A DNA stretch of 64,000 nucleotides from Pecten maximus. Lineage: Eukaryota. The stretch covers positions 17,732,001-17,796,000 of the forward strand of contig NC_047016.1 of assembly GCF_902652985.1 (NCBI RefSeq), in the 5' to 3' direction. The position numbers and the translations under genes were made by a program. Below the pieces are notes generated by a model. That model ran no database searches, was not told the DNA's origin, and worked only from the letters and a program-made list of their open reading frames with translations. This document shows positions 1-64,000 of this stretch, one piece after another. Position 1 is the first letter of the stretch. Every line of letters starts with the position of its first letter.

Positions 1-177
1 CGATTTGTATAACTGTTGAGGGGGGAATATCATCCATATTTTACTGTCAAAAATTACGCAACAAATGACGAGAGTACATTTCCCGTCCAAATTGTTCATC
101 ATGACGTCATGACAACCATGACGTCGCGTGGAATAACAAGTTCAACTTTGCCTTGCATTCTTTACGACATCGGCAGG

Positions 178-3100
178 ATGAAGGCGCGGCCAAAACAAAC
201 GCTGGACATTGATATGGGAGACTCGAATACGTTTCGTTTCGGAGAAAAGGGACACAGGGTTCGTTTTAAGGAGCCTATGAAATGCCGGGACAAACTTTTA
301 CGTTACCCGGGAGTAGATGACATATTGAACAGCGGTGGTATCAGGAAAGAACCACTTGTTCCTTATGAGGACAATGAAATCAAAGTAAATCCTGACCAAT
401 ACCAGCAACGAGGGGAAAGGAAAACAGAAGTTGACGAAAGACTTTTGGACGGTTATATTGGGAGAGTCTGCCTAGCGGCTGCTATGGAAGAAAGAGACAA
501 TTACGGAATAAGTAAGTACACAATACTTGTACACAACTCTTAGGTTTGTGATATCTAACTGCCTTTCTTGATCGTTTAGAGCGGACAACTTTTAGTTCTT
601 GTTTTATCCTAAATTTCTTATCTAAACACATAACGCGATCTTCAAAAGTGATTAACAACTCTTTCGGTGGTTAGCCTAGTTATTCAATCTCCGATACTAT
701 TTCATCCCCGTTACTTCCTCTCCCTCCGATAGTCTTATTATCCCCATCACTTCCTCTCCCTCCGATAGTCTTATTATCCCCATCACTTCCTCCCTCCGAT
801 AGTCTTATTATCCCCGTTACTTCCTCCCTCCGATAGTCTTATTATCCCCGTTACTTCCTCCCTCCGATAGTCTTATTATCCCCGTTACTTCCTCTCCCTC
901 CGATAGTCTTATTATCCCCGTTACTAACTCTACCTCCGATACTATTTCTACCCCGTTATTAACTCTACCTCCGATACTATTTCTACCCCGTTATTACATC
1001 TACCTCCGATACTATTTCTACCCCGTTATTACATCTACCTCCAATACTATTTCTACCCCGTTATTAACTCTATACCTCCGATACTATTTCTACTCCGTTA
1101 TTACATCTACCTCCGATACTATTTCTACCCCGTTATTAACTCTACCTCCGATACTATTTCTACTTCGTTACTAACTCTACCTCCAATACTATTTCTACTC
1201 CGTTATTACATCTACCTCCGATACTATTTCTACTCCGTTACTAACTCTACCTCCAATACTATTTCTACCCCGTTACTAACTCTATACCTCCAATACTATT
1301 TCTACCCCGTTATTACATCTACCTCCGATACTATTTCTACTCCGTTACTAACTCTACCTCCAATACTATTTCTACCCCGTTATTACATCTACCTCCGATA
1401 CTATTTCTACCCCGTTATTACATCTAACTCCGATACTATTTCTACCCCGTTATTAACTCTACCTCCGATACTATTTCTACCCCGTTATTAATTCTACCTC
1501 CAATACTATTTCTACCCCGTTATTAACTCTACCTCCGATACTATTTCTACCCCGTTATTACATCTACCTCCGATACTATTTCTACCCCGTTATTACATCT
1601 ACCTCCGATACTATTTCTACCCCGTTATTAACTCTACCTCCGATACTATTTCTACCCCGTTATTACATCTACCTCCGATACTATTGCTACCCCGTTACTA
1701 ACTCTACCTCCAATACTATTTACACCCCTGTTGATGCCTCTACCTCCGATACTATTTCTACCCCGTTATTAACTCTACCTCCGATACTATTTCTACCCCG
1801 TTATTACATCTACCTCCGATACTATTTCTACCCCATTACTAACTCTACCTCCAATACTATTTCTACCCCGTTACTAACTCTACCTCCGATACTATTTCTA
1901 CTCCGTTATTACATCTACCTCCGATACTATTTCTACCCCGTTATTACATCTACCTCCGATACTATTTCTACCCCGTTATTACATCTACCTCCGATACTAT
2001 TTCTACCCCGTTATTAACTCTACCTCCGATACTATTTCTACCCCGTTATTACATCTACCTCCGATACTATTTCTACCCCGTTATTACATCTACCTCCGAT
2101 ACTATTTCTACCCCGTTATTACGTCTACCTCCGATACTATTTCTACCCCGTTATTAACTCTACCTCCGATACTATTTCTACCCCGTTATTACATCTACCT
2201 CCGATACTATTTCTACCCCGTTATTAACTCTATACCTCCAATACTATTTCTACCCCGTTATTACATCTACCTCCGATACTATTTCTACCCCGTTACTAAC
2301 TCTACCTCCGATATTATTTCTACCCCGTTACTAACTCTACCTCCGATACTATTTCTACCCCGTTATTACATCTACCTCCGATACTATTTCTACCCCGTTA
2401 CTAACTCTACCTCCGATACTATTTCTACCCCGTTATTACATCTACCTCCGATACTATTTCTACCCCGTTACTAACTCTACCTCCAATACTATTTCTACCC
2501 CGTTATTACATCTACCTCCGATACTATTTCTACCCCGTTACTAACTCTACCTCCGATACTATTTCTACCCCGTTACTAACTCTACCTCCGATACTATTTC
2601 TACCCCGTTACTAACTCTACCTCCAATACTATTTCTACCCCGTTACTAACTCTACCTCCGATACTATTTCTACCCCGTTATTACATCTACCTCCGATACT
2701 ATTTCTACCCCGTTATTACATCTACCTCCAATACTATTTCTACCCCGTTACTAACTCTACCTCCGATACTATTTCTACCCCGTTACTAACTCTACCTCCG
2801 ATACTATTTCTACCCCGTTATTACATCTAACTCCGATACTATTTCTACCCCGTTACTAACTCTACCTCCGATACTATTTCTACCCCGTTACTAACTCTAC
2901 CTCCGATACTATTTCTACCCCGTTATTAACCTACTACCTCCAGATTACTATTTTCACCCCGTTACTAACTCTACCTCCGATTACTAATTTCTTCACCCGT
3001 TACTAACTCTACCTCCGATACTATTTCTACCCCGTTATTACATCTACCTCCGATACTTTATTTCTACCCCGTTATTAACTCTACCTCCGATACTATTCTA

Positions 3101-6100
3101 CCCCGTGATTACATCTTTCCCAACGCATATACTATTCTAAACACTTATTACATCTACCTCCAATACTATTTCTACCCCGTTATTACATCTACCTCCGATA
3201 CTATTTCTACCCCGTTATTACATCTACCTCCGATACTATTTCTACCCCGTTATTACATCTACCTCCGATACTATTTTCTACCCCGTTATTAACTCTACCT
3301 CCGATACTATTTCTACCCCGTTATTACATCTACCTCCGATACTATTTCTACCCCGTTATTACATCTACCTCCGATACTATTTCTACCCCGTTATAACTCT
3401 ACCTCCGATACTATTTCTACCCCGTTATTACATCTACCTCCGATACTATTTCTACCCCGTTATTACATCTACCTCCGATACTATTTCTACCCCGTTATTA
3501 CATCTACCTCCAATACTATTTCTACCCCGTTACTAACTCTACCTCCGATACTATTTCTACCCCGTTATTACATCTAACTCCGATACTATTTCTACCGCGT
3601 TATTACATCTACCTCCGATACTATTTCTACCCCGTTACTAACTCTACCTCCAATACTATTTACACCCCTGTTGATGCCTCTACCTCCGATACTGTTTCAA
3701 TCTCCCCCGGGGTTTATTACTTTTTCGTCCCTCGTTACTGCTTCTACAATGTTTATCTCTTCCATAATTTTGCACAGTTGTATCACGTCAGCTCTCTCTC
3801 TCGACGATATACAGGGGTTTGCAGTCCAAGTTTGCGAAGTCTCTCTGGATATGATAAGTGTTTTAGGTTTGGAAACGAAACCGAGGCATATTCAAGGGAC
3901 TAGTACTAGGTCCATGAATGGAAAGGTGCAGGATATGATTAGGTTTCTGTTTGCTTTCAAAACTGCGGCAGATAAGCTTTCAAGACACTTAATACTATAA
4001 TACCAAGATTTCCCCCCCTTGATAGTTTTACTATGAAGCAATGATTGATCTTGCTTGATAAAGCATTCGTGTTTACATTTTCGAAATGTCCTTTTTTTCA
4101 ATATTCATGAGGCCATAACAACATTGGCTTCTGGACATACTCCATAAACGTGAATTATGATAAATATGGCTAAAAGCCAATGTTGTTATGACCTCACGAA
4201 TGTTGAAAAACATAAATTTTATCCCTTATATTTACATTATGGTTGTTGTTTTTTTTTTTAAATTTTATTTGTTAAAGCACTCAATAATAAAAAAAAATTG
4301 CATTTTTCTTGTTTTTACCCGTGAGTGATTTCAGAGAGAGAACAGCCGTTTTTCGCGGAGAAAGTGTCAGACAGTTCTTGGCACGGTCTTAGCAACCGGC
4401 ATAACAACACAAACAAAATGTAGTTCCATCTACAACATTGACCCTGTGTGTCGTGCGGAGTGTACTATCAGTAGAAAAACGCCATTACTACATACTGTGA
4501 TGAGGCTAATGTTGTTTTGAAAATTAAAAAAAAAATCGCCAATGCATCAAATCAAACTTAATAATGTTTAGTTTTCATCGGCCTTTGAGGTAAAGACTAA
4601 ATCTAGTTCTTTTAGCTTTGAATTCTTGGTCGTGTTGGTTATGGATTGCCCTGTAAACTAGTGTATTATGAGTAACAAGACCGGCCCTAAGACACTGATG
4701 TCTATGTGGATGTGGGTCCCTTTGCAACATGTTGTTTTAGATTTTGTAGGACATCTTGAATACAATACCAGACCTTATCTAAAACTCCATATATAGTGCC
4801 CGAGTCTGTAGACGAGTGTTTTGTGTGAGACTTAATCGAAGGCTTTACTATAGTCCAAAAATAGCATTTGTTGTCTCGTTATTACATGTCAATGGTCTTG
4901 GCCCAGTCCTCTAATGCTTATAGCGGTAAGGTGGTAGAGGAGTGCGCTTTTCTTAATCAGTGCTGACACTTAGATAGCAAGGCTCTGTCTCCCATATCTT
5001 TTAAAAGTTCATCCCGTATTATCCTTTGGAATATTTTGCTAGACACTGGACGTGGGGCCGCGGTGGCCGAGTGGTTAAGATGTCCCGACACTTCAACACT
5101 AGCCCTCCACCGTCCTTAAATGACCCTGGCTGTTAATAGGACGTTAAACAAAACCAAACCAAACCAAACTGGACGTCAAACTGATAGGGCCGTTGTTGTT
5201 AAATCAATTTCTTTTCCAATTTTTAAGATTGATGTGATGTTACCTACTTCCCATGATAAAAGGACGATACCTATATCTGAAGAGATTTTTTGAATAGTTG
5301 CGTAAGCGTATTTTTTAATTCTGAAGCTGCGTGGATAAAAATACATGCACCGTAGAATAAAAGTCACACGTGTACTTTGACTTAATTCCTGTTTCTATTG
5401 GTTTACATTGCTTTGGATAAGGAGTTTCTGGACACCACTATACAACGACGTCCACGTGTCCCATATTTTACCAATATATGTAACATTGCATCATACATTG
5501 CTTTTCTTTACCATAGTGGATCCCTACGATGGTCACGTGACAAATCCGGAAGCTCTAATGCAGGCATTCGAAGATAGCCGATTTGAAAAGAAAGTTAAAA
5601 AGGACAAGAAGGGAAAGTGGAACAAGAAGGAAAAGAAGCGAAAAATGGCGGAAGAATATTTGGTCACAGAGAGTTGTGATCAATCAACAGCACAGATGGT
5701 GTCGGTTCCTCTAAAGGAGTTCCGGTGAGTGATTTTGTGGTATGCTTGAGCGTTAATGAGATAATGTAGTATCCAAGTTTTCTTACATGCATTGATAGGT
5801 GTGCTACACTAATATTGGGGTCAAGATCGGAAGAAAAAGAAGTCATCAACAAAACCATTCACTGTCCATAAACATAGTTTAAAACATCGAAAAATTATAG
5901 TGTCAAAAAGTGCACAAATCAGTAATGATGTCATCTCTTTGTGACGTTACTCCACGTCAACTTGACGGCGCCATTTTAATCTGATTAAAATCAGCTGTTA
6001 CATGGCTACGTTTACTATGCACTGCGCCTTAACATCTGAAGGTGCTCCGATCATATATTTTCGCTACAAAATCTTTTTTTTATTAGTTTGATAAATTTCT

Positions 6101-9100
6101 ATATTTCACTGGCATGTGCATGTAGTTATTCTGTGCGTTATTAAATTTGGCGCATGCGCGGAGTGTGCCTTCTGTTTATCAATGAATGACCGTACTCAGT
6201 TATGTATTAGTGGAAGTTAAACCCTTTAATTCACGGAATATTTCAGCACCTTCACATTAAAATATTGCTGATCGGACATATTTCCGATGGAAAGCGATGT
6301 CTTACAGACGACATCACATAAAAATCACACGTAACTGTACGAACTGTCGATAAATATGTGTATGGCCTTTAATTTGATTTGTTAGAAACTTTCTGGTAAT
6401 TTTAACAAGTTTCTAGCGGCAGGACACCATATTTTCCCAACAGTTTAAATATTTCAACGAGTTAGTTTGGATGCTATCTTTTTCCAGATACCTTGTCAAC
6501 TCAGAAGTGGAATCAAAGGCACGTATAATTCACGACTATTACCTGTACCAGTGGGATAATATGCAGAGGGACCGTATAGAAGCCTACAGAAGTCTGATCA
6601 CATGGAAAGGTAGCTTTTCGGTTCTGTGTACAGGGGATATACAATGTATATATTTAGACAGTCCTAGCTGTAATTAGTGTAATTCTTTTGCTGAATAAGA
6701 GCTAATCGGAGTGTTAGGTTGAGTGTGATGTGTGCTGTCTTTATTAACTATCTCAGTACTTAGATATTAGTCTAGTTCCTCTGCTTTTATTTGTTTGATT
6801 GATGTCTCCCGGCCGTCTTCGCAACAGCAAGGGCCATACCGTAAAGGGTGTCTAGGGAAAAAGAAAGAAAAACGACAAAACAAATAGAAAAGGAAGTAAA
6901 AAAACCCAAAAAACAACAAAACAACAACAACACAAGTTAGGTGTCTTTAATGTGCTCCTAGTAGGACATGTAGGGCGGACTATGTCTTACATACGGCAGA
7001 CACCTGATATTCTCACATACGGCAGACACCTGACGTTCTCACATACGACAGACACATGACTCCAGCTTCGTGTTGTAACATACGACAGACACCTGACTCC
7101 AGATTCGTGTTCTCATATACGGCAGACACTTGACTCCAGATTCGTGTTCTCACATACGGCATATACTTGACTCCAGCTTCCTGTTCTCACATACTGCAGA
7201 CACTTGACTCCAGATTCATGTTCTCACATACTGCAGACACCTGACTCGACATTCGTGTTCTCACATACGGCAGACACCTGACTCCAGATTCATGTTCTCA
7301 CATACGGCAGACACTTGACTCCAGCTTCATATTCTCACATACGGCAGACACTTGACTCCAGCTTCGTGTTCTCACATACGGCATACACTTGACTCCAGCT
7401 TCGTGTTCTCACATATGGCTGACATCTGACGCTCTCACATAAGGCAGACACTTGACTCTAGCTTCGTGTTCTCACATACGGCAGACACTTGACTCCAGCT
7501 TCGTGTTCTCACATACGGCAGACACTTGACTCCAGCTTCGTGTTCTCACATAAGGCAGACACTTGACTCTAGCTTCGTGTTCTCACATACGGCAGACACT
7601 TGACTCCAGATTCGTGTTCTCACATACGGCAGACACTTGACTCCAGCTTCGTGTTCTCACATACGGCAGACACTTGACTCCAGCTTCGTGTTCTCACATA
7701 CGGCAGACACCTGACTCCAGATTCGTGTTCTCACATACGGCAGACACTTGACTCCAGCTTAGTGTTCTCACATACCGATTCTTCGTCTATACTATAGCTA
7801 AGTTCGGATTTAAGATAGAAAATAGGATCAGTGTGTATTTCATGATCCTAAATGTAAGTGTGTTTATTGGCTTAAGTTTAAAATCTTAAACATAATCCAA
7901 GATTAGGCTTGCGACTGTCCGTGATCCCGGGCCTGGACCGATTATTATTATGACACTTTGCGAGATATGGTAGGCATTCGTACTTTACCCCGCTCCTGTT
8001 CTCAGATCACGTTTCAGCCTCGGAATGTCCCACCGATACTTATTTAAATTTTGGGCGTGACAAAATATGTCACTACATAATATACTGTGCCACCAATCCG
8101 GGGTATCTGTGCCATGTCTGCCCGACCACTTGTAGCGTTGTAATGATGTTTCATGGCGTAATTTTATGAGTAGATCTACATGAGGGGAGCTGGGCGATAC
8201 GTACCGACACAATGGTTTTATGATTATGGCCGCTATAACAAAGTCATTATAAACAGTGTGTAGTAGGTAGGTCTCCCTCTCGTCAGAAAATCTCAGTATA
8301 ATAGTGTATTTAGTGCCAGTCATTGAACAGCATATTGTATAATGCAGATCTATATAAAAGGCAAGCTAATATTTGGTCAGTACCCGACCAAAAAAACTTG
8401 ACTTCTGAGACACCTTTAAAACGTAAGCATATTAGTCAAGGATATTCCCCATTTCATAATTACTCCAATTGGTTTTATTATCACAACTGAACTAGTGACG
8501 ACATGGTTACGCTGCTTTGGTTTGGTTTATTTTGTTTAACGTCCTATTACAGCTAAGGTCATTTAAGGACGGCCTCCCGTTCGTGCGACATGCGTATGTG
8601 TGTTTTGGGAGGCTGCGGCATATTCGTGTTAAGTCTCCTTTCGATAGGCTGGAACTTTTGCGGATTTATAGTGCTACCTTCACTGAAGCATATTGCCGAA
8701 GACATCCAGCAGCACACCCCAACCGGTCACATTATACTGACAACGGGCGAACCAGTCGTCCCACTCCTAATATGCTGAGCGTTAAGCAGGAGCAGCAACA
8801 ACATTTTTAAAGACTCTGGTATGTCTCGGCTAGGGGACAGAACCCAAAGCCTTCCTCACAGCGGCGAACGCTCAACTAAAGGCCAAAAGTGAGGCATTTT
8901 CAAGGGAGACATTAGGAAGAAGAAAATTGTTCAGAAAGAAGAGAAAGATAAAGATAAGACCCCAAATTTATTCGCCTCTTACGATCCTGCAATGGGGGCA
9001 GCAGGTACAATTCTTTATGAAATCTTTACGGTACGCTATTGTGAGCAGCGTCATAGAGCGTGCCAGCTGTCTATGTGAGAAACCCCGCTTCCCCAATTCG

Positions 9101-10113
9101 CCTAATCAGTATCGCCGATAAACCGGTCTTTAAACAGTAAATTTTCATTGGTAGCTGAGAACCTGCTCTATTAAAATTACACATTCATCTTAATTTAGAC
9201 GATCTTATTAAGATACCACGTTGAACATTAATATTTATATATTTTCATTTTCTTTTAAAATGATTTCAGACCAATTCGAGCAAGCAAATGGTTTGTTGCG
9301 GCGAGTTAAATTGGAACTGGAGAAGATGACGCTGTCACGTGATACCCTAATGGCTGAGGTGAGTTGGGGTACTTAGTTGTATAAATGGAATATATTTGAG
9401 TTACAATTGATTTTTATTATTTAAGGATTAACATCAATTATTTTTTCTGTTATACAGTCATAACAGAAAAAAACTGGAGTGTACTCTAAATAAACCGCGA
9501 AGCGGTTTATGAAGAGAGTACACTCCAGTTTTTTTTTATGTTATGACTGTATAACAGAAAAAATAATTAATGTTAATCCTTATAATTTAATTTCGTCTTA
9601 TACTCACCAAGATATTTCACTTTCTTTGGCGAACTCTTTTCTGTGATAAATTATTACGCAACGTCATCGGCCAATCAAAAATGACGTTACATTTCGCAAC
9701 GTCAACAATTTTGTTATGGAGGTATAACAAAATTATTTCAGCCAATGAAAATGCGTGTTTCATACAAAATTAAATTATATCAATTTGTTGCTAATAATCA
9801 AATACCACAAGTGTATCGTAATGGCATATACACGTGGACATGTAGTTAAAAAAAGTCATGTAGCATTGATTAGAAACAAAGTTATGATTTTCGTAGTCAA
9901 TTCAGCGTTGCATCATAAGAACAATATTAATTATTTGGTTGGTTTTAGATCGAGTGCATGAAGAAAAACAAACGAAGGCGCAGTGGTGCTCAGCGGAGAC
10001 GTACACGAGAACTTGCAAAATCTCAGTCCAGTGCACTTGCTCAGGCTAGCGACCCTTCTATGTCCAGGAGTATTGAAGGCAGCCAAAGTTTCGAAGAAGA
10101 TTGTTCTCGTTGA
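178..10113 (+). CDS. Uncharacterised 5-exon gene, ~305 aa; Lys/Arg-rich segments and a predicted coiled coil
   Basis: Exons 178-511, 5517-5724, 6488-6609, 9270-9358, 9949-10113. All have AG/GT boundaries with matching phases (1,2,1,0) and join into one open frame (...NYGI-M-DPYDGH...KEF-R-YLVNSE...TWK-D-QFEQAN...LMAE-IECMKKNKRRR...DCSR*). AATAAA at 10149-10154. The start codon is uncertain (in-frame ATGs at 109, 118, 178, 214). No family recognised. Confidence 0.8.
689..3700. repeat. 35-bp minisatellite (ctacctccgatactatttctaccccgttattacat), intron 1 of gene A
   Basis: Tandem units read directly; the first ~6 units are a divergent variant (ctccgatagtcttattatccccgttacttcctc). Confidence 0.97.
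4094..4570. mobile_element. Degenerate hairpin-headed non-autonomous element
   Basis: Imperfect inverted repeat 4094-4210 (ttcatgaggccataacaacattggctt / aagccaatgttgttatgacctcacgaa); layout similar to the elements at 9416 and 31251. The 3' boundary is approximate. Confidence 0.45.
5054..5167 (+). mobile_element. Internally deleted tRNA-derived SINE (same family as 29635-29852)
   Basis: Head ggggccgcggtggccgagtggtt (A box) joined directly to the tail gtccttaaatgaccctggctgttaataggacgttaaac plus (aaacc)n; 9-bp TSD actggacgt at 5045-5053 and 5168-5176. Confidence 0.9.
5850..6114. mobile_element. Short copy of a dispersed repeat also present at 18616-20300
   Basis: Shared blocks tctctttgtgacgttactccacgtcaactt (about 5934 and 18815) and ataaatttctatattt(c/t)actggca (about 6091 and 20265). 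Confidence 0.6.
6989..7775. repeat. 37-bp minisatellite (cacatacggcagacacttgactccagcttcgtgttct)
   Basis: Tandem units read directly, e.g. starting at 7621 and 7658. Confidence 0.95.
8516..8896 (-). mobile_element. tRNA-derived SINE, second family, sharing its 3' tail with the 29635 SINE
   Basis: On the - strand: degenerate A/B-box head (tggcctttagttg...ggttctgtccc), a different body, then gtccttaaatgaccttagctgtaataggacgttaaacaaaataaaccaaaccaaa. Confidence 0.7.
9416..9778. mobile_element. Hairpin-headed non-autonomous DNA element (Crypton-like architecture, tentative)
   Basis: ~80-bp-arm palindrome 9422-9582 with a ccgc-GAA-gcgg apex, immediately followed by ataatttaattt (9582-9593), whose inverse aaattaaattat closes the element (9767-9778). 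Confidence 0.7.
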
Positions 10114-10205
10114 GGAAACCTCTTCTAATGTGCAATATATTTGATATAAATAAAATGGGCGTAAAATTTTACACGAATCGTAGTTTCTCTTAAACAAAGC
10201 GCTGG

Positions 10206-13200
10206 ATTTTGGGGACTATATCCTACACCCTACGTGTCTGTAGACTATGATTTTGGGGACTATATCCTACACCCTACGTGTCTGTATACTATGATTTTGG
10301 AGACTATATCCTACACCCTACGTGTCTGTAGACTATGATTTTGGGGACTATATCCTACATCCTACGTGTCTGTAGACTATGATTTTGGGGACTATATCCT
10401 ACACCCTACGTGTCTGTAGACTATGATTTTGGGGACTATATCCTACACCCTACGTGTCTGTATACTATGATTTTGGGGACTATATCCTACATCCTACGTG
10501 TCTGTATACTATGATTTTGGGGACTATATCCTACACCCTACGTGTCTGTAGACCTGATTTTGGGGACTATATCCTACACCCTACGTGTCTGTAGACTATG
10601 ATTTTGGGGTCTATATCCTACACCTACGTGTCTGTAGACTATGATTTTGGGGACTATATCCTACATCCTACGTGTCTGTAGACTATGATTTTGGGGACTA
10701 TATCCTACATCCTACGTGTCTGTATACTATGATTTTGGGGACTATATCCTACACCCTACGTGTCTGTAGACTATGATTTTGGGGACTATATCCTACATCC
10801 TACGTGTCTGTATACTATGAGTTTGGGGACTATATCCTACACCCTACGTGTCTGTAGACTATGATTTTGGGGACTATATCCTACACCCTATGTGTCTGTA
10901 TACTATGATTTTGGGGACTATATCCTACACCCTACGTGTCTGTAGACTATGCTTTTGGGGACTATATCCTACACCTTCCTTGTGTCTGTAGACCTGATTT
11001 TGGGGACTATATCCTACACACTACGTTTCTGTAGACTATGAGTTTGGGGACTATATCCTACACCCTACGTGCCTGTAGACTATGATTTTGGGGACTATAT
11101 CCTACACCCTACGTGTCTGTAGACTATGATTTTGGGGACTATATCCTACACCCTACGTGTCTGTAGACTATGATTTTGGGGACTATATCCTACACACTAC
11201 GTGTCTGTATACTATGATTTTGGGGACTATATCCTACACCCTACGTGCCTGTAGACTATGATTTTGGGGACTATATCCTACACCCTACGTGTCTGTAGAC
11301 TATGAGTTTGGGGACTATATCCTACACACTACGTGTCTGTAGACCTGATTTTGGGGACTATATCCTACACCCTACGTGTCTGTAGACTATGAGTTTGGGG
11401 ACTATATCCTACACCCTACGTGTCTGTAGACCTGATTTTGGGGACTATATCCTACACCCTACGTGTCTGTAGACTATGATTTTGGGGACTATATCATACA
11501 CCCTACGTGTCTGTATACTATGATTTTGGGGACTATATCCTACACCCTACGTGTCTGTAGACTATGATTTTGGGGACTATATCATACACCCTATGTGCCT
11601 GTAGACTATGATTTTGGGGACTATATCCTACACCCTACGTGTCTGTAGACTATGAGTTTGGGGACTATATCCTACACCCTACGTGTCTGTAGACCTGATT
11701 TTGGGGACTATATATACACACTACGTGTCTGTATACTATGATTTTGGGGACTATATCCTACACCCTACGTGTCTGTAGACTATGATTTTGGGGACTATAT
11801 CATACACCCTACGTGTCTGTAGACCTGATTTTGGGGACTATATCCTACACCCAACGTGTCTGTAGACCTGATTTTGGGGACTATATCCTACACCCTACGT
11901 GTCTGTATACTATGATTTTGGGGACTATATCATACACCCTACGTGCCTATAGACTATGATTTTGGGGACTATATCCTACACCCTACGTGTCTGTAGACTA
12001 TGAGTTTGGGGGACTATATCCTACACCCTACGTGTCTGTAGACCTGATTTTGGGGACTATATCCTACACCCTACGTGTCTGTAGACTATGATTTTGGGGA
12101 CTATATCCTACACCCTACGTGTCTGTAGACCTGATTTTGGGGACTATATCCTACACTCTACGTGTCTGTAGACTATGATTTTGGGGACTATATCCTACAC
12201 CCTACGTGTCTGTAGGCTATGAGTTTGGGGACTATATCCTACACCCTACGTGCCTGTAGACTATGATTTTGGGGACTATATCATACACCCTACGGGTCTG
12301 TAGACTATGATTTTGGGGACTATATCATACACCCTACGGGTCTGTAGACTATGATTTTGGGGACTATATCCTACACCCTACGTGTCTGTAGACCTGATTT
12401 TGGGGACTATATCCTACACCCTACGTGTCTGTAGACTATGATTTTGGGGACTATATCCTACACCCTACGTGTCTGTAGACTATGATTTTGGGGACTATAT
12501 CCTACACCCTACGTGTCTGTAGACTATGATTTTGGGGACTATATCCTACACCCTACGTGTCTGTAGACTATGATTTTGGGGACTATATCCTACACCCTAC
12601 GTGTCTGTAGACTATGATTTTGGGGACTATATCCTACACCCTACGTGTCTGTAGACTATGATTTTGGGGACTATATCCTACACTCTATGTGTCTGTAGAC
12701 TATGATTTTGGGGACTATATCCTACACCCTATGTGTCTGTAGACTATGATTTTGGGGACTATATCCTACACCCTATGTGTCTGTAGACTATGATTTTGGG
12801 GACTATATCCTACACCCTACGTGTCTGTAGACCTGATTTTGGGGACTATATCCTACACCCTACGTGTCTGTAGAGTATGAGTTTGGGGACTATATCCTAC
12901 ATCCTACGTGTCTGTAGACTATGAGTTTGGGGGACTATATCCTACACCCTACGTGTCTGTAGACCTGATTTTGGGGACTATATCCTACACCCTACGTGTC
13001 TGTAGACTATGAGTTTGGGGGACTATATCCTACACCCTACGTGTCTGTAGACCTGATTTTGGGGACTATATCCTACACCCTACGTGTCTGTAGACTATGA
13101 TTTTGGGGACTATATCCTACACCCTACGTGTCTGTAGACCTGATTTTGGGGACTATATCCTACACCCTACGTGTCTGTAGACTATGATTTTGGGGACTAT

Positions 13201-16200
13201 ATCCCACACCCTACGTGTCTGTAGACTATGATTTTGGGGACTATATCCTACACTCTATGTGTCTGTAGACTATGATTTTGGGGACTATATCCTACACCCT
13301 ACGTGTCTGTAGACCTGATTTTGGGGACTATATCCTACACCCTACGTGTCTGTAGACTATGATTTTGGGGACTATATCCTACACCCTACGTGTCTGTAGA
13401 CCTGATTTTGGGGACTATATCCTACACTCTACGTGTCTGTAGACTATGATTTTGGGGACTATATCCTACACCCTACGTGTCTGTAGAGTATGAGTTTGGG
13501 GACTACATCCTACACCCTACGTGTCTGTAGACCTGATTTTGGGGACTATATCCTACATCCTACGTGTCTGTAGACTATGAGTTTGGGGACTATATCCTAC
13601 ACCCTACGTGTCTGTAGACTATGAGTTTGGGGACTATATCCTACACCCTACGTGTCTGTAGACCTGATTTTGGGGACTATATCCTACACCTTACGTGTCT
13701 GTAGACTATGATTTTGGGGACTATATCCTACACCCTACGTGTCTGTAGACCTGATTTTGGGGACTATATCCTACACCCTATGTGTCTGTATACTATGATT
13801 TTGGGGACTATATCCTACACCCTACGTGTCTGTATACTATGATTTTGGGGACTATATCCTACATCCTACGTGTCTGTAGACTATGATTTTGGGGACTATA
13901 TCCTACACCCTATGTGTCTGTATACTATGATTTTGGGGTCTATATCCTACACCCTACGTGTCTGTAGACTATGCTTTTGGGGACTATATCCTACACCCTA
14001 CGTGTCTGTAGACTATGAGTTTGGGGACTATATCCTACACACTACGTGTCTGTAGACCTGATTTTGGGGACTATATCCTACACCCTACGTGTCTGTAGAC
14101 TATGAGTTTGGGGACTATATCCTACACCCTACGTGTCTGTAGACCTGATTTTGGGGACTATATCCTACACCCTACGTGTCTGTAGACTATGATTTTGGGG
14201 ACTATATCATACACCCTACGTGTCTGTATACTATGATTTTGGGGACTATATCCTACACCCTACGTGTCTGTAGACTATGATTTTGGGGACTATATCATAC
14301 ACCCTATGTGCCTGTAGACTATGATTTTGGGGACTATATCCTACACCCTACGTGTCTGTAGACTATGAGTTTGGGGACTATATCCTACACCCTACGTGTC
14401 TGTAGACCTGATTTTGGGGACTATATATACACACTACGTGTCTGTATACTATGATTTTGGGGACTATATCCTACACCCTACGTGTCTGTAGACTATGATT
14501 TTGGGGACTATATCATACACCCTACGTGTCTGTAGACCTGATTTTGGGGACTATATCCTACACCCAACGTGTCTGTAGACCTGATTTTGGGGACTATATC
14601 CTACACCCTACGTGTCTGTATACTATGATTTTGGGGACTATATCATACACCCTACGTGCCTATAGACTATGCTTTTGGGGACTATATCCTACACCCTACG
14701 TGTCTGTAGACTATGAGTTTGGGGGACTATATCCTACACCCTACGTGTCTGTAGACCTGATTTTGGGGACTATATCCTACACCCTACGTGTCTGTAGACT
14801 ATGATTTTGGGGACTATATCCTACACCCTACGTGTCTGTAGACCTGATTTTGGGGACTATATCCTACACTCTACGTGTCTGTAGACTATGATTTTGGGGA
14901 CTATATCCTACACCCTACGTGTCTGTAGGCTATGAGTTTGGGGACTATATCCTACACCCTACGTGCCTGTAGACTATGATTTTGGGGACTATATCATACA
15001 CCCTACGGGTCTGTAGACTATGATTTTGGGGACTATATCATACACCCTACGGGTCTGTAGACTATGATTTTGGGGACTATATCCTACACCCTACGTGTCT
15101 GTAGACCTGATTTTGGGGACTATATCCTACACCCTACGTGTCTGTAGACTATGATTTTGGGGACTATATCCTACACCCTACGTGTCTGTAGACTATGATT
15201 TTGGGGACTATATCCTACACCCTACGTGTCTGTAGACTATGATTTTGGGGACTATATCCTACACCCTACGTGTCTGTAGACTATGATTTTGGGGACTATA
15301 TCCTACACCCTACGTGTCTGTAGACTATGATTTTGGGGACTATATCCTACACCCTACGTGTCTGTAGACTATGATTTTGGGGACTATATCCTACACTCTA
15401 TGTGTCTGTAGACTATGATTTTGGGGACTATATCCTACACCCTATGTGTCTGTAGACTATGATTTTGGGGACTATATCCTACACCCTATGTGTCTGTAGA
15501 CTATGATTTTGGGGACTATATCCTACACCCTACGTGTCTGTAGACCTGATTTTGGGGACTATATCCTACACCCTACGTGTCTGTAGAGTATGAGTTTGGG
15601 GACTATATCCTACATCCTACGTGTCTGTAGACCTGATTTTGGGGACTATATCCTACACCCTACGTGTCTGTAGACCTGATTTTGGGGACTATATCCTACA
15701 TCCTACGTGTCTGTAGACTATGAGTTTGGGGACTATATCCTACACCCTACGTGTCTGTATACTATGATTTTGGGGACTATATCCTACACCCTACGTGTCT
15801 GTATACTATGATTTTGGGGACTATATCCTACACCCTACGTGTCTGTAGACTATGATTTTGGGGACTATATCCTACACCCTACGTGTCTGTAGACTATGAG
15901 TTTGGGGGACTATATCCTACACCCTACGTGTCTGTAGACCTGATTTTGGGGACTATATCCTACACCCTACGTGTCTGTAGACTATGAGTTTGGGGGACTA
16001 TATCCTACACCCTACGTGTCTGTAGACCTGATTTTGGGGACTATATCCTACACCCTACGTGTCTGTAGACTATGATTTTGGGGACTATATCCTACACCCT
16101 ACGTGTCTGTAGACCTGATTTTGGGGACTATATCCTACACCCTACGTGTCTGTAGACTATGATTTTGGGGACTATATCCCACACCCTACGTGTCTGTAGA

Positions 16201-17435
16201 CTATGATTTTGGGGACTATATCCTACACTCTATGTGTCTGTAGACTATGATTTTGGGGACTATATCCTACACCCTACGTGTCTGTAGACCTGATTTTGGG
16301 GACTATATCCTACACCCTACGTGTCTGTAGACTATGATTTTGGGGACTATATCCTACACCCTACGTGTCTGTAGACCTGATTTTGGGGACTATATCCTAC
16401 ACTCTACGTGTCTGTAGACTATGATTTTGGGGACTATATCCTACACCCTACGTGTCTGTAGAGTATGAGTTTGGGGACTACATCCTACACCCTACGTGTC
16501 TGTAGACCTGATTTTGGGGACTATATCCTACATCCTACGTGTCTGTAGACTATGAGTTTGGGGACTATATCCTACACCCTACGTGTCTGTAGACTATGAG
16601 TTTGGGGACTATATCCTACACCCTACGTGTCTGTAGACCTGATTTTGGGGACTATATCCTACACCTTACGTGTCTGTAGACTATGATTTTGGGGACTATA
16701 TCCTACACCCTACGTGTCTGTAGACCTGATTTTGGGGACTATATCCTACACCCTATGTGTCTGTATACTATGATTTTGGGGACTATATCCTACACCCTAC
16801 GTGTCTGTATACTATGATTTTGGGGACTATATCCTACATCCTACGTGTCTGTAGACTATGATTTTGGGGACTATATCCTACACCCTATGTGTCTGTATAC
16901 TATGATTTTGGGGTCTATATCCTACACCCTACGTGTCTGTAGACTATGCTTTTGGGGACTATATCCTACACCTTCCTTGTGTCTGTAGACCTGATTTTGG
17001 GGACTATATCCTACACACTACGTGTCTGTAGACTATGATTTTGGGGACTATATCCTACACTCTATGTGTCTGTAGACTATGATTTTGGGGACTATATCCT
17101 ACACCCTACGTGTCTGTAGGCTATGAGTTTGGGGACTATATCCTACACCCTACGTGCCTGTAGACTATGATTTTGGGGACTACATCCTACACCCTACGTG
17201 TCTGTAGACTATGATTTTGGGGCCTACATCCTACACCCTACGTGTCTGTAGACTATGATTTTGGGGACTACATCCTACACCCTACGTGTCTGTAGACTAT
17301 GATTTTGGGGACTACATCCTACACCCTACGTGTCTGTAGACTATGATTTTGGGGACTACATCCTACACCCTACGTGCCTGTAGACTATGATTTTGGGGCC
17401 TACATCCTACACCCTACGTGCTTGCAGACTATGGT
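10206..17435. repeat. 44-bp satellite, ~7.2 kb (gattttggggactatatcctacaccctacgtgtctgtagactat)
   Basis: Tandem units read directly; 43-bp variant units interspersed. Confidence 0.98.
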
Positions 17436-18615
17436 TTTCTGAGGTCCAACCTGTTTCGTATGCCGAGCGTATATTATTTTTACGACGAGCAAACATGGCC
17501 GCAGAACGGCGCGTCGCGAGCCAACGGTGAGAACAGAAACCAAGACATTTAATTTTTTTAAGGTTCAATAAATTTTTATTTTCAAAGACACCAACAAATG
17601 CAAAAATTTCCTCATACATGAGGGCTAGCATTCGCCATACTTCATTCATCCATTCATTTCATCTATCTGTTACATATATTAATTCATTTTAACCACGCAG
17701 TCATTCATTCTGCTGCTATAACGATAACGATTCTGGGAAGTAATTAGGAGAGAAACCCAGACATATTATGTATATTGACTGCAAGATTCTAATGATTATC
17801 GCGTTTGTTTGTCGTTTACATTCATGGCACACATTTTTTGGTTTATAATTATTGAGCAGTTAACCCGATATTCTGCGACAAAAAAGCGCCCCACATTCGC
17901 CCCCTGACGCTGTATGTGGACTAAAGTCCATTTTAACAAGTGTATGACAAACAACCACTTCTTATTACTTTGTAATCAATATTTATCCTTGTTTCCGTCA
18001 CGATGATTCCCTATATCTTACGTACCGTTGTTTAACGACCTTCATCGTGATTTATTCGGTCATTGTTTAGACATTGAAAGACAAAGTGATTGACTGTTTT
18101 CGAAGCGTACCAGTCTGCGTAACCTGATAATAAAAGAATACAATAAGAAAAATAAAAATGCAACGGTTGACACTTATTGATGTATGACATATTTGCTTGG
18201 TTATTTTTTGTGACAGCTATCCAGACTCGGAACACACTCGAGATGTCTAGACACCTGTTAGAGAAGAGATAGCCCGAGTTTCCTCTGGTCCCGACACCTG
18301 GCCCTAGGGCCAACCCTGGACTATTGGGGGGACGTTAAACAATGAAAAACAAAATATACAAACAGTGACAAAAGCATGGAAATGTTCAACTTAAAGATGA
18401 CATAGTTGGCTGTGTTTGTCATACTTATCCAGCTGAGACAGCATAGAGGCAAATGTTGGATGCTGTTTTATGTCCCATCATATAGTGTAAACTGCTCAGA
18501 CACTTCTAAACCAAACAATGGCAGTAATTATGTCTGCTACGAATGGAACAGGCATTTTTTGTCATCTCACCGAAACGCAATATTCAAAGGAGTCCTGCGC
18601 TTTCTACAATCATAA

Positions 18616-20300
18616 TATAAAGAGAGGGTATTGAGTGCACAAGTGAAAAAGTACAGACATATTCTGTCATACGAGTGAAATATATGTTATATTCAACGGA
18701 AAACCATTCAATTTTCTTTTTATCGCATTTTTATGCTAAAAACCCCAATTAAAAACATAGAAAAAATAATAGTGCCAAAAAGTGCGGGAATCAGTTACAC
18801 AACTTATGACGTCGTCTCTTTGTGACGTTACTCCACGTCAACTTTACGGCGTCATTATGAAAGGGCTGGTCAACACAATTTAAGCGTTTTCTGCTGTTAT
18901 CGGAGAATCCGTGCATGTAAAGCTAACATCAATTGAGTATTTTGTCAAAAACTGGTCTGAATATTTCCAACTACAGCAAAATAACCTATTTGTCTATCTT
19001 AACTTCGATTGGAAAAATCAGGCAAGTTTCAATGAGGTGAATACAAAGGTTCGCTCTGATTCGCTTCAAAATATTATATTTACATTCTGTGTTGCATTTG
19101 TCTATATGTCGTTAGTAAACCAAATTGTATTCATGAGAGTGTATACTACAATTTACAGTGATTCGGTCAGTGCAGGAATATTACAGCTCCAGGTGTTGTA
19201 GGTTTAACAATGGCCGCTATGGCCAGTTACTTTCGGCCTAACGGTTAGAGATCTTTCGAATGCTAGCATTTATTAACCGAAGCCACAACAAAAAATAAAG
19301 CAATATCACAAGTTATGAGAGTATAATTTTATGATACTAAAAATGTAGTCAACACGAAATTACTATAAGCGCCATTCTTGATCTATACGAAATTATCAAA
19401 TTGTCAATGTCGTCACACTCACAGGGGCTCGTTTCCAAATTTTCAGAAATGAAAGACACGACAACATTAAAAGTCAAGTATTTATAAAAAAAAATCTTGT
19501 AAAAAAAATCGGGAGTATCGACATAGTTTCCGGTTGTGTATGTATATGCCTACTGGATTTTAGTTTTGTGATTATTCACTGATAGCAAAGGCCTACCTTA
19601 CAAAATCGAGCCCCTGTGAAGTTGAAAATCGTCTGCTAAGTTAGCGACACTGATGTGACCGGTTAGACTGGAATCTGTTTCGAACGAAATATCCTTGGAA
19701 TCGTTTTCACCTACAAATATACTATCAAGACAACTTTTATTAAGAATTAAGAGCTGTTATTCTTCTGAAAATATCGTAAATCCAGTCAATACCAGAAACA
19801 TAAGTGTTTCCGAGGAATCGAGTCTGTCCTGTGCAATGCCCGTTCCACGCCGCATCACTTCTAAATGTTAATCGTACATCATTGCGCATAAAACGGTTTC
19901 GATTTTAAACAATCAGAAATTATGTAATTATGAACAATTTGACGATACCTACACACGTATATGAAATATAAAATAAAGCCAAATTTGTGCAAAAACCACT
20001 TTATGTGTTTGCTATTAATAACGTCATGAGGGACTATATCTTTTCTTCTGGAAATTTCGCTGTTCCGGTATTTGAACTTGATGACGTCAGTGATAGGGTA
20101 AGCGGCAAATTTAAACGCGTCATAACCTACAGTAAATAAAAAATCTTTATGAATGTAAATATAAGCATTGAACTGTTACCAAATGGTAGTATACAGTCGA
20201 TATGAATACAATAAATATTTTTACTGCACATCGCTGCAATGAAAATGTTAGTTTAATCATTTTAATAAATTTCTATATTTTACTGGCAAAAATCCAATAA
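18616..20300. mobile_element. Long copy of a dispersed repeat, containing a nested ~200-bp TIR element
   Basis: Shares two blocks with 5850-6114; boundaries approximate. Confidence 0.45.
19419..19619. mobile_element. Candidate MITE with 13-bp terminal inverted repeats
   Basis: tcacaggggctcg (19419-19431) and cgagcccctgtga (19607-19619) are exact inverses; no clear TSD. Confidence 0.55.
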
Positions 20301-20357
20301 CTATGTTTATTTTTCACCGTTGGCTCCCGAAACGATGTTCTGCGGTCATAATTGCTC

Positions 20358-23300
20358 ATCATACCAAACTACACTCTCGCTATACCATATTACACGCTCG
20401 CCATACCATATTACACGCTCGCCATACCATTATTACACGCTCGCTATACCATATTACACGCTCGCCATACCATATTACACGCTCGCCATACCATTATTAC
20501 ACGCTCGCTATACCATATTACACGCTCGTCATACCATATTACACGCTCGCCATACCATATTACACTCTCGTCATACCATATTACACGCTCGCCATACCAT
20601 ATTATACGCTGGTCATACCATATTACACGCTCGCCATACCAAATTACACTCTCGCCATACCATATTACACGCTCGCCATACCAAATTACACGCTCGCCAT
20701 ACCATATTACACGCTCGCCATACCAAATTACACGCTCGCCATACCATATTACACGCTCGCCATACCATATTACACGCTCGTCATACCATATTACACGCTC
20801 GCCATACCATATTACACGCTCGCCATACCATATTACACGCTCGCCATACCATATTACACGCTCACCATACCAAACTACACTCTCGCCATACCATATTACA
20901 CGCTCGCCATACCATATTACACGCTCGCCATACCAAATTACAATATCGTCATACCATATTACACGCTCGCCATACCATATTACACGCTCGCCATACCATA
21001 TTACACGCTCGCCATACCAAATTACAATATCGTCATACCATATTACACACTCGCCATACCATATTACACGCTCGCCATATCATATTACACGCTCGCCATA
21101 CCAAATTACACGCTCGCCATACCATATTACACGCTCGTCATACCATATTACACGCTCGTCATACCATATTACACGCTCGTCAAACCATATTACACGCTCG
21201 CCATACCATATAACACGCTCGCCATACCAAACTACACTCTCGTCATATCATACTACACGCTCGTCATACCATATTGCACTCTCGTCATACCAAATTTCAC
21301 GCTCGCCATACCATATTACACGCTCGCTATACAATATTACACGCTCGTCATACCATATTACACGCTCGTCATACCATATTACACGCTCGTCATACCATAT
21401 TACACGCTCGCCATACCATATAACACGCTCGCCATACCAAACTACACTCTCGTCATATCATATTGCACTCTCGTCATACCATATTACACGCTCGCCATAC
21501 CAAACTACACTATCGTCATACCATATTACACGCTCGCCATACCAAACTACACTCCCGTCATACCATATTACATGCTCGCCATACCAAACTACACGCTCGC
21601 CATACCATATTACACGCTCGCCATACCATATTACACGCTCGCCATACCAAACTACACGTTCGCCATACCAAACTACACTCTCGTCATACCATATTACACG
21701 CTCGCCATACCAAACTACACTCTCGCCATACCATATTACACGTTCGTCATACCAAACTACACTATCGTCATACCATATTACACGCTCGTCATACCATATT
21801 ACACGCTCGCCATACCATATTACACGTTCGCCATACCATATTACACGCTCGTCATACCATATTACACGCTCGTCATACCATATTACACGCTCGCCATACG
21901 ATATTACACGCTTGCCATACCAAATTACACGCTCGCCATACCATATTACACGCTCGCAATACCATATTACACGCTCGCCATACCATATTACACGCTCGTC
22001 ATACCATATTACACGCTCGCCATACCATATTACACGTTCGCCATACCATATTACACGCTCGTCATACCATATTACACGCTCGCCATACCATATTACACGC
22101 TCGCCATACCATATTACACGCTCGCCATACCATATTACACGCTCGTCATACCATATAACACGCTCGCCATACCATATTACACGTTCGCCATACCATATTA
22201 CACACTCGCCATACCAAACTACACTATCGTCATACCATATTACACGCTCGTCATACCATATTACACGCTCGCCATACCATATTACACGCTCGTCATACCA
22301 TATTACACGCTCACCATACCAAACTACACTCTCGTCATACCGTATTACACACTCGCCATACCATATTACACGCTCGCCATACCAAACTACACTATCGTCA
22401 TACCATATTACACGCTCGCCATACCAAACTACACGCTCGTCATACCATATTACACGCTCGCCATACCATATTACACGTTCGCCATACCATATTACACGCT
22501 CGTCATACCATATTACACGCTCGTCATACCATATTACACGCTCGCCATACCATATTACACGCTTGCCATACCATATTACACGCTCGCCATACCATATTAC
22601 ACGCTCGCCATACCATATTACACGCTCGCCATACCATATTACACGCTCGTCATACCATATTACACGCTCGCCATACCATATTACACGTTCGTCATACCAT
22701 ATTACACGCTCGCCATACCATATTACACGCTCGCCATACCATATTACACGCTCGACATACCATATTACACGCTCGTCATACCATATTACACGCTCGCCAT
22801 ACCATATTACACGTTCGCCATACCATATTACACGCTCGCCATACCAAACTACACTATCGTCATACCATATTACACGCTCGCCATACCAAACTACACTCTC
22901 GTCATACCATATTACACGCTCGCCATACCAAACTACACGCTCGTCATACCATATTACACGCTCGCCATACCAAACTACACTCTCGCCATACCAAACTACA
23001 CTCTCGTCATACCATATTACACGCTCGTCATACCATATTACACGCTCGCCATACCATATTACACGTTCGCCATACCAAACTACACGCTCGTGATACCATA
23101 TTACACGCTCGCCATACCAAACTACACTATCGTCATACCATATTACACGCTCGCCATACCAAACTACACTCTCGTCATACCATATTACACGCTCGCCATA
23201 CCATATTACACGCTCGCCATACCAAACTACACTCTCGCCATACCATATTACACGCTCGCCATACCAAACTACACTATCGTCATACCATATTACACGCTCG

Positions 23301-23499
23301 TCATACCATATTACACGCTCGCCATACCATATTACACGTTTGCCATACCATATTACACGCTCGTCATACCATATTACACGCTCGTCATACCATATTACAC
23401 GCTCGCCATACCATATTACACGCTTGCCATACCAAATTACACGCTCGTCATACCATATTACACGTTCGCCATACCATATTACACGCTCGCCATACCAAA
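20358..23499. repeat. 21-bp minisatellite (ataccatattacacgctcgcc)
   Basis: Tandem units; a unit length divisible by 3 explains the 1131-aa and 913-aa ORFs. Confidence 0.98.
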
Positions 23500-24382
23500 C
23501 ATGTTGTACCCCCTGATTTCAGTCCTTGATTTTGCTGAAGCAATGTCAGGATTTGAAAATAATCCATCAGATATGATATGTATAAGTATTTATATGGTAA
23601 GAAAAAACCACGAAAACAATAACGGATGTAAATTGTCAGAGGCAAATTATCGTAGGTCAATAGCAAAATATGGCAAATATTTGTGCTGTTTGAGATAAGA
23701 GCTGTCTGTTGAATATTTCTCCTTGATAATACGTTGGTAGGACATTGTTTTAGATTTGCCATTGACCTCGTTATTTACCTCGACGCAGGCTGTTATCGCC
23801 AACAGCGCATCATACCGGGAAATATGCCTGGGAATTAAGTGACAATGATTAACTTGGGGGTTAAATTCCGGGTTATATAGGGAAATAGTATGAATCACAC
23901 TGTAGCAAAATATATTGGAAGAAAAATGGTTTATAAATCTGTAACTAATCGTGAAACAAAAGCTTGGTCACAAAGAATTTCTGAGGATGCAGATTTTTCA
24001 AATTGTTTACTACTTTTACTACTGCACGACTCGTTAAATACACACTATTTTTTTTTGGAAACAAGCACTGCATTACCCAAGCTGTCTCGACAATATAAGT
24101 TATATGATCAAAATTATTGTTTCCATTCGAATTGTAAATTCATAATCCTTATGTCATTACTGTGGATATTTTTATATTGATATTGTGAACCATGTAATTT
24201 TAAACGGTTCACTAACATAATTTATTCATGACAAATTATGGTGTGCAGGATGAATACAATATATAGGGATAGGGACTGAACGGTGTTTTGATTGTGTTTA
24301 CGGTGGTATGAACGCAATGGGATACTGACATATTCTATATAACGCGTTATCGCATTGTGGAAGTACGTCGTGTATTGAAGAC

Positions 24383-27310
24383 GATACTGGGTATTCCGAC
24401 ACAAATTGTGGATAGTGATACTGGATATTCCGACACATATTGTGGACAGTGATACTGGATATTCCGACACATACTGCGGACAGCGATACTGGGTATTCCG
24501 ACACATACTGCGGACAGCGATACTAGATATTCCGACACATACTGCGGACAGTGATACTGGATATTCCGACACATACTGCGGACAGCGATACTGGGTATTC
24601 CGACACATATTGGCGGACAGCGATACTGGATATTCCGACACATATTGCGGACAGTGATACTGGGTATTCCGACACATATTGCGGACAGTGATACTGGGTA
24701 TTCCGACACATATTGTGGACAGTGATACTGGATATTCCGACACATATTGCGGACAGCGATACTGGGTATTCCGACACATATTGCGGACAGCGATACTGGA
24801 TATTCCGACACATATTGTGGACAGTGATACTGGGTATTCCGACACATACTACGGATAGTGATACTGGATATTCCGACACATATTGCGGACGGTGATACTG
24901 GGTATTCCGACACATATTGTGGACAGTGATACTGGATATTCCGACACATTGTGGACAGAGATACTGGACATTCCGACACATATTGCGGACAGCGATACTG
25001 GATATTCCGACACATATTGCGGACAGCGATACTGGATATTCCGACACATATTGCGGACAGTGATACTGGGTATTCCGACACTTATTTCGGACAGTGATAC
25101 TTGGTATTCCGAAACATATTGTGGACAGTGATACTGGGTATTCCGACACATATTGCGGACAGCGATACTGGATATTCCGACACATATTGTGGACAGTGAT
25201 ACTGGGTATTCCGACACATACTACGGATAGTGATACTGGGTATTCCGACACATACTACGGACAGCGATACTGGACATTCCGACACATATTGTGGACAGTG
25301 ATACTGGGTATTCCGACACATATTGTGGACAGCGATACTGGGTATTCCGACACATACTACGGATAGTGATACTGGATATTCCGACACATATTGCGGACGG
25401 TGATACTGGGTATTCCGACACATATTGTGGACAGAGATACTGGACATTCCGACACATACTGCGGACAGCGATACTGGATATTCCGACACATATTGCGGAC
25501 GGTGATACTGGGTATTCCGACACATATTGTGGACAGTGATACTGGATATTCCGACACATTGCGGACAGCGATACTGGATATTCCGACACATATTGTGGAC
25601 AGTGATACTGGATATTCCGACACATATTGCGGACAGTGATACTGGGTATTCCGACACATATTGCGGACAGCGATACTGGATATTCCGACACATATTGCGG
25701 ACAGCGATACTGGATATTCCGACACATATTGCGGACAGTGATACTGGGTATTCCGACACATATTGCGGACAGCGATACTGGATATTCCGACACATATTGC
25801 GGACAGTGATACTGGGTATTCCGACACATATTGTGGACAGTGATACTGGGTATTCCGACACATACTACGGATAGTGATACTGGATATTCCGACACATACT
25901 ACGGACAGTGATACTGGATATTCCGACACATATTGCGGACGGTGATACTGGGTATTCCGACACATATTGTGGACAGTGATACTGGATATTCCGACACATT
26001 TTGGACAGAGATACTGGACATTCCGACACATATTGCGGACAGCGATACTGGATATTCCGACACATATTGCGGACAGCGATACTGGATATTCCGACACATA
26101 TTGCGGACAGTGATACTGGGTATTCCGACACATATTGCGGACAGCGATACTGGATATTCCGACACATATTGTGGACAGTGATACTGGGTATTCCGACACA
26201 TACTACGGATAGTGATACTGGATATTCCGACACATATTGCGGACAGCGATACTGGATATTCCGACACATATTGCGGACGGTGATACTGGGTATTCCGACA
26301 CATACTGCGGACAGCGATACTAGATATTCCGACACATATTGCGGACGGTGATACTGGGTATTCCGACACATATTGTGGACAGTGATACTGGATATTCCGA
26401 CACATTGTGGACAGAGATACTGGACATTCCGACACATATTGCGGACAGCGATACTGGATATTCCGACACATATTGCGGACAGCGATACTGGATATTCCGA
26501 CACATATTGTGGACAGTGATACTGGATATTCCGACACATATTGCGGACAGCGATACTGGATATTCCGACACATATTGATGACAGTGATACTGGGTATTCC
26601 GACACATACTACGGATAGTGATACTGGATATTCCGACACATATTGCGGACGGTGATACTGGGTATTCCGACACATATTGTGGACAGTGATACTGGATATT
26701 CCGACACATTGTGGACAGAGATACTGGACATTCCGACACATATTGCGGACAGCGATACTGGATATTCCGACACATATTGCGGACAGCGATACTGGATATT
26801 CCGACACATATTGCGGACAGTGATACTGGGTATTCCGACACATATTGTGGACAGCGATACTGGATATTCCGACACATTGCGGACAGCGATACTGGATATT
26901 CCGACACATATTGCGGACAGCGATACTGGATATTCCGACACATATTGCGGACAGTGATACTGGGTATTCCGACACATATTGTGGACAGCGATACTGGGTA
27001 TTCCGACACATATTGCGGACAGCGATACTGGATCTTCCGACACATACTGCAGACAGCGATACTGGATATTCCGACACATACTACGGATAGCGATACTGGG
27101 TATTCCGACACATACTGCGGACAGCGATACTGGATCTTCCGACACATACTGCAGACAGCGATACTGGGTATTCCGACACATATTGTGGATAGTGATACTG
27201 GATCTTCCGACACATACTACGGACAGTGATACTGGATATTCCGACACATACTACGGACAGTGATACTGAATATTCCGACACATATTGCGGACAGCGATAC
27301 TGGTTATTCT
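24383..27310. repeat. 34-bp minisatellite (gatactggatattccgacacatattgcggacagc)
   Basis: Tandem units read directly; source of the many overlapping ORFs on both strands. Confidence 0.98.
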
Positions 27311-29634
27311 AGTCTATTGCAGTAACACTGTAGCGCAAATGTAGATATATTATAGAGTATACCTCCGGTGATTTCTGATATTTCTAAACAGATTTAAAGT
27401 GTGTGGTTCGTAGCCCTATATTGCTACTTAGTAGTTTGGAACACCATAGCTGTCACGTATTTTGTAAAAAATAGTATGATTCGGTGTTTTGATTATATTG
27501 TAGGATTTCTTCATTGTTTGACTTGATTTTGTTATGATAAAGCCTACCTCCAAGCTCCTACTCAATATTAAGTTTCCCCGATTGTATATACAAAGGATAT
27601 ATATCAGTGTCTTCAGTAATACCAAATATATTTCACGAGTATGGCTAATATTTTAATATTTTTCAAAAGTGCGTAGACTTCTAGCACGATTGTAAAATAT
27701 CAGAATATTAGCCACATGATGTTATCATATACCATAACGATAAAATCAATCAGACATTGATGAAGCCCTATAATGTAATGGAAATATCAATCCATATAGT
27801 ATTGTGTAATTTTATGCCATATATGAAGTTATGGCGCTTACTGCATTAGAATATAATTACTATTTGTTACAAATCTCTCGATAAGATGACATTAGATATC
27901 AGACGTTAACAGAAGCATTGTAGGAAAGTGTCTACCTGTACCGTACTTATTGGAGTGACCTGTTTGATATATTTCACGAGATAAGATATTTAAGCTACAT
28001 ATGAATCATTGCTTTCTTATCAAGTTTCAAAGGTCAAGGCAGGTCAAGGCAAGTGATATAATTGGGTATAAAACGTGAAGTATAATCAAAAGCTTGGAGC
28101 AAACAGGTCGTGAAATGATACCGCTGTTAGTGCCGAGTTTATTAGGTAGGTGTACAACACAAGACGGACGGTAATGGCGTTAATCAATGACACTACCGCA
28201 GTTCCGTAATTTCTTATCATCATAATTAAAGCTATGCTGGCGTTGTTCATAACTACAAAGTTTTCCATATTTGTTAAAACAATTGATATTTTTGGAGAAC
28301 GTCTATTAGATGGTTTGATGGTTTGTTTCATTAAGTGTTAACGTGCCAGATAATAAATCACGTAAATCCTTGATATTTATGTGTTTATGCCCGACTTTAA
28401 TGCCCTTTTACAGCTGACACATCGGTGAATGTATATCGAAGCTACCCAGGAAACATTACTCATAAAGGTGACAAGCACGGTACACCTGAGCCTGGGAAAG
28501 AAAGAGGCTGTTAAGAGGAAAAATCACATGCCTTGATTTTAATCACGACAAAGCTTTTCTATGAACACATGTCTGTATCAACATGCTCCCCTGTGTATTA
28601 CAAATGCCAGTATGTAATAACAAACATACAAAATAAAATTATCCGATTTCAGAAGTGTCCCATTACCGTCGGGTGTATCTCTGAACGCCAACATTTTGAA
28701 TTTACCTGTAGGGCAGTTTGTTTTGATTGCGATTATAGTCTTTTCCCTAAAAGTAGTCTCAATGCCAACAGGTCATTTCCCTGTAAATGTTACCTGTTGA
28801 TACTACCTGTAGATGAAATTAAGGATTTATAATTAAATATCATATTTATATGCATATCAAAAATATTTATTTTATTTGATATCTAGTTTCAAATTTAAAA
28901 CGACAATACAATATTTTTGCTTGAAAATTATCTTTATGTTCAAAATTATGATTATATTTTATCTTATTTAAGTCTTAAACAATCATTTATACTCATTTTT
29001 AGAATATCTATACATTTGCATTTAGATAAATAAAATGGTTTAACTCTCTCGTTGCAACACTAATTTCCATATAGGCATATGGATATTTTGAATTAATTGA
29101 GTCTAATTTCACAACTTAAGAAAGTTTTGTTCTATATTGATGATAATATATACAGCTACATAAAAGTCTGCACAAACAGCAATATACCTGAAAATATAAC
29201 TTCCCAAAACTTGAAAGTTTCATTGTACAACCAGGTACACATTTAATAACTACTAATTACTACTTTGGTCGCATGTTATTGACTACCTCTCAATACAGGA
29301 CTTGAAAATTTGACAAATTACAAAGAGCGATATTCATCTTCTATGTCACCAGAGCTGCAAACTCTACACAGGCGTTCACTTATATCGACGAATTTCAATA
29401 TTCAGAGTATGTGCTGATAAATGTATTCTATTCAAAGCAATTATTGGTTGTTTTGGTATATATTAATATAGATAACGTTGTAGTGATATATAATCTACTA
29501 AATAATGTAAACATATCTTGTCGCGCATTGTCAATAAAAAAAATTAATACTAAAAAAGTATCTCAATGCAGTTCTTAGTACTAAATAGCTTTAATCAATA
29601 CTTAATTACATTATAATACTGGGTATACGCAATT

Positions 29635-29852
29635 GGGGCCGCGGTGGCCGAGTGGTTAAAGTGTCCCGACGCTATAACACTAGCCCTCCACCTCTCGGTT
29701 GCGAGTTCGAAACCTACGTGGGGCAGTTGCCAGGTACTGACCGTAGGCCGGTGGTTTTTCTCCGGGTACTCCGGCTTTCCTCCACCTCCAAAACCTGGCA
29801 CGTCCTTAAATGACCCTGGCTGTTAATAGGACGTTAAACAAAAACAAACCAA
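29635..29852 (+). mobile_element. Full-length tRNA-derived SINE with a V-domain-like core
   Basis: Pol III A box tggccgagtgg, B box gagttcgaaacc, core ggtttttctccgggtactccggctttcctcc, A/C-rich tail, TSD atacgcaatt at 29625-29634 and 29853-29862. Confidence 0.92.
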
Positions 29853-31250
29853 ATACGCAATTGGGAAGAAAACCCAATTAACTTAATTTCTAGTTTCTTT
29901 CCGTCAAAAAATGCATTTCGTAAAAGGTCTCCATTTCCACCAGAGTCCAATACAATTGTTAAAAATAGTAAGCAAGGCTTGATTTACAAAATCTTCATTG
30001 TAATATTGAGACTGTCAATGCTGTATGCCTTCAGAAGCTTTATAGCACTTTTAAATTCATCCGTAGATAGATATCTCGGTCAAGCTCCAAAAATAGAGAT
30101 CTAGAGTCCATATCAACATGTAAATCAGTATTCTGCTGGTCATTATCAGAATGGGGTTTGTTCTTGCATTATAACGTGGATTGGTTTTCCGTAGGTGCTT
30201 CCTATATTGCCTTTGTTGAGAGGTACATGTACATGCATGTGTGTGCAGTCATTTTCAACTTTCTACATTGTTGTATATGCATATTTTTATTTAAGATATC
30301 TTGATTTTTAGTAATGTAAGTTTTTATTTCAGATATTTTTACTTTCTCTATATAAGACTTTTTATTATATATATTTAATCATTTCCATTTGAATATTAAC
30401 ATGCATTGTTCATTTAACATATTAATATGTATTTTATGTGTACAATATTAATAAATAAATATAGATTTCTTAGTGCTGAGATTGGTGAAATAAACTTTTC
30501 AAGTAATTAGTTAACAAAAACTATTCAGTGCTATGATGGAACTGTAAGTGGCATATATAAGTATATTTATGAACAAATTTTGTTATTACATAGATTTGTT
30601 GCTATTTTTCAAAACTATATATGTTCTATATTACTTAATTGCTCATTTTGTTGAATGCATACATGTGTGTTCTAAGAAAATGGGGGGAAAAACCCAAATA
30701 CAATTTTACTGTATGATTTGTAAAACACAGGTAAATCTCAGACAGCTTATATGAAGCAGTATATAATTACCCTCCCATTGTTTCCTGAAACAACACCTAC
30801 CTATTGTTAAAAAAAATGTTGGCGTTCAGAGAACACCCCTTACCGTCATCAGTTCGTTCTATAGTCATCAGTATATGTTTATATTGTAACACCCGACCTG
30901 TTTGGAAGAGGACCTTATTTCTGTTCACAATGTCATTTATTTATTTTTAAAATTAAACACATTAACAACTTGATTACTCCATCCGAAAGTTTGTGTGACA
31001 TTTGACCTTTCGATCTAAACCGACGGTCACACTTACCTACCTGACGCTGATATGTGTATTATCATGTTATTACGTAGATGATTATGATATATAATATATA
31101 ATGAGATGGGCGTTTTACTTCGGACAGACGAACGGACACATACACAAAAACAATTACTATATTACACCTCTACCACGAGTAATTGATGATTCCAAGATCC
31201 TTTTTACTCCAGATGAAACTAAATAATTTAGTTATTTTTACGATGTTGTA

Positions 31251-31949
31251 TATTTAAGAAATAATTAACGATGATTCGTGTATTGTTGCAGGATATACAA
31301 CGAGGACGAGGATATTTTGCAATTAAGTTAATAACGAAGGCCGCAGGCCTGAGTTATCAATTAAAATTGCAAAATATCCTCGTCCTCGTTGTATAACCTG
31401 CAACAATACACGAGTCAAAGTTGATTATTTCTATTCTACCATGTACTGTTTAGTTCTGAGATTAACTCTTCCTAATAGAAAACGGCAACGAAACCCCGGG
31501 AAATGTGTCGCTACATGGCTGTTACAATTCACAAGAAACGATAAGACGCGCGTGCTAATGAATATTCAAAAGCTGACGTCAATCCCATGCCGGTTGACGG
31601 CAACGTTACGAGAACTTTCGGAGATGTCGGCCAGCAATTCATGTAGAATCATGCTCTCCAAAGTTTGCCTGTGGAAATTGACCTTACAACATATTGTTTA
31701 GCAAAGTCTGCTCTGGGTGGATAGAAATTAACAATCTGGCAAATTTCTCCGTTGTAAAATACACGGTCTCCGACGTTCAAACGTTTTGGCGCCGCCATGT
31801 TTGTTTGCAAATGCACGATTTTGGAGGGGAAAGATTGTAACAGCCGTGACTCACGAGCGTGTATTATTGACACGAGAGTGTATTACTGGCAAATAATACA
31901 CGGTTTTAAACCAATGAAAACTGGCGTTGCATAGCAAACGTTTTAGAAT
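31251..31949. mobile_element. Hairpin-headed non-autonomous element with a 49-aa ORF remnant (Crypton-like, tentative)
   Basis: Palindrome 31257-31432 with an aggcc-GCA-ggcct apex; attcta (31433-31438) and tagaat (31944-31949) form a short inverted pair; - strand ORF 31798-31649 MAAPKRLNVGDRVFYNGEICQIV... Confidence 0.65.
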
Positions 31950-34096
31950 TTGTTTTATACTTGTAATAAACTGACCGAAATTAGATGACAACTCATGTTT
32001 TGTTAGAAATATACAATGTAACATCGTTAAAAGAAAAAATACATTTTACATGAAATCAAATTCCTTAACATGTAAATATGACTGTTATGGTGACAAAGAG
32101 ACTACTTCAATAGTGTTTCTATAATCAAGTTAGTAGCGTCGGTAATTACCGCAGCAGGACACTTTCCAGATAGACCAGGGTTTACCGACAGGTGTGATCC
32201 AGAAAGCCTGAACCATATTAAACGGTGTCAAGGGCCAATGCAGTGTCAATACCAACGGGTCAGTTTCTAGGGACCATTAAACCAATTAACCTATCATGGG
32301 ATATTTATTGTATCTCGTAAAACATTGACCATGTCATAATTAAATACAATTCGTCCATCATAACTGGAACAGTTCCCTTCAAACTGGACTGCTGAAAGTT
32401 CCCGACTCTGTCAATCAATAATTACCCACACTCATTTAGAAAATAACATTCAAACATTGAAAATACTTTTCATTTAACCGCCATTTAACCAAAAATATCA
32501 GTGTTGAATAAAATTTCCATTGTTCAGAAATAATGAACGAGAGAGGATGCGATATTAAGTTGTAATTAACTATTCTAAAATAATTCTATCTAATTACTTA
32601 TGAGAGAGTGCATGCACATGCAATGTAAGGAGGCGGTAACCGATATAGGGAGGAAGCAACTTCCTCATAGAGGGATGTTATGGACCCGTGTTATCAGACT
32701 GACCTCCAGCTGGACGATCCCTGCAGAATGTTATTCAAGGTAATGATCTCGGAGCGATGAGCAATGCGCCTTGTAGCCCTCTCAGTGTAGAGGACATATC
32801 ATTTTCGACACTATGCCCCATATTTGAGAGAGTCATGAGGACGCAACCTTTGATTTCGCTGAAAAGGATTCGGAATGATTTTCTATTATAAGAGTTTTTA
32901 TTACGTAATGCGTTTGATTTTACTTAAGTAAACACATAAGCTATATATTGAACTATTGCATGCCTGAAATAACTATTGCACGATCACGTGCGAACTATTG
33001 AACACCTGTGACGTTTCGGAATTTGGTCTCGTACAAACTATTGAAAACCAGTGATGTTTCGGAATTTAGTCCTGCCCTTTCAGTCGTCTTAGCCAATCAG
33101 ATGTCAACACTGCAAGATGACAGTCATGGGAGATTTTAGTGATTCTAAGTGTGTTATAGTGATTATGTGATAAACGGCCTTCAGCCTTGTGCAATAGAAC
33201 ATCGGTCGATTACCATTACCTCTTGAAGAATATTCTAGACTATTACATAGACACCCATGATATATTTGTATACTATTTAATACCAACACAGATGTGATAT
33301 GATAAAGCCCTTGATATAATATGGCCTCAGTAAAAATCAGTCCCAAAATAAGTCATCATTGCTTAGTATTTTTCAAATTAAATGTCCAAAGATAGTTCAA
33401 AATGGCGTTTATTACAGTTTATTCCTATTAAACAGTTACCACTGGCGCCATATTATATCAAAGGCTCACTTTAAAATTTTCCTCAACATTGATGAAGTCA
33501 TAACTATTTCCTTTCTGGACATAGTAACATGTACCGCACGAAACGGATATAGTCATGGAATATATCTAGAAACCCGATGCCTTAAAATTGCTATAGTATC
33601 CTGAAAAACCTCACAACGGAGATAACGATGGCATACTTATCACAAGATGTCACCAGAGTCTTCGGTTCAGCTTTCCTAAATTACGTAATATACAGGTGTC
33701 GGGCAATCAAATGCATGGGATGTGAACACTTATAATTACATATAGCAATTCATAGTAGCACCTACATCCCCGGTAATGCATTTATTCTACAGTAGATAAG
33801 TAAGTAGGCAAGTAACCTCTGTGTGTTTCACCTGTAGTATATGTATACATCAAGTCAGTTTATTTACCACCGCACGAGGACGGATACTTAGTCGTTAATA
33901 TGTAAATTAGGCGCGTGGTGAGTATCCCCAGATACACGTACATGTGTTGTGTACACTATCCTACAGTGAACAGGTGCCCAGGAACGTCACAAAGTTCAAA
34001 CCGGACTAAGAAGCTTTCAGACTCCGTCCGCTTGGAGGAAACAAAATTTTTGAGAACAGGAGGCATCACGTATGTGCTAAAACGTAAAAAAAAACC

Positions 34097-37000
34097 ATGT
34101 GGATTGAAATATTGGTGGTGATGTCAATGACATTGGGGAGACTGCAAGCACAGGCAGGTACCGAAGCGGATGGAATACAGTTTTTGGATGAATACAATAC
34201 AAAGGCTGGAATGGTTTATAACGAAAATGTCAAGGCAGCATGGAATTACTATACCAACATCACAGACGAAAATCTCGAGGCAATGGTGAGGCATTCATAT
34301 CATTTCTACAATATTTTCAAACATTTCGTTATCAATTCTATGTTCTGGTTCATCAAATAATTTTCTGTCGACCCTACTACTCTCATTAAGTGTCAGTTTG
34401 TATTACATAAGATTAATTACACTGCTCTTTTCTTATCAAGACGTATCTGTACATTTGTGCATCTCTTCTGCTGTAACCTCTGCGCCCTTGCCTATTAATA
34501 ACGGAATGTATAGATGTATGTTAGCCTGCTGGTGTCCATCTGATCAAGGCAGACAGAAACAGTGCCAGTAATACACATCAACCACCTATTTCTCTGTTGT
34601 ATTCCGTTAAATTCCAACACGACCCAGTTTATAATGTAACAATGCATGGCATCGGGCAAGTAAGTTATGCATCCTAAGAAACTAATAACACAAATATTTT
34701 GATAACATTATATAAACGTATTTTTACTGCGGATATGCCAATTTAGAAAATTTATCTATAGGAAAGAGAGATGCGTGTTCTGCAGGTGTTAAATGGTATG
34801 GTTATCTGATACTGCTGCCAACTCCTGCTCGAACTAGGACAATGACCAGAAAATACCGTTGTTATCGAAAATGTTTGATAAAAAACAGCCCTTGTTGGAC
34901 GTGGAGATATTTTAATCACCCATGCTGTGAGCAAATCATATCGAAAACACACCAACAAAAATTGAACATCAAAAACATTTAATACCAATAACATCAGTTT
35001 GATTAGAAATTAAAACTTATAGAATATGAATATATATACAATGTATATATTGATGCTGGAAATTATCAACAATCAAAATTAAAAAAAAACCCATATGAGC
35101 ATCACAAAATGAATTCGTAGACAAGTTTAAAATATAAATAATTAGATAATGACTAATCATCAGACATTGACCAATCTTTCAAATACCGACAAGTTTTAAA
35201 CAAAAGATTTGACAACCCGATGGAACAATAAAAACATAATTGAGTGACTTTAATTCACTAGATATCTACCATTTAGAACGTTTGGCGCGATATACATATT
35301 TCACATTTATGTGGTTAGGTCAAAATGATTATCCTCATTGTTGTCTATGTAATCACTGAATGGAACACTTATCATCTATGCATTATCTTTCATTCTATAA
35401 ATTCGCATCATGCATTCAAGAATTGTGATTAATCGTTTTATGTAAATGTATGGGAAACACTGCTACACAATGAATTGTAACTCCATATCACCCATGATTG
35501 CATCAAGGGTAAAATAAAAACGATGAAGAATGTAGAAGTATAAATCACACGTTTTTTTTTTTGCGAATAAGCAAGTGTAAATTGAATATAATTAAATGTT
35601 CTTTCCAATATTAACCCTATATATGATATAAGAAAACGTCGATATGGTTTAGTGGTGTATGCAGTAAGTATTTCTGACCAAGCTATAAGATGCTGTAATT
35701 TGTGCGGTCGAGGCCCGGTTAGTATATATATATATATTTCAAAAATTGATATCAAATTTCGAATATATTGCATGCAAATTACTGCACACCGTAATCAAAA
35801 CGATATTGAAGATAACACAAACCATTTTAATATATAACCCACGTGTTATCTTGTCAGCATGAAGATATGCTCAGATTGTGACGAGTGAACTAAGTCAACA
35901 ATTTTTTTTCATGCAAGATCAGGCTGATTTGTATTCTATTATTCTCTGCTGTTAAAAGACTGTGTGTGCCGACATAGTTTTAACCCTGACAGTTTATGTA
36001 TGAGCCCTTGATGAACTTATGGGATGAATTCATTACAGTCGTTAAGGCATTCCTTCCTAGGTTGTTTAATTTGACCACATGTACATATGCTCAAGATATC
36101 TTAAAAATTGATAGTGTATCGGTGTTATTCACGTGATGAATCGCACAATAATTATACTGCTTAAGTAATTCATCGTCACATTATCGTTAAAAATATGTCC
36201 TACGTTTACTTCCAATTTAAATATTAAGTGATGGTTTAGCGGCGAGTTGAATACTAATACGATAAAATAAATAACCAGTAACCAGTGGTCGCCAAGGTGT
36301 TCATTTCCTTCACATATAATCACAACGGCAACAGCGTTATCGCGGTAACCCTTTTTCACTTGTACTAGGACGCTGATGTTCGGTTAGAGGATAGTTTTGG
36401 ATTGTGAGGTTCATTAAGCAAAGTTTAAAGGAGACTTTCGGTTTTGTTTGGAATTTGGACAGGTGCAATGTTTTAGCAGGCTGCTTTTTGTAGCAGAACC
36501 TTATTGATATGGGTTGTTACCGATATGCTGAACCATATTATCATATTTACTGGGCCATTGTACACTAAATTATTTTGAAGGAGTGTTAGACAAATATTAA
36601 ACCATATGTCTTATACTTTTGGAAGAGAAATATGGTACCTGGAATTAGTTAATTGATAATATTTTTGATATATATTTTAACTCTCTTTGCTTATCTGGCT
36701 TTAAAAATGATAATAGGAATAGTATCTTTTATATCCTGTTTCTGTTTTCTTCATCAGTGTACTTTGAATATCCACTCGACATTTACATAAATCGTGTCAC
36801 CAACAGACGAGCTATGCTGTTCTCAAACGCGCTTTTTTTTTGTATGGTGAAAGGTGTCTACAGTTCACCTGCCGACAGTACGGTAGAATGTTGTCGATTT
36901 TTAGGGGAGGCGGTGTTTGGCGCAATTACTATTTTGTTAATCGAATTAACATTTCTTTTAAGAAAACAAATATCTTCCGCCTACTTGTTACACCTTATAT

Positions 37001-40000
37001 GAACAGTTTGCAATGGTTTTGTTACCTGCGCCCATTAATTTTACTGTAATATTGTGTTAAACATTGATAACATTTTACAATCCATCAATGTTTCATATTC
37101 GAATTAATTACAAGTAGATGATCAGTAGCTTTTAATATACATAATACAATGTATAATATTTCACTTATACAATTTATCTTATATTGGTGAATATATAATT
37201 ACAAATTGGCACTTCACCTTGTAAATGACATTAAAATGACAAATGATTGACACACTAGAGAAGCACAAGGGTTTCATGAATATTAATTACTAATTCTGTA
37301 TCTTTATTTACCTGTCTGTTAAAAGTCTGGAATAATCGCATTATGAACAAGGCGGATATATATGACGTTTTCCCAACACCGACATAAACATGATGCATTG
37401 AAAATTTAAGGGGTATGTCATGAGCAAATAATGTATCGCCGTGTCCAAGCGGTCAATATTGAATTTGTTATTTACGAAAGAAGCATATGTGAATAGAACA
37501 TTTAAATGTTAATTTAGTTATATTCATCCATTTAGCTAGCAACTAAACGGTAACTCATTTTCATTATTTTGAATATTTGTAACTTAGGAAGTATGCCATA
37601 TTTTCGCTGGACACGCATTATGAGAGAAAAGTAATCTCTATATAAGTGACTTAATGAGTGTCTTTTATTATCAAAATTCTGCCACAGACAAACATGAACT
37701 TTTATATATACCTTCCCTATCACTAACTCGCTCGGTCACTTACGCGCTCGGTCACTTACGCGCTCGGTCACTAACTCGCTCGGTCACTAGCTCGCTCGGT
37801 CACTAGCTCACTCGGTCACTCGCTCGGTCACTAGCTCACTCGGTCACTCGCTCGGTCACTAGCTCGCTCGGTCACTAGCTCACTCGGTCACTCGCTCGGT
37901 CACTAGCTCACTCGGTCACTCGCTCGGTCACTAGCTCGGTCGGTCACTCGCTCGGTCACTAGCTCGGTCGGTCACTCGGTCGGTCACTAGCTCGGTCGGT
38001 CACTCGGTCGGTCACTAGCTCGGTCGGTCACTCGCTCGGTCACTAGCTCGGTCACTCACTCACTCACTCGCTCGGTCACTCACTCGCTCGGTNNNNNNNN
38101 NNNNNNNNNNNNNNNNNNNNNNNNNNNNNNNNNNNNNNNNNNNNNNNNNNNNNNNNNNNNNNNNNNNNNNNNNNNNNNNNNNNNNNNNNNNNNNNNNNNN
38201 NNNNNNNNNNNNNNNNNNNNNNNNNNNNNNNNNNNNNNNNNNNNNNNNNNNNNNNNNNNNNNNNNNNNNNNNNNNNNNNNNNNNNNNNNNNNNNNNNNNN
38301 NNNNNNNNNNNNNNNNNNNNNNNNNNNNNNNNNNNNNNNNNNNNNNNNNNNNNNNNNNNNNNNNNNNNNNNNNNNNNNNNNNNNNNNNNNNNNNNNNNNN
38401 NNNNNNNNNNNNNNNNNNNNNNNNNNNNNNNNNNNNNNNNNNNNNNNNNNNNNNGATGTTTACATTCTAAACACACTGAACCGTCCCAGACGATTATTAC
38501 ACTCTATACACACTGAACTGTCCCATATTTTGTTTGCATTCTATGCACACTGGACCGTCCCAGAAGATATTTACACTCTATACACACTGAACCGTCCCGG
38601 ACGATGTTTACACACGATATACACTGAAACGTCACAGACGATGTTTATACTCTATGAACACTGAACCGTTCCAGACGATGTTTATACTCTATGAACACTG
38701 AACCGTTCCAGACGATTGTACTCCATACAACCTGTCTCCGCCAACACCGTCCGAAGAAGACACCATCCCAGGGAATTTCAGCGGTCCCCAAAGACGCTAT
38801 GAGAGAATTGTTCTTTTCAACTGTGTTCCAGAGGACGCTTGAAGGGAACTATTCCCTCAAACGCTGTCCTAATGGATGCTATGAGAGAACTATTTCTTCC
38901 AGCACTGTCCAAGATGGCACTACGATAGAACTATTCCCACCAACACCTTCTTATACTGGGCCCCGTTTTAATTTTTATTCCCAGTTAGTGATATCACCTA
39001 ATGACGAAGTTGTTTAAATTTTCATTTTTGTTGTTGAATAACATTATGACATAGAACGTTATGGACGGATCGAATTCAGAAGTACTACTATATGTTAGTG
39101 ACTCCGAATTCAGAAGTAAATATTAGAGACTACACGGTTCTGGTTTCTGCTGCCGCCCATTCTCCACTGTAACACTTATCATAGGATACTCAACTTACGC
39201 TGATTAATGTATTAAAAAGTATAATGCACCAGTATCGGTAACAGCATTTAAGAAGGACTTTATATGTTTCTCTGCACATGTAAATAATATCAAATACTAT
39301 ATTTCTGGTTTTATTTCACGTTCTATGTATTTAAACTCCATCTGGCTTTTTTATTAACTCATCTTTTTTAAAATGAGTTGCCAAAGGGCGATTTTGGCGC
39401 TGTTTAAGTTATGTTCTTAGATGAATTACTCATGTCCTGTTCGTGATAAAGCAGTAAGTTAAATGACACGAATGCTTTTATTTCGATGTGCATTATCCCG
39501 AAACTTAAAATTGGAGCTTTATTTGTAGACGGCATCTAATTTAGAATCTGCTGAATTTTCCAAAGATGTTGCGAGAAACATAAGCGCCAGATTTCCCAAC
39601 TGGAACACGTTCACCAGAGCAGACGTGAGAAGACAATTCAAGAAACTTGTTGACTTAGGGTTTTCAGCTATCAACGACACTGAGAAACTAAAATCGGTAA
39701 GTCTACCGTGTGAGTAAGGTTTTAGACAAACGGCATCCGCTTTGTGTGAAAAATGACGGGATGACATCAGTTGGAATCTCGGTTTAGCAGTGGTGATACT
39801 TAACATCGCCCAGTGTGTAATGTCAGTGTTATAAAAGCGTATAGGAGTGACTATGTCGTCAGCAATAGCGAGAGACAGTAATGCATAAATATGTCTGAAA
39901 TATACCAGGCATCATACCAAATAAACGAACCTTTTTGTGACCTTAATAAAATGTCTATAGCTATTTCTGGTCCATGATTTAAAAAGACATTTTAAGAAAC

Positions 40001-43000
40001 TTTGGACTTAATCATATTTTTGATTTTGTTATTTTGACATACCACAAAGAAAAAAAAAATAAGTGTTTAAATGTTGGTAGCTATATTTACGTAATTTGAA
40101 GTATTTCTATATTGACATTTAGATTAAAAACGGATATATAGAACTTTTTCGAAATGCTAACATCCAATCACCATATATTCTAATTTACTCTCAATGATAT
40201 ATATTTTAGGTACATGTAATATAATATAGCTAGATAATTAATGAGATACTTCTCCTCCAGATATCCACACTTGAAGCCGAGTTGACAGGTATATACAGCA
40301 CTGGCAAGGTGTGTCTTCCGGAGTTCGGGAAGGGTTGCCTGTCACTGGAACCAGGTAAGAGCTTCCCTGTAACGGGATATTTTGTAAAATTGTCAATTTT
40401 ATTGGTACATGTTTTTGTTTTTAGAAAAGTCGATACTCTCTGTATGCAATAATAGGATTCCAATGTAGTAATTATTGTCTTAAAATAACAGAATTAATCA
40501 AATATTTGACATGTAAACCAATAGAGTCACGGTCGAATACTGAATAACAACGTATCACTGATTTACGTCACCACTCTAGGACGATTTTACTGATGCTAGG
40601 CTGAAGAAAGTGAACAAATCTAAGTGTTATCTTCTTCTTCTGAGAAAGGAAACATCATACAAGTCATCGCAGACGTAAATACACAGACGTAAGACCTGAA
40701 GTCCCGGATGTACCACTTCCCTTCTGTATTGACATTAATATTAATATCCAGTAGAATAACCATAACAATAATAACCAATAGCGAAAACAACCAAACGTAC
40801 TTACGTTTAAACACCAATAGCGAAAACAACCAGACGTACTTACGTTTAAACACCAATAGCGAAAACCACCAAACGTACTTACCTTTAAACACCAATAGCG
40901 AAAACAACCAAACGTACTTACGTTTAAACACCAATAGCGAAAACAACCAAACGTACTTACCTTTAAACACCAATAGCGAAAACCACCAAACGTACTTACC
41001 TTTAAACACCAATAGCGAAAACAACCAAACGTACTTACGTTTAAACACCATTAGTGAAAACAACCAAACGTACTTACCTTTAAACACCAATAGCGAAAAC
41101 AACCAAACGTACTTACGTTTAAACACCATTAGTGAAAACAACCAAACGTACTTACGTTTAAACACCAATAGCGAAAACAACCAGACGTACTTACGTTTAA
41201 ACACCAATAGCGAAAACAACCAAACGTACATAGTTTAAACACCAATAGCGAAAGCAACCAAACGCACTTACGTTTAAACACCAATAGCGAAAACAACCAA
41301 ACGTACTTACCTTTAAACACCAATAGCGAAAACAACCAAACGTACTTACGTTTAAACACCATTAGTGAAAACAACCAAACGTACTTACGTTTAAACACCA
41401 ATAGCGAAAACAACCAGACGTACTTACGTTTAAACACCAATAGCGAAAACAACCAAACGTACATACGTTTAAACACCAATAGCGAAAGCAACCAAACGTA
41501 CTTACGTTTAAACACCAATAGCGAAAACAACCAAACGTACATACGTTTAAACACCAATAGCGAAAACAACCAAACGTACTTACGTTTAAACACCAATAGC
41601 GAAAACAACCAAACGTACTTACGTTTAAACACCAATAGCGAAAACAACCAAACGTACTTACGTTTAAACACCAATAGCGAAAACAACCAAACGTACTTAC
41701 CTTTAAACACCAATAGCGAAAACAACCAAACGTACTTACGTTTAAACACCAATAGCGAAAACAACCAAACGTACTTACCTTTAAACACCAATAGCGAAAA
41801 CAACCAAACGTACTTACGTTTAAACACCAATAGCGAAAACAACCAAACGTACTTACGTTTAAACACCAATAGCGAAAACAACCAAACGTACTTACCTTTA
41901 AACACCAATAGCGAAAACAACCAAACGTACTTACGTTTAAACACCAATAGCGAAAACAACCAAACGTACATACGTTTAAACACCAATAGCGAAAACAACC
42001 AAACGTACTTACGTTTAAACACCAATAGCGAAAACAACCAAACGTACTTACGTTTAAACACCAATAGCGAAAACAACCAAACGTACTTACGTTTAAACAC
42101 CAATAGCGAAAACAACCAAACGTACTTACGTTTAAACACCAATAGCGAAAACAACCAAACGTACATACGTTTAAACACCAATAGCGAAAACAACCAAACG
42201 TACTTACGTTTAAACACCAATAGCGAAAACAACCAAACGTACTTACGTTTAAACACCAATAGCGAAAACAACCAAACGTACTTACGTTTAAACACCAATA
42301 GCGAAAACAACCAAACGTACTTACGTTTAAACACCAATAGCGAAAACAACCAAACGTACTTACGTTTAAACACCAATAGCGAAAACAACCAAACGTACTT
42401 ACGTTTAAACACCAATAGCGAAAACAACCAAACGTACTTACGTTTAAACACCAATAGCGAAAACAACCAAACGTACTTACGTTTAAACACCAATAGCGAA
42501 AACAACCAAACGTACTTACGTTTAAACACCAATAGCGAAAACAACCAAACGTACTTACGTTTAAACACCAATAGCGAAAACAACCAAACGTACTTACGTT
42601 TAAACACCAATAGCGAAAACAACCAAACGTACTTACGTTTAAACACCAATAGCGAAAACAACCAAACGTACTTACGTTTAAACACCAATAGCGAAAACAA
42701 CCAAACGTACATACGTTTAAACACCAATAGCGAAAACAACCAAACGTACTTACGTTTAAACACCAATAGCGAAAACAACCAAACGTACATACGTTTAAAC
42801 ACCAATAGCGAAAACAACCAAACGTACTTACGTTTAAACACCAATAGCGAACACAACCAAACGTACTTACGTTTAAACACCAGTAGCGAAATCAACCAAA
42901 CGTACTTACGTTTAAACACCAATAGCGAAAACAACCAAACGTACTTACGTTTAAACACCAATAGCGAAAACAACCAAACGTACTTACGTTTAAACACCAA

Positions 43001-46000
43001 TAGCGAAAACAACCAAACGTACATACGTTTAAACACCAATAGCGAAAACAACCAAACGTACTTACGTTTAAACACCAATAGCGAACACAACCAAACGTAC
43101 TTACGTTTAAACACCAGTAGCGAAATCAACCAAACGTACTTACGTTTAAACACCAATAGCGAAAACAACCAAACGTACTTACGTTTAAACACCAATAGCG
43201 AAAACAACCAAACGTACTTACGCTTAAACAACAATAGCGAAAACCAATAAACGTACTTACGAAAAGAATATAATAATCCTCCATGCACCTACGCAAGCGT
43301 AGGGCAATTTAGGAAATTTCATAAATGTTTTTGTATTGTATTTAGTATTTCTGTATTGTTATTATTATTAGAAAAGCGTAAGTTTGCGCCAGTTCTACAA
43401 TCGAAATCGTGACATAAGCAACAAGCTTGAAATAGCAAATGAAGTTATTCCAGGAAATCAATAGTGACGTTATACATTTTAAAATTTTATTAATAGAATT
43501 ATCAAATTCAGTCGAGACAATACAACTCTATCCGATACCAAGTATGTCGTTAATTAAGACACACCGCATTTATTAGTGTTACAATACATAGGTTATTCTC
43601 ATAGATATTTGTTAATAAAGTAGATGCAGTAAACAGGATGTTGCTTTCTTAAAAATCACAATAGGGAAATTCAAATTGAGTGAAAACATGCAGATTTTTT
43701 AAGATGATATCAAAAGGTCTGTATCGTCATTGATTAAACATTCAGGGGATGTATTCTATCACAGATACACTTTTTTGGTTATTTAAAGATAGCACGCCAT
43801 GACATGTCTGAGGAAAATAGGAATAAAAAAGATAATAATATTGTTTAAATGTTTATGATGTCGAGGTTTATATTAATTACCCTGCTGAAGATTTTGTTTT
43901 AGATTAAATGGAAATAACATCTTTTCTTGAAAGATTAATGCACTACCTTTAAAGACTCAACAGAAAAGTCTTTATGTTTTCCATTTTATTTTTATATCTT
44001 TTTTTATCTTGAGTATGCTATCAAAGCAATGAAAAGTCTTTGATTTTCATAACACCAGGGCTTACGGATTTGATGGCTGAAAGTAGGAACTATCAGGAAT
44101 TGGCAGCTGCGTGGAAAGGATGGCGTGACGCTTCAGGAAAGAAAATGAAATCGAAGTACACAGATTTTGTAAACGTCATGAACGAGGCCATCGCTTTCAG
44201 TGGTATGATGTGTACCAAATCCATATTTTTTAACAAGTTTGAATTTCGATATTATGTAGTGTATTGAATTGTGTAATACGTATACCGTACTACGATTTTC
44301 ATAGATTTGAAGTAAGTCAGTCTTGTTAGACTCCTTGGTATCAAAAGTATATAACTTGAATAGTTAAACGTGTGGATATTTCGTGAGTAAATCATTGTTG
44401 CTGGCTTCTTTTCGTGGAGAGCATCTCCTCTACTATACATGTTACAGAGTGGTTTGTCTCGGTCAGGGGACATAACTCCTTACAAGTTACAAGCTTCGAT
44501 TTGTCCCGGTAAGGGGAGAGAACCCACAACCTGTTACATGGCTTATTCTCAAATTAAAACCTAACACGGGACGGTAATAAAGGAGTAATTAACACGAAAG
44601 TGTGTTTAAAAAGAAGAACAAATCTTTTATAGTCACCTCTTACAATGGTGATATTCTTACGCTCTCCCTGCTGGGTAGCTATGATATCGAAAATAATGCT
44701 GACATGCAAACGATAAATAAAATTAATCCAAGTAATCAATAATGATATATATTTTGAGATTTTATTAATGCATGTAAATTTCAGTCGAGAAAATACAACT
44801 ACATCCGATACTGCGTATATCGTTAATTAAGGCACATCCACATTTGTTAGTGTTACAAATATTCTGATGGAACTTTTGTTTATATGTGTTTTGGAAATTG
44901 GTTTGTCATATAATACCGCTTGCTTTAACGATGACAAGACCATAATGAATAAAACAACATAGCAAAAAGTATTGAAGGGAAATATCACATAATTATATAA
45001 GTCAGTGTATACCCAAACAAAAATGAAAAAGTATCAGTTTTGAAGAATACATAGTAGACATTATATCACATGAAATGATTGACATGTTTTAGGTTACAAT
45101 GACACTGGAGAGTACTGGAGATCGTGGTATGAGACGCCTACTTTTGAGCAGGACGTCAAAAATCTGTATGAGCAGCTGCGTCCACTATATGAAAATCTAC
45201 ATGCCTATGTTCGCCGGAAGTTGATGAACAAATACGGGGCACAGTACTTCCCTGATAACGGACACATTCCCGCTCATTTGTTTGGTACAGTATTCTGCTT
45301 GTTGTTTTAAAAATGATTCTATAACACTACCAAACTGGTAAAACAATATCGATACCGGTTTTTCTTGCGCTTTCGGGACAAGTACAATCTAATTAAAATT
45401 AGACTTGTAATTTCCGCTCATCTACGATACACTGCAATACAAGATCTAACAACACCCCGTCGGAGGTCACCTCAGCATGACCCCTGAGCTCAGCCAATCA
45501 GCACGTCGCCTATACAATTTTCGGTGTGATTTCATTCTTCGGAAGTATACATACGTACGTAACGTTCCCGAGGTATCCCGATGGTCGATAGCAACGGTTA
45601 ACAATATGGCTTCGCCCAATCCACCTAACTGAGACCACCTCAAGCGAATTAATAGTTTTACAAACGTGTGCTGCCTGTGTGTATTTGTCCTTAATCGTAC
45701 GTGAGAGAGACAGCGAAGGCAGCAGTGTCGCGAAAAAAATAGTTTGAAAGGGAATAACGTGTACGATAACGGTTTTCGAAATCCAGTTGGCGACACAATC
45801 CGTCCTGTCGACAAGACAATGTATAATCGTTTTCTGTTCTTCTTTCAATGTAACGTCCAGAGGATTAGCAATTTGTTTTATTACCGTGACCATTAAGATA
45901 GTCTACCAATAATGTTTGTGAAATTTTGCGTATTTCAAATCGACGCTGAATTGAGGCGTTAATACTAAGGACACGCAACCGAAGGCTCGTATAAGACTGT

Positions 46001-49000
46001 TTGTCATTGGTTGACTTATGACGTCATTGACCAGTTTTCATTGACTTATATTGGAAGCTCAAAGGTAATGCTGAGATGACCTCGAACTGTGTGTTGTTAG
46101 ATCTTGTATTGCAGTGTATCATAGAGGAGCTGAAATTACAAGTCTAATTTTAATTAGATTAGGAACAAGTATTAACACAATCCTCATTGCATACCTACTG
46201 ACCAAGCTGATTAAAGCTAGAACAGTTTACGGGTTTTTATTGTGCTATGCGAACATTGAGTTCACTCCTTCACATAGCTATAGGAAGCGTGATCCCGGTG
46301 TGTATTAATAAACCATTGAGTTGACTCCTTCACACAGCTATATGAACCATTGAGTTGACTCCTCCACACAGCTATATGAACCATTGAGTTGACTCCTCCA
46401 CACAGCTATATGAAACATTGAGTTGACTCCTCCACACAACTATATGAACCATTGAGTTGACTCCTCCATACAGCTATATGAACCATTGAGTTGACTCCTC
46501 CACACAACTATATGAACCATTGAGTTGACTCCTCCACACAGCTATATGAACCATTGAGTTGACTCCTCCACACAGCTATAGGAAACGTGATCCCGGTGTG
46601 TATTAATTAACCATTGAGTTGACTCCTCCACATAGCTATATGAACCATTGAGTTGACTCCTCCACATAGCTATATAAACCATTGAGTTGACTCCTCCACA
46701 CAGCTATATGAACCATTGAGTCGACTCCTCCACACAGCTGTAGGAAACGTGATCCCGGTGTGTATTAATAAACCATTGAGTTGACTCCTCCACACAGCTA
46801 TATGAACCATTGAGTTGACTCCTCCACACAACTATATGAACCATTGAGTTGACTCCTCCACACAGCTCTATGAACCATTGAGTTGACTCCTCCACACAGC
46901 TATAGGAAACGTGATCCCGGTGTGTATTAATAAACCATTGAGTTGACTCCTCCACATAGCTATATGAACCATTGAGTTGACTCCTCCACACAGCTATATG
47001 AACCATTGAGTTGACTCCTCCACACAGCTATATGAACCATTGAGTTCACTCCTCCACTCAGCTATATGAACCATTGAATTGACTCCTCCACACAGCTATA
47101 TGAACCATTGAGTTGACTCCTCCACACAGCTATATGAACCATTGAGTTGACTCCTCCACACAGCTATATGAACCATTGAGTTGACTCCTCCACACAGCTA
47201 TATGAACCATTGAGTTGACTCCTCCACACAGCTATATGAACCATTGAGTTGACTCCTCCACACAGCTGTAGGAAACGTGATCCCGGTGTGTTTTAATAAA
47301 CCACTGAGTTCCGAACTAAGGACTGTTTAAAACGTTCATTAATGAGTGATCTACTCTTATCATTATAATTAATGAGCGATCTACTCTTATCATTATAATT
47401 AATGAGTGAGCTACTCTTATCATTATTATTAATGAGCGATCTACTCTTATCATTATAATTAATGAGCGAGCTACTCTTATCATTATAATTAATGAGCGAG
47501 CTACTCTTATCTTTATAATTAATGAGTGAGCTACTCTTATCATTATAATTAATGAGCGATCTACTCTTATCATTATAATTAATGAGCGAGCTACTCTTAT
47601 CATTATAATTAATGAGCGAGCTACTCTGATCTTTATAATTAATGAGTGAGCTACTCTTATCTTTATAATTAATGAGCGAGCTACTCTTATCTTTATAATT
47701 AATGAGCGAGCTACTCTTATCATTATAAACTCAACCCATGGATGTTAGTGATGATCAGTAAGCTGTCCTCAAACAGAATACCATTCCTTGTACCAAATAT
47801 GTTTTAATCCATTTGTATTTGTAGGCAACATGTGGTCACAAGAATGGGTTAATATATACGACCTAGTAGAACCTTACCCTGAGGCTACCAGCGTGGATAT
47901 TACAGCCAAGATGGTGGAAAAGGTAAAGGAATACTGGAATTGGGAGTCACTAGGAACTATGGACCGAAAGCGGTTTTCAATAAAAATAGGTTCTTAAAAG
48001 TCTAATAGATTGTGTATTGGTTTGATAAACGGGTTAATTACCGGGCTATTTAAACTTTATTTCATTCATATTCAACATTAAGAATAGAAAATAGAAGTAA
48101 TTTATATAAATCCGTTTTCCTCAGCTGTTAATAAAAGAAATATGTTACTCCGTTCGTAGACTGTTGTTACTCCATTCATAGACTGTTGTTACTGCATTCG
48201 TCGACTGATGTTACTCCATTCGTAGACTGTTGTTACTCAATTCGTAGACTGTTGTTACTCCATTCGTAGACTGATGGTACTACATTCATAGACTGTTGTT
48301 ACTGCATTCATAGACTGTTGTTACTGCATTCATAGACTGTTGTTACTGCATTCATAGACGTATGTTACTCCATTCATAGACTGTTGTTACTGCATTCGTA
48401 GACTGTTGTTACTCCATTCGTAGACTGTTGTTACTCCATTCATAGACTGTTGTTACTCCATTCGTAGACTGATGTTACTCCATTCATAGACGTATGTTAC
48501 TGCATTCATAGACTGTTGTTACTCCATTCGTAGACTGTTGTTACTCCATTCGTAGACTGTTGTTACTCCATTCGTAGACGTATGTTACTCCATTCGTAGA
48601 CTGTTGTTACTCCATTCGTAGACTGTTGTTACTCCATTCGTAGACTGTTGTTACTCCATTCGTAGACTGATGTTACTCCATTCATAGACTGATGTTACTC
48701 CATTCGTAGACTGTTGTTACTCCATTCGTAGACTGATGTTACTCCATTCGTAGACGGTTGTTACTCCATTCGTAGACTGTTGTTACTCCATTCGTAGACT
48801 GATGTTACTCCATTCATAGACTGATGTTACTCCATTCGTAGACTGTTACTCCATTCGTAGACTGATGTTACTCCATTCGTAGACGTATGTTACTCCATTC
48901 GTAGACTGTTGTTACTCCATTCGTAGACTGTTACTCCATTCGTAGACTGTTGTTACTCCATTCGTAGACTGTTGTTACTCCATTCGTAGACTGTTGTTAC

Positions 49001-52000
49001 TCCATTCGTAGACTGATGTTACTCCATTCGTAGACTGTTGCTACTGCATTCGTAGACTGTTGTTACTCCATTCGTAGACTGATGTTACTCCATTCGTAGA
49101 CTGTTGTTACTCCATTCGTAGACGTATGTTACCAAAGAAAGATAACTTGTACTTTAGATCTTTTAAACACAAATTAATCATTTGTTATTAAAGGTGCAAA
49201 TTTTCCGAAATATGTTCCCAAACCATTTCACCTAAAGTTCTTGTTGAGAATACCTCGAATTAAACCATATGTATGGATTTATCTATCTCAGATAATGGGT
49301 ATAGATAATTCTTATTCCGTAATTGAATATTGAAGCAAGAAGTATGGTGAAATCTTGTTAAATGTTCAAAATTTTCGTTTGATCAGGGCTATAATATAAC
49401 ACATATGTACCGAGTAGCGGAAGAGTTCTTCACATCAATTGGCCTTGACGCTATGCCGGAAGGGTTCTGGACAAAATCCATGCTCGAGAAACCGGCAGAC
49501 CGTGAAGTAGTGTGCCATGCCTCTGCATGGGATTTCTATGACGGCGAGGACTTCAGGTAAGTTTGTAAGTTTAAGAAAACTTTTCTGTCCTACCAAACCA
49601 CGATGTTACTATGTTAACGGTTCTTAAAAAAGCTATGTGAATCAATGGCCATATTACGCTACAGTTTGATAGATCTGTAATTGTGAAGCCGAAGCATCTC
49701 ATCTATAAGATAAGGAACACTTAACTCACAAGTTAAATTGCGAATTATTAAAAAATATTTTAGCCGTTTGTGCTGACAGATGAATTTAATGCATACCTTT
49801 TACCTAAATAAGGTTTAAACTCAGACTTATTCATATTTTAATTATTGATGATGTGTCGAAGCCATTACTAGTATTGATTGGAAGACATGCTTGTTTTAGG
49901 ATAAAACAGTGTACAGCAATTACAGCAGAGCAGCTACGTGTAGTTCACCACGAAATCGGTCACGTGATATATTATCTTGCATACAGGAAGTTACCACGTA
50001 TATTTAGAAAGGGTGCCAACCCAGGTATTATTTCACGGAGCAGAGTGAAGATGCATGTTTAAAAACACTGGCTTTTTGCGAAAATATATTTTTTGTTGTG
50101 GCGGGAAGGCCTTAAAACAAAATGGTTTCGGATGTCTTTTTTACTTAACTTGGGAACGTTAAGGCTTTATCTCGATCGGATGGATGGGTATAACAGGTTT
50201 TATCTTAGTGACTTCAGCTTATGTTTTTGTGTGTTTTGGCTCATAGAGAGCTATGCGGTGTGGGCAGGTCACCTTTCCAATACTGATGTAAGTCATATTG
50301 TATGATAGTGACCTTTCGCGTACGCATTTGTACAATATGTTATTAGGGAGTATATTGCGTGTTTGTGTATAAAGGACATCCTGGTAATATGTTTGAGCTG
50401 TATTGATTTGTAGGATCATCCACTGTACAACAATAACAGGTGTCGGTCTACTCACTATACATCACGAGATGGGGCACATTGTATATGACCAAGAGTATAA
50501 ACAGCAGCCTATGATTTACCGTGGGGGAGCCAACCCGGGTAACCGGACATACAACTTACATTTCTCGTTACAGAATTCAGTTCCTGGTTTCATTCTACCA
50601 CTCGGCATTTTTCTTGTTTCTGGTGTTGCTTTACAGCTGACATAATGCTGATTCTAGTGTTATTGATTCCCCTTTTTATATAAAAATATAAAACAAACTG
50701 AAAAAATAAATAAAAAAAGGATAATTTAATAAACATAAGATATACACTTTTTATATCGGTGAAGACACCGCATCAAATTCTAGTCTGAAATCAGATCTTA
50801 ATGTCATATGACGAGGAATGTGTATCTGTGTATCTATGTGAAAGGCATCATTCTAAAGGCATCAAATGTCTGCAGATGTCTGTTTACTAATTGGTCAAAT
50901 GGAACTAAAGAATACAAATTACAGTTTTTAAAACCACAGTAGTATGCCTGCAGTTGTGCTACATAAAACAAAAGAGTAGATATGTATTTGTCATTAACAT
51001 CTGTCAAAGTATATAACAAAGGCTTTAAAGTCTGTACTAGACTAACATGTTTTATCAGGACGTTAATGTTCACATAACACACAAATAGTTAATACAATCA
51101 AACGAAACTTAAAAAACAAGTAAAAATACACAAAAATATATATGTATATATAAATAAAATAATATTTATTATATTTGAAATAGGCCAAAGTTGATATATA
51201 TTTTATAATCGAGATTTCAAGGCCTGTTATCGAGAGCGGATTGTTTTGAAGAACATAATAATTTAAACTGTTCAAGCTGCAAACAGAATGTGACATGACA
51301 TACTCTCCCGTCATACAATGCAGAGTTGCTTCCCGTTAGTTGATGTTCAAATAAATCATTCCTCTGTTTACGTTATACGACTAGGAATGATATGATTGAT
51401 GTAACATTATACTGAAATCTTCAATACATAAGTGTCCTTCAGGTTTATTATACACTTCATATCATTACCGGAAAAAAATGACGAATTTTCTATTAATATC
51501 AATCTGAATAAGGTTGTATATTAATACACATTATTTTGTGTATCTGTGTTATGTCATGTTTTGTAATTTGATAATGCCTCTATACACACACGACTGCGTT
51601 TTATCATTTCTGCAGCATGTTGACCTACTTGACTACTAGATATGATCTTAGACTGTCAAATGTAATACACTACAAGTGTTTGCCTGTGTGGTAGTAGTTC
51701 ACGAATGTTTGTTGGCTAGGATGTTTTGACTTGAAATTATACAGAGACGTGTATAAACATGTTCCGAGTTGGAGGAAATGCATAATATAGCATGAATGTC
51801 GTAACCGAAACCCGTCGAAACGTTAAGATGAGAATAGGCGTAACACGTTTTTGATAATTGGGATTGTATGATTGTATGATTGTATGATGATTGTATGATT
51901 GTATGATTGTATGTACATGTGTAAACCTGAGCTGATATTGTTGTCTCCCTGATGCGTTTTCTAATGTATTTTAATTACATGAATTTAAGGGAGCGCAGAT

Positions 52001-55000
52001 CAATATTACATGTTAACAATATCCGTATTTGGCGACAACATCTCCGCTGTTTCAACATACCTGCAGAATAGAAGCAGTGTGTTTATAGATTTGCCCTTTT
52101 GCTGTTCTCGGGGAATGCTCGTCCTCGTGGAATTGATTATTCTCTTTCGTGTAGATTATTTGCGTCTTGATGAAGAGGGTGGATTGTCTCAAAAGTCGAC
52201 GATTTACTTGTCTGTACTGTCGTTATTACAACATTACCAATAATCTATTTCTATTAATATGCATCAAGCGAGCGTCTGGTTTTTTAGGATTGAGTACCTA
52301 TGCCATACCGTCGTTAATACTTACTAACCCCCTTCTCTATATACTAAATACATACATATTATGATAACTTCCACTGCCGAGAAACCTCTGAAAAATGTGG
52401 TCATTTTGCATTAATGATTAATAGTCCTACACGTAAATGTTAGTCGTGTGTTTTCTCTTCGGATGCGGACATCATAATATCAGAATAGCTCACAACTTTC
52501 CTATATACATTATATATATACAATTTTGTACTTATGTGAATACATTTTCTGTATACATCATTTAAAAATAGCAACACATGGGAACCTTTGATCAAAGTGC
52601 CCCCAGAATGCTGAGTCTTTCTTTGTAGGATCAAACAATGCACAACACTGACTGAGAGTCAACTTCTCACGGTTCACCACGAGATGGGACACGTTATCTA
52701 TTTTTTGGCCTACAACAACCAACCTGTTATTTATCGTGATGGAGCTAATCCTGGTAATTCAACACATCTTTCCAATATATTTAATATTCTCTCTTGCAAT
52801 AGGTGTGCATATCAGTATTTATCAAAAAAAGATATGCCCCACCAATGCTTTGAAATAAGTAAAATCGAGAGTTATGTATCATATATTTGTAGGATTAAAC
52901 AATGTACAACGGTAACAGAGAGTCAGCTTCTCACCGTTCATCATGAGATGGGGCATGTCATCTATTATCTAACTTACGCCAATCAGCCTGTTCTGTTTCG
53001 TAGGGGAGCAAACCCCGGTAATCCATTTACTATTTCTGTAGTAGAAATATGCCTGTTAGTGTAAATATTATATCTGTATATATATTAGATTAGATTATTT
53101 CTTCTTTCAGAAAGTCAAATATTAGAATCATAAAGTAATGTTATCCATTATATTATCAGATTTTCAGTGAGGAATAATAATCATTGCATCTTATAACATC
53201 TCTCTTTTATTTACATTTGTTTATAAATCTCTCGATTTATAAACAAATGTACATTCAAAGATGCATATTAATCGAATGCTTTCAAATAACTTTGTCTTAA
53301 TAACATATTAAAGAAAAAAACTAAACAAAAACAAAAAACAAAAAAACAACAAAAAACAAAAAAACCTCTTTACTACGATTGACGGTCACTATATACAAAC
53401 TACTATCATACAAATTTATCATACTGCTGTCTGTACCCTTTTTCGTTTTAAGCATGTTACGCATGGATATGGTTATTTACCTAATATAGTCGCATTGCTA
53501 GGCTACTTTACTTTCAAATTTGAAAATTGATGTTACCTAAGCATGTGGAATGATGTGTTGCATGATTATAAAAAATGAAGGTGTTGTGGGATTAGAAAAT
53601 CATTGAACATGTAACTATTTTTCATTGTATTTGTAATGGAATAATGAACAATACTTCATCTGAAATTAGGTATATCTAAAGATGCTAAACAATTTCTTAT
53701 ATGATAGATATTGCATTACATCAGAATGTCATAAACAATTGTTCTGGACATTAGTAAATATCTCTGAATATGATTTTTTGCGCAGTGAGATTTGAAGTAA
53801 ATGTTGATAATTCCCCATTCAGACGTCTGGTTTTAATAGCGTCAATGTGTAGAGGCATTTTATCGATCCGCTTCTAATCCAATATTCATGATATGATGCA
53901 ATGCCATTACAGGGTTTCACGAGGGAATGGCTGATATCGTCAGTTTGTCGTTTCAAACTCCCGAGCATATGAAGGCGATTGGCCTGTTGGATGAAATTCC
54001 TACTGATGACAGTAGGTATACCTACATTAGACGTGTCTGAAAATGTACTGAAATACTTTAAACAAACACAAAATATGTTTTTCTTGCACACAGAGAAAAC
54101 AATGAAAATTGAAACAGAAAGGTTAATAAAATTTCAAACGTTCTTGAGCTCAACGTAAAATATATGCATAAAAATCTGGCAATAGAAGAATTAATCGAGT
54201 TTTTCGTTTTTCTTTACCTCGTGTTTTTCTAGTTTTGTTTTATGCTAGATTTGTTTGTATACTGTCAATACGTTTTTATTTCAAATGCCATATCGGGTTT
54301 TTGAGTTAGTTATAAAGAAAGCTCGCTATTCTCATCAACCAAACTCACTTGCAGAGAGTGACCTGAACTTCCTGTTAAAGATGGCTCTAGACAAGGTTGC
54401 TTTCTTGCCGTTTGGCTACCTGATCGATCAATGGCGCTGGAGCGTGTTTAATGGGGCGACAACTCCAGCAACCTACAACCATGACTGGTGGGATCTCAGG
54501 TAAAGTTTACATTACCGGAATAACGAGTCAGCGATTTTCCTTTTATTTCAGCTTTATATTCATTATTCCCGATACACCCTACAAGCAAATTCACATTTTA
54601 AGATGCTGATAACCTGTGTGTCGTTGATCTGTGTGTTGTTAACTTGTGTGCTGTTAACCTGTGAGTTATTAATTTGTGTCGTTTACTTATCTGTTGTTAA
54701 CCTGTGTGTTATATCCTTTGTGTTAACCCGCGTGTTAGAATATCATTTGTGCTGTTAACCTGTGAATTGTTAACCTGTGTGTTGTTATCAACTGTGTGTT
54801 GTTAACCCGTGTGCTGTTAACGTGTGTAATGTAATAACATTTTTGTTGATATAACCTGTGTTGGTGACCTGTGTGTTGGTGACCTGTGTGTTGGTGACCA
54901 GTGTGTTGGTGACCTGTGTGTTGGTGACCTATGTGTTGGTGACCTGTGTGTTGGTGACCTGTGTGTTGGTGACCTATGTGCTGTTAACCTGCGAATTGTT

Positions 55001-57434
55001 AACCTGTGTGTTGGTGACCTGTGTATTGGTGACCTGTGTGTTGGTGACCTGTGTATTGGTGACCTGTGTGTTGCGGACCTGTGTGTTGGTGACCTGTGTA
55101 TTGGTGACCTGTGTGTTGGTGACCTGTGTATTGGTGACCAGTGTATTGGTGACCTGTGTATTGGTGACCTGTGTGTTGGTGACCTGTGTGTTGGTGACCT
55201 GTGTTGGTGACCAGTGTATTGGTGACCTGTGTATTGGCGACCTGTGTATTGGCGACCTGTGTGTTGGTGACCTGTGTGTTGGTGACCTGTGTTGGTGACC
55301 TGTGTGTTGGTGACCTGTGTATTGGTGACCTGTGTATTGGTGACCTGTGTGTTGGTGACCTGTGTGTTGGTGACCTGTGTTGGTGACCTGTGTGTTGGTG
55401 ACCTGTGTGTTGGTGACCTGTGTGTTGGTGACCTGTGTGTTGGTGACCTGTGTGTTGGTGACCTGTGTATTGGTGACCTGTGTATTGGTGACCTGTGTAT
55501 TGGTGACCTGTGTGTTGGTGACCTGTATTGGTGACCTGTGTGTTGGTGACCTATGTGCTGTTAACCTGCGAATTGTTAACCTGTGTGTTTATAGCTGTAT
55601 GTTGTAATAACATGTTTGTTGTTAAAACATGTGTGTTGGTGATCTGCGTGCTGGTGACCTGTGTGCTGTTAACCAGTGCGCCTTGTATGCCATGCTTAAA
55701 ATCTTAATGTTATTTAATTTTCGATATCAACTTTTAAAATAACAGTTAATTTTAGCATTATATTACCTGTTGCAGATGTAAATACCAAGGTATATCCCCT
55801 CCAGTGGAAAGGTCTGAGGATGATTTTGATCCTGGTGCAAAGTATCACATTCCTGGAAATACACCTTATATAAGGCAAGTCCGTCCTTTTAGGTGGCTAT
55901 GTAGCAGTGGCACGATTGTGCGTATTACTTAACCAAATACACAGTATTTTGAAGATGGACGATATAAGTGATACATAATATTGACATTGGAAACTAAAGG
56001 TTCATTTTCATTCTTGGTATTGTAATAAACATTCTCAAATAAATCTCCATGATATTTGGTGTATAAAGGTGTGAATACGTACGTAATGATAAACACAGCA
56101 CTCGCTTAGATTACAGTTATTTCTGGTAATAAAACCCCAGAAAACTTGGTATTCCAGTTTGATATCTTACAGTATAAATGCCCTACAGAAGCCTGTGGGT
56201 GGTACCGTCTCAAGATTGTAATACCTACACGTTATAGGTAGGGTAAGATTACGTGTTTTTTGTGAAGAAAAATCTAATCAGTGACATTATAGCACACTGA
56301 TACAAATGTAATGTTGCTGATTATATGATTTCCCCTCTTTGTACAGGTATTTTGTGAGTTACATTCTGCAGTTCCAGTGGCACAAGGCACTGTGTGACGA
56401 GATCGGATACGTCGGGCCACTACATAGATGTGACGTGTATCGTGACTCAGCTGCCGGGGATCTGTTGAGGTTAGTAATGATACAATACACAAAGTAATAT
56501 GTCACACATAGGTTAATAACACTAGCGTTATTTCCCATGGTCTTACGTCTACCGTATTGAATACTTGGGGGGACAAAGGTTATGACCAAATATTCCCGAA
56601 ACCTGTTATGTAAATCTATGTCGAATCCAGGTAGTAATGTCACGTTCTCGTAATTAGGACCAGCTTGTGAAAATGGGGCTAATAGGAATATCAACAAACA
56701 TCGAATACGTCTAAATTCGTATCGTACTGGAAAGTGTAATACTTTCCTGTGGGGTCAGGATATCAACGAAAGCCTACCCTTGTTAAAATAAACTATCGTT
56801 TCTGTAAGCACTGTTTTCCATCAGCTATTGGCATTTATAACGAAAACCATGCTTTTGTGATCATTCACTTGAAGATGGATTAAACTTGGATATGAAAAAT
56901 AGTATCTTTTACATGTAAGTTGTAAGCTTGCCCTTTAGGTAACGATTTAAGTAACCATCGAGTAACCGTCTGGTGTTGAAAAGTCTGTGATGTCCTAGCT
57001 TTCTAGTTTATACCTGATTCACATAGTCAAAAGGAGTTTGAAGAAAGCAAAGAAGCCCTTGCTAAAATATTTCATAATTTCTCTCCGGGTCAATAATTTT
57101 CAGGCAGATGTTCATGATTTCCCCTAATAATCTTCTTATACCATGTTTCAGAAATATGTTGATGTTGGGTTCATCAAAACCATGGCAGGAAGCAATGGAA
57201 GTGATTACGGGATCTCCTGAAATGAGTGTCCTTCCTATGGTGGAGTACTTTGATCCTCTGTTACAGTGGCTAAAGGAACAGAACAAGGAGGAGAACATTG
57301 GATGGAGCTCCATATGTCCAACAGATATCCCATCTCCCGATTCTCCTAGATCTGCATCAGGTTCCAGCAACATACATCCGACCGCTCTGCTTCTTGCCGG
57401 CCTAATTTTAGTTTTGGGAATAATTTTTTATTAG
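34097..57434 (+). CDS. ACE: Single-domain angiotensin-converting enzyme-like peptidyl-dipeptidase (peptidase M2), 642 aa, four alternative catalytic exons
   Basis: Exons 34097-34285, 39529-39696, 40261-40354, 44059-44202, 45093-45284, 47825-47922, 49387-49556, [one of 49900-50024 / 50414-50538 / 52629-52753 / 52893-53017], 53913-54011, 54355-54499, 55776-55874, 56347-56469, 57152-57434; total 1929 nt with consistent phases. ACE motifs: [36 protein letters not shown](M/I)[59 protein letters not shown]-terminal signal peptide and hydrophobic C-terminus. Confidence 0.97.
37720..38092. repeat. 12/16-bp low-complexity tandem repeat (ctcggtcact[ag]ctcg) running into the gap
   Basis: Read directly. 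Confidence 0.9.
38093..38454. other. Assembly gap (362 N) in ACE intron 1
   Basis: Run of N; exons 1 and 2 join in frame without needing sequence from the gap. Confidence 1.
38455..38730. repeat. Degenerate ~38-bp tandem repeat (acactgaaccgtcccagacgatgtttacactctat)
   Basis: About 7 diverged units. Confidence 0.8.
40773..43262. repeat. 39-bp minisatellite (accaatagcgaaaacaaccaaacgtacttacgtttaaac), ACE intron 3
   Basis: Highly homogeneous units; the 13-codon period explains the 719-aa - strand ORF. Confidence 0.98.
45385..46161. mobile_element. Non-autonomous TIR DNA transposon, probably AcademH-derived, in ACE intron 5
   Basis: ~95-bp imperfect TIRs (aatctaattaaaattagacttgtaatttc...), a 10-bp TSD with one mismatch (gggacaagta 45375-45384 / ggaacaagta 46162-46171), and an internal frameshifted RecQ-type helicase fragment [19 protein letters not shown] / [14 protein letters not shown] on the - strand. 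Confidence 0.8.
46251..47310. repeat. 34-bp minisatellite (aaccattgagttgactcctccacacagctatatg) with a recurring ~28-bp insert
   Basis: Insert ggaaacgtgatcccggtgtgtattaata at about 46282, 46581, 46743, 46905 and 47271. Confidence 0.95.
47338..47727. repeat. 30-bp minisatellite (aatgagcgagctactcttatcattataatt)
   Basis: 13 units read directly. Confidence 0.96.
48143..49132. repeat. 22-bp minisatellite (gttactccattcgtagactgtt), ACE intron 6
   Basis: Read directly. Confidence 0.96.
49900..50024 (+). CDS. ACE: ACE alternative catalytic exon 8a: (R)[41 protein letters not shown](G)
   Basis: 125 nt, ttttag acceptor, gtatta donor, phase 2 in and phase 1 out, intact HEXXH. Confidence 0.88.
50414..50538 (+). 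CDS. ACE: ACE alternative catalytic exon 8b: (R)[41 protein letters not shown](G)
   Basis: 125 nt, ttgtag acceptor, gtaacc donor, phase 2/1, intact HEMGH. Confidence 0.88.
52629..52753 (+). CDS. ACE: ACE alternative catalytic exon 8c: (R)[41 protein letters not shown](G)
   Basis: 125 nt, ttgtag acceptor, gtaatt donor, phase 2/1, intact HEMGH. Confidence 0.92.
52893..53017 (+). CDS. ACE: ACE alternative catalytic exon 8d: (R)[41 protein letters not shown](G)
   Basis: 125 nt, ttgtag acceptor, gtaatc donor, phase 2/1, intact HEMGH. Confidence 0.92.
53212..53251. other. Perfect 18-bp-stem hairpin downstream of the alternative exon cluster
   Basis: tacatttgtttataaatc-TCTC-gatttataaacaaatgta. 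The palindrome is certain; its function is unknown. Confidence 0.85.
54610..55675. repeat. 15-bp minisatellite (gacctgtgtgttggt) with degenerate flanks, ACE intron 10
   Basis: Core at about 54855-55550; explains the VTCVL and GDLCV ORFs. Confidence 0.95.
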
Positions 57435-60400
57435 ATAATGAATAATATTTTCTTTCAATTTGAGTAGACCTTTTTATATTACCCGCTGTGAATTTCTTGG
57501 TATATCAATGTCTAGTCTCTGTCTTTAAAATTGAATTTAATGTTTCACGAGCTGTTAACAGGCTTGCAGCAAATGACAACATATCAAGTATGTGTTTGAT
57601 GTTATGTAAAGTATTTAAAGTGTTAAATCTAAATACTGTTTGTAAAAATCAATGTAATGTATGTCATGGATTATATATAATACGAATAGTTTATTTTCTA
57701 ATTATATCATTTTAAAATACAATTTGTTTTTTTATTGTTGACATGCAGCTTATCTTACGACTTTATACGTTACGTCCTTTAAAAGAGCACTAAGTTAGAG
57801 TAAGTCATGAGGCACAATGACATTTCCCATCCAAAGCAGTCAAATCACCTTGTACAATGTTAATATAAATCTGTTACGTAACATGGAAGGACACATATAA
57901 ATGCTTCCTATCACAGAGCCGCCTGCATCTAATGTTATCATTTATCATTCAACGGGATGTAGTGCATATCAATTGGCAGAACTGCACATGTATTTGCATA
58001 ATAATCAAATAGCAATTTATTGTGAGAAAATGAGGCTATTAATATCAAGTGGACTCCTCCCACATTCTAACAATGACGTGTAGGTCGTATATATTATTCG
58101 TTGATTGCACATCCATGTCTTTGTTAGTAATACGTGGCGACAGTAAACGAGATATCGAGATGCACTTTGTCTCTGTAGGTAAGTGTGTATGTTTCTTTAC
58201 ATGAAACATACAGGTATATGCGTGTGCATTTTGGGAATTGGCCGGATAATATCTGGGGTATGTGCGTGAAATTGAGTTTGACAGGAAAATTGTGACGGAA
58301 AAGCGTTGTTTCCCAAATATTAATTAATAGTGTTACGCCATTTCAATAAAAAGACAGGGGATACCTAGCCCATATATCACGTTGTATAATTTGGGGAGAT
58401 GGAGGAGGAATAATGATAAATGTTTCGCACTAGAACAGCCCGATAATGCCGCCTGCTGGAATCGAACTTACGACTCGTAGGTGTATTGGAGACACACTAA
58501 CAGCTACATTCTTCATAGATATCAGACAAGCAGCCAGGGCGTTCCTTCATAACAGATTTATTGATAAGAATAAATGTCAGTGAAGCTTTTTGGATGGTTG
58601 CGGCATGGCATTAAATTTGACGTTTACTTGCCAGTGTTGTAAATACATGTCCTGGCAGTTATCTGAACACCACGCCTATCTTCACAAATAGAGAAAAGTA
58701 GATCAAGATTATAGGACAATGAAATAATAATTTTAATGCAAGCAGTCAATGTAACCGCATTCCAACACACAAAAGTTTCAAAAGTTTTAAAACAATTATT
58801 ATTAAGATACTCACTCTTCTTAGAGACAAAGGAGGAAAGATCCAATTCGTGTCATTTGATAGGTAATTTAGAAACTAAGTAAGTGTGTATATTTACATTA
58901 TGTAGGCACACATATAGCTTGTGGGAGCCAAATTCATCCTATTGTGGGGAATTCATCCAAACTTCCGTCATTCATTGTTACCTTCGTCTAATCAAATAGA
59001 CGATTACACCAATACCAATTAGATAGCTTAAGTCAAAGTTCAACGACGACCGTTTAAGAGATTCTAAGATTTACTGTATCATCGTCGGTGTCCACTTTGT
59101 CCAGAACTTGGAATGAGTCGGTCTTTAATTTCACATTGTACAATGAGACATCAATTATGAATTTGCCCGCGGAAACTTTTCGTCAACTCACTCACATTGA
59201 CATACCAGACCAGCTTCATATTTCCCTTTTACTATATACAAATGTATATGAATATGTAATGCCTATTTGATGAATGTATAAGCTATGAAGCATATAGCAC
59301 TTTACCTATGTATATTGTAATGTTTGTACAAGGCGTATCTTTATATGTATGATCTAGGCATATTTACCGTCACATTCGTTGAATACATTGAAATTTTACA
59401 ATAAAGTAATATAGACATTAAGACTGTTCACGAATGCGATATATCTAAACATATATAAACTTATGGAACGGTAATCCGTCAAAAAAAACAAAACAAAAAA
59501 AACATACTTATACGAAAATAATGGGCTATGATTGATTCAGCGGGAAACAATTGGGTTATACCTTAATTCTTCGGGTTCTCATTTACTCTACTCTATGTTG
59601 TCTATTACATATATATTTATAATATGAAAGAGGACATTCTAATTTTGTCATTATTACAATTATGCATTTGTTTACAGAATTATAAAATGTCTATAATTGT
59701 AAAACCCTACTTGTTGACAATGAACATTCATTAATGTTCTTAAATAACAAACAGTCGTACATAACATTCATCATAGTATGAATACATTGAAAATACAAAC
59801 TTGCAATCATGGATTAAAAATTGGAACATTTTCTTCAGGTTGGTATCTGTCACCTTCATTAGACTAATGACCAATGTGAAGCGTACTAGCACCGATTTAT
59901 GTGGTGTCCGAGATGATAATAGACTCGATTCGTTAAACACATACATCTCGTCGCATTCGATTGAATGATACTCAAACCGATACGTACGAGGTGTACACTG
60001 AATAACAAAATGTATAGAAACGTCAGGATAAAGTATCATAATGTTCACATAACAACCTCTCTTACTGACGCATTGCAATATATACATAGTTAGCACTAAG
60101 CCTTAAATCTATAAATGTACACATGAGTTCTGGCAAACTATAAGCAATACGTTACAGTACACACAAGTTCTTGCAAAATATTAACTATACATTATAATAC
60201 ACACACAAATTATGGCAAATCAGAAGGAATGTAAGGCAAAAATGAATTATAGTATATATATAAAATCAGACATGATATCACGCGTAACACAAAAAAACCA
60301 ACATAAAAACACAGAGCTAGGCCTTCACTTCAAACCCAGTACTGCATAAAGCAATATAAATCCGCTACAACACAATCAAAGAGGTGGTGCTTTCCCAAAT

Positions 60401-60759
60401 GGGAGTTGAGGGTTGTGGTATGAGGTTTGAGCTTTTGGTTTGGGTTAGCTTATTGAGAAAAGAAATTATACAGGGACGAATATTGTTAGGTAAGTTAATA
60501 CATGGATAGAACGACTACAGGGAAGTAAGGTTAATATAGAAACGTTAGCATTACGTTGGAGTTGATTCAGAGTGACGTACAAGAAAGGTAAATAATAATG
60601 GTTATCATATAGTCAAAGGGAACTATGGAAACATATCCCAACAAATATATGTTAAAATAGATGACATATCGGGGTAATGAGGTTACTATCAAGCCTCAAC
60701 CCATAATAAACATGCTAATATCAGAAATCAGAAACAGTATGTTAATTTGACGAAAAGTT

Positions 60760-61100
60760 TAAGACTAAGGATAAGTGAGTGTGTATAAGGAAACGACTTA
60801 AGATAAGTGAGTTTATAAAAGAAAACAACTATAGACAAGTGTTTGATATAAGAAAACGACTAAGGGTAAGTGAGTTTATATAAGAAAACGACTAAGGGTA
60901 AGTGAGTTTATATAAGAAAACGACTAAGGGTAAGTGAGTTTATATAAGAAAACGACTAAAGATAAGTGTTTGATATAAGAAAACGACTAAGGATAAATGT
61001 GTAAATATAAAGATGAGAAAACGACTATAGATAAGTAATTAATATAAGAACACGACTGAGGATAAATAAGTTAATAAAAGGAAAAGACCTAAGATATGTG
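60760..61100. repeat. Degenerate 32-bp tandem repeat (aagaaaacgactaagggtaagtgagtttatat)
   Basis: About 10 units, in the intergenic/3' region between the two ACE genes. Confidence 0.85.
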
Positions 61101-61467
61101 AGTATATATAGGAATTATCCCTAAACAACATAGTATAGGAAACTATCCGAACGTTATCATCACTTCGTAAAATATGGGCACACTTTTCGTAGTGTACATA
61201 TCATTGTTGAGATGATTATGCCAAATATAGACACATTGTATTGTTGTCCGCAGTGTTAGCACTAACTCTACTCCCCACTATATCATGGAATATATGGAAA
61301 CACATTATTGGATACATGTTTTCATGAAAGTAAAATATAAAAAAAAAGCCATACAATACATATTTTTCAAATATGAAAGCACACAATGAAGTGATATACT
61401 TTTACTATATAGAATTAATATCAATAGATCAAATGCAAAATGTCTATCCCCTGGTAAACATATTCCT

Positions 61468-62980
61468 CTATCCCATGGCGTGGATCAGGATAAAGGCTAC
61501 TGTCAAAACACTACACAATGGTGCTGGGGTTATTTCGGATGCAGAATCTGGTGTGTTCCCCGCCGTTTCAAACTTTGGACATTCAATATCCCAACCTACT
61601 TTGTGTCCACTATTTTGATTGGTCAGCCATTCCATTAAAGGTTGGAAATATTCAAGTAATGGAGTTGCACTCATCGTCTGTGTCCCCGTCAACACTTGCA
61701 TAGCTTCTGGCCAGGGACGAGATGCTCCGAGTTCCAACATCTCTCTATGGAAAAAAATACGCATAAACAGTTATGATATGGGCATATTGTGGAAGTCGTT
61801 TTAGATTATACCTTAAAACGTCAAAATTACGTCATAGAAAAAGTATGTGCTCTTGATGACATCAAACATTCTATACCTGATTAATACCTATATTCTAAGC
61901 TGCCATTAATACTGTGGATACATCAAAATATGTATGTAGCAATATAATAGATCTTTCATTGTGCATTATAAAACATTGAAAGCGTTTATGATACATCAAC
62001 TATATGTTTATTTGCCTTGTTGAAATCTTTAATAACAAGACCTAAACGTAAAGAAGACTATGTCAGAAAATTATAACGCTCATTCAATCACATAGGATGT
62101 GCATGTTTCCGCAATAAAGGAGATCAGTGCTTACTTCAGTTTTCTTCCGGACTGCGTGAGTCCTGTTATATCACATTTGTGTAGTGGTTTATCTTGTTGT
62201 TGTCCCATGCCGCACAAAGCTTTTTGCCATTGGAATTTCAAAATAGTGCTGACGAAATTTCTTTTGAGATAGAGAAAACATTGTCATTATCAATTATGGT
62301 ATATAATTAATGCAGTTTTTAAATGAACGGTATAAGACGATTTCGTACAGTCACGATACAAAACATTTTTTTTAAAACATTAAAGCTTGGACATTTTCAG
62401 AAGCCGCCTTAAAAGGATGATCTATCGTGGTCTTAATCTAACCTAAAACGACTCAGACGCAATTACTTAAAACGTCCATATAAAAATGAAACAATAGAAA
62501 TACAATGTTCAAACTATTATTGAATGACCTACAGGTACAATTACAAATACTGTATGTTTTATTATTTATCATAGAAAAATGGATATTTACTTGATATAAG
62601 GCTTGTTACCAGCAATTTGGTAAGCAGAAGCGATGTCAAGGTCCTCTTCTGTCCTCTTCACTGGGGGCGAAACGCCCTGATACTGACATCTTCGAAAAGA
62701 AGAAACATTAGATGAATTAGATCTATTTATTTGAAGGAATATATCTAAGCATATTTAGTCTTGTTAAATTATAATTTAATCTATTTCTTAGTTCTTCAGT
62801 TGCTTGTTTTTGTGTTTTAAGAAATGAGAGGTTACCGTAGTTTCCACCAATCGCGGTTGAAGGTGTTGCTAGGAGTTCTACCTTGGAACACATCCCACCG
62901 CCACTTATCAACAATGTAGTAAAAAGGAAGGGGTGCCACGTGCTCTAAAGCAAGCCTCATCATGTCATTTATATCAAGTT
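61468..62980 (-). CDS. 3' part of a second, divergent ACE-like gene (possible pseudo-peptidase); 5' exons lie beyond the window
   Basis: - strand exons 62980-62836 (LDINDMMRLALEHVAPLPFYYIVDKWRWDVF...WWKLR), 62689-62591 (CQYQGVSPPVKRTEEDLDIASAYQIAGNKPYIK), 62260-62135 (NFVSTILKFQWQKALC...PLHKCDI...GRKLK), 61744-61468 (EMLELGASRPWPEAM...LLEYFQPLMEWL...). Sizes 145/99/126 nt and phases match gene B exons 10-13; all introns GT-AG; no stops. Confidence 0.93.
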
Positions 62981-63474
62981 CTACAAGACAAAACAATTTA
63001 AATGTTTTAAAACATTACAGTAATGAGTACAGGACATGAACATGTTACCGGAAAGTATATGACACTTGGACTTCACAACTATTATTGTGCCGGAAACGGA
63101 CTGATTCATTCTCATACATAATATAGTCCATGTCCTTCTATCTAAATATTTGACTTATATACGCTTCGGAGTCACAATGTGATACAACATTCTCCTAAAT
63201 CACTCTTTGAGTATTCCTACATAATTGCTTAAGTTATAAGCCTTTCATTATTCCTATAGTACTCTGATAAATGTCATTTCATCACTTCACTCATCAACAA
63301 AGATGGGCCGAGTACAGAACGACATACACACCAGTTCCCATGTACAATATCAGATAGATACTAAATAACTACGATCAGAATTTCATCTCTCACACGTCAC
63401 AATTGGCCAAATAATAATTATCACAATGTTACAAATGCTCATGTTTGTTACAGTATATTATCATCAGATATAAG

Positions 63475-64000
63475 AACAAGAGACAAATCAGCCTGTTCAC
63501 TCACTTGTTTTTATGGCAACTTTGAAGATGAACATCTCCCTGGGCATCTTGCTAATTGAGAAAAATCGTTTAAAGATTTAATCTTATTTCACCCCTTTGC
63601 CTTTGAATATAGGTCATGGCCTTTTATTTGAGCAAAGTTGGTAGCCCTAAACCAAAGCCACAGGCACAGCATCAGGTTAATGGGCCTCAAGGATATTGAG
63701 AAGTAGTTTAAGGATGTTTAGCCTTTTTGACACCTGTCATCTTGAATGTATGTGAAAGTAATTTATTTGAACAAAATTGGTAGCCCTTTAACACCGCGTG
63801 TTTCAAACTCAATATCATCTTCCTGGGCCTCTTGCTATTTGAGAAAAAGTTGTTTTAAAGATTTTAGCCTATTTTACCCCATGTAACATTGAATATAGGT
63901 CAAAGTCATTTATTTTAACAAACTTTGTCACCTTTTCATCCCAATCAGGTCTCAGTGCCCCACAGGTATTCAAAAGAAGTTGTTTAAAGGAAAATGTTGA
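63475..64000. repeat. Diverged ~140-bp tandem units, probably the core of a satellite-bearing dispersed element
   Basis: Three recurrences of tttaaagatt..cctattt..ccc...ttgaatataggtca...tttatttgaacaaa.ttggtagccc. Confidence 0.6.

Follow-up and report, generated by a model that had tools for sequence, protein, structure and literature searches.

The window analysed here, a 64-kb stretch of Pecten maximus DNA, carries on its forward strand an ACE-like (angiotensin-converting enzyme; peptidase M2) gene in which coding exon 8, and no other coding exon, is present in several tandem copies. The features of the locus are as follows:

34097..57434, forward strand: coding span of the ACE-like gene, with 13 coding exons, placed by spliced match of RefSeq protein to the window
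34097-34285, 39529-39696, 40261-40354 and 44059-44202, forward strand: coding exons 1-4, exact spliced match of RefSeq proteins
45093-45284 and 47825-47922, forward strand: coding exons 5-6, exact spliced match of RefSeq proteins
49387..49556, forward strand: coding exon 7, constitutive and single-copy, with a 3' end encoding ...WDFYDGEDF plus the first two bases of an Arg codon, followed by a phase-2 intron
49900..50024, forward strand: exon 8a, with HHEIGH, Tyr25, Lys37 and Arg-Val at 13-14; in RefSeq isoform X3
50414..50538, forward strand: exon 8b, with HHEMGH, Asp25/Gly37 and Gly-Val-Gly at 9-11; in no public isoform
52629..52753, forward strand: exon 8c, with Phe25/Asp37; in RefSeq isoform X2
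52893..53017, forward strand: exon 8d, with Tyr25/Arg37; in RefSeq isoform X1
53913..54011, forward strand: coding exon 9 (G-FHEGMAD...), constitutive and single-copy, with the third zinc ligand, the Glu of the gluzincin motif
54355-54499, 55776-55874 (GC donor) and 56347-56469, forward strand: coding exons 10-12, exact spliced match of RefSeq proteins
57152..57434, forward strand: last coding exon (13), whose translation has a hydrophobic stretch at the C-terminal end

The exon numbers and junction coordinates given in the original prediction coincide with the exon borders at which the window yields three RefSeq proteins without any difference. One of these, P0225, which the window encodes exactly, is matched by PF01401 over residues 22-600, or profile positions 3-581 of 581 (E 4e-257). 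The gluzincin zinc site is complete, as every exon-8 copy contains HHE(M/I)GH and exon 9 supplies the Glu of GFHE, which aligns to GFHEA of human ACE directly after the stretch aligned for the exon-8 copies. The hydrophobic C-terminus probably anchors the protein in the membrane, as is the case for CgACE, its orthologue in oyster; a search of representative proteins with the last-exon peptide recovered a Lingula protein and no identical match. CgACE is a demonstrated dipeptidyl carboxypeptidase that is anchored at its C-terminus and has a role in fertilisation (PMC3235092), and this dipeptidyl-carboxypeptidase activity, shown for the oyster orthologue alone, is predicted for the scallop enzyme. 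We regard the gene as the Pecten maximus orthologue of CgACE, a membrane-anchored, single-domain angiotensin-converting enzyme, and this assignment forms part of an overall explanation that we consider highly probable.

Each copy of exon 8 is 125 nt long, has AG directly upstream and GT directly downstream, is open in frame +1 only, and encodes 41 residues that include Cys4, HHE(M/I)GH at positions 16-21 and, at 38-41, GANP. The phase is 2 for intron 7 and 1 for the intron that follows any of the copies. The prediction of four homologous 125-nt exons between single-copy exons 7 and 9 was therefore base-exact, including AG/GT borders, 2/1 phase and intact motifs. All four copies singly match PF01401 positions 332-372 with 48-63 bits (gathering cut-off 23), and tblastn of each 41-aa peptide against the whole 64-kb window returned only the four copies (E 1e-12 to 1e-26; next E > 0.1). 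An exon-by-exon search found no second match within the gene for any other coding exon, confirming that exon 8 alone is duplicated. Protein identity among the copies is 49-83%, with 8b the most divergent. Our recount for 8c and 8d agrees with the figures first reported, in that 34 of 41 residues are common to both and 17 of these 34 identical residues have different codons. The copies span 3.1 kb with no N between them, and the 8c-8d intron is 139 nt long.

Three Pecten maximus RefSeq isoforms, X1 (P0276), X2 (P0225) and X3 (P0278), are encoded exactly by the window; they are computed gene models and differ solely in the exon-8 copy, each containing one: 8d, 8c and 8a, respectively. These three public records accord with the earlier claim that the alternative exons are used singly. 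In our view the locus is very likely a tandemly duplicated, mutually exclusive exon cluster in the Pecten maximus orthologue of CgACE, in which each mRNA would include one, and no more than one, of the 125-nt exon-8 copies. The reading frame is a device against joint inclusion or skipping of the copies: because 125 is not a multiple of three, inclusion of two copies or omission of all is out of frame, and the shifted frame meets a stop within the first 7 codons of every exon-8 copy, while a join of exon 7 to exon 9 meets one after 6 codons. Zero or two copies lead to a premature stop, so that exactly one copy is required. The frame would in this manner enforce exclusivity, with mRNAs of the wrong copy number (zero or two) meeting a stop only a few codons on, after which nonsense-mediated decay would presumably remove them.

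Mizuhopecten, Ylistrum and Argopecten share this array of four exons, likewise ordered and with intact AG/GT borders (apart from a broken 8b in Ylistrum). The per-exon dN/dS values that we computed against these scallop orthologues are low: across the four genera they range over 0.007-0.40 at dS 0.4-1.5, with 0.13-0.40 for 8a (whose orthologues stand first in the array in all three relatives and all encode HHEIGH), 0.07-0.11 for 8c and 0.007-0.12 for 8d. The recurrence of the array in four scallop genera, together with these values, substantiates an old duplication under purifying selection. In the relatives, purifying selection holds for each alternative with the exception of 8b, which only one of the three other genera has kept. 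The expectation of intact orthologous copies was likewise borne out for 8a, 8c and 8d in all three genera, but failed for Ylistrum 8b, with its stop and frameshift. The differences among Mizuhopecten RefSeq X1-X4 are confined to residues 358-393. A tree of 18 exon sequences, weakly resolved over its 123 columns and compatible with either a shared or a separate duplication in oysters and scallops, supports an 8a clade, a pair of 8b with Argopecten-2 and a Mizuhopecten-2/3 pair, and its longest branch is 8b.

The status of 8b is the point on which another reading of the cluster retains some plausibility, although we lean against it: the cassette may be three-way, with 8a, 8c and 8d used and 8b silent or dying in Pecten maximus and merely intact-looking. 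No isoform with 8b was found in the 90% cluster that holds X1-X3, and none has a public record; its divergence and long branch point the same way, as do the Ylistrum homologue, which has an in-frame stop, a frameshift and a lost Cys, and Mizuhopecten, in which 8b is replaced by a young 8c-type copy (dS 0.17 to its neighbour). However, the open frame, AG/GT borders, Cys, HHEMGH and GANP of 8b are all intact. Its Argopecten orthologue is intact as well, with a dN/dS of 0.16 at dS about 1.5 and 21 of 22 intron bases upstream of the acceptor identical between Pecten and Argopecten, a conservation not expected of a neutral relic. Moreover, the Asp25/Gly37 pair occurs in an annotated Strongylocentrotus isoform. 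The description of the cassette as four-way runs ahead of the evidence, given the missing isoform, the pseudo-exon in Ylistrum and the absence from Mizuhopecten, although in Pecten and Argopecten 8b has stayed whole and under constraint. We infer that 8b, too, may be used in mRNA as one of four mutually exclusive alternatives.

A second question is whether exon choice or exclusivity is brought about by competing RNA pairings, between a docking site in the last intron of the cluster and a selector after each copy. Such docking-site/selector pairing is the mode of Dscam exon 6 and 14-3-3zeta, and we consider it improbable for the scallop gene. An 18-nt, 89% complementary pair links 52757-52774, just after 8c, with 53546-53563, and a weaker pair involves 50839-50860, but the candidate docking sequence is without counterpart in other scallops, the introns are unalignable beyond about 10-45 nt beside the exons, and the energies of duplexes between post-exon and last-intron sequences are at the shuffled level (z between -2.1 and +1.2). 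Conserved docking/selector pairing was rejected on these grounds, that is, a candidate pair that is not conserved and duplex energies no better than shuffles. The exon swapping that had been likened to Dscam and Mhc hence resembles those genes in its outcome, but no conserved docking/selector RNA pairing was found to go with it.

It is very unlikely that only one copy is ever spliced in, with the other isoform records being homology-driven gene-model artefacts and the extra copies relics. The RefSeq records are, as noted, computed, and when contigs from four runs were placed on the window, neither exon 7 nor any of the exon-8 copies was covered and no joint appeared; conserved exons may be filtered silently from such a placement, so that it does not argue for absence. 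The signal from the four chosen runs was an unspliced stretch (53367-54520), not exon-only coverage, and a profile built from the four 41-aa peptides, used to look for junction-spanning fragments, matched nine single-exon gene calls from other species and none from Pecten maximus. Nevertheless, every intact copy is under purifying selection and has kept its splice sites in four genera, independent annotation of several species shows the same pattern, and both oyster forms are present as assembled full-length mRNA contigs. An assembly artefact, in the form of collapsed or mis-joined paralogous ACE genes, retains practically no probability. Additional ACE-type zinc exons do exist in the genome (at least seven, of which six lie within about 100 kb), but these paralogues are 8-20 kb apart, on the opposite strand and single copy each, whereas the four exon-8 copies lie uninterrupted by N within 3.1 kb and the array recurs in three other independent scallop assemblies.

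Mutually exclusive use of exon 8 had been put forward as the diversification of a single animal, and this part of the prediction does not hold, since comparable RefSeq isoforms exist in other scallops, oysters, snails and sea urchins. Tandem exon-8 copies are annotated as equal-length isoforms in oysters, Littorina, Biomphalaria and sea urchins. In Magallana gigas and Crassostrea angulata, RefSeq X1 and X2 differ at exon positions 25, 29, 31 and 37 only, and the same four differences are seen between the oyster 634-aa ORFs P0349 and P0354, which were found on run-assembled contigs of about 2-2.8 kb; contigs of this size with full 634-aa ORFs must derive from spliced mRNA. At the genomic level, tandem copies lie 45 nt apart in Ostrea and number two in Littorina and five in Strongylocentrotus, and a eukaryotic metagenome locus (L013) has two copies of the exon 37 nt apart; Lingula has a single copy of the zinc-helix exon. 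Exclusivity in oysters probably results from the 45-nt intron, which is too short for joint splicing.

What the swapped segment may do can be read from the human enzyme. The counterpart of exon 8 in human testis ACE is residues 367-407, which comprise the HEXXH zinc helix and the helix after it. In an alignment to solved human and Drosophila ACE structures, the copies match the two human domains position by position. None of the four copies departs from the others in its zinc ligands, catalytic Glu or disulfide Cys. Exon positions 25 and 37 align with Tyr369/Arg381 of the human N domain and Phe391/Glu403 of the C domain, the residues by which the S2 subsites of the two domains differ (PMC2975193), and Asp354, Ser357 and Thr358, which were swapped in human domain-conversion mutants, fall within the exon-8 segment (PMC7148434). 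Positions 10, 13 and 14, at sites in S1' and beyond S2', also vary among the copies. The notion of four catalytic centres is thus an overstatement, since the zinc ligands and catalytic Glu are the same throughout and it is the lining of S2 and S1'/S2' that varies. Of 10 species clusters, all 10 have alternatives that differ at position 37 and 9 have alternatives that differ at position 25, the two highest counts among the 41 positions. Among 181 distinct M2 segments, Arg37 accompanies Tyr25 in 37 cases vs 4 with Phe25 (Fisher p = 7e-9, uncorrected for phylogeny).

By sequence, 8d (Tyr/Arg) resembles the S2 pocket of the human N domain and 8c (Phe/Asp) that of the C domain, while 8a (HHEIGH, Tyr/Lys, Arg-Val) would represent a third type and 8b (Asp/Gly) possibly a fourth. 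We propose that the scaffold would remain constant while the pocket-lining helix is swapped, mainly at exon positions 25 and 37, such that one gene could yield an 'N-domain-like' (8d), a 'C-domain-like' (8c), a third (8a) and possibly a fourth (8b) enzyme. The isoforms may accordingly differ in substrate or inhibitor preference, an expectation carried over from mutagenesis and crystal structures of human ACE, to which identity within the exon is about 60-68%.

Our literature searches found no description of exon-8 swapping in ACE or family M2. The earlier remark that it had not been described for ACE is to that extent upheld, although RefSeq already contains such isoforms from scallops, oysters, snails and sea urchins; what is new is that the pattern is recognised, along with how widespread it is and what it means structurally, not the isoforms themselves. 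ACE is among the best-studied drug targets, and telling its two human active sites apart is a long-standing aim, for which inhibitor designers use Tyr369/Arg381 of the N domain and Phe391/Glu403 of the C domain. In the invertebrate genes the same residues are toggled naturally on an otherwise constant scaffold, and the oyster pair, with its four differences, offers minimal natural variants of the S2 pocket. It is tempting to speculate, although we think it rather unlikely, that the Tyr/Arg vs Phe/acidic dichotomy at S2 is an old, family-wide two-state switch, which many invertebrates (scallops, oysters, periwinkles, sea urchins and the eukaryote of the metagenome locus) would realise through mutually exclusive splicing of the zinc-helix exon instead of a duplicated domain, or, in the strongest form, that it began as an early bilaterian exon pair, one state of which became fixed in the vertebrate N domain and the other in the C domain. 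In bivalves, a choice of exon that depends on tissue or sex would be of interest because the oyster orthologue is needed for fertilisation.

Exon swapping is a third way in which ACE has diversified in evolution; vertebrates duplicated the domain, and insects, like the Pecten maximus genome itself, duplicated the gene. Vertebrate ACE was diversified by whole-domain duplication together with a testis promoter. Human somatic ACE, like the scallop enzyme, has two zinc-site versions that differ at the S2 pocket, but both sites are on one polypeptide, whereas scallop ACE has one domain in which a 41-residue exon is swapped; a cell with the scallop gene could, therefore, make one version without the other. 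Insect paralogues such as AnCE and Acer are, similarly to scallop ACE, single-domain enzymes diversified within one genome, and the scallop also has an adjacent paralogue array; in insects, however, the whole gene was duplicated, while in exon 8 only the pocket-lining helix changes on a constant scaffold.

CgACE is orthologous to the scallop protein, with about 65% identity, and shares its single domain and, probably, its C-terminal membrane anchor. The oyster gene differs in having two copies of the exon, not four, which diverge at only four residues. The paper on CgACE reports one cDNA, with no mention of exons or alternative forms (PMC3235092).

Classical clusters of mutually exclusive exons include those of Drosophila Mhc and Dscam1, that of 14-3-3zeta, exons 9/10 of vertebrate PKM and the exon pairs of CaV/NaV channels. 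Like these, the scallop exon-8 copies are tandem and homologous, of equal length and phase, old, under purifying selection and probably used one per mRNA, and the isoforms differ from one another in a single homologous segment. Such exons have also been surveyed in human (PMC9741552). The scallop cluster departs from the classical ones in two respects: exclusivity is explained by the reading frame, with no detectable docking/selector pairing, and what is exchanged is a protease's zinc helix, part of the catalytic site.

The scallop ACE proteins, which we reached through the Lingula ACE as an intermediate query, include three RefSeq models ('angiotensin-converting enzyme-like isoform X1/X2/X3 [Pecten maximus]') that thread exactly, residue for residue, onto 13 coding exons of the window (34097 to 57434) and whose sole difference is coding exon 8. 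Exon 8 lies between single-copy exons 7 and 9 in four tandem copies, 8a to 8d, and the coordinates in the original prediction are those needed to thread the three models exactly. No 8b-using isoform is found among the members of the protein cluster that holds X1-X3.

Exon-8 copies (each 125 nt, AG/GT borders, 41 residues; isoforms by exact threading of RefSeq models; residues at exon positions 25/37; dN/dS among orthologues)
49900-50024, + strand: exon 8a, isoform X3; Tyr/Lys, with Arg-Val at 13-14 and HHEIGH; dN/dS 0.13-0.40
50414-50538, + strand: exon 8b; Asp/Gly; dN/dS 0.16 (Pecten vs Argopecten)
52629-52753, + strand: exon 8c, isoform X2; Phe/Asp; dN/dS 0.07-0.11
52893-53017, + strand: exon 8d, isoform X1; Tyr/Arg; dN/dS 0.007-0.12

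A pyrimidine-rich tract and AG precede all four copies, and GT follows them; each is open in one frame only, and their peptides share Cys at position 4, HHE(M/I)GH at 16-21 and GANP at 38-41. They match Pfam PF01401 positions 332-372, align over their whole length with the zinc-helix segment of human ACE (both domains) and Drosophila AnCE, and are 49-83% identical to one another in protein; tblastn with each of the four peptides found no fifth copy in the 64-kb window. Lingula has one copy of the zinc-helix exon with borders equal to those of Pecten exon 8, and exon 8 is therefore an old exon. The Pecten gene encodes an M2 peptidase of one domain whose C-terminal tail is hydrophobic and which shares ~65% identity with oyster ACE proteins; among these, CgACE is a membrane-anchored, active dipeptidyl carboxypeptidase required in fertilisation (PMC3235092). 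Elsewhere in the gene, exact threading requires a GC donor (GCAAGT), not GT, for intron 11 (55875-56346), and intron 1 contains an assembly gap of 362 N (38093-38454).

Orthologous loci were compared in three other scallop genera (Mizuhopecten, Ylistrum and Argopecten) and the flat oyster. The order of the array is the same in all three scallops, with AG/GT at every intact copy, and synonymous divergence between orthologous copies is 0.4-1.5. Within Pecten, synonymous distance between copies is saturated, and the duplications are thus old; the predicted counts for 8c and 8d (34/41 residues identical, with different codons at 17 of these 34) were reproduced. Judged from these substitution patterns, each copy is maintained by selection, with 8b in part an exception. 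The saturated distances and the orthologue dN/dS of 0.007-0.40 support the original proposal of an old duplication under purifying selection. Copy 8b has decayed in Ylistrum (stop, frameshift, loss of Cys) and been replaced in Mizuhopecten. Pecten and Argopecten retain it intact, with 21 of the 22 bases upstream of the acceptor identical. The second place in the Mizuhopecten array is taken by a young 8c-type duplicate, and the differences among RefSeq X1-X4 of that genus are confined to residues 358-393. At the M. yessoensis locus (L017), the 8c-type copies (21608-21732 and 29388-29512) lie 7.7 kb apart with a dS of only 0.17, which points to the 8b position having been overwritten by recent duplication or gene conversion. 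Each copy has an annotated isoform of its own (X1, X3), and the two terminate in GANT, not GANP.

The reading frame bears directly on how the copies are used. The last codon of exon 7 is split after its second base, and that of each exon-8 copy after its first; any second copy is consequently read in a shifted frame and runs into a stop no later than its seventh codon (four of four copies), and exon 7 joined straight to exon 9 meets one after six codons. The frame thus survives only with single inclusion, and mRNAs with the wrong number of exon-8 copies would be removed by nonsense-mediated decay. Steric or spliceosome-type incompatibility can be rejected as the cause of exclusivity in Pecten, because the introns between copies (389, 2090 and 139 nt) are long enough for splicing and all GT-AG. 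For competing intronic RNA pairing of the docking/selector type, one candidate pair is not conserved in other scallops and is no better than chance. The three isoform models, with one copy each, agree in outcome with the Dscam/Mhc-style exon swapping originally proposed.

Which residues, then, are exchanged? By alignment, adding 344 to the exon position i gives the human N-domain residue number, and adding 366 the testis-ACE number, so that positions 25 and 37 fall on Tyr369/Arg381 of the N domain and on Phe391/Glu403 of the C domain. In the S2 subsite, Tyr369 and Arg381 are hydrogen-bonded to RXP407, and the preference of this inhibitor for the N domain is attributed to them (PMC2975193). Positions 10, 13 and 14 align with Asp354, Ser357 and Thr358, which are among the residues swapped in N-to-C conversion mutants (PMC7148434). 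Across ten species clusters from five lineages, positions 25 and 37 are the two most frequently toggled of the 41; the alternatives differ at position 37 in every cluster and at position 25 in nine, and in nine clusters a Tyr/Arg copy stands beside one with Phe and either Asp, Gly or Asn. Among 181 distinct segments taken from M2 proteins, Arg37 is combined with Tyr25 in 37 cases and with Phe25 in four, an association whose p-value is indicative only, as the segments are related. Catalytic residues are invariant in all exon-8 copies; the 'four catalytic centres' first envisaged are better described as a single centre whose pocket lining comes in up to four versions. By analogy with the human enzyme, these altered linings may change specificity.

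The same device recurs in other lineages. Ostrea edulis has two exon-8 copies 45 nt apart, with a TACTAAC-like branch site in the intervening intron and different codons at 20 of 34 identical residues. Between RefSeq X1 and X2, in Magallana gigas as in Crassostrea angulata, the only differences are at exon positions 25, 29, 31 and 37, and two oyster proteins, P0349 and P0354 (634-residue ORFs from run-assembled contigs of ~2-2.8 kb), differ at exactly these four. Both forms exist as mRNA in an oyster, because an unbroken 1.9-kb ORF of an intron-rich gene requires spliced RNA. In a UniRef protein of M. gigas (P0345, 667 aa), part of a second copy is read directly after the first (GANP then EDQLL...), apparently an annotation error to which the tandem copies gave rise. 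In Littorina saxatilis, X1 and X2 differ solely in the exon that is present as two tandem copies, and the sole difference between Biomphalaria X1/X2 is the zinc-helix exon segment. In Strongylocentrotus purpuratus a longer exon (8 and 9 fused) is present as five open copies in tandem, and four isoforms are annotated; Lytechinus has three isoforms. A eukaryotic ENA metagenome contig (L013, 20 kb) carries one Phe/Asp and one Tyr/Arg copy with a 37-nt GT-AG interval between them; its introns are very short, and several ACE domains or genes follow consecutively, one with the duplicated exon. In a tree of these short exons, one origin and several are not separable.

Contigs of four RNA-type runs (three studies) begin at 53367-53392, right after an A-rich tract (53300-53366), and cover 53367-54520 (+), unspliced across exon 9, intron 9 and exon 10; one run continues, spliced, into exon 11. 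Upstream of 53367 these runs show no coverage of comparable depth, and in one, Illumina adapter sequence precedes the contig. This could be an internal start whose transcript lacks the zinc exon, or an effect of contigs cut at the repeat. Large minisatellite arrays (period 15-44 nt, up to 165 copies) lie in ACE-gene introns (40774-43261, 46311-47274, 47338-47728, 48143-49132, 54610-55678) and elsewhere (689-3698, 7035-7775, 10205-17438, 20360-23497, 24383-27309), and make up much of the window, whose long spurious open frames they explain.

Tail to tail with the exon-8 gene, on the - strand, is a second ACE-type gene (61471-64000, on to ~64517 outside the window) with just one copy of the zinc-helix exon (contig 2, 17796395-17796517; the window is 17,732,001-17,796,000 of contig 2). 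Further ACE-type zinc exons occur on contig 2, five at 17.83-17.87 Mb and one at 44.63 Mb. Six or more paralogues, each with one zinc-helix copy, accompany the exon-swapping gene; gene duplication is therefore in use in the Pecten genome alongside exon swapping.

The full-text literature searched, a corpus outside which most subscription journals fall, yielded no description of mutually exclusive or duplicated exons in ACE or peptidase active sites, or in the named host groups, and alternative exons go unmentioned in the oyster CgACE paper (PMC3235092). Exon-8 isoforms are already public in RefSeq, and the raw fact is thus not new; what appears to be new is the recognition of a recurrent exon cluster that toggles the S2 pocket.

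Follow-up and report, generated by a model that had tools for sequence, protein, structure and literature searches.

Does a scallop gene for a single-domain ACE choose, by splicing, between two versions of the S2 pocket that human ACE holds in separate domains? ACE domain selectivity is among the best-mapped structure–function problems in peptidase pharmacology, and the S2 pair comprises the residues that drug designers target to split N-domain from C-domain inhibition. Y369 and R381 of the human N domain, and F391 and E403 of the C domain, line the S2 subsite and are the basis of RXP407/RXPA380 selectivity, and human mutagenesis and crystal structures show that P2-dependent selectivity is governed by this pair (PMC2975193, PMC7148434, PMC7024173); the literature thus agrees with the role given to them in an earlier, sequence-only reading of the locus. 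If true, a single-domain invertebrate ACE that toggles its S2 residues would be a natural experiment on the purpose of two pockets, and it would make testable why animals retain two ACE active sites. The locus is part of a 64,000-nucleotide stretch of Pecten maximus DNA, referred to here as the window, whose numbering is used throughout. No published account of a scallop ACE exon switch was found in a literature search. Three of the cassettes described below are already present in the RefSeq models X1–X3, and a Y/R versus F/x contrast (the letters give the residues of the S2 pair) recurs in cassette pairs of oysters and of a sea snail.

The ACE-like gene and its array of exon 8 cassettes

An ACE-like (peptidase M2) gene spans 34097..57431 on the + strand, as mapped by tblastn of RefSeq isoform X1 with exons searched one by one (95–100% identity per exon); tblastn with other ACE proteins agrees on this span. 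The gene has 13 exon positions and encodes one catalytic domain, a signal peptide and a C-terminal membrane anchor. A 362-base N run lies near 38.1 kb. Assignment to family M2 is supported by phmmer similarity (to human somatic ACE at E = 0, to single domains at about 1e-215), by PF01401, which is precomputed on the RefSeq isoforms, and by the motif HHE(M/I)GH in 4/4 cassettes together with a downstream Glu in exon 9. By sequence identity, the gene is taken to be that of the Pecten maximus ACE-like protein or of a very close relative.

Exon 8 is present in exactly four copies in the window, all between 49900 and 53017 according to tblastn and all on the + strand, as are the exons that flank them. 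Upstream is the constant exon 7 (49387..49556), read from the sequence and seen joined to 8a and 8d in RNA contigs; its 3′ end, GAC TTC AG, gives the first two bases of an Arg codon that each cassette completes. Cassette 8a (49900..50024; Y/K at the S2 positions, HEIGH motif) equals the version in RefSeq isoform X3, 8c (52629..52753; F/D) that in isoform X2 and 8d (52893..53017; Y/R) that in isoform X1. Cassette 8b (50414..50538; D/G) has an intact reading frame, splice sites and HEXXH motif. The interval 52629-53017, singled out in the sequence-only reading, opens with the first base of 8c and closes with the last base of 8d. Downstream, the constant exon 9 (53913..54011) receives contig joins from 8a and 8c, finishes a Gly codon and supplies the third zinc ligand, the Glu of its GFHEGMAD motif. 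It is joined in turn to the constant exon 10 (54355..54499), which was placed by sequence, by this contig join and by tblastn of X1.

All four cassettes are 125 nt long, with tag immediately upstream and gta immediately downstream; in each, a G serves as the third base of the Arg codon at the start and another as the first base of the Gly codon at the end. Adjacent, homologous, equal in length and phase and equipped with their own splice sites, they form a tandem cluster in which amino-acid identity ranges from 49 to 83%. The whole assembly contains ten HEXXH cassettes, and the six outside the array are single cassettes in paralogous genes.

One cassette per transcript

The Pecten maximus ACE-like isoforms X1, X2 and X3 (XP_033730615.1, XP_033730620.1 and XP_033730628.1) carry 8d, 8c and 8a, respectively. 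Their cassettes are identical to those of the window at 41/41 residues, and the three proteins differ from one another solely at residues 358-389. They are automated models without functional comment, and 8b is absent from them. RNA contigs contain the joins exon 7-8a-exon 9, exon 7-8d and 8c-exon 9 (short side 24 nt), and none joins one cassette to another, a type of evidence that cannot reveal abundance or rare double inclusion. Contig joins and RefSeq isoforms together place one copy in each mature transcript for 8a, 8c and 8d. Transcript support for 8b was nil, with a depth of zero in four RNA runs and no RefSeq isoform; an 8b orthologue with an identical acceptor sequence is found in Argopecten. 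Cassette 8b is an intact candidate exon, and the expressed third form is 8a. An intron transcript begins near 53367.

Since 125 is not a multiple of 3, mRNAs with 0, 2 or 3 copies are out of frame, and the enzyme is encoded by single-cassette mRNAs only. The Pecten introns (139-2090 nt) have splice-competent lengths, and a steric block of double inclusion is therefore absent. The inter-copy intron measures 64 nt in an oyster-like array and 34 nt in a lepidopteran-like array, and at these lengths double inclusion would be sterically blocked. No convincing docking/selector RNA pairings were found in Pecten between 49558 and 53912; the inverted repeats there are AT-rich, 70-95% complementary and not distributed one to a cassette. 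A protein search for orthologous read-through frames, made with the window's 8c-intron-8d open reading frame, gave mostly vertebrate N-domain-like fragments.

Residues at the human S2 positions

Cassette 8c aligns without gaps to residues 345-386 (N domain) and 943-984 (C domain) of human somatic ACE, as determined by phmmer against PDB sequences, which bears out the human peptide used in the sequence-only reading. Counting from I345, Y369 falls in cassette column 25 and R381 in column 37. The residues at these columns, also as first read, are Y/K in 8a, D/G in 8b, F/D in 8c and Y/R in 8d. In 8c, Phe is encoded by TTT at 52702..52704 (+) and Asp by GAT at 52738..52740 (+), at the positions of human F391/Y369 and E403/R381, respectively; in 8d, Tyr is encoded by TAT at 52966..52968 (+) and Arg by AGG at 53002..53004 (+). 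Cassettes 8c and 8d differ at 7/41 residues (columns 7, 25, 27, 29, 34, 35 and 37), and the earlier count of seven differences including both S2 positions is exact. At the S2 pair, then, 8d has the Tyr/Arg and 8c the Phe/acidic combination.

The resemblance to the two human domains does not extend to the other selectivity residues. Human ACE selectivity also depends on S′ and distal residues (PMC7148434), and in the scallop enzyme these are either shared by 8c and 8d or encoded elsewhere than in exon 8, where residues are common to all isoforms. In particular, the equivalents of D354/E376, S357/V379 and T358/V380 (columns 10, 13 and 14) are Ser, Leu and Thr in 8c and 8d alike. The constant scaffold is equidistant from the human N and C domains (51% and 50% identity). 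The structural comparison proposed in the sequence-only reading was made with an AlphaFold model of the natural RefSeq isoform X2 (pLDDT 89), which informs on fold and secondary-structure position only, not on side-chain geometry. The model superimposes on human N-domain and testis ACE structures with TM scores of 0.93-0.95 (50-52% identity); column 25 ends the HEXXH helix, and column 37 lies in the next loop, where model confidence is slightly lower. Cassette 8a is unlike the others, having Arg-Val at the S1′/S2′ positions, where they have Leu-Thr, and HEIGH in place of HEMGH.

A proposed exchange of S2 pockets on one scaffold

The exon anatomy, the single use of 8a, 8c and 8d, the equivalence of residues with human ACE and the pattern of conservation are direct observations, and the accompanying pocket change may, judging from the residues involved, alter substrate or inhibitor preference. 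The reading preferred here, to which a probability of roughly 0.6 is given, is that one scaffold is provided with two S2 pockets through single-copy exon choice, yielding isoenzymes that differ in P2 preference. In this mechanism, exactly one of the four tandem copies of exon 8 would enter each mRNA. The exon brings with it the zinc-binding HEXXH helix and the next loop, hence the S1′ wall and two residues of the S2 pocket. The two pockets would come from 8d and 8c, the best conserved of the copies. The 8d pocket, with Tyr and Arg, would offer a hydrogen-bond donor and a positive charge in the style of the human N domain, and the 8c pocket, with Phe and Asp, would be hydrophobic and negative in the style of the C domain. 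The likely P2 preference would be for acidic or polar residues with 8d and for hydrophobic or basic residues with 8c, and 8a, with Tyr/Lys and another S1′ wall, is a third expressed form.

The functional difference might instead lie mainly elsewhere than at P2, namely in the cleft hinge, the S1′ wall or stability, with Y/R versus F/x being part of a wider helix-loop exchange. R381 of the human N domain is located on hinge region 3 and affects lid movement, and its contact with ligands is not constant (PMC7148434); the S1′/S2′ and HEIGH peculiarities of 8a and the lower model confidence in the column 37 loop point the same way. Against this, 8c and 8d are the same at S1′/S2′ and their seven differences leave little else to carry the contrast, which makes this explanation quite improbable.

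Recurrence, conservation and chance

By itself, the 8c/8d contrast is not statistically striking, given that both columns differ in 21.7% of unrelated cassette pairs with 7 differences (n=226). No other column of the exon differs as often as column 37, and a switch between Y and F is common at column 25. What is notable is recurrence: pairs that are old and strongly constrained show Y/R against F/(G or D) in oysters and Littorina as well as in scallops. Purifying selection on each of the two states is strong in scallops; at the codon level, 8c and 8d are separated by 17 synonymous and 7 non-synonymous differences. An oyster-like contig (L012, so labelled because its cassettes match Ostrea edulis isoforms at 37-38/39 masked columns) holds a pair with 18 synonymous and 4 non-synonymous differences, and a Littorina pair has 15 and 5; in both, the two columns differ, as Y/R versus F/G. 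The Ostrea edulis RefSeq isoforms X1 and X2 are F/G and Y/R, respectively, which shows that oysters have the switch. With baseline rates of 0.217, 0.056-0.217 and 0.031, three independent lineages would all show a contrast at both columns with a probability of about 4e-4 to 1.5e-3. In a set of 282 different cassettes, those with Arg at column 37 tend to have Tyr at column 25 (odds ratio 7.3, Fisher 6e-8, ignoring phylogeny). Some other alternative pairs toggle one site, column 25 only in Mytilus and column 37 only in Biomphalaria and Mya. A further tandem (P0007, F/G then Y/R) and adjacent models of Mya arenaria (P0030) are known from protein sequence only.

Conservation among orthologues, which the sequence-only reading had proposed as a check, is found for part of the pattern. 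In Pecten, Mizuhopecten, Argopecten and Ylistrum, 8d has Y/R without exception, and it is the most strongly conserved cassette, with 1-3 amino-acid changes against 16-18 synonymous ones in comparisons with other scallop genera. The Phe of 8c is fixed in the three scallop genera with genomic data, but its acidic partner is variable, column 37 being Asp in Pecten and Mizuhopecten and Gly in Argopecten. An acidic residue is conserved in Pecten and Mizuhopecten only; outside them the partner is usually Gly, as in Ostrea and Littorina, with Arg in Mytilus and Ala also encountered among bivalves. In orthologues of 8a and 8b, both positions change freely (Y/K, Y/N, F/R; D/G, F/G), and scallop paralogues show F/R, F/K and Q/D, so that neither residue strictly dictates the other.

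Several of these results would also suit cassettes that are catalytically equal, the array being kept for regulation (tissue or stage splice choice, robustness) and the S2 differences being tolerated variation. Close pairs differ most often at column 37, column 25 has two states, and a pair with seven differences would differ at both columns in 22% of cases by chance; scallops are not alike in their 8a and 8b orthologues or in the residue paired with Phe, and paralogues mix column 25/37 states freely. Tolerated variation fits poorly with an 8d Y/R pair that is invariant in four scallop genera amid few amino-acid relative to synonymous changes, with differences at both columns in old and otherwise strongly constrained oyster and Littorina pairs, and with a Tyr-Arg association that is family-wide. 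In human ACE, moreover, both residues measurably shift inhibitor affinity (PMC2975193, PMC7148434). Catalytic equivalence is, on this evidence, unlikely.

Origin of the paired states

Whether the paired states arose repeatedly bears on the word convergent, used for this locus in the sequence-only reading. The Y/R and F/x cassettes could instead stem from one exon duplication older than the bivalve-gastropod split and have been retained since, with likeness within lineages explained by a co-evolving scaffold or old gene conversion. Ostrea, Littorina and Argopecten share the Y/R and F/G pair of states, and synonymous sites mark every close pair as old. Scallops and mussels both have the 8a type (HEIGH, Leu-Pro motif), and 31/41 residues of the Argopecten b cassette match those of the oyster F/G cassette. 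Retention from a single event does not readily account for the grouping, with the two columns masked, of the Littorina pair (support 99/99) and of the oyster cassettes by lineage and not by type, nor for array order, which is F then Y/R in scallops (8c-8d) and Y/R then F in oysters and Littorina. The masked-column tree has 39 columns only, with 4/24 branches supported, and it consequently does not separate convergence from the lasting retention of a single ancient pair. A single ancient origin is a serious possibility, at a little under even odds. Under either origin, the exon duplication is an event separate from the whole-domain duplication of vertebrates.

A broader proposal is that selection maintains Tyr/Arg versus Phe/(Gly or Asp) as a two-state specificity module of protostome ACE, reached in molluscs (bivalves and a gastropod), and probably in Lepidoptera, through alternative exons, with vertebrates arriving at the two states through domain duplication; we advance it tentatively and would lean against it at present. 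The lepidopteran-like label of the contig concerned (L017) derives from cassette similarity alone. If this proposal were true, animals would have reached two ACE pockets repeatedly and by different genetic routes.

Relation to known systems

The likeness to human somatic ACE is that of two sites on one fold, N-domain Tyr369/Arg381 corresponding to the Tyr/Arg of 8d and C-domain Phe391/Glu403 to the Phe/Asp of 8c. Unlike the human enzyme, the scallop makes one domain in alternative versions, never both sites in one protein. The earlier suggestion that splicing has remade the vertebrate split is supported in part, by cassettes used one at a time and a recurring Y/R versus F/x contrast, but not by the other selectivity residues of the exon, which are identical in 8c and 8d.

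Tandem-duplicated, mutually exclusive exons are familiar from PKM (exons 9/10), from sodium channels (exon 5a/5b) and from Dscam1. The scallop cassettes are like them in being homologous, equal in length and phase, arranged in tandem, included one per transcript, ancient and under purifying selection; they differ in belonging to an ACE gene and in that the zinc-binding helix itself is exchanged. Exons of this kind are the subject of reviews (PMC9013439, PMC9741552).

Among bivalves, the oyster enzyme CgACE (Riviere et al. 2011) is a single-domain, membrane-anchored ACE that cleaves angiotensin I, has an N-domain-like chloride dependence and plays a role in fertility (PMC3235092). A single form is reported in that study, which makes no reference to alternative exons or isoforms (PMC3235092), and earlier work on bivalve ACE, such as this oyster fertility study, may have covered one of several isoenzymes.

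Architecture and expression of the exon 8 array

The ACE-like gene of Pecten maximus carries four alternative tandem copies of exon 8 (8a-8d), each encoding the HEXXH cassette, and their likeliest function, to which we would give about six chances in ten, is to provide isoenzymes differing in P2 preference. Located by tblastn, this single-domain ACE (peptidase M2) gene occupies about 34.1-57.4 kb of the window on the + strand, where exactly four cassette copies are found: 8a (49900-50024), 8b (50414-50538), 8c (52629-52753) and 8d (52893-53017), all on the + strand. Ten such cassettes exist in the whole assembly, the remaining six being single cassettes of paralogues. The coordinates first read for 8c-8d proved exact, both on re-reading the sequence and by tblastn. 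Each copy is 125 nt long, with a ..tag/G acceptor and a G/gta donor. Upstream, exon 7 (49387-49556, + strand) stops two bases into an Arg codon; downstream, exon 9 (53913-54011, + strand) finishes a Gly codon and supplies the third zinc ligand in GFHEGMAD. As 125 is not divisible by three, a transcript with no cassette, or with two or three of them, goes out of frame, and this could be the simplest route by which exclusivity is enforced; no convincing competing RNA pairings were found around the cassettes. Long minisatellite arrays lie in the introns (40620-43290, 46540-47010, 47316-47723 and 54600-55300) and are seen on either strand as long open frames of repetitive sequence; near 38.1 kb there is a run of 362 N.

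The scallop RefSeq proteins were reached by a protein search seeded with Mya arenaria ACE. Isoforms X1, X2 and X3 of P. maximus contain 8d, 8c and 8a, respectively, each identical at 41/41 residues, and differ from one another only within residues 358-389; the other exons of the gene match RefSeq at 95-100%. The splice forms are real, and three of the four are already in automated annotation models, 8b being absent from X1-X3. A full-text literature search found no account of alternative zinc-site exons in any ACE, and the paper on oyster CgACE describes one form only (PMC3235092).

Transcript contigs from four public runs (four studies), which show presence rather than abundance or rare forms, were mapped to 49300-54600. 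Single contigs join exon 7 to 8a to exon 9, exon 7 to 8d, and 8c to exon 9 (with a short side of only 24 nt), and the join of exon 9 to exon 10 was seen twice. No cassette-to-cassette join occurs among these contigs, which are blind to rare forms, and coverage of 8b is zero in all four runs. A further contig, present in 4/4 runs, covers 53367-54011, spanning the final 546 nt of the intron that follows 8d and continuing without a break into exon 9. At 42, 19, 4 and 12, its depth clearly exceeds that of the contigs over exons 7 and 8 (4-9); it begins just past an A-rich tract (53310-53366), and the assembly has no second copy of this sequence. Intron retention or transcription from an internal start may account for it; its earliest in-frame ATG is at 53927, giving a predicted protein without HEXXH. 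In the 8b-8c intron, ~35 nt at 52196-52234 reach a depth of up to 105 in very short contigs that run into unrelated flanks, probably a match to an abundant RNA or a repeat from another locus.

Residues of the S2 subsite

A search of PDB sequences gave a gap-free alignment of 8c with human somatic ACE, at residues 345-386 in the N domain and 943-984 in the C domain, bearing out the alignment previously made to a human testis ACE peptide, and another with Drosophila AnCE. Human Y369/F391 thereby falls in cassette column 25 and R381/E403 in column 37. Written as column 25/column 37, the pairs are Y/K in 8a, D/G in 8b, F/D in 8c and Y/R in 8d, all four as claimed from the sequence; the count of seven residue differences between 8c and 8d, these two columns among them, was likewise right. 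In human ACE, the P2 aspartate of RXP407 receives hydrogen bonds from Tyr369 and Arg381, replaced in the C domain by Phe391 and Glu403 (PMC2975193); Phe391 makes the contact with RXPA380, and a lysine at P2 is attracted by Glu403 (PMC7024173); and N-selective inhibitor affinity drops in the Y369F/R381E double mutant (PMC7148434). The part in RXP407/RXPA380 selectivity ascribed to this pair by the sequence-only reading agrees with these reports. Further selectivity residues are given there (PMC2975193, PMC7148434, PMC7024173), those within this exon being D354/E376, S357/V379 and T358/V380. At these three columns 8c and 8d both have Ser, Leu and Thr, and 8a has Glu, Arg and Val; the scallop pair does not reproduce the remaining N/C signature.

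The fold of the natural isoform X2 was predicted from a 44-sequence alignment (pLDDT 89, pTM 0.87). In this model the cassette comprises a short strand and the HEXXH helix (residues 361-379), with column 25 (residue 377) at the end of this helix and column 37 (residue 389) in the loop ahead of the helix bearing the third zinc ligand. Side-chain geometry presumed at the two columns rests on homology. The model agrees with testis ACE (50% identity, TM 0.95, rmsd 1.7 Å) as well as it does with the human N domain (51% identity, TM 0.93-0.95); the constant scaffold leans towards neither domain.

Conservation among scallops

Genomic arrays were obtained for two additional scallops. At positions a to d, where Pecten has Y/K, D/G, F/D and Y/R, Argopecten has F/R, F/G, F/G and Y/R, and Mizuhopecten has Y/N, F/D (a second c-like copy), F/D and Y/R; the 8d-like cassette of Ylistrum is also Y/R. 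Ratios of non-synonymous to synonymous codon differences from Pecten are, for Argopecten and Mizuhopecten respectively, 3:16 and 1:18 in 8d, 5:13 and 5:9 in 8c, and 10:13 and 11:7 in 8a; for 8b the ratio is 15:14 in Argopecten, no orthologue being found in Mizuhopecten. The Argopecten b cassette is intact, with exactly the acceptor sequence of Pecten 8b, so that 8b, a candidate alternative exon, is old and fast-evolving and not fresh debris. The two Mizuhopecten 8c-like cassettes (contig L020, 20608-20732 and 28388-28512) are separated by 7.7 kb, and only 9/123 nt distinguish them (2 synonymous and 4 non-synonymous codon differences); the extra copy, which occupies the place of Pecten 8b, stems from recent duplication or gene conversion.

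The observation on cassettes and residues is correct. The proposal built on it, that 8c and 8d mirror the human C- versus N-domain selectivity switch, survives with a narrower scope. The array does offer a conserved N-like pocket (Tyr/Arg) and a pocket with Phe, Y/R of 8d and Phe of 8c being fixed in the scallop arrays, but the partner of Phe is Asp or Gly and is acidic in the lineage of Pecten and Mizuhopecten only; the human signature is otherwise absent, and 8a and 8b vary freely at both positions.

Recurrence and origin of the contrast

As a baseline, all non-isoform pairs with 4-8 differences were taken from 282 distinct cassettes. Column 37 differs in 60% of these pairs, the highest value of all columns, and column 25 in 9-30%; both differ in 21.7% of 7-difference, 5.6% of 4-difference and 3.1% of 5-difference pairs. 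At 21.7%, the scallop 8c/8d pair is unremarkable alone; the striking feature is recurrence across lineages. Both columns differ between Ostrea edulis isoforms X1 and X2 (F/G and Y/R, 7 amino-acid differences), in the tandem of an oyster-like contig, L012 (Y/R then F/G, 4 differences, 64-nt intron), and between Littorina saxatilis X1 and X2, also tandem (F/G and Y/R, 5 differences, 1177-nt intron). Synonymous and non-synonymous codon differences number 17 and 7 for scallop 8c/8d, 18 and 4 for L012, and 15 and 5 for Littorina, which indicates long-lived copies under strong purifying selection whose few retained changes include both S2 positions. The joint chance is ~4e-4 to 1.5e-3, provided the three lineages are independent; one ancestral pair common to them would mean retention since before the bivalve-gastropod split. 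Either reading argues that the S2 positions matter.

More divergent tandems also differ at both columns: the lepidopteran-like contig L017 (F/D then Y/S), contig L018 (T/T then Y/R) and protein P0007 (F/G then Y/R). The contrast is not universal among alternative pairs, as seen in isoforms of Mytilus californianus (F/R and Y/R) and Biomphalaria (Y/D and Y/T) and in adjacent Mya models (Y/S and Y/R). Family-wide, Arg at column 37 associates with Tyr at column 25 (58 Y/R vs 7 F/R; odds ratio 7.3, Fisher 6e-8, without phylogeny correction).

Once columns 25 and 37 are masked, cassettes from scallops cluster by type (8d and Mizuhopecten X4 agree at 38/39), and the oyster, Littorina and Lingula pairs by lineage. 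A maximum-likelihood tree of the 39 remaining columns weakly unites 8a, Mizuhopecten X2 and Mytilus X2, places 8b with oyster cassettes and pairs the two Littorina cassettes. With 4/24 branches supported, this tree would fit one ancient duplication or repeated ones and cannot decide between them; whichever the origin, the exon duplication is an event apart from the vertebrate whole-domain duplication.

The two HEXXH cassettes of L017 (90-373) are separated by only 34 nt, too short alone for an intron, so that double inclusion is sterically blocked; matching alternative cassette types (F/D, Y/G and Y/A) occur in named ACE proteins of Lepidoptera that share a single 90% cluster. The annotated Papilio machaon ACE isoform X2 (P0201) has HREMGH, the first zinc-ligand His being replaced by Arg. 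A two-domain model from Lingula anatina (P0187, 1325 aa) has zinc-site segments 36/39 identical outside the S2 columns and reading Y/R and D/G, the latter being the scallop 8b pair. In the nemertean Lineus longissimus, ACE-like X1 and X2 (P0261 and P0372) are equal in length, with 15 residue differences all within 122-145; a different ACE exon thus appears to be alternatively duplicated.

Paralogous ACE-like genes

Scallop paralogues carry the S2 pairs F/R, Y/R, Q/D and F/K, so neither residue requires a particular partner. Five single-cassette ACE-like exons on the - strand (L006-L010, G000:C2:17796395-17874392) form a paralogue cluster within ~90 kb downstream of the four-cassette ACE gene, and a sixth lies at C2:44.63 Mb. 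A second ACE-like gene (about 61500-64000, - strand), tail to tail with the scallop ACE gene, continues to G000:C2:17796395-17796517 (L009); its zinc-site exon reads HIQMGH in place of HHEMGH, and that of L010 reads HQEVGN. Since zinc-ligand or catalytic residues are lost, both are probably non-peptidase ACE-like proteins.
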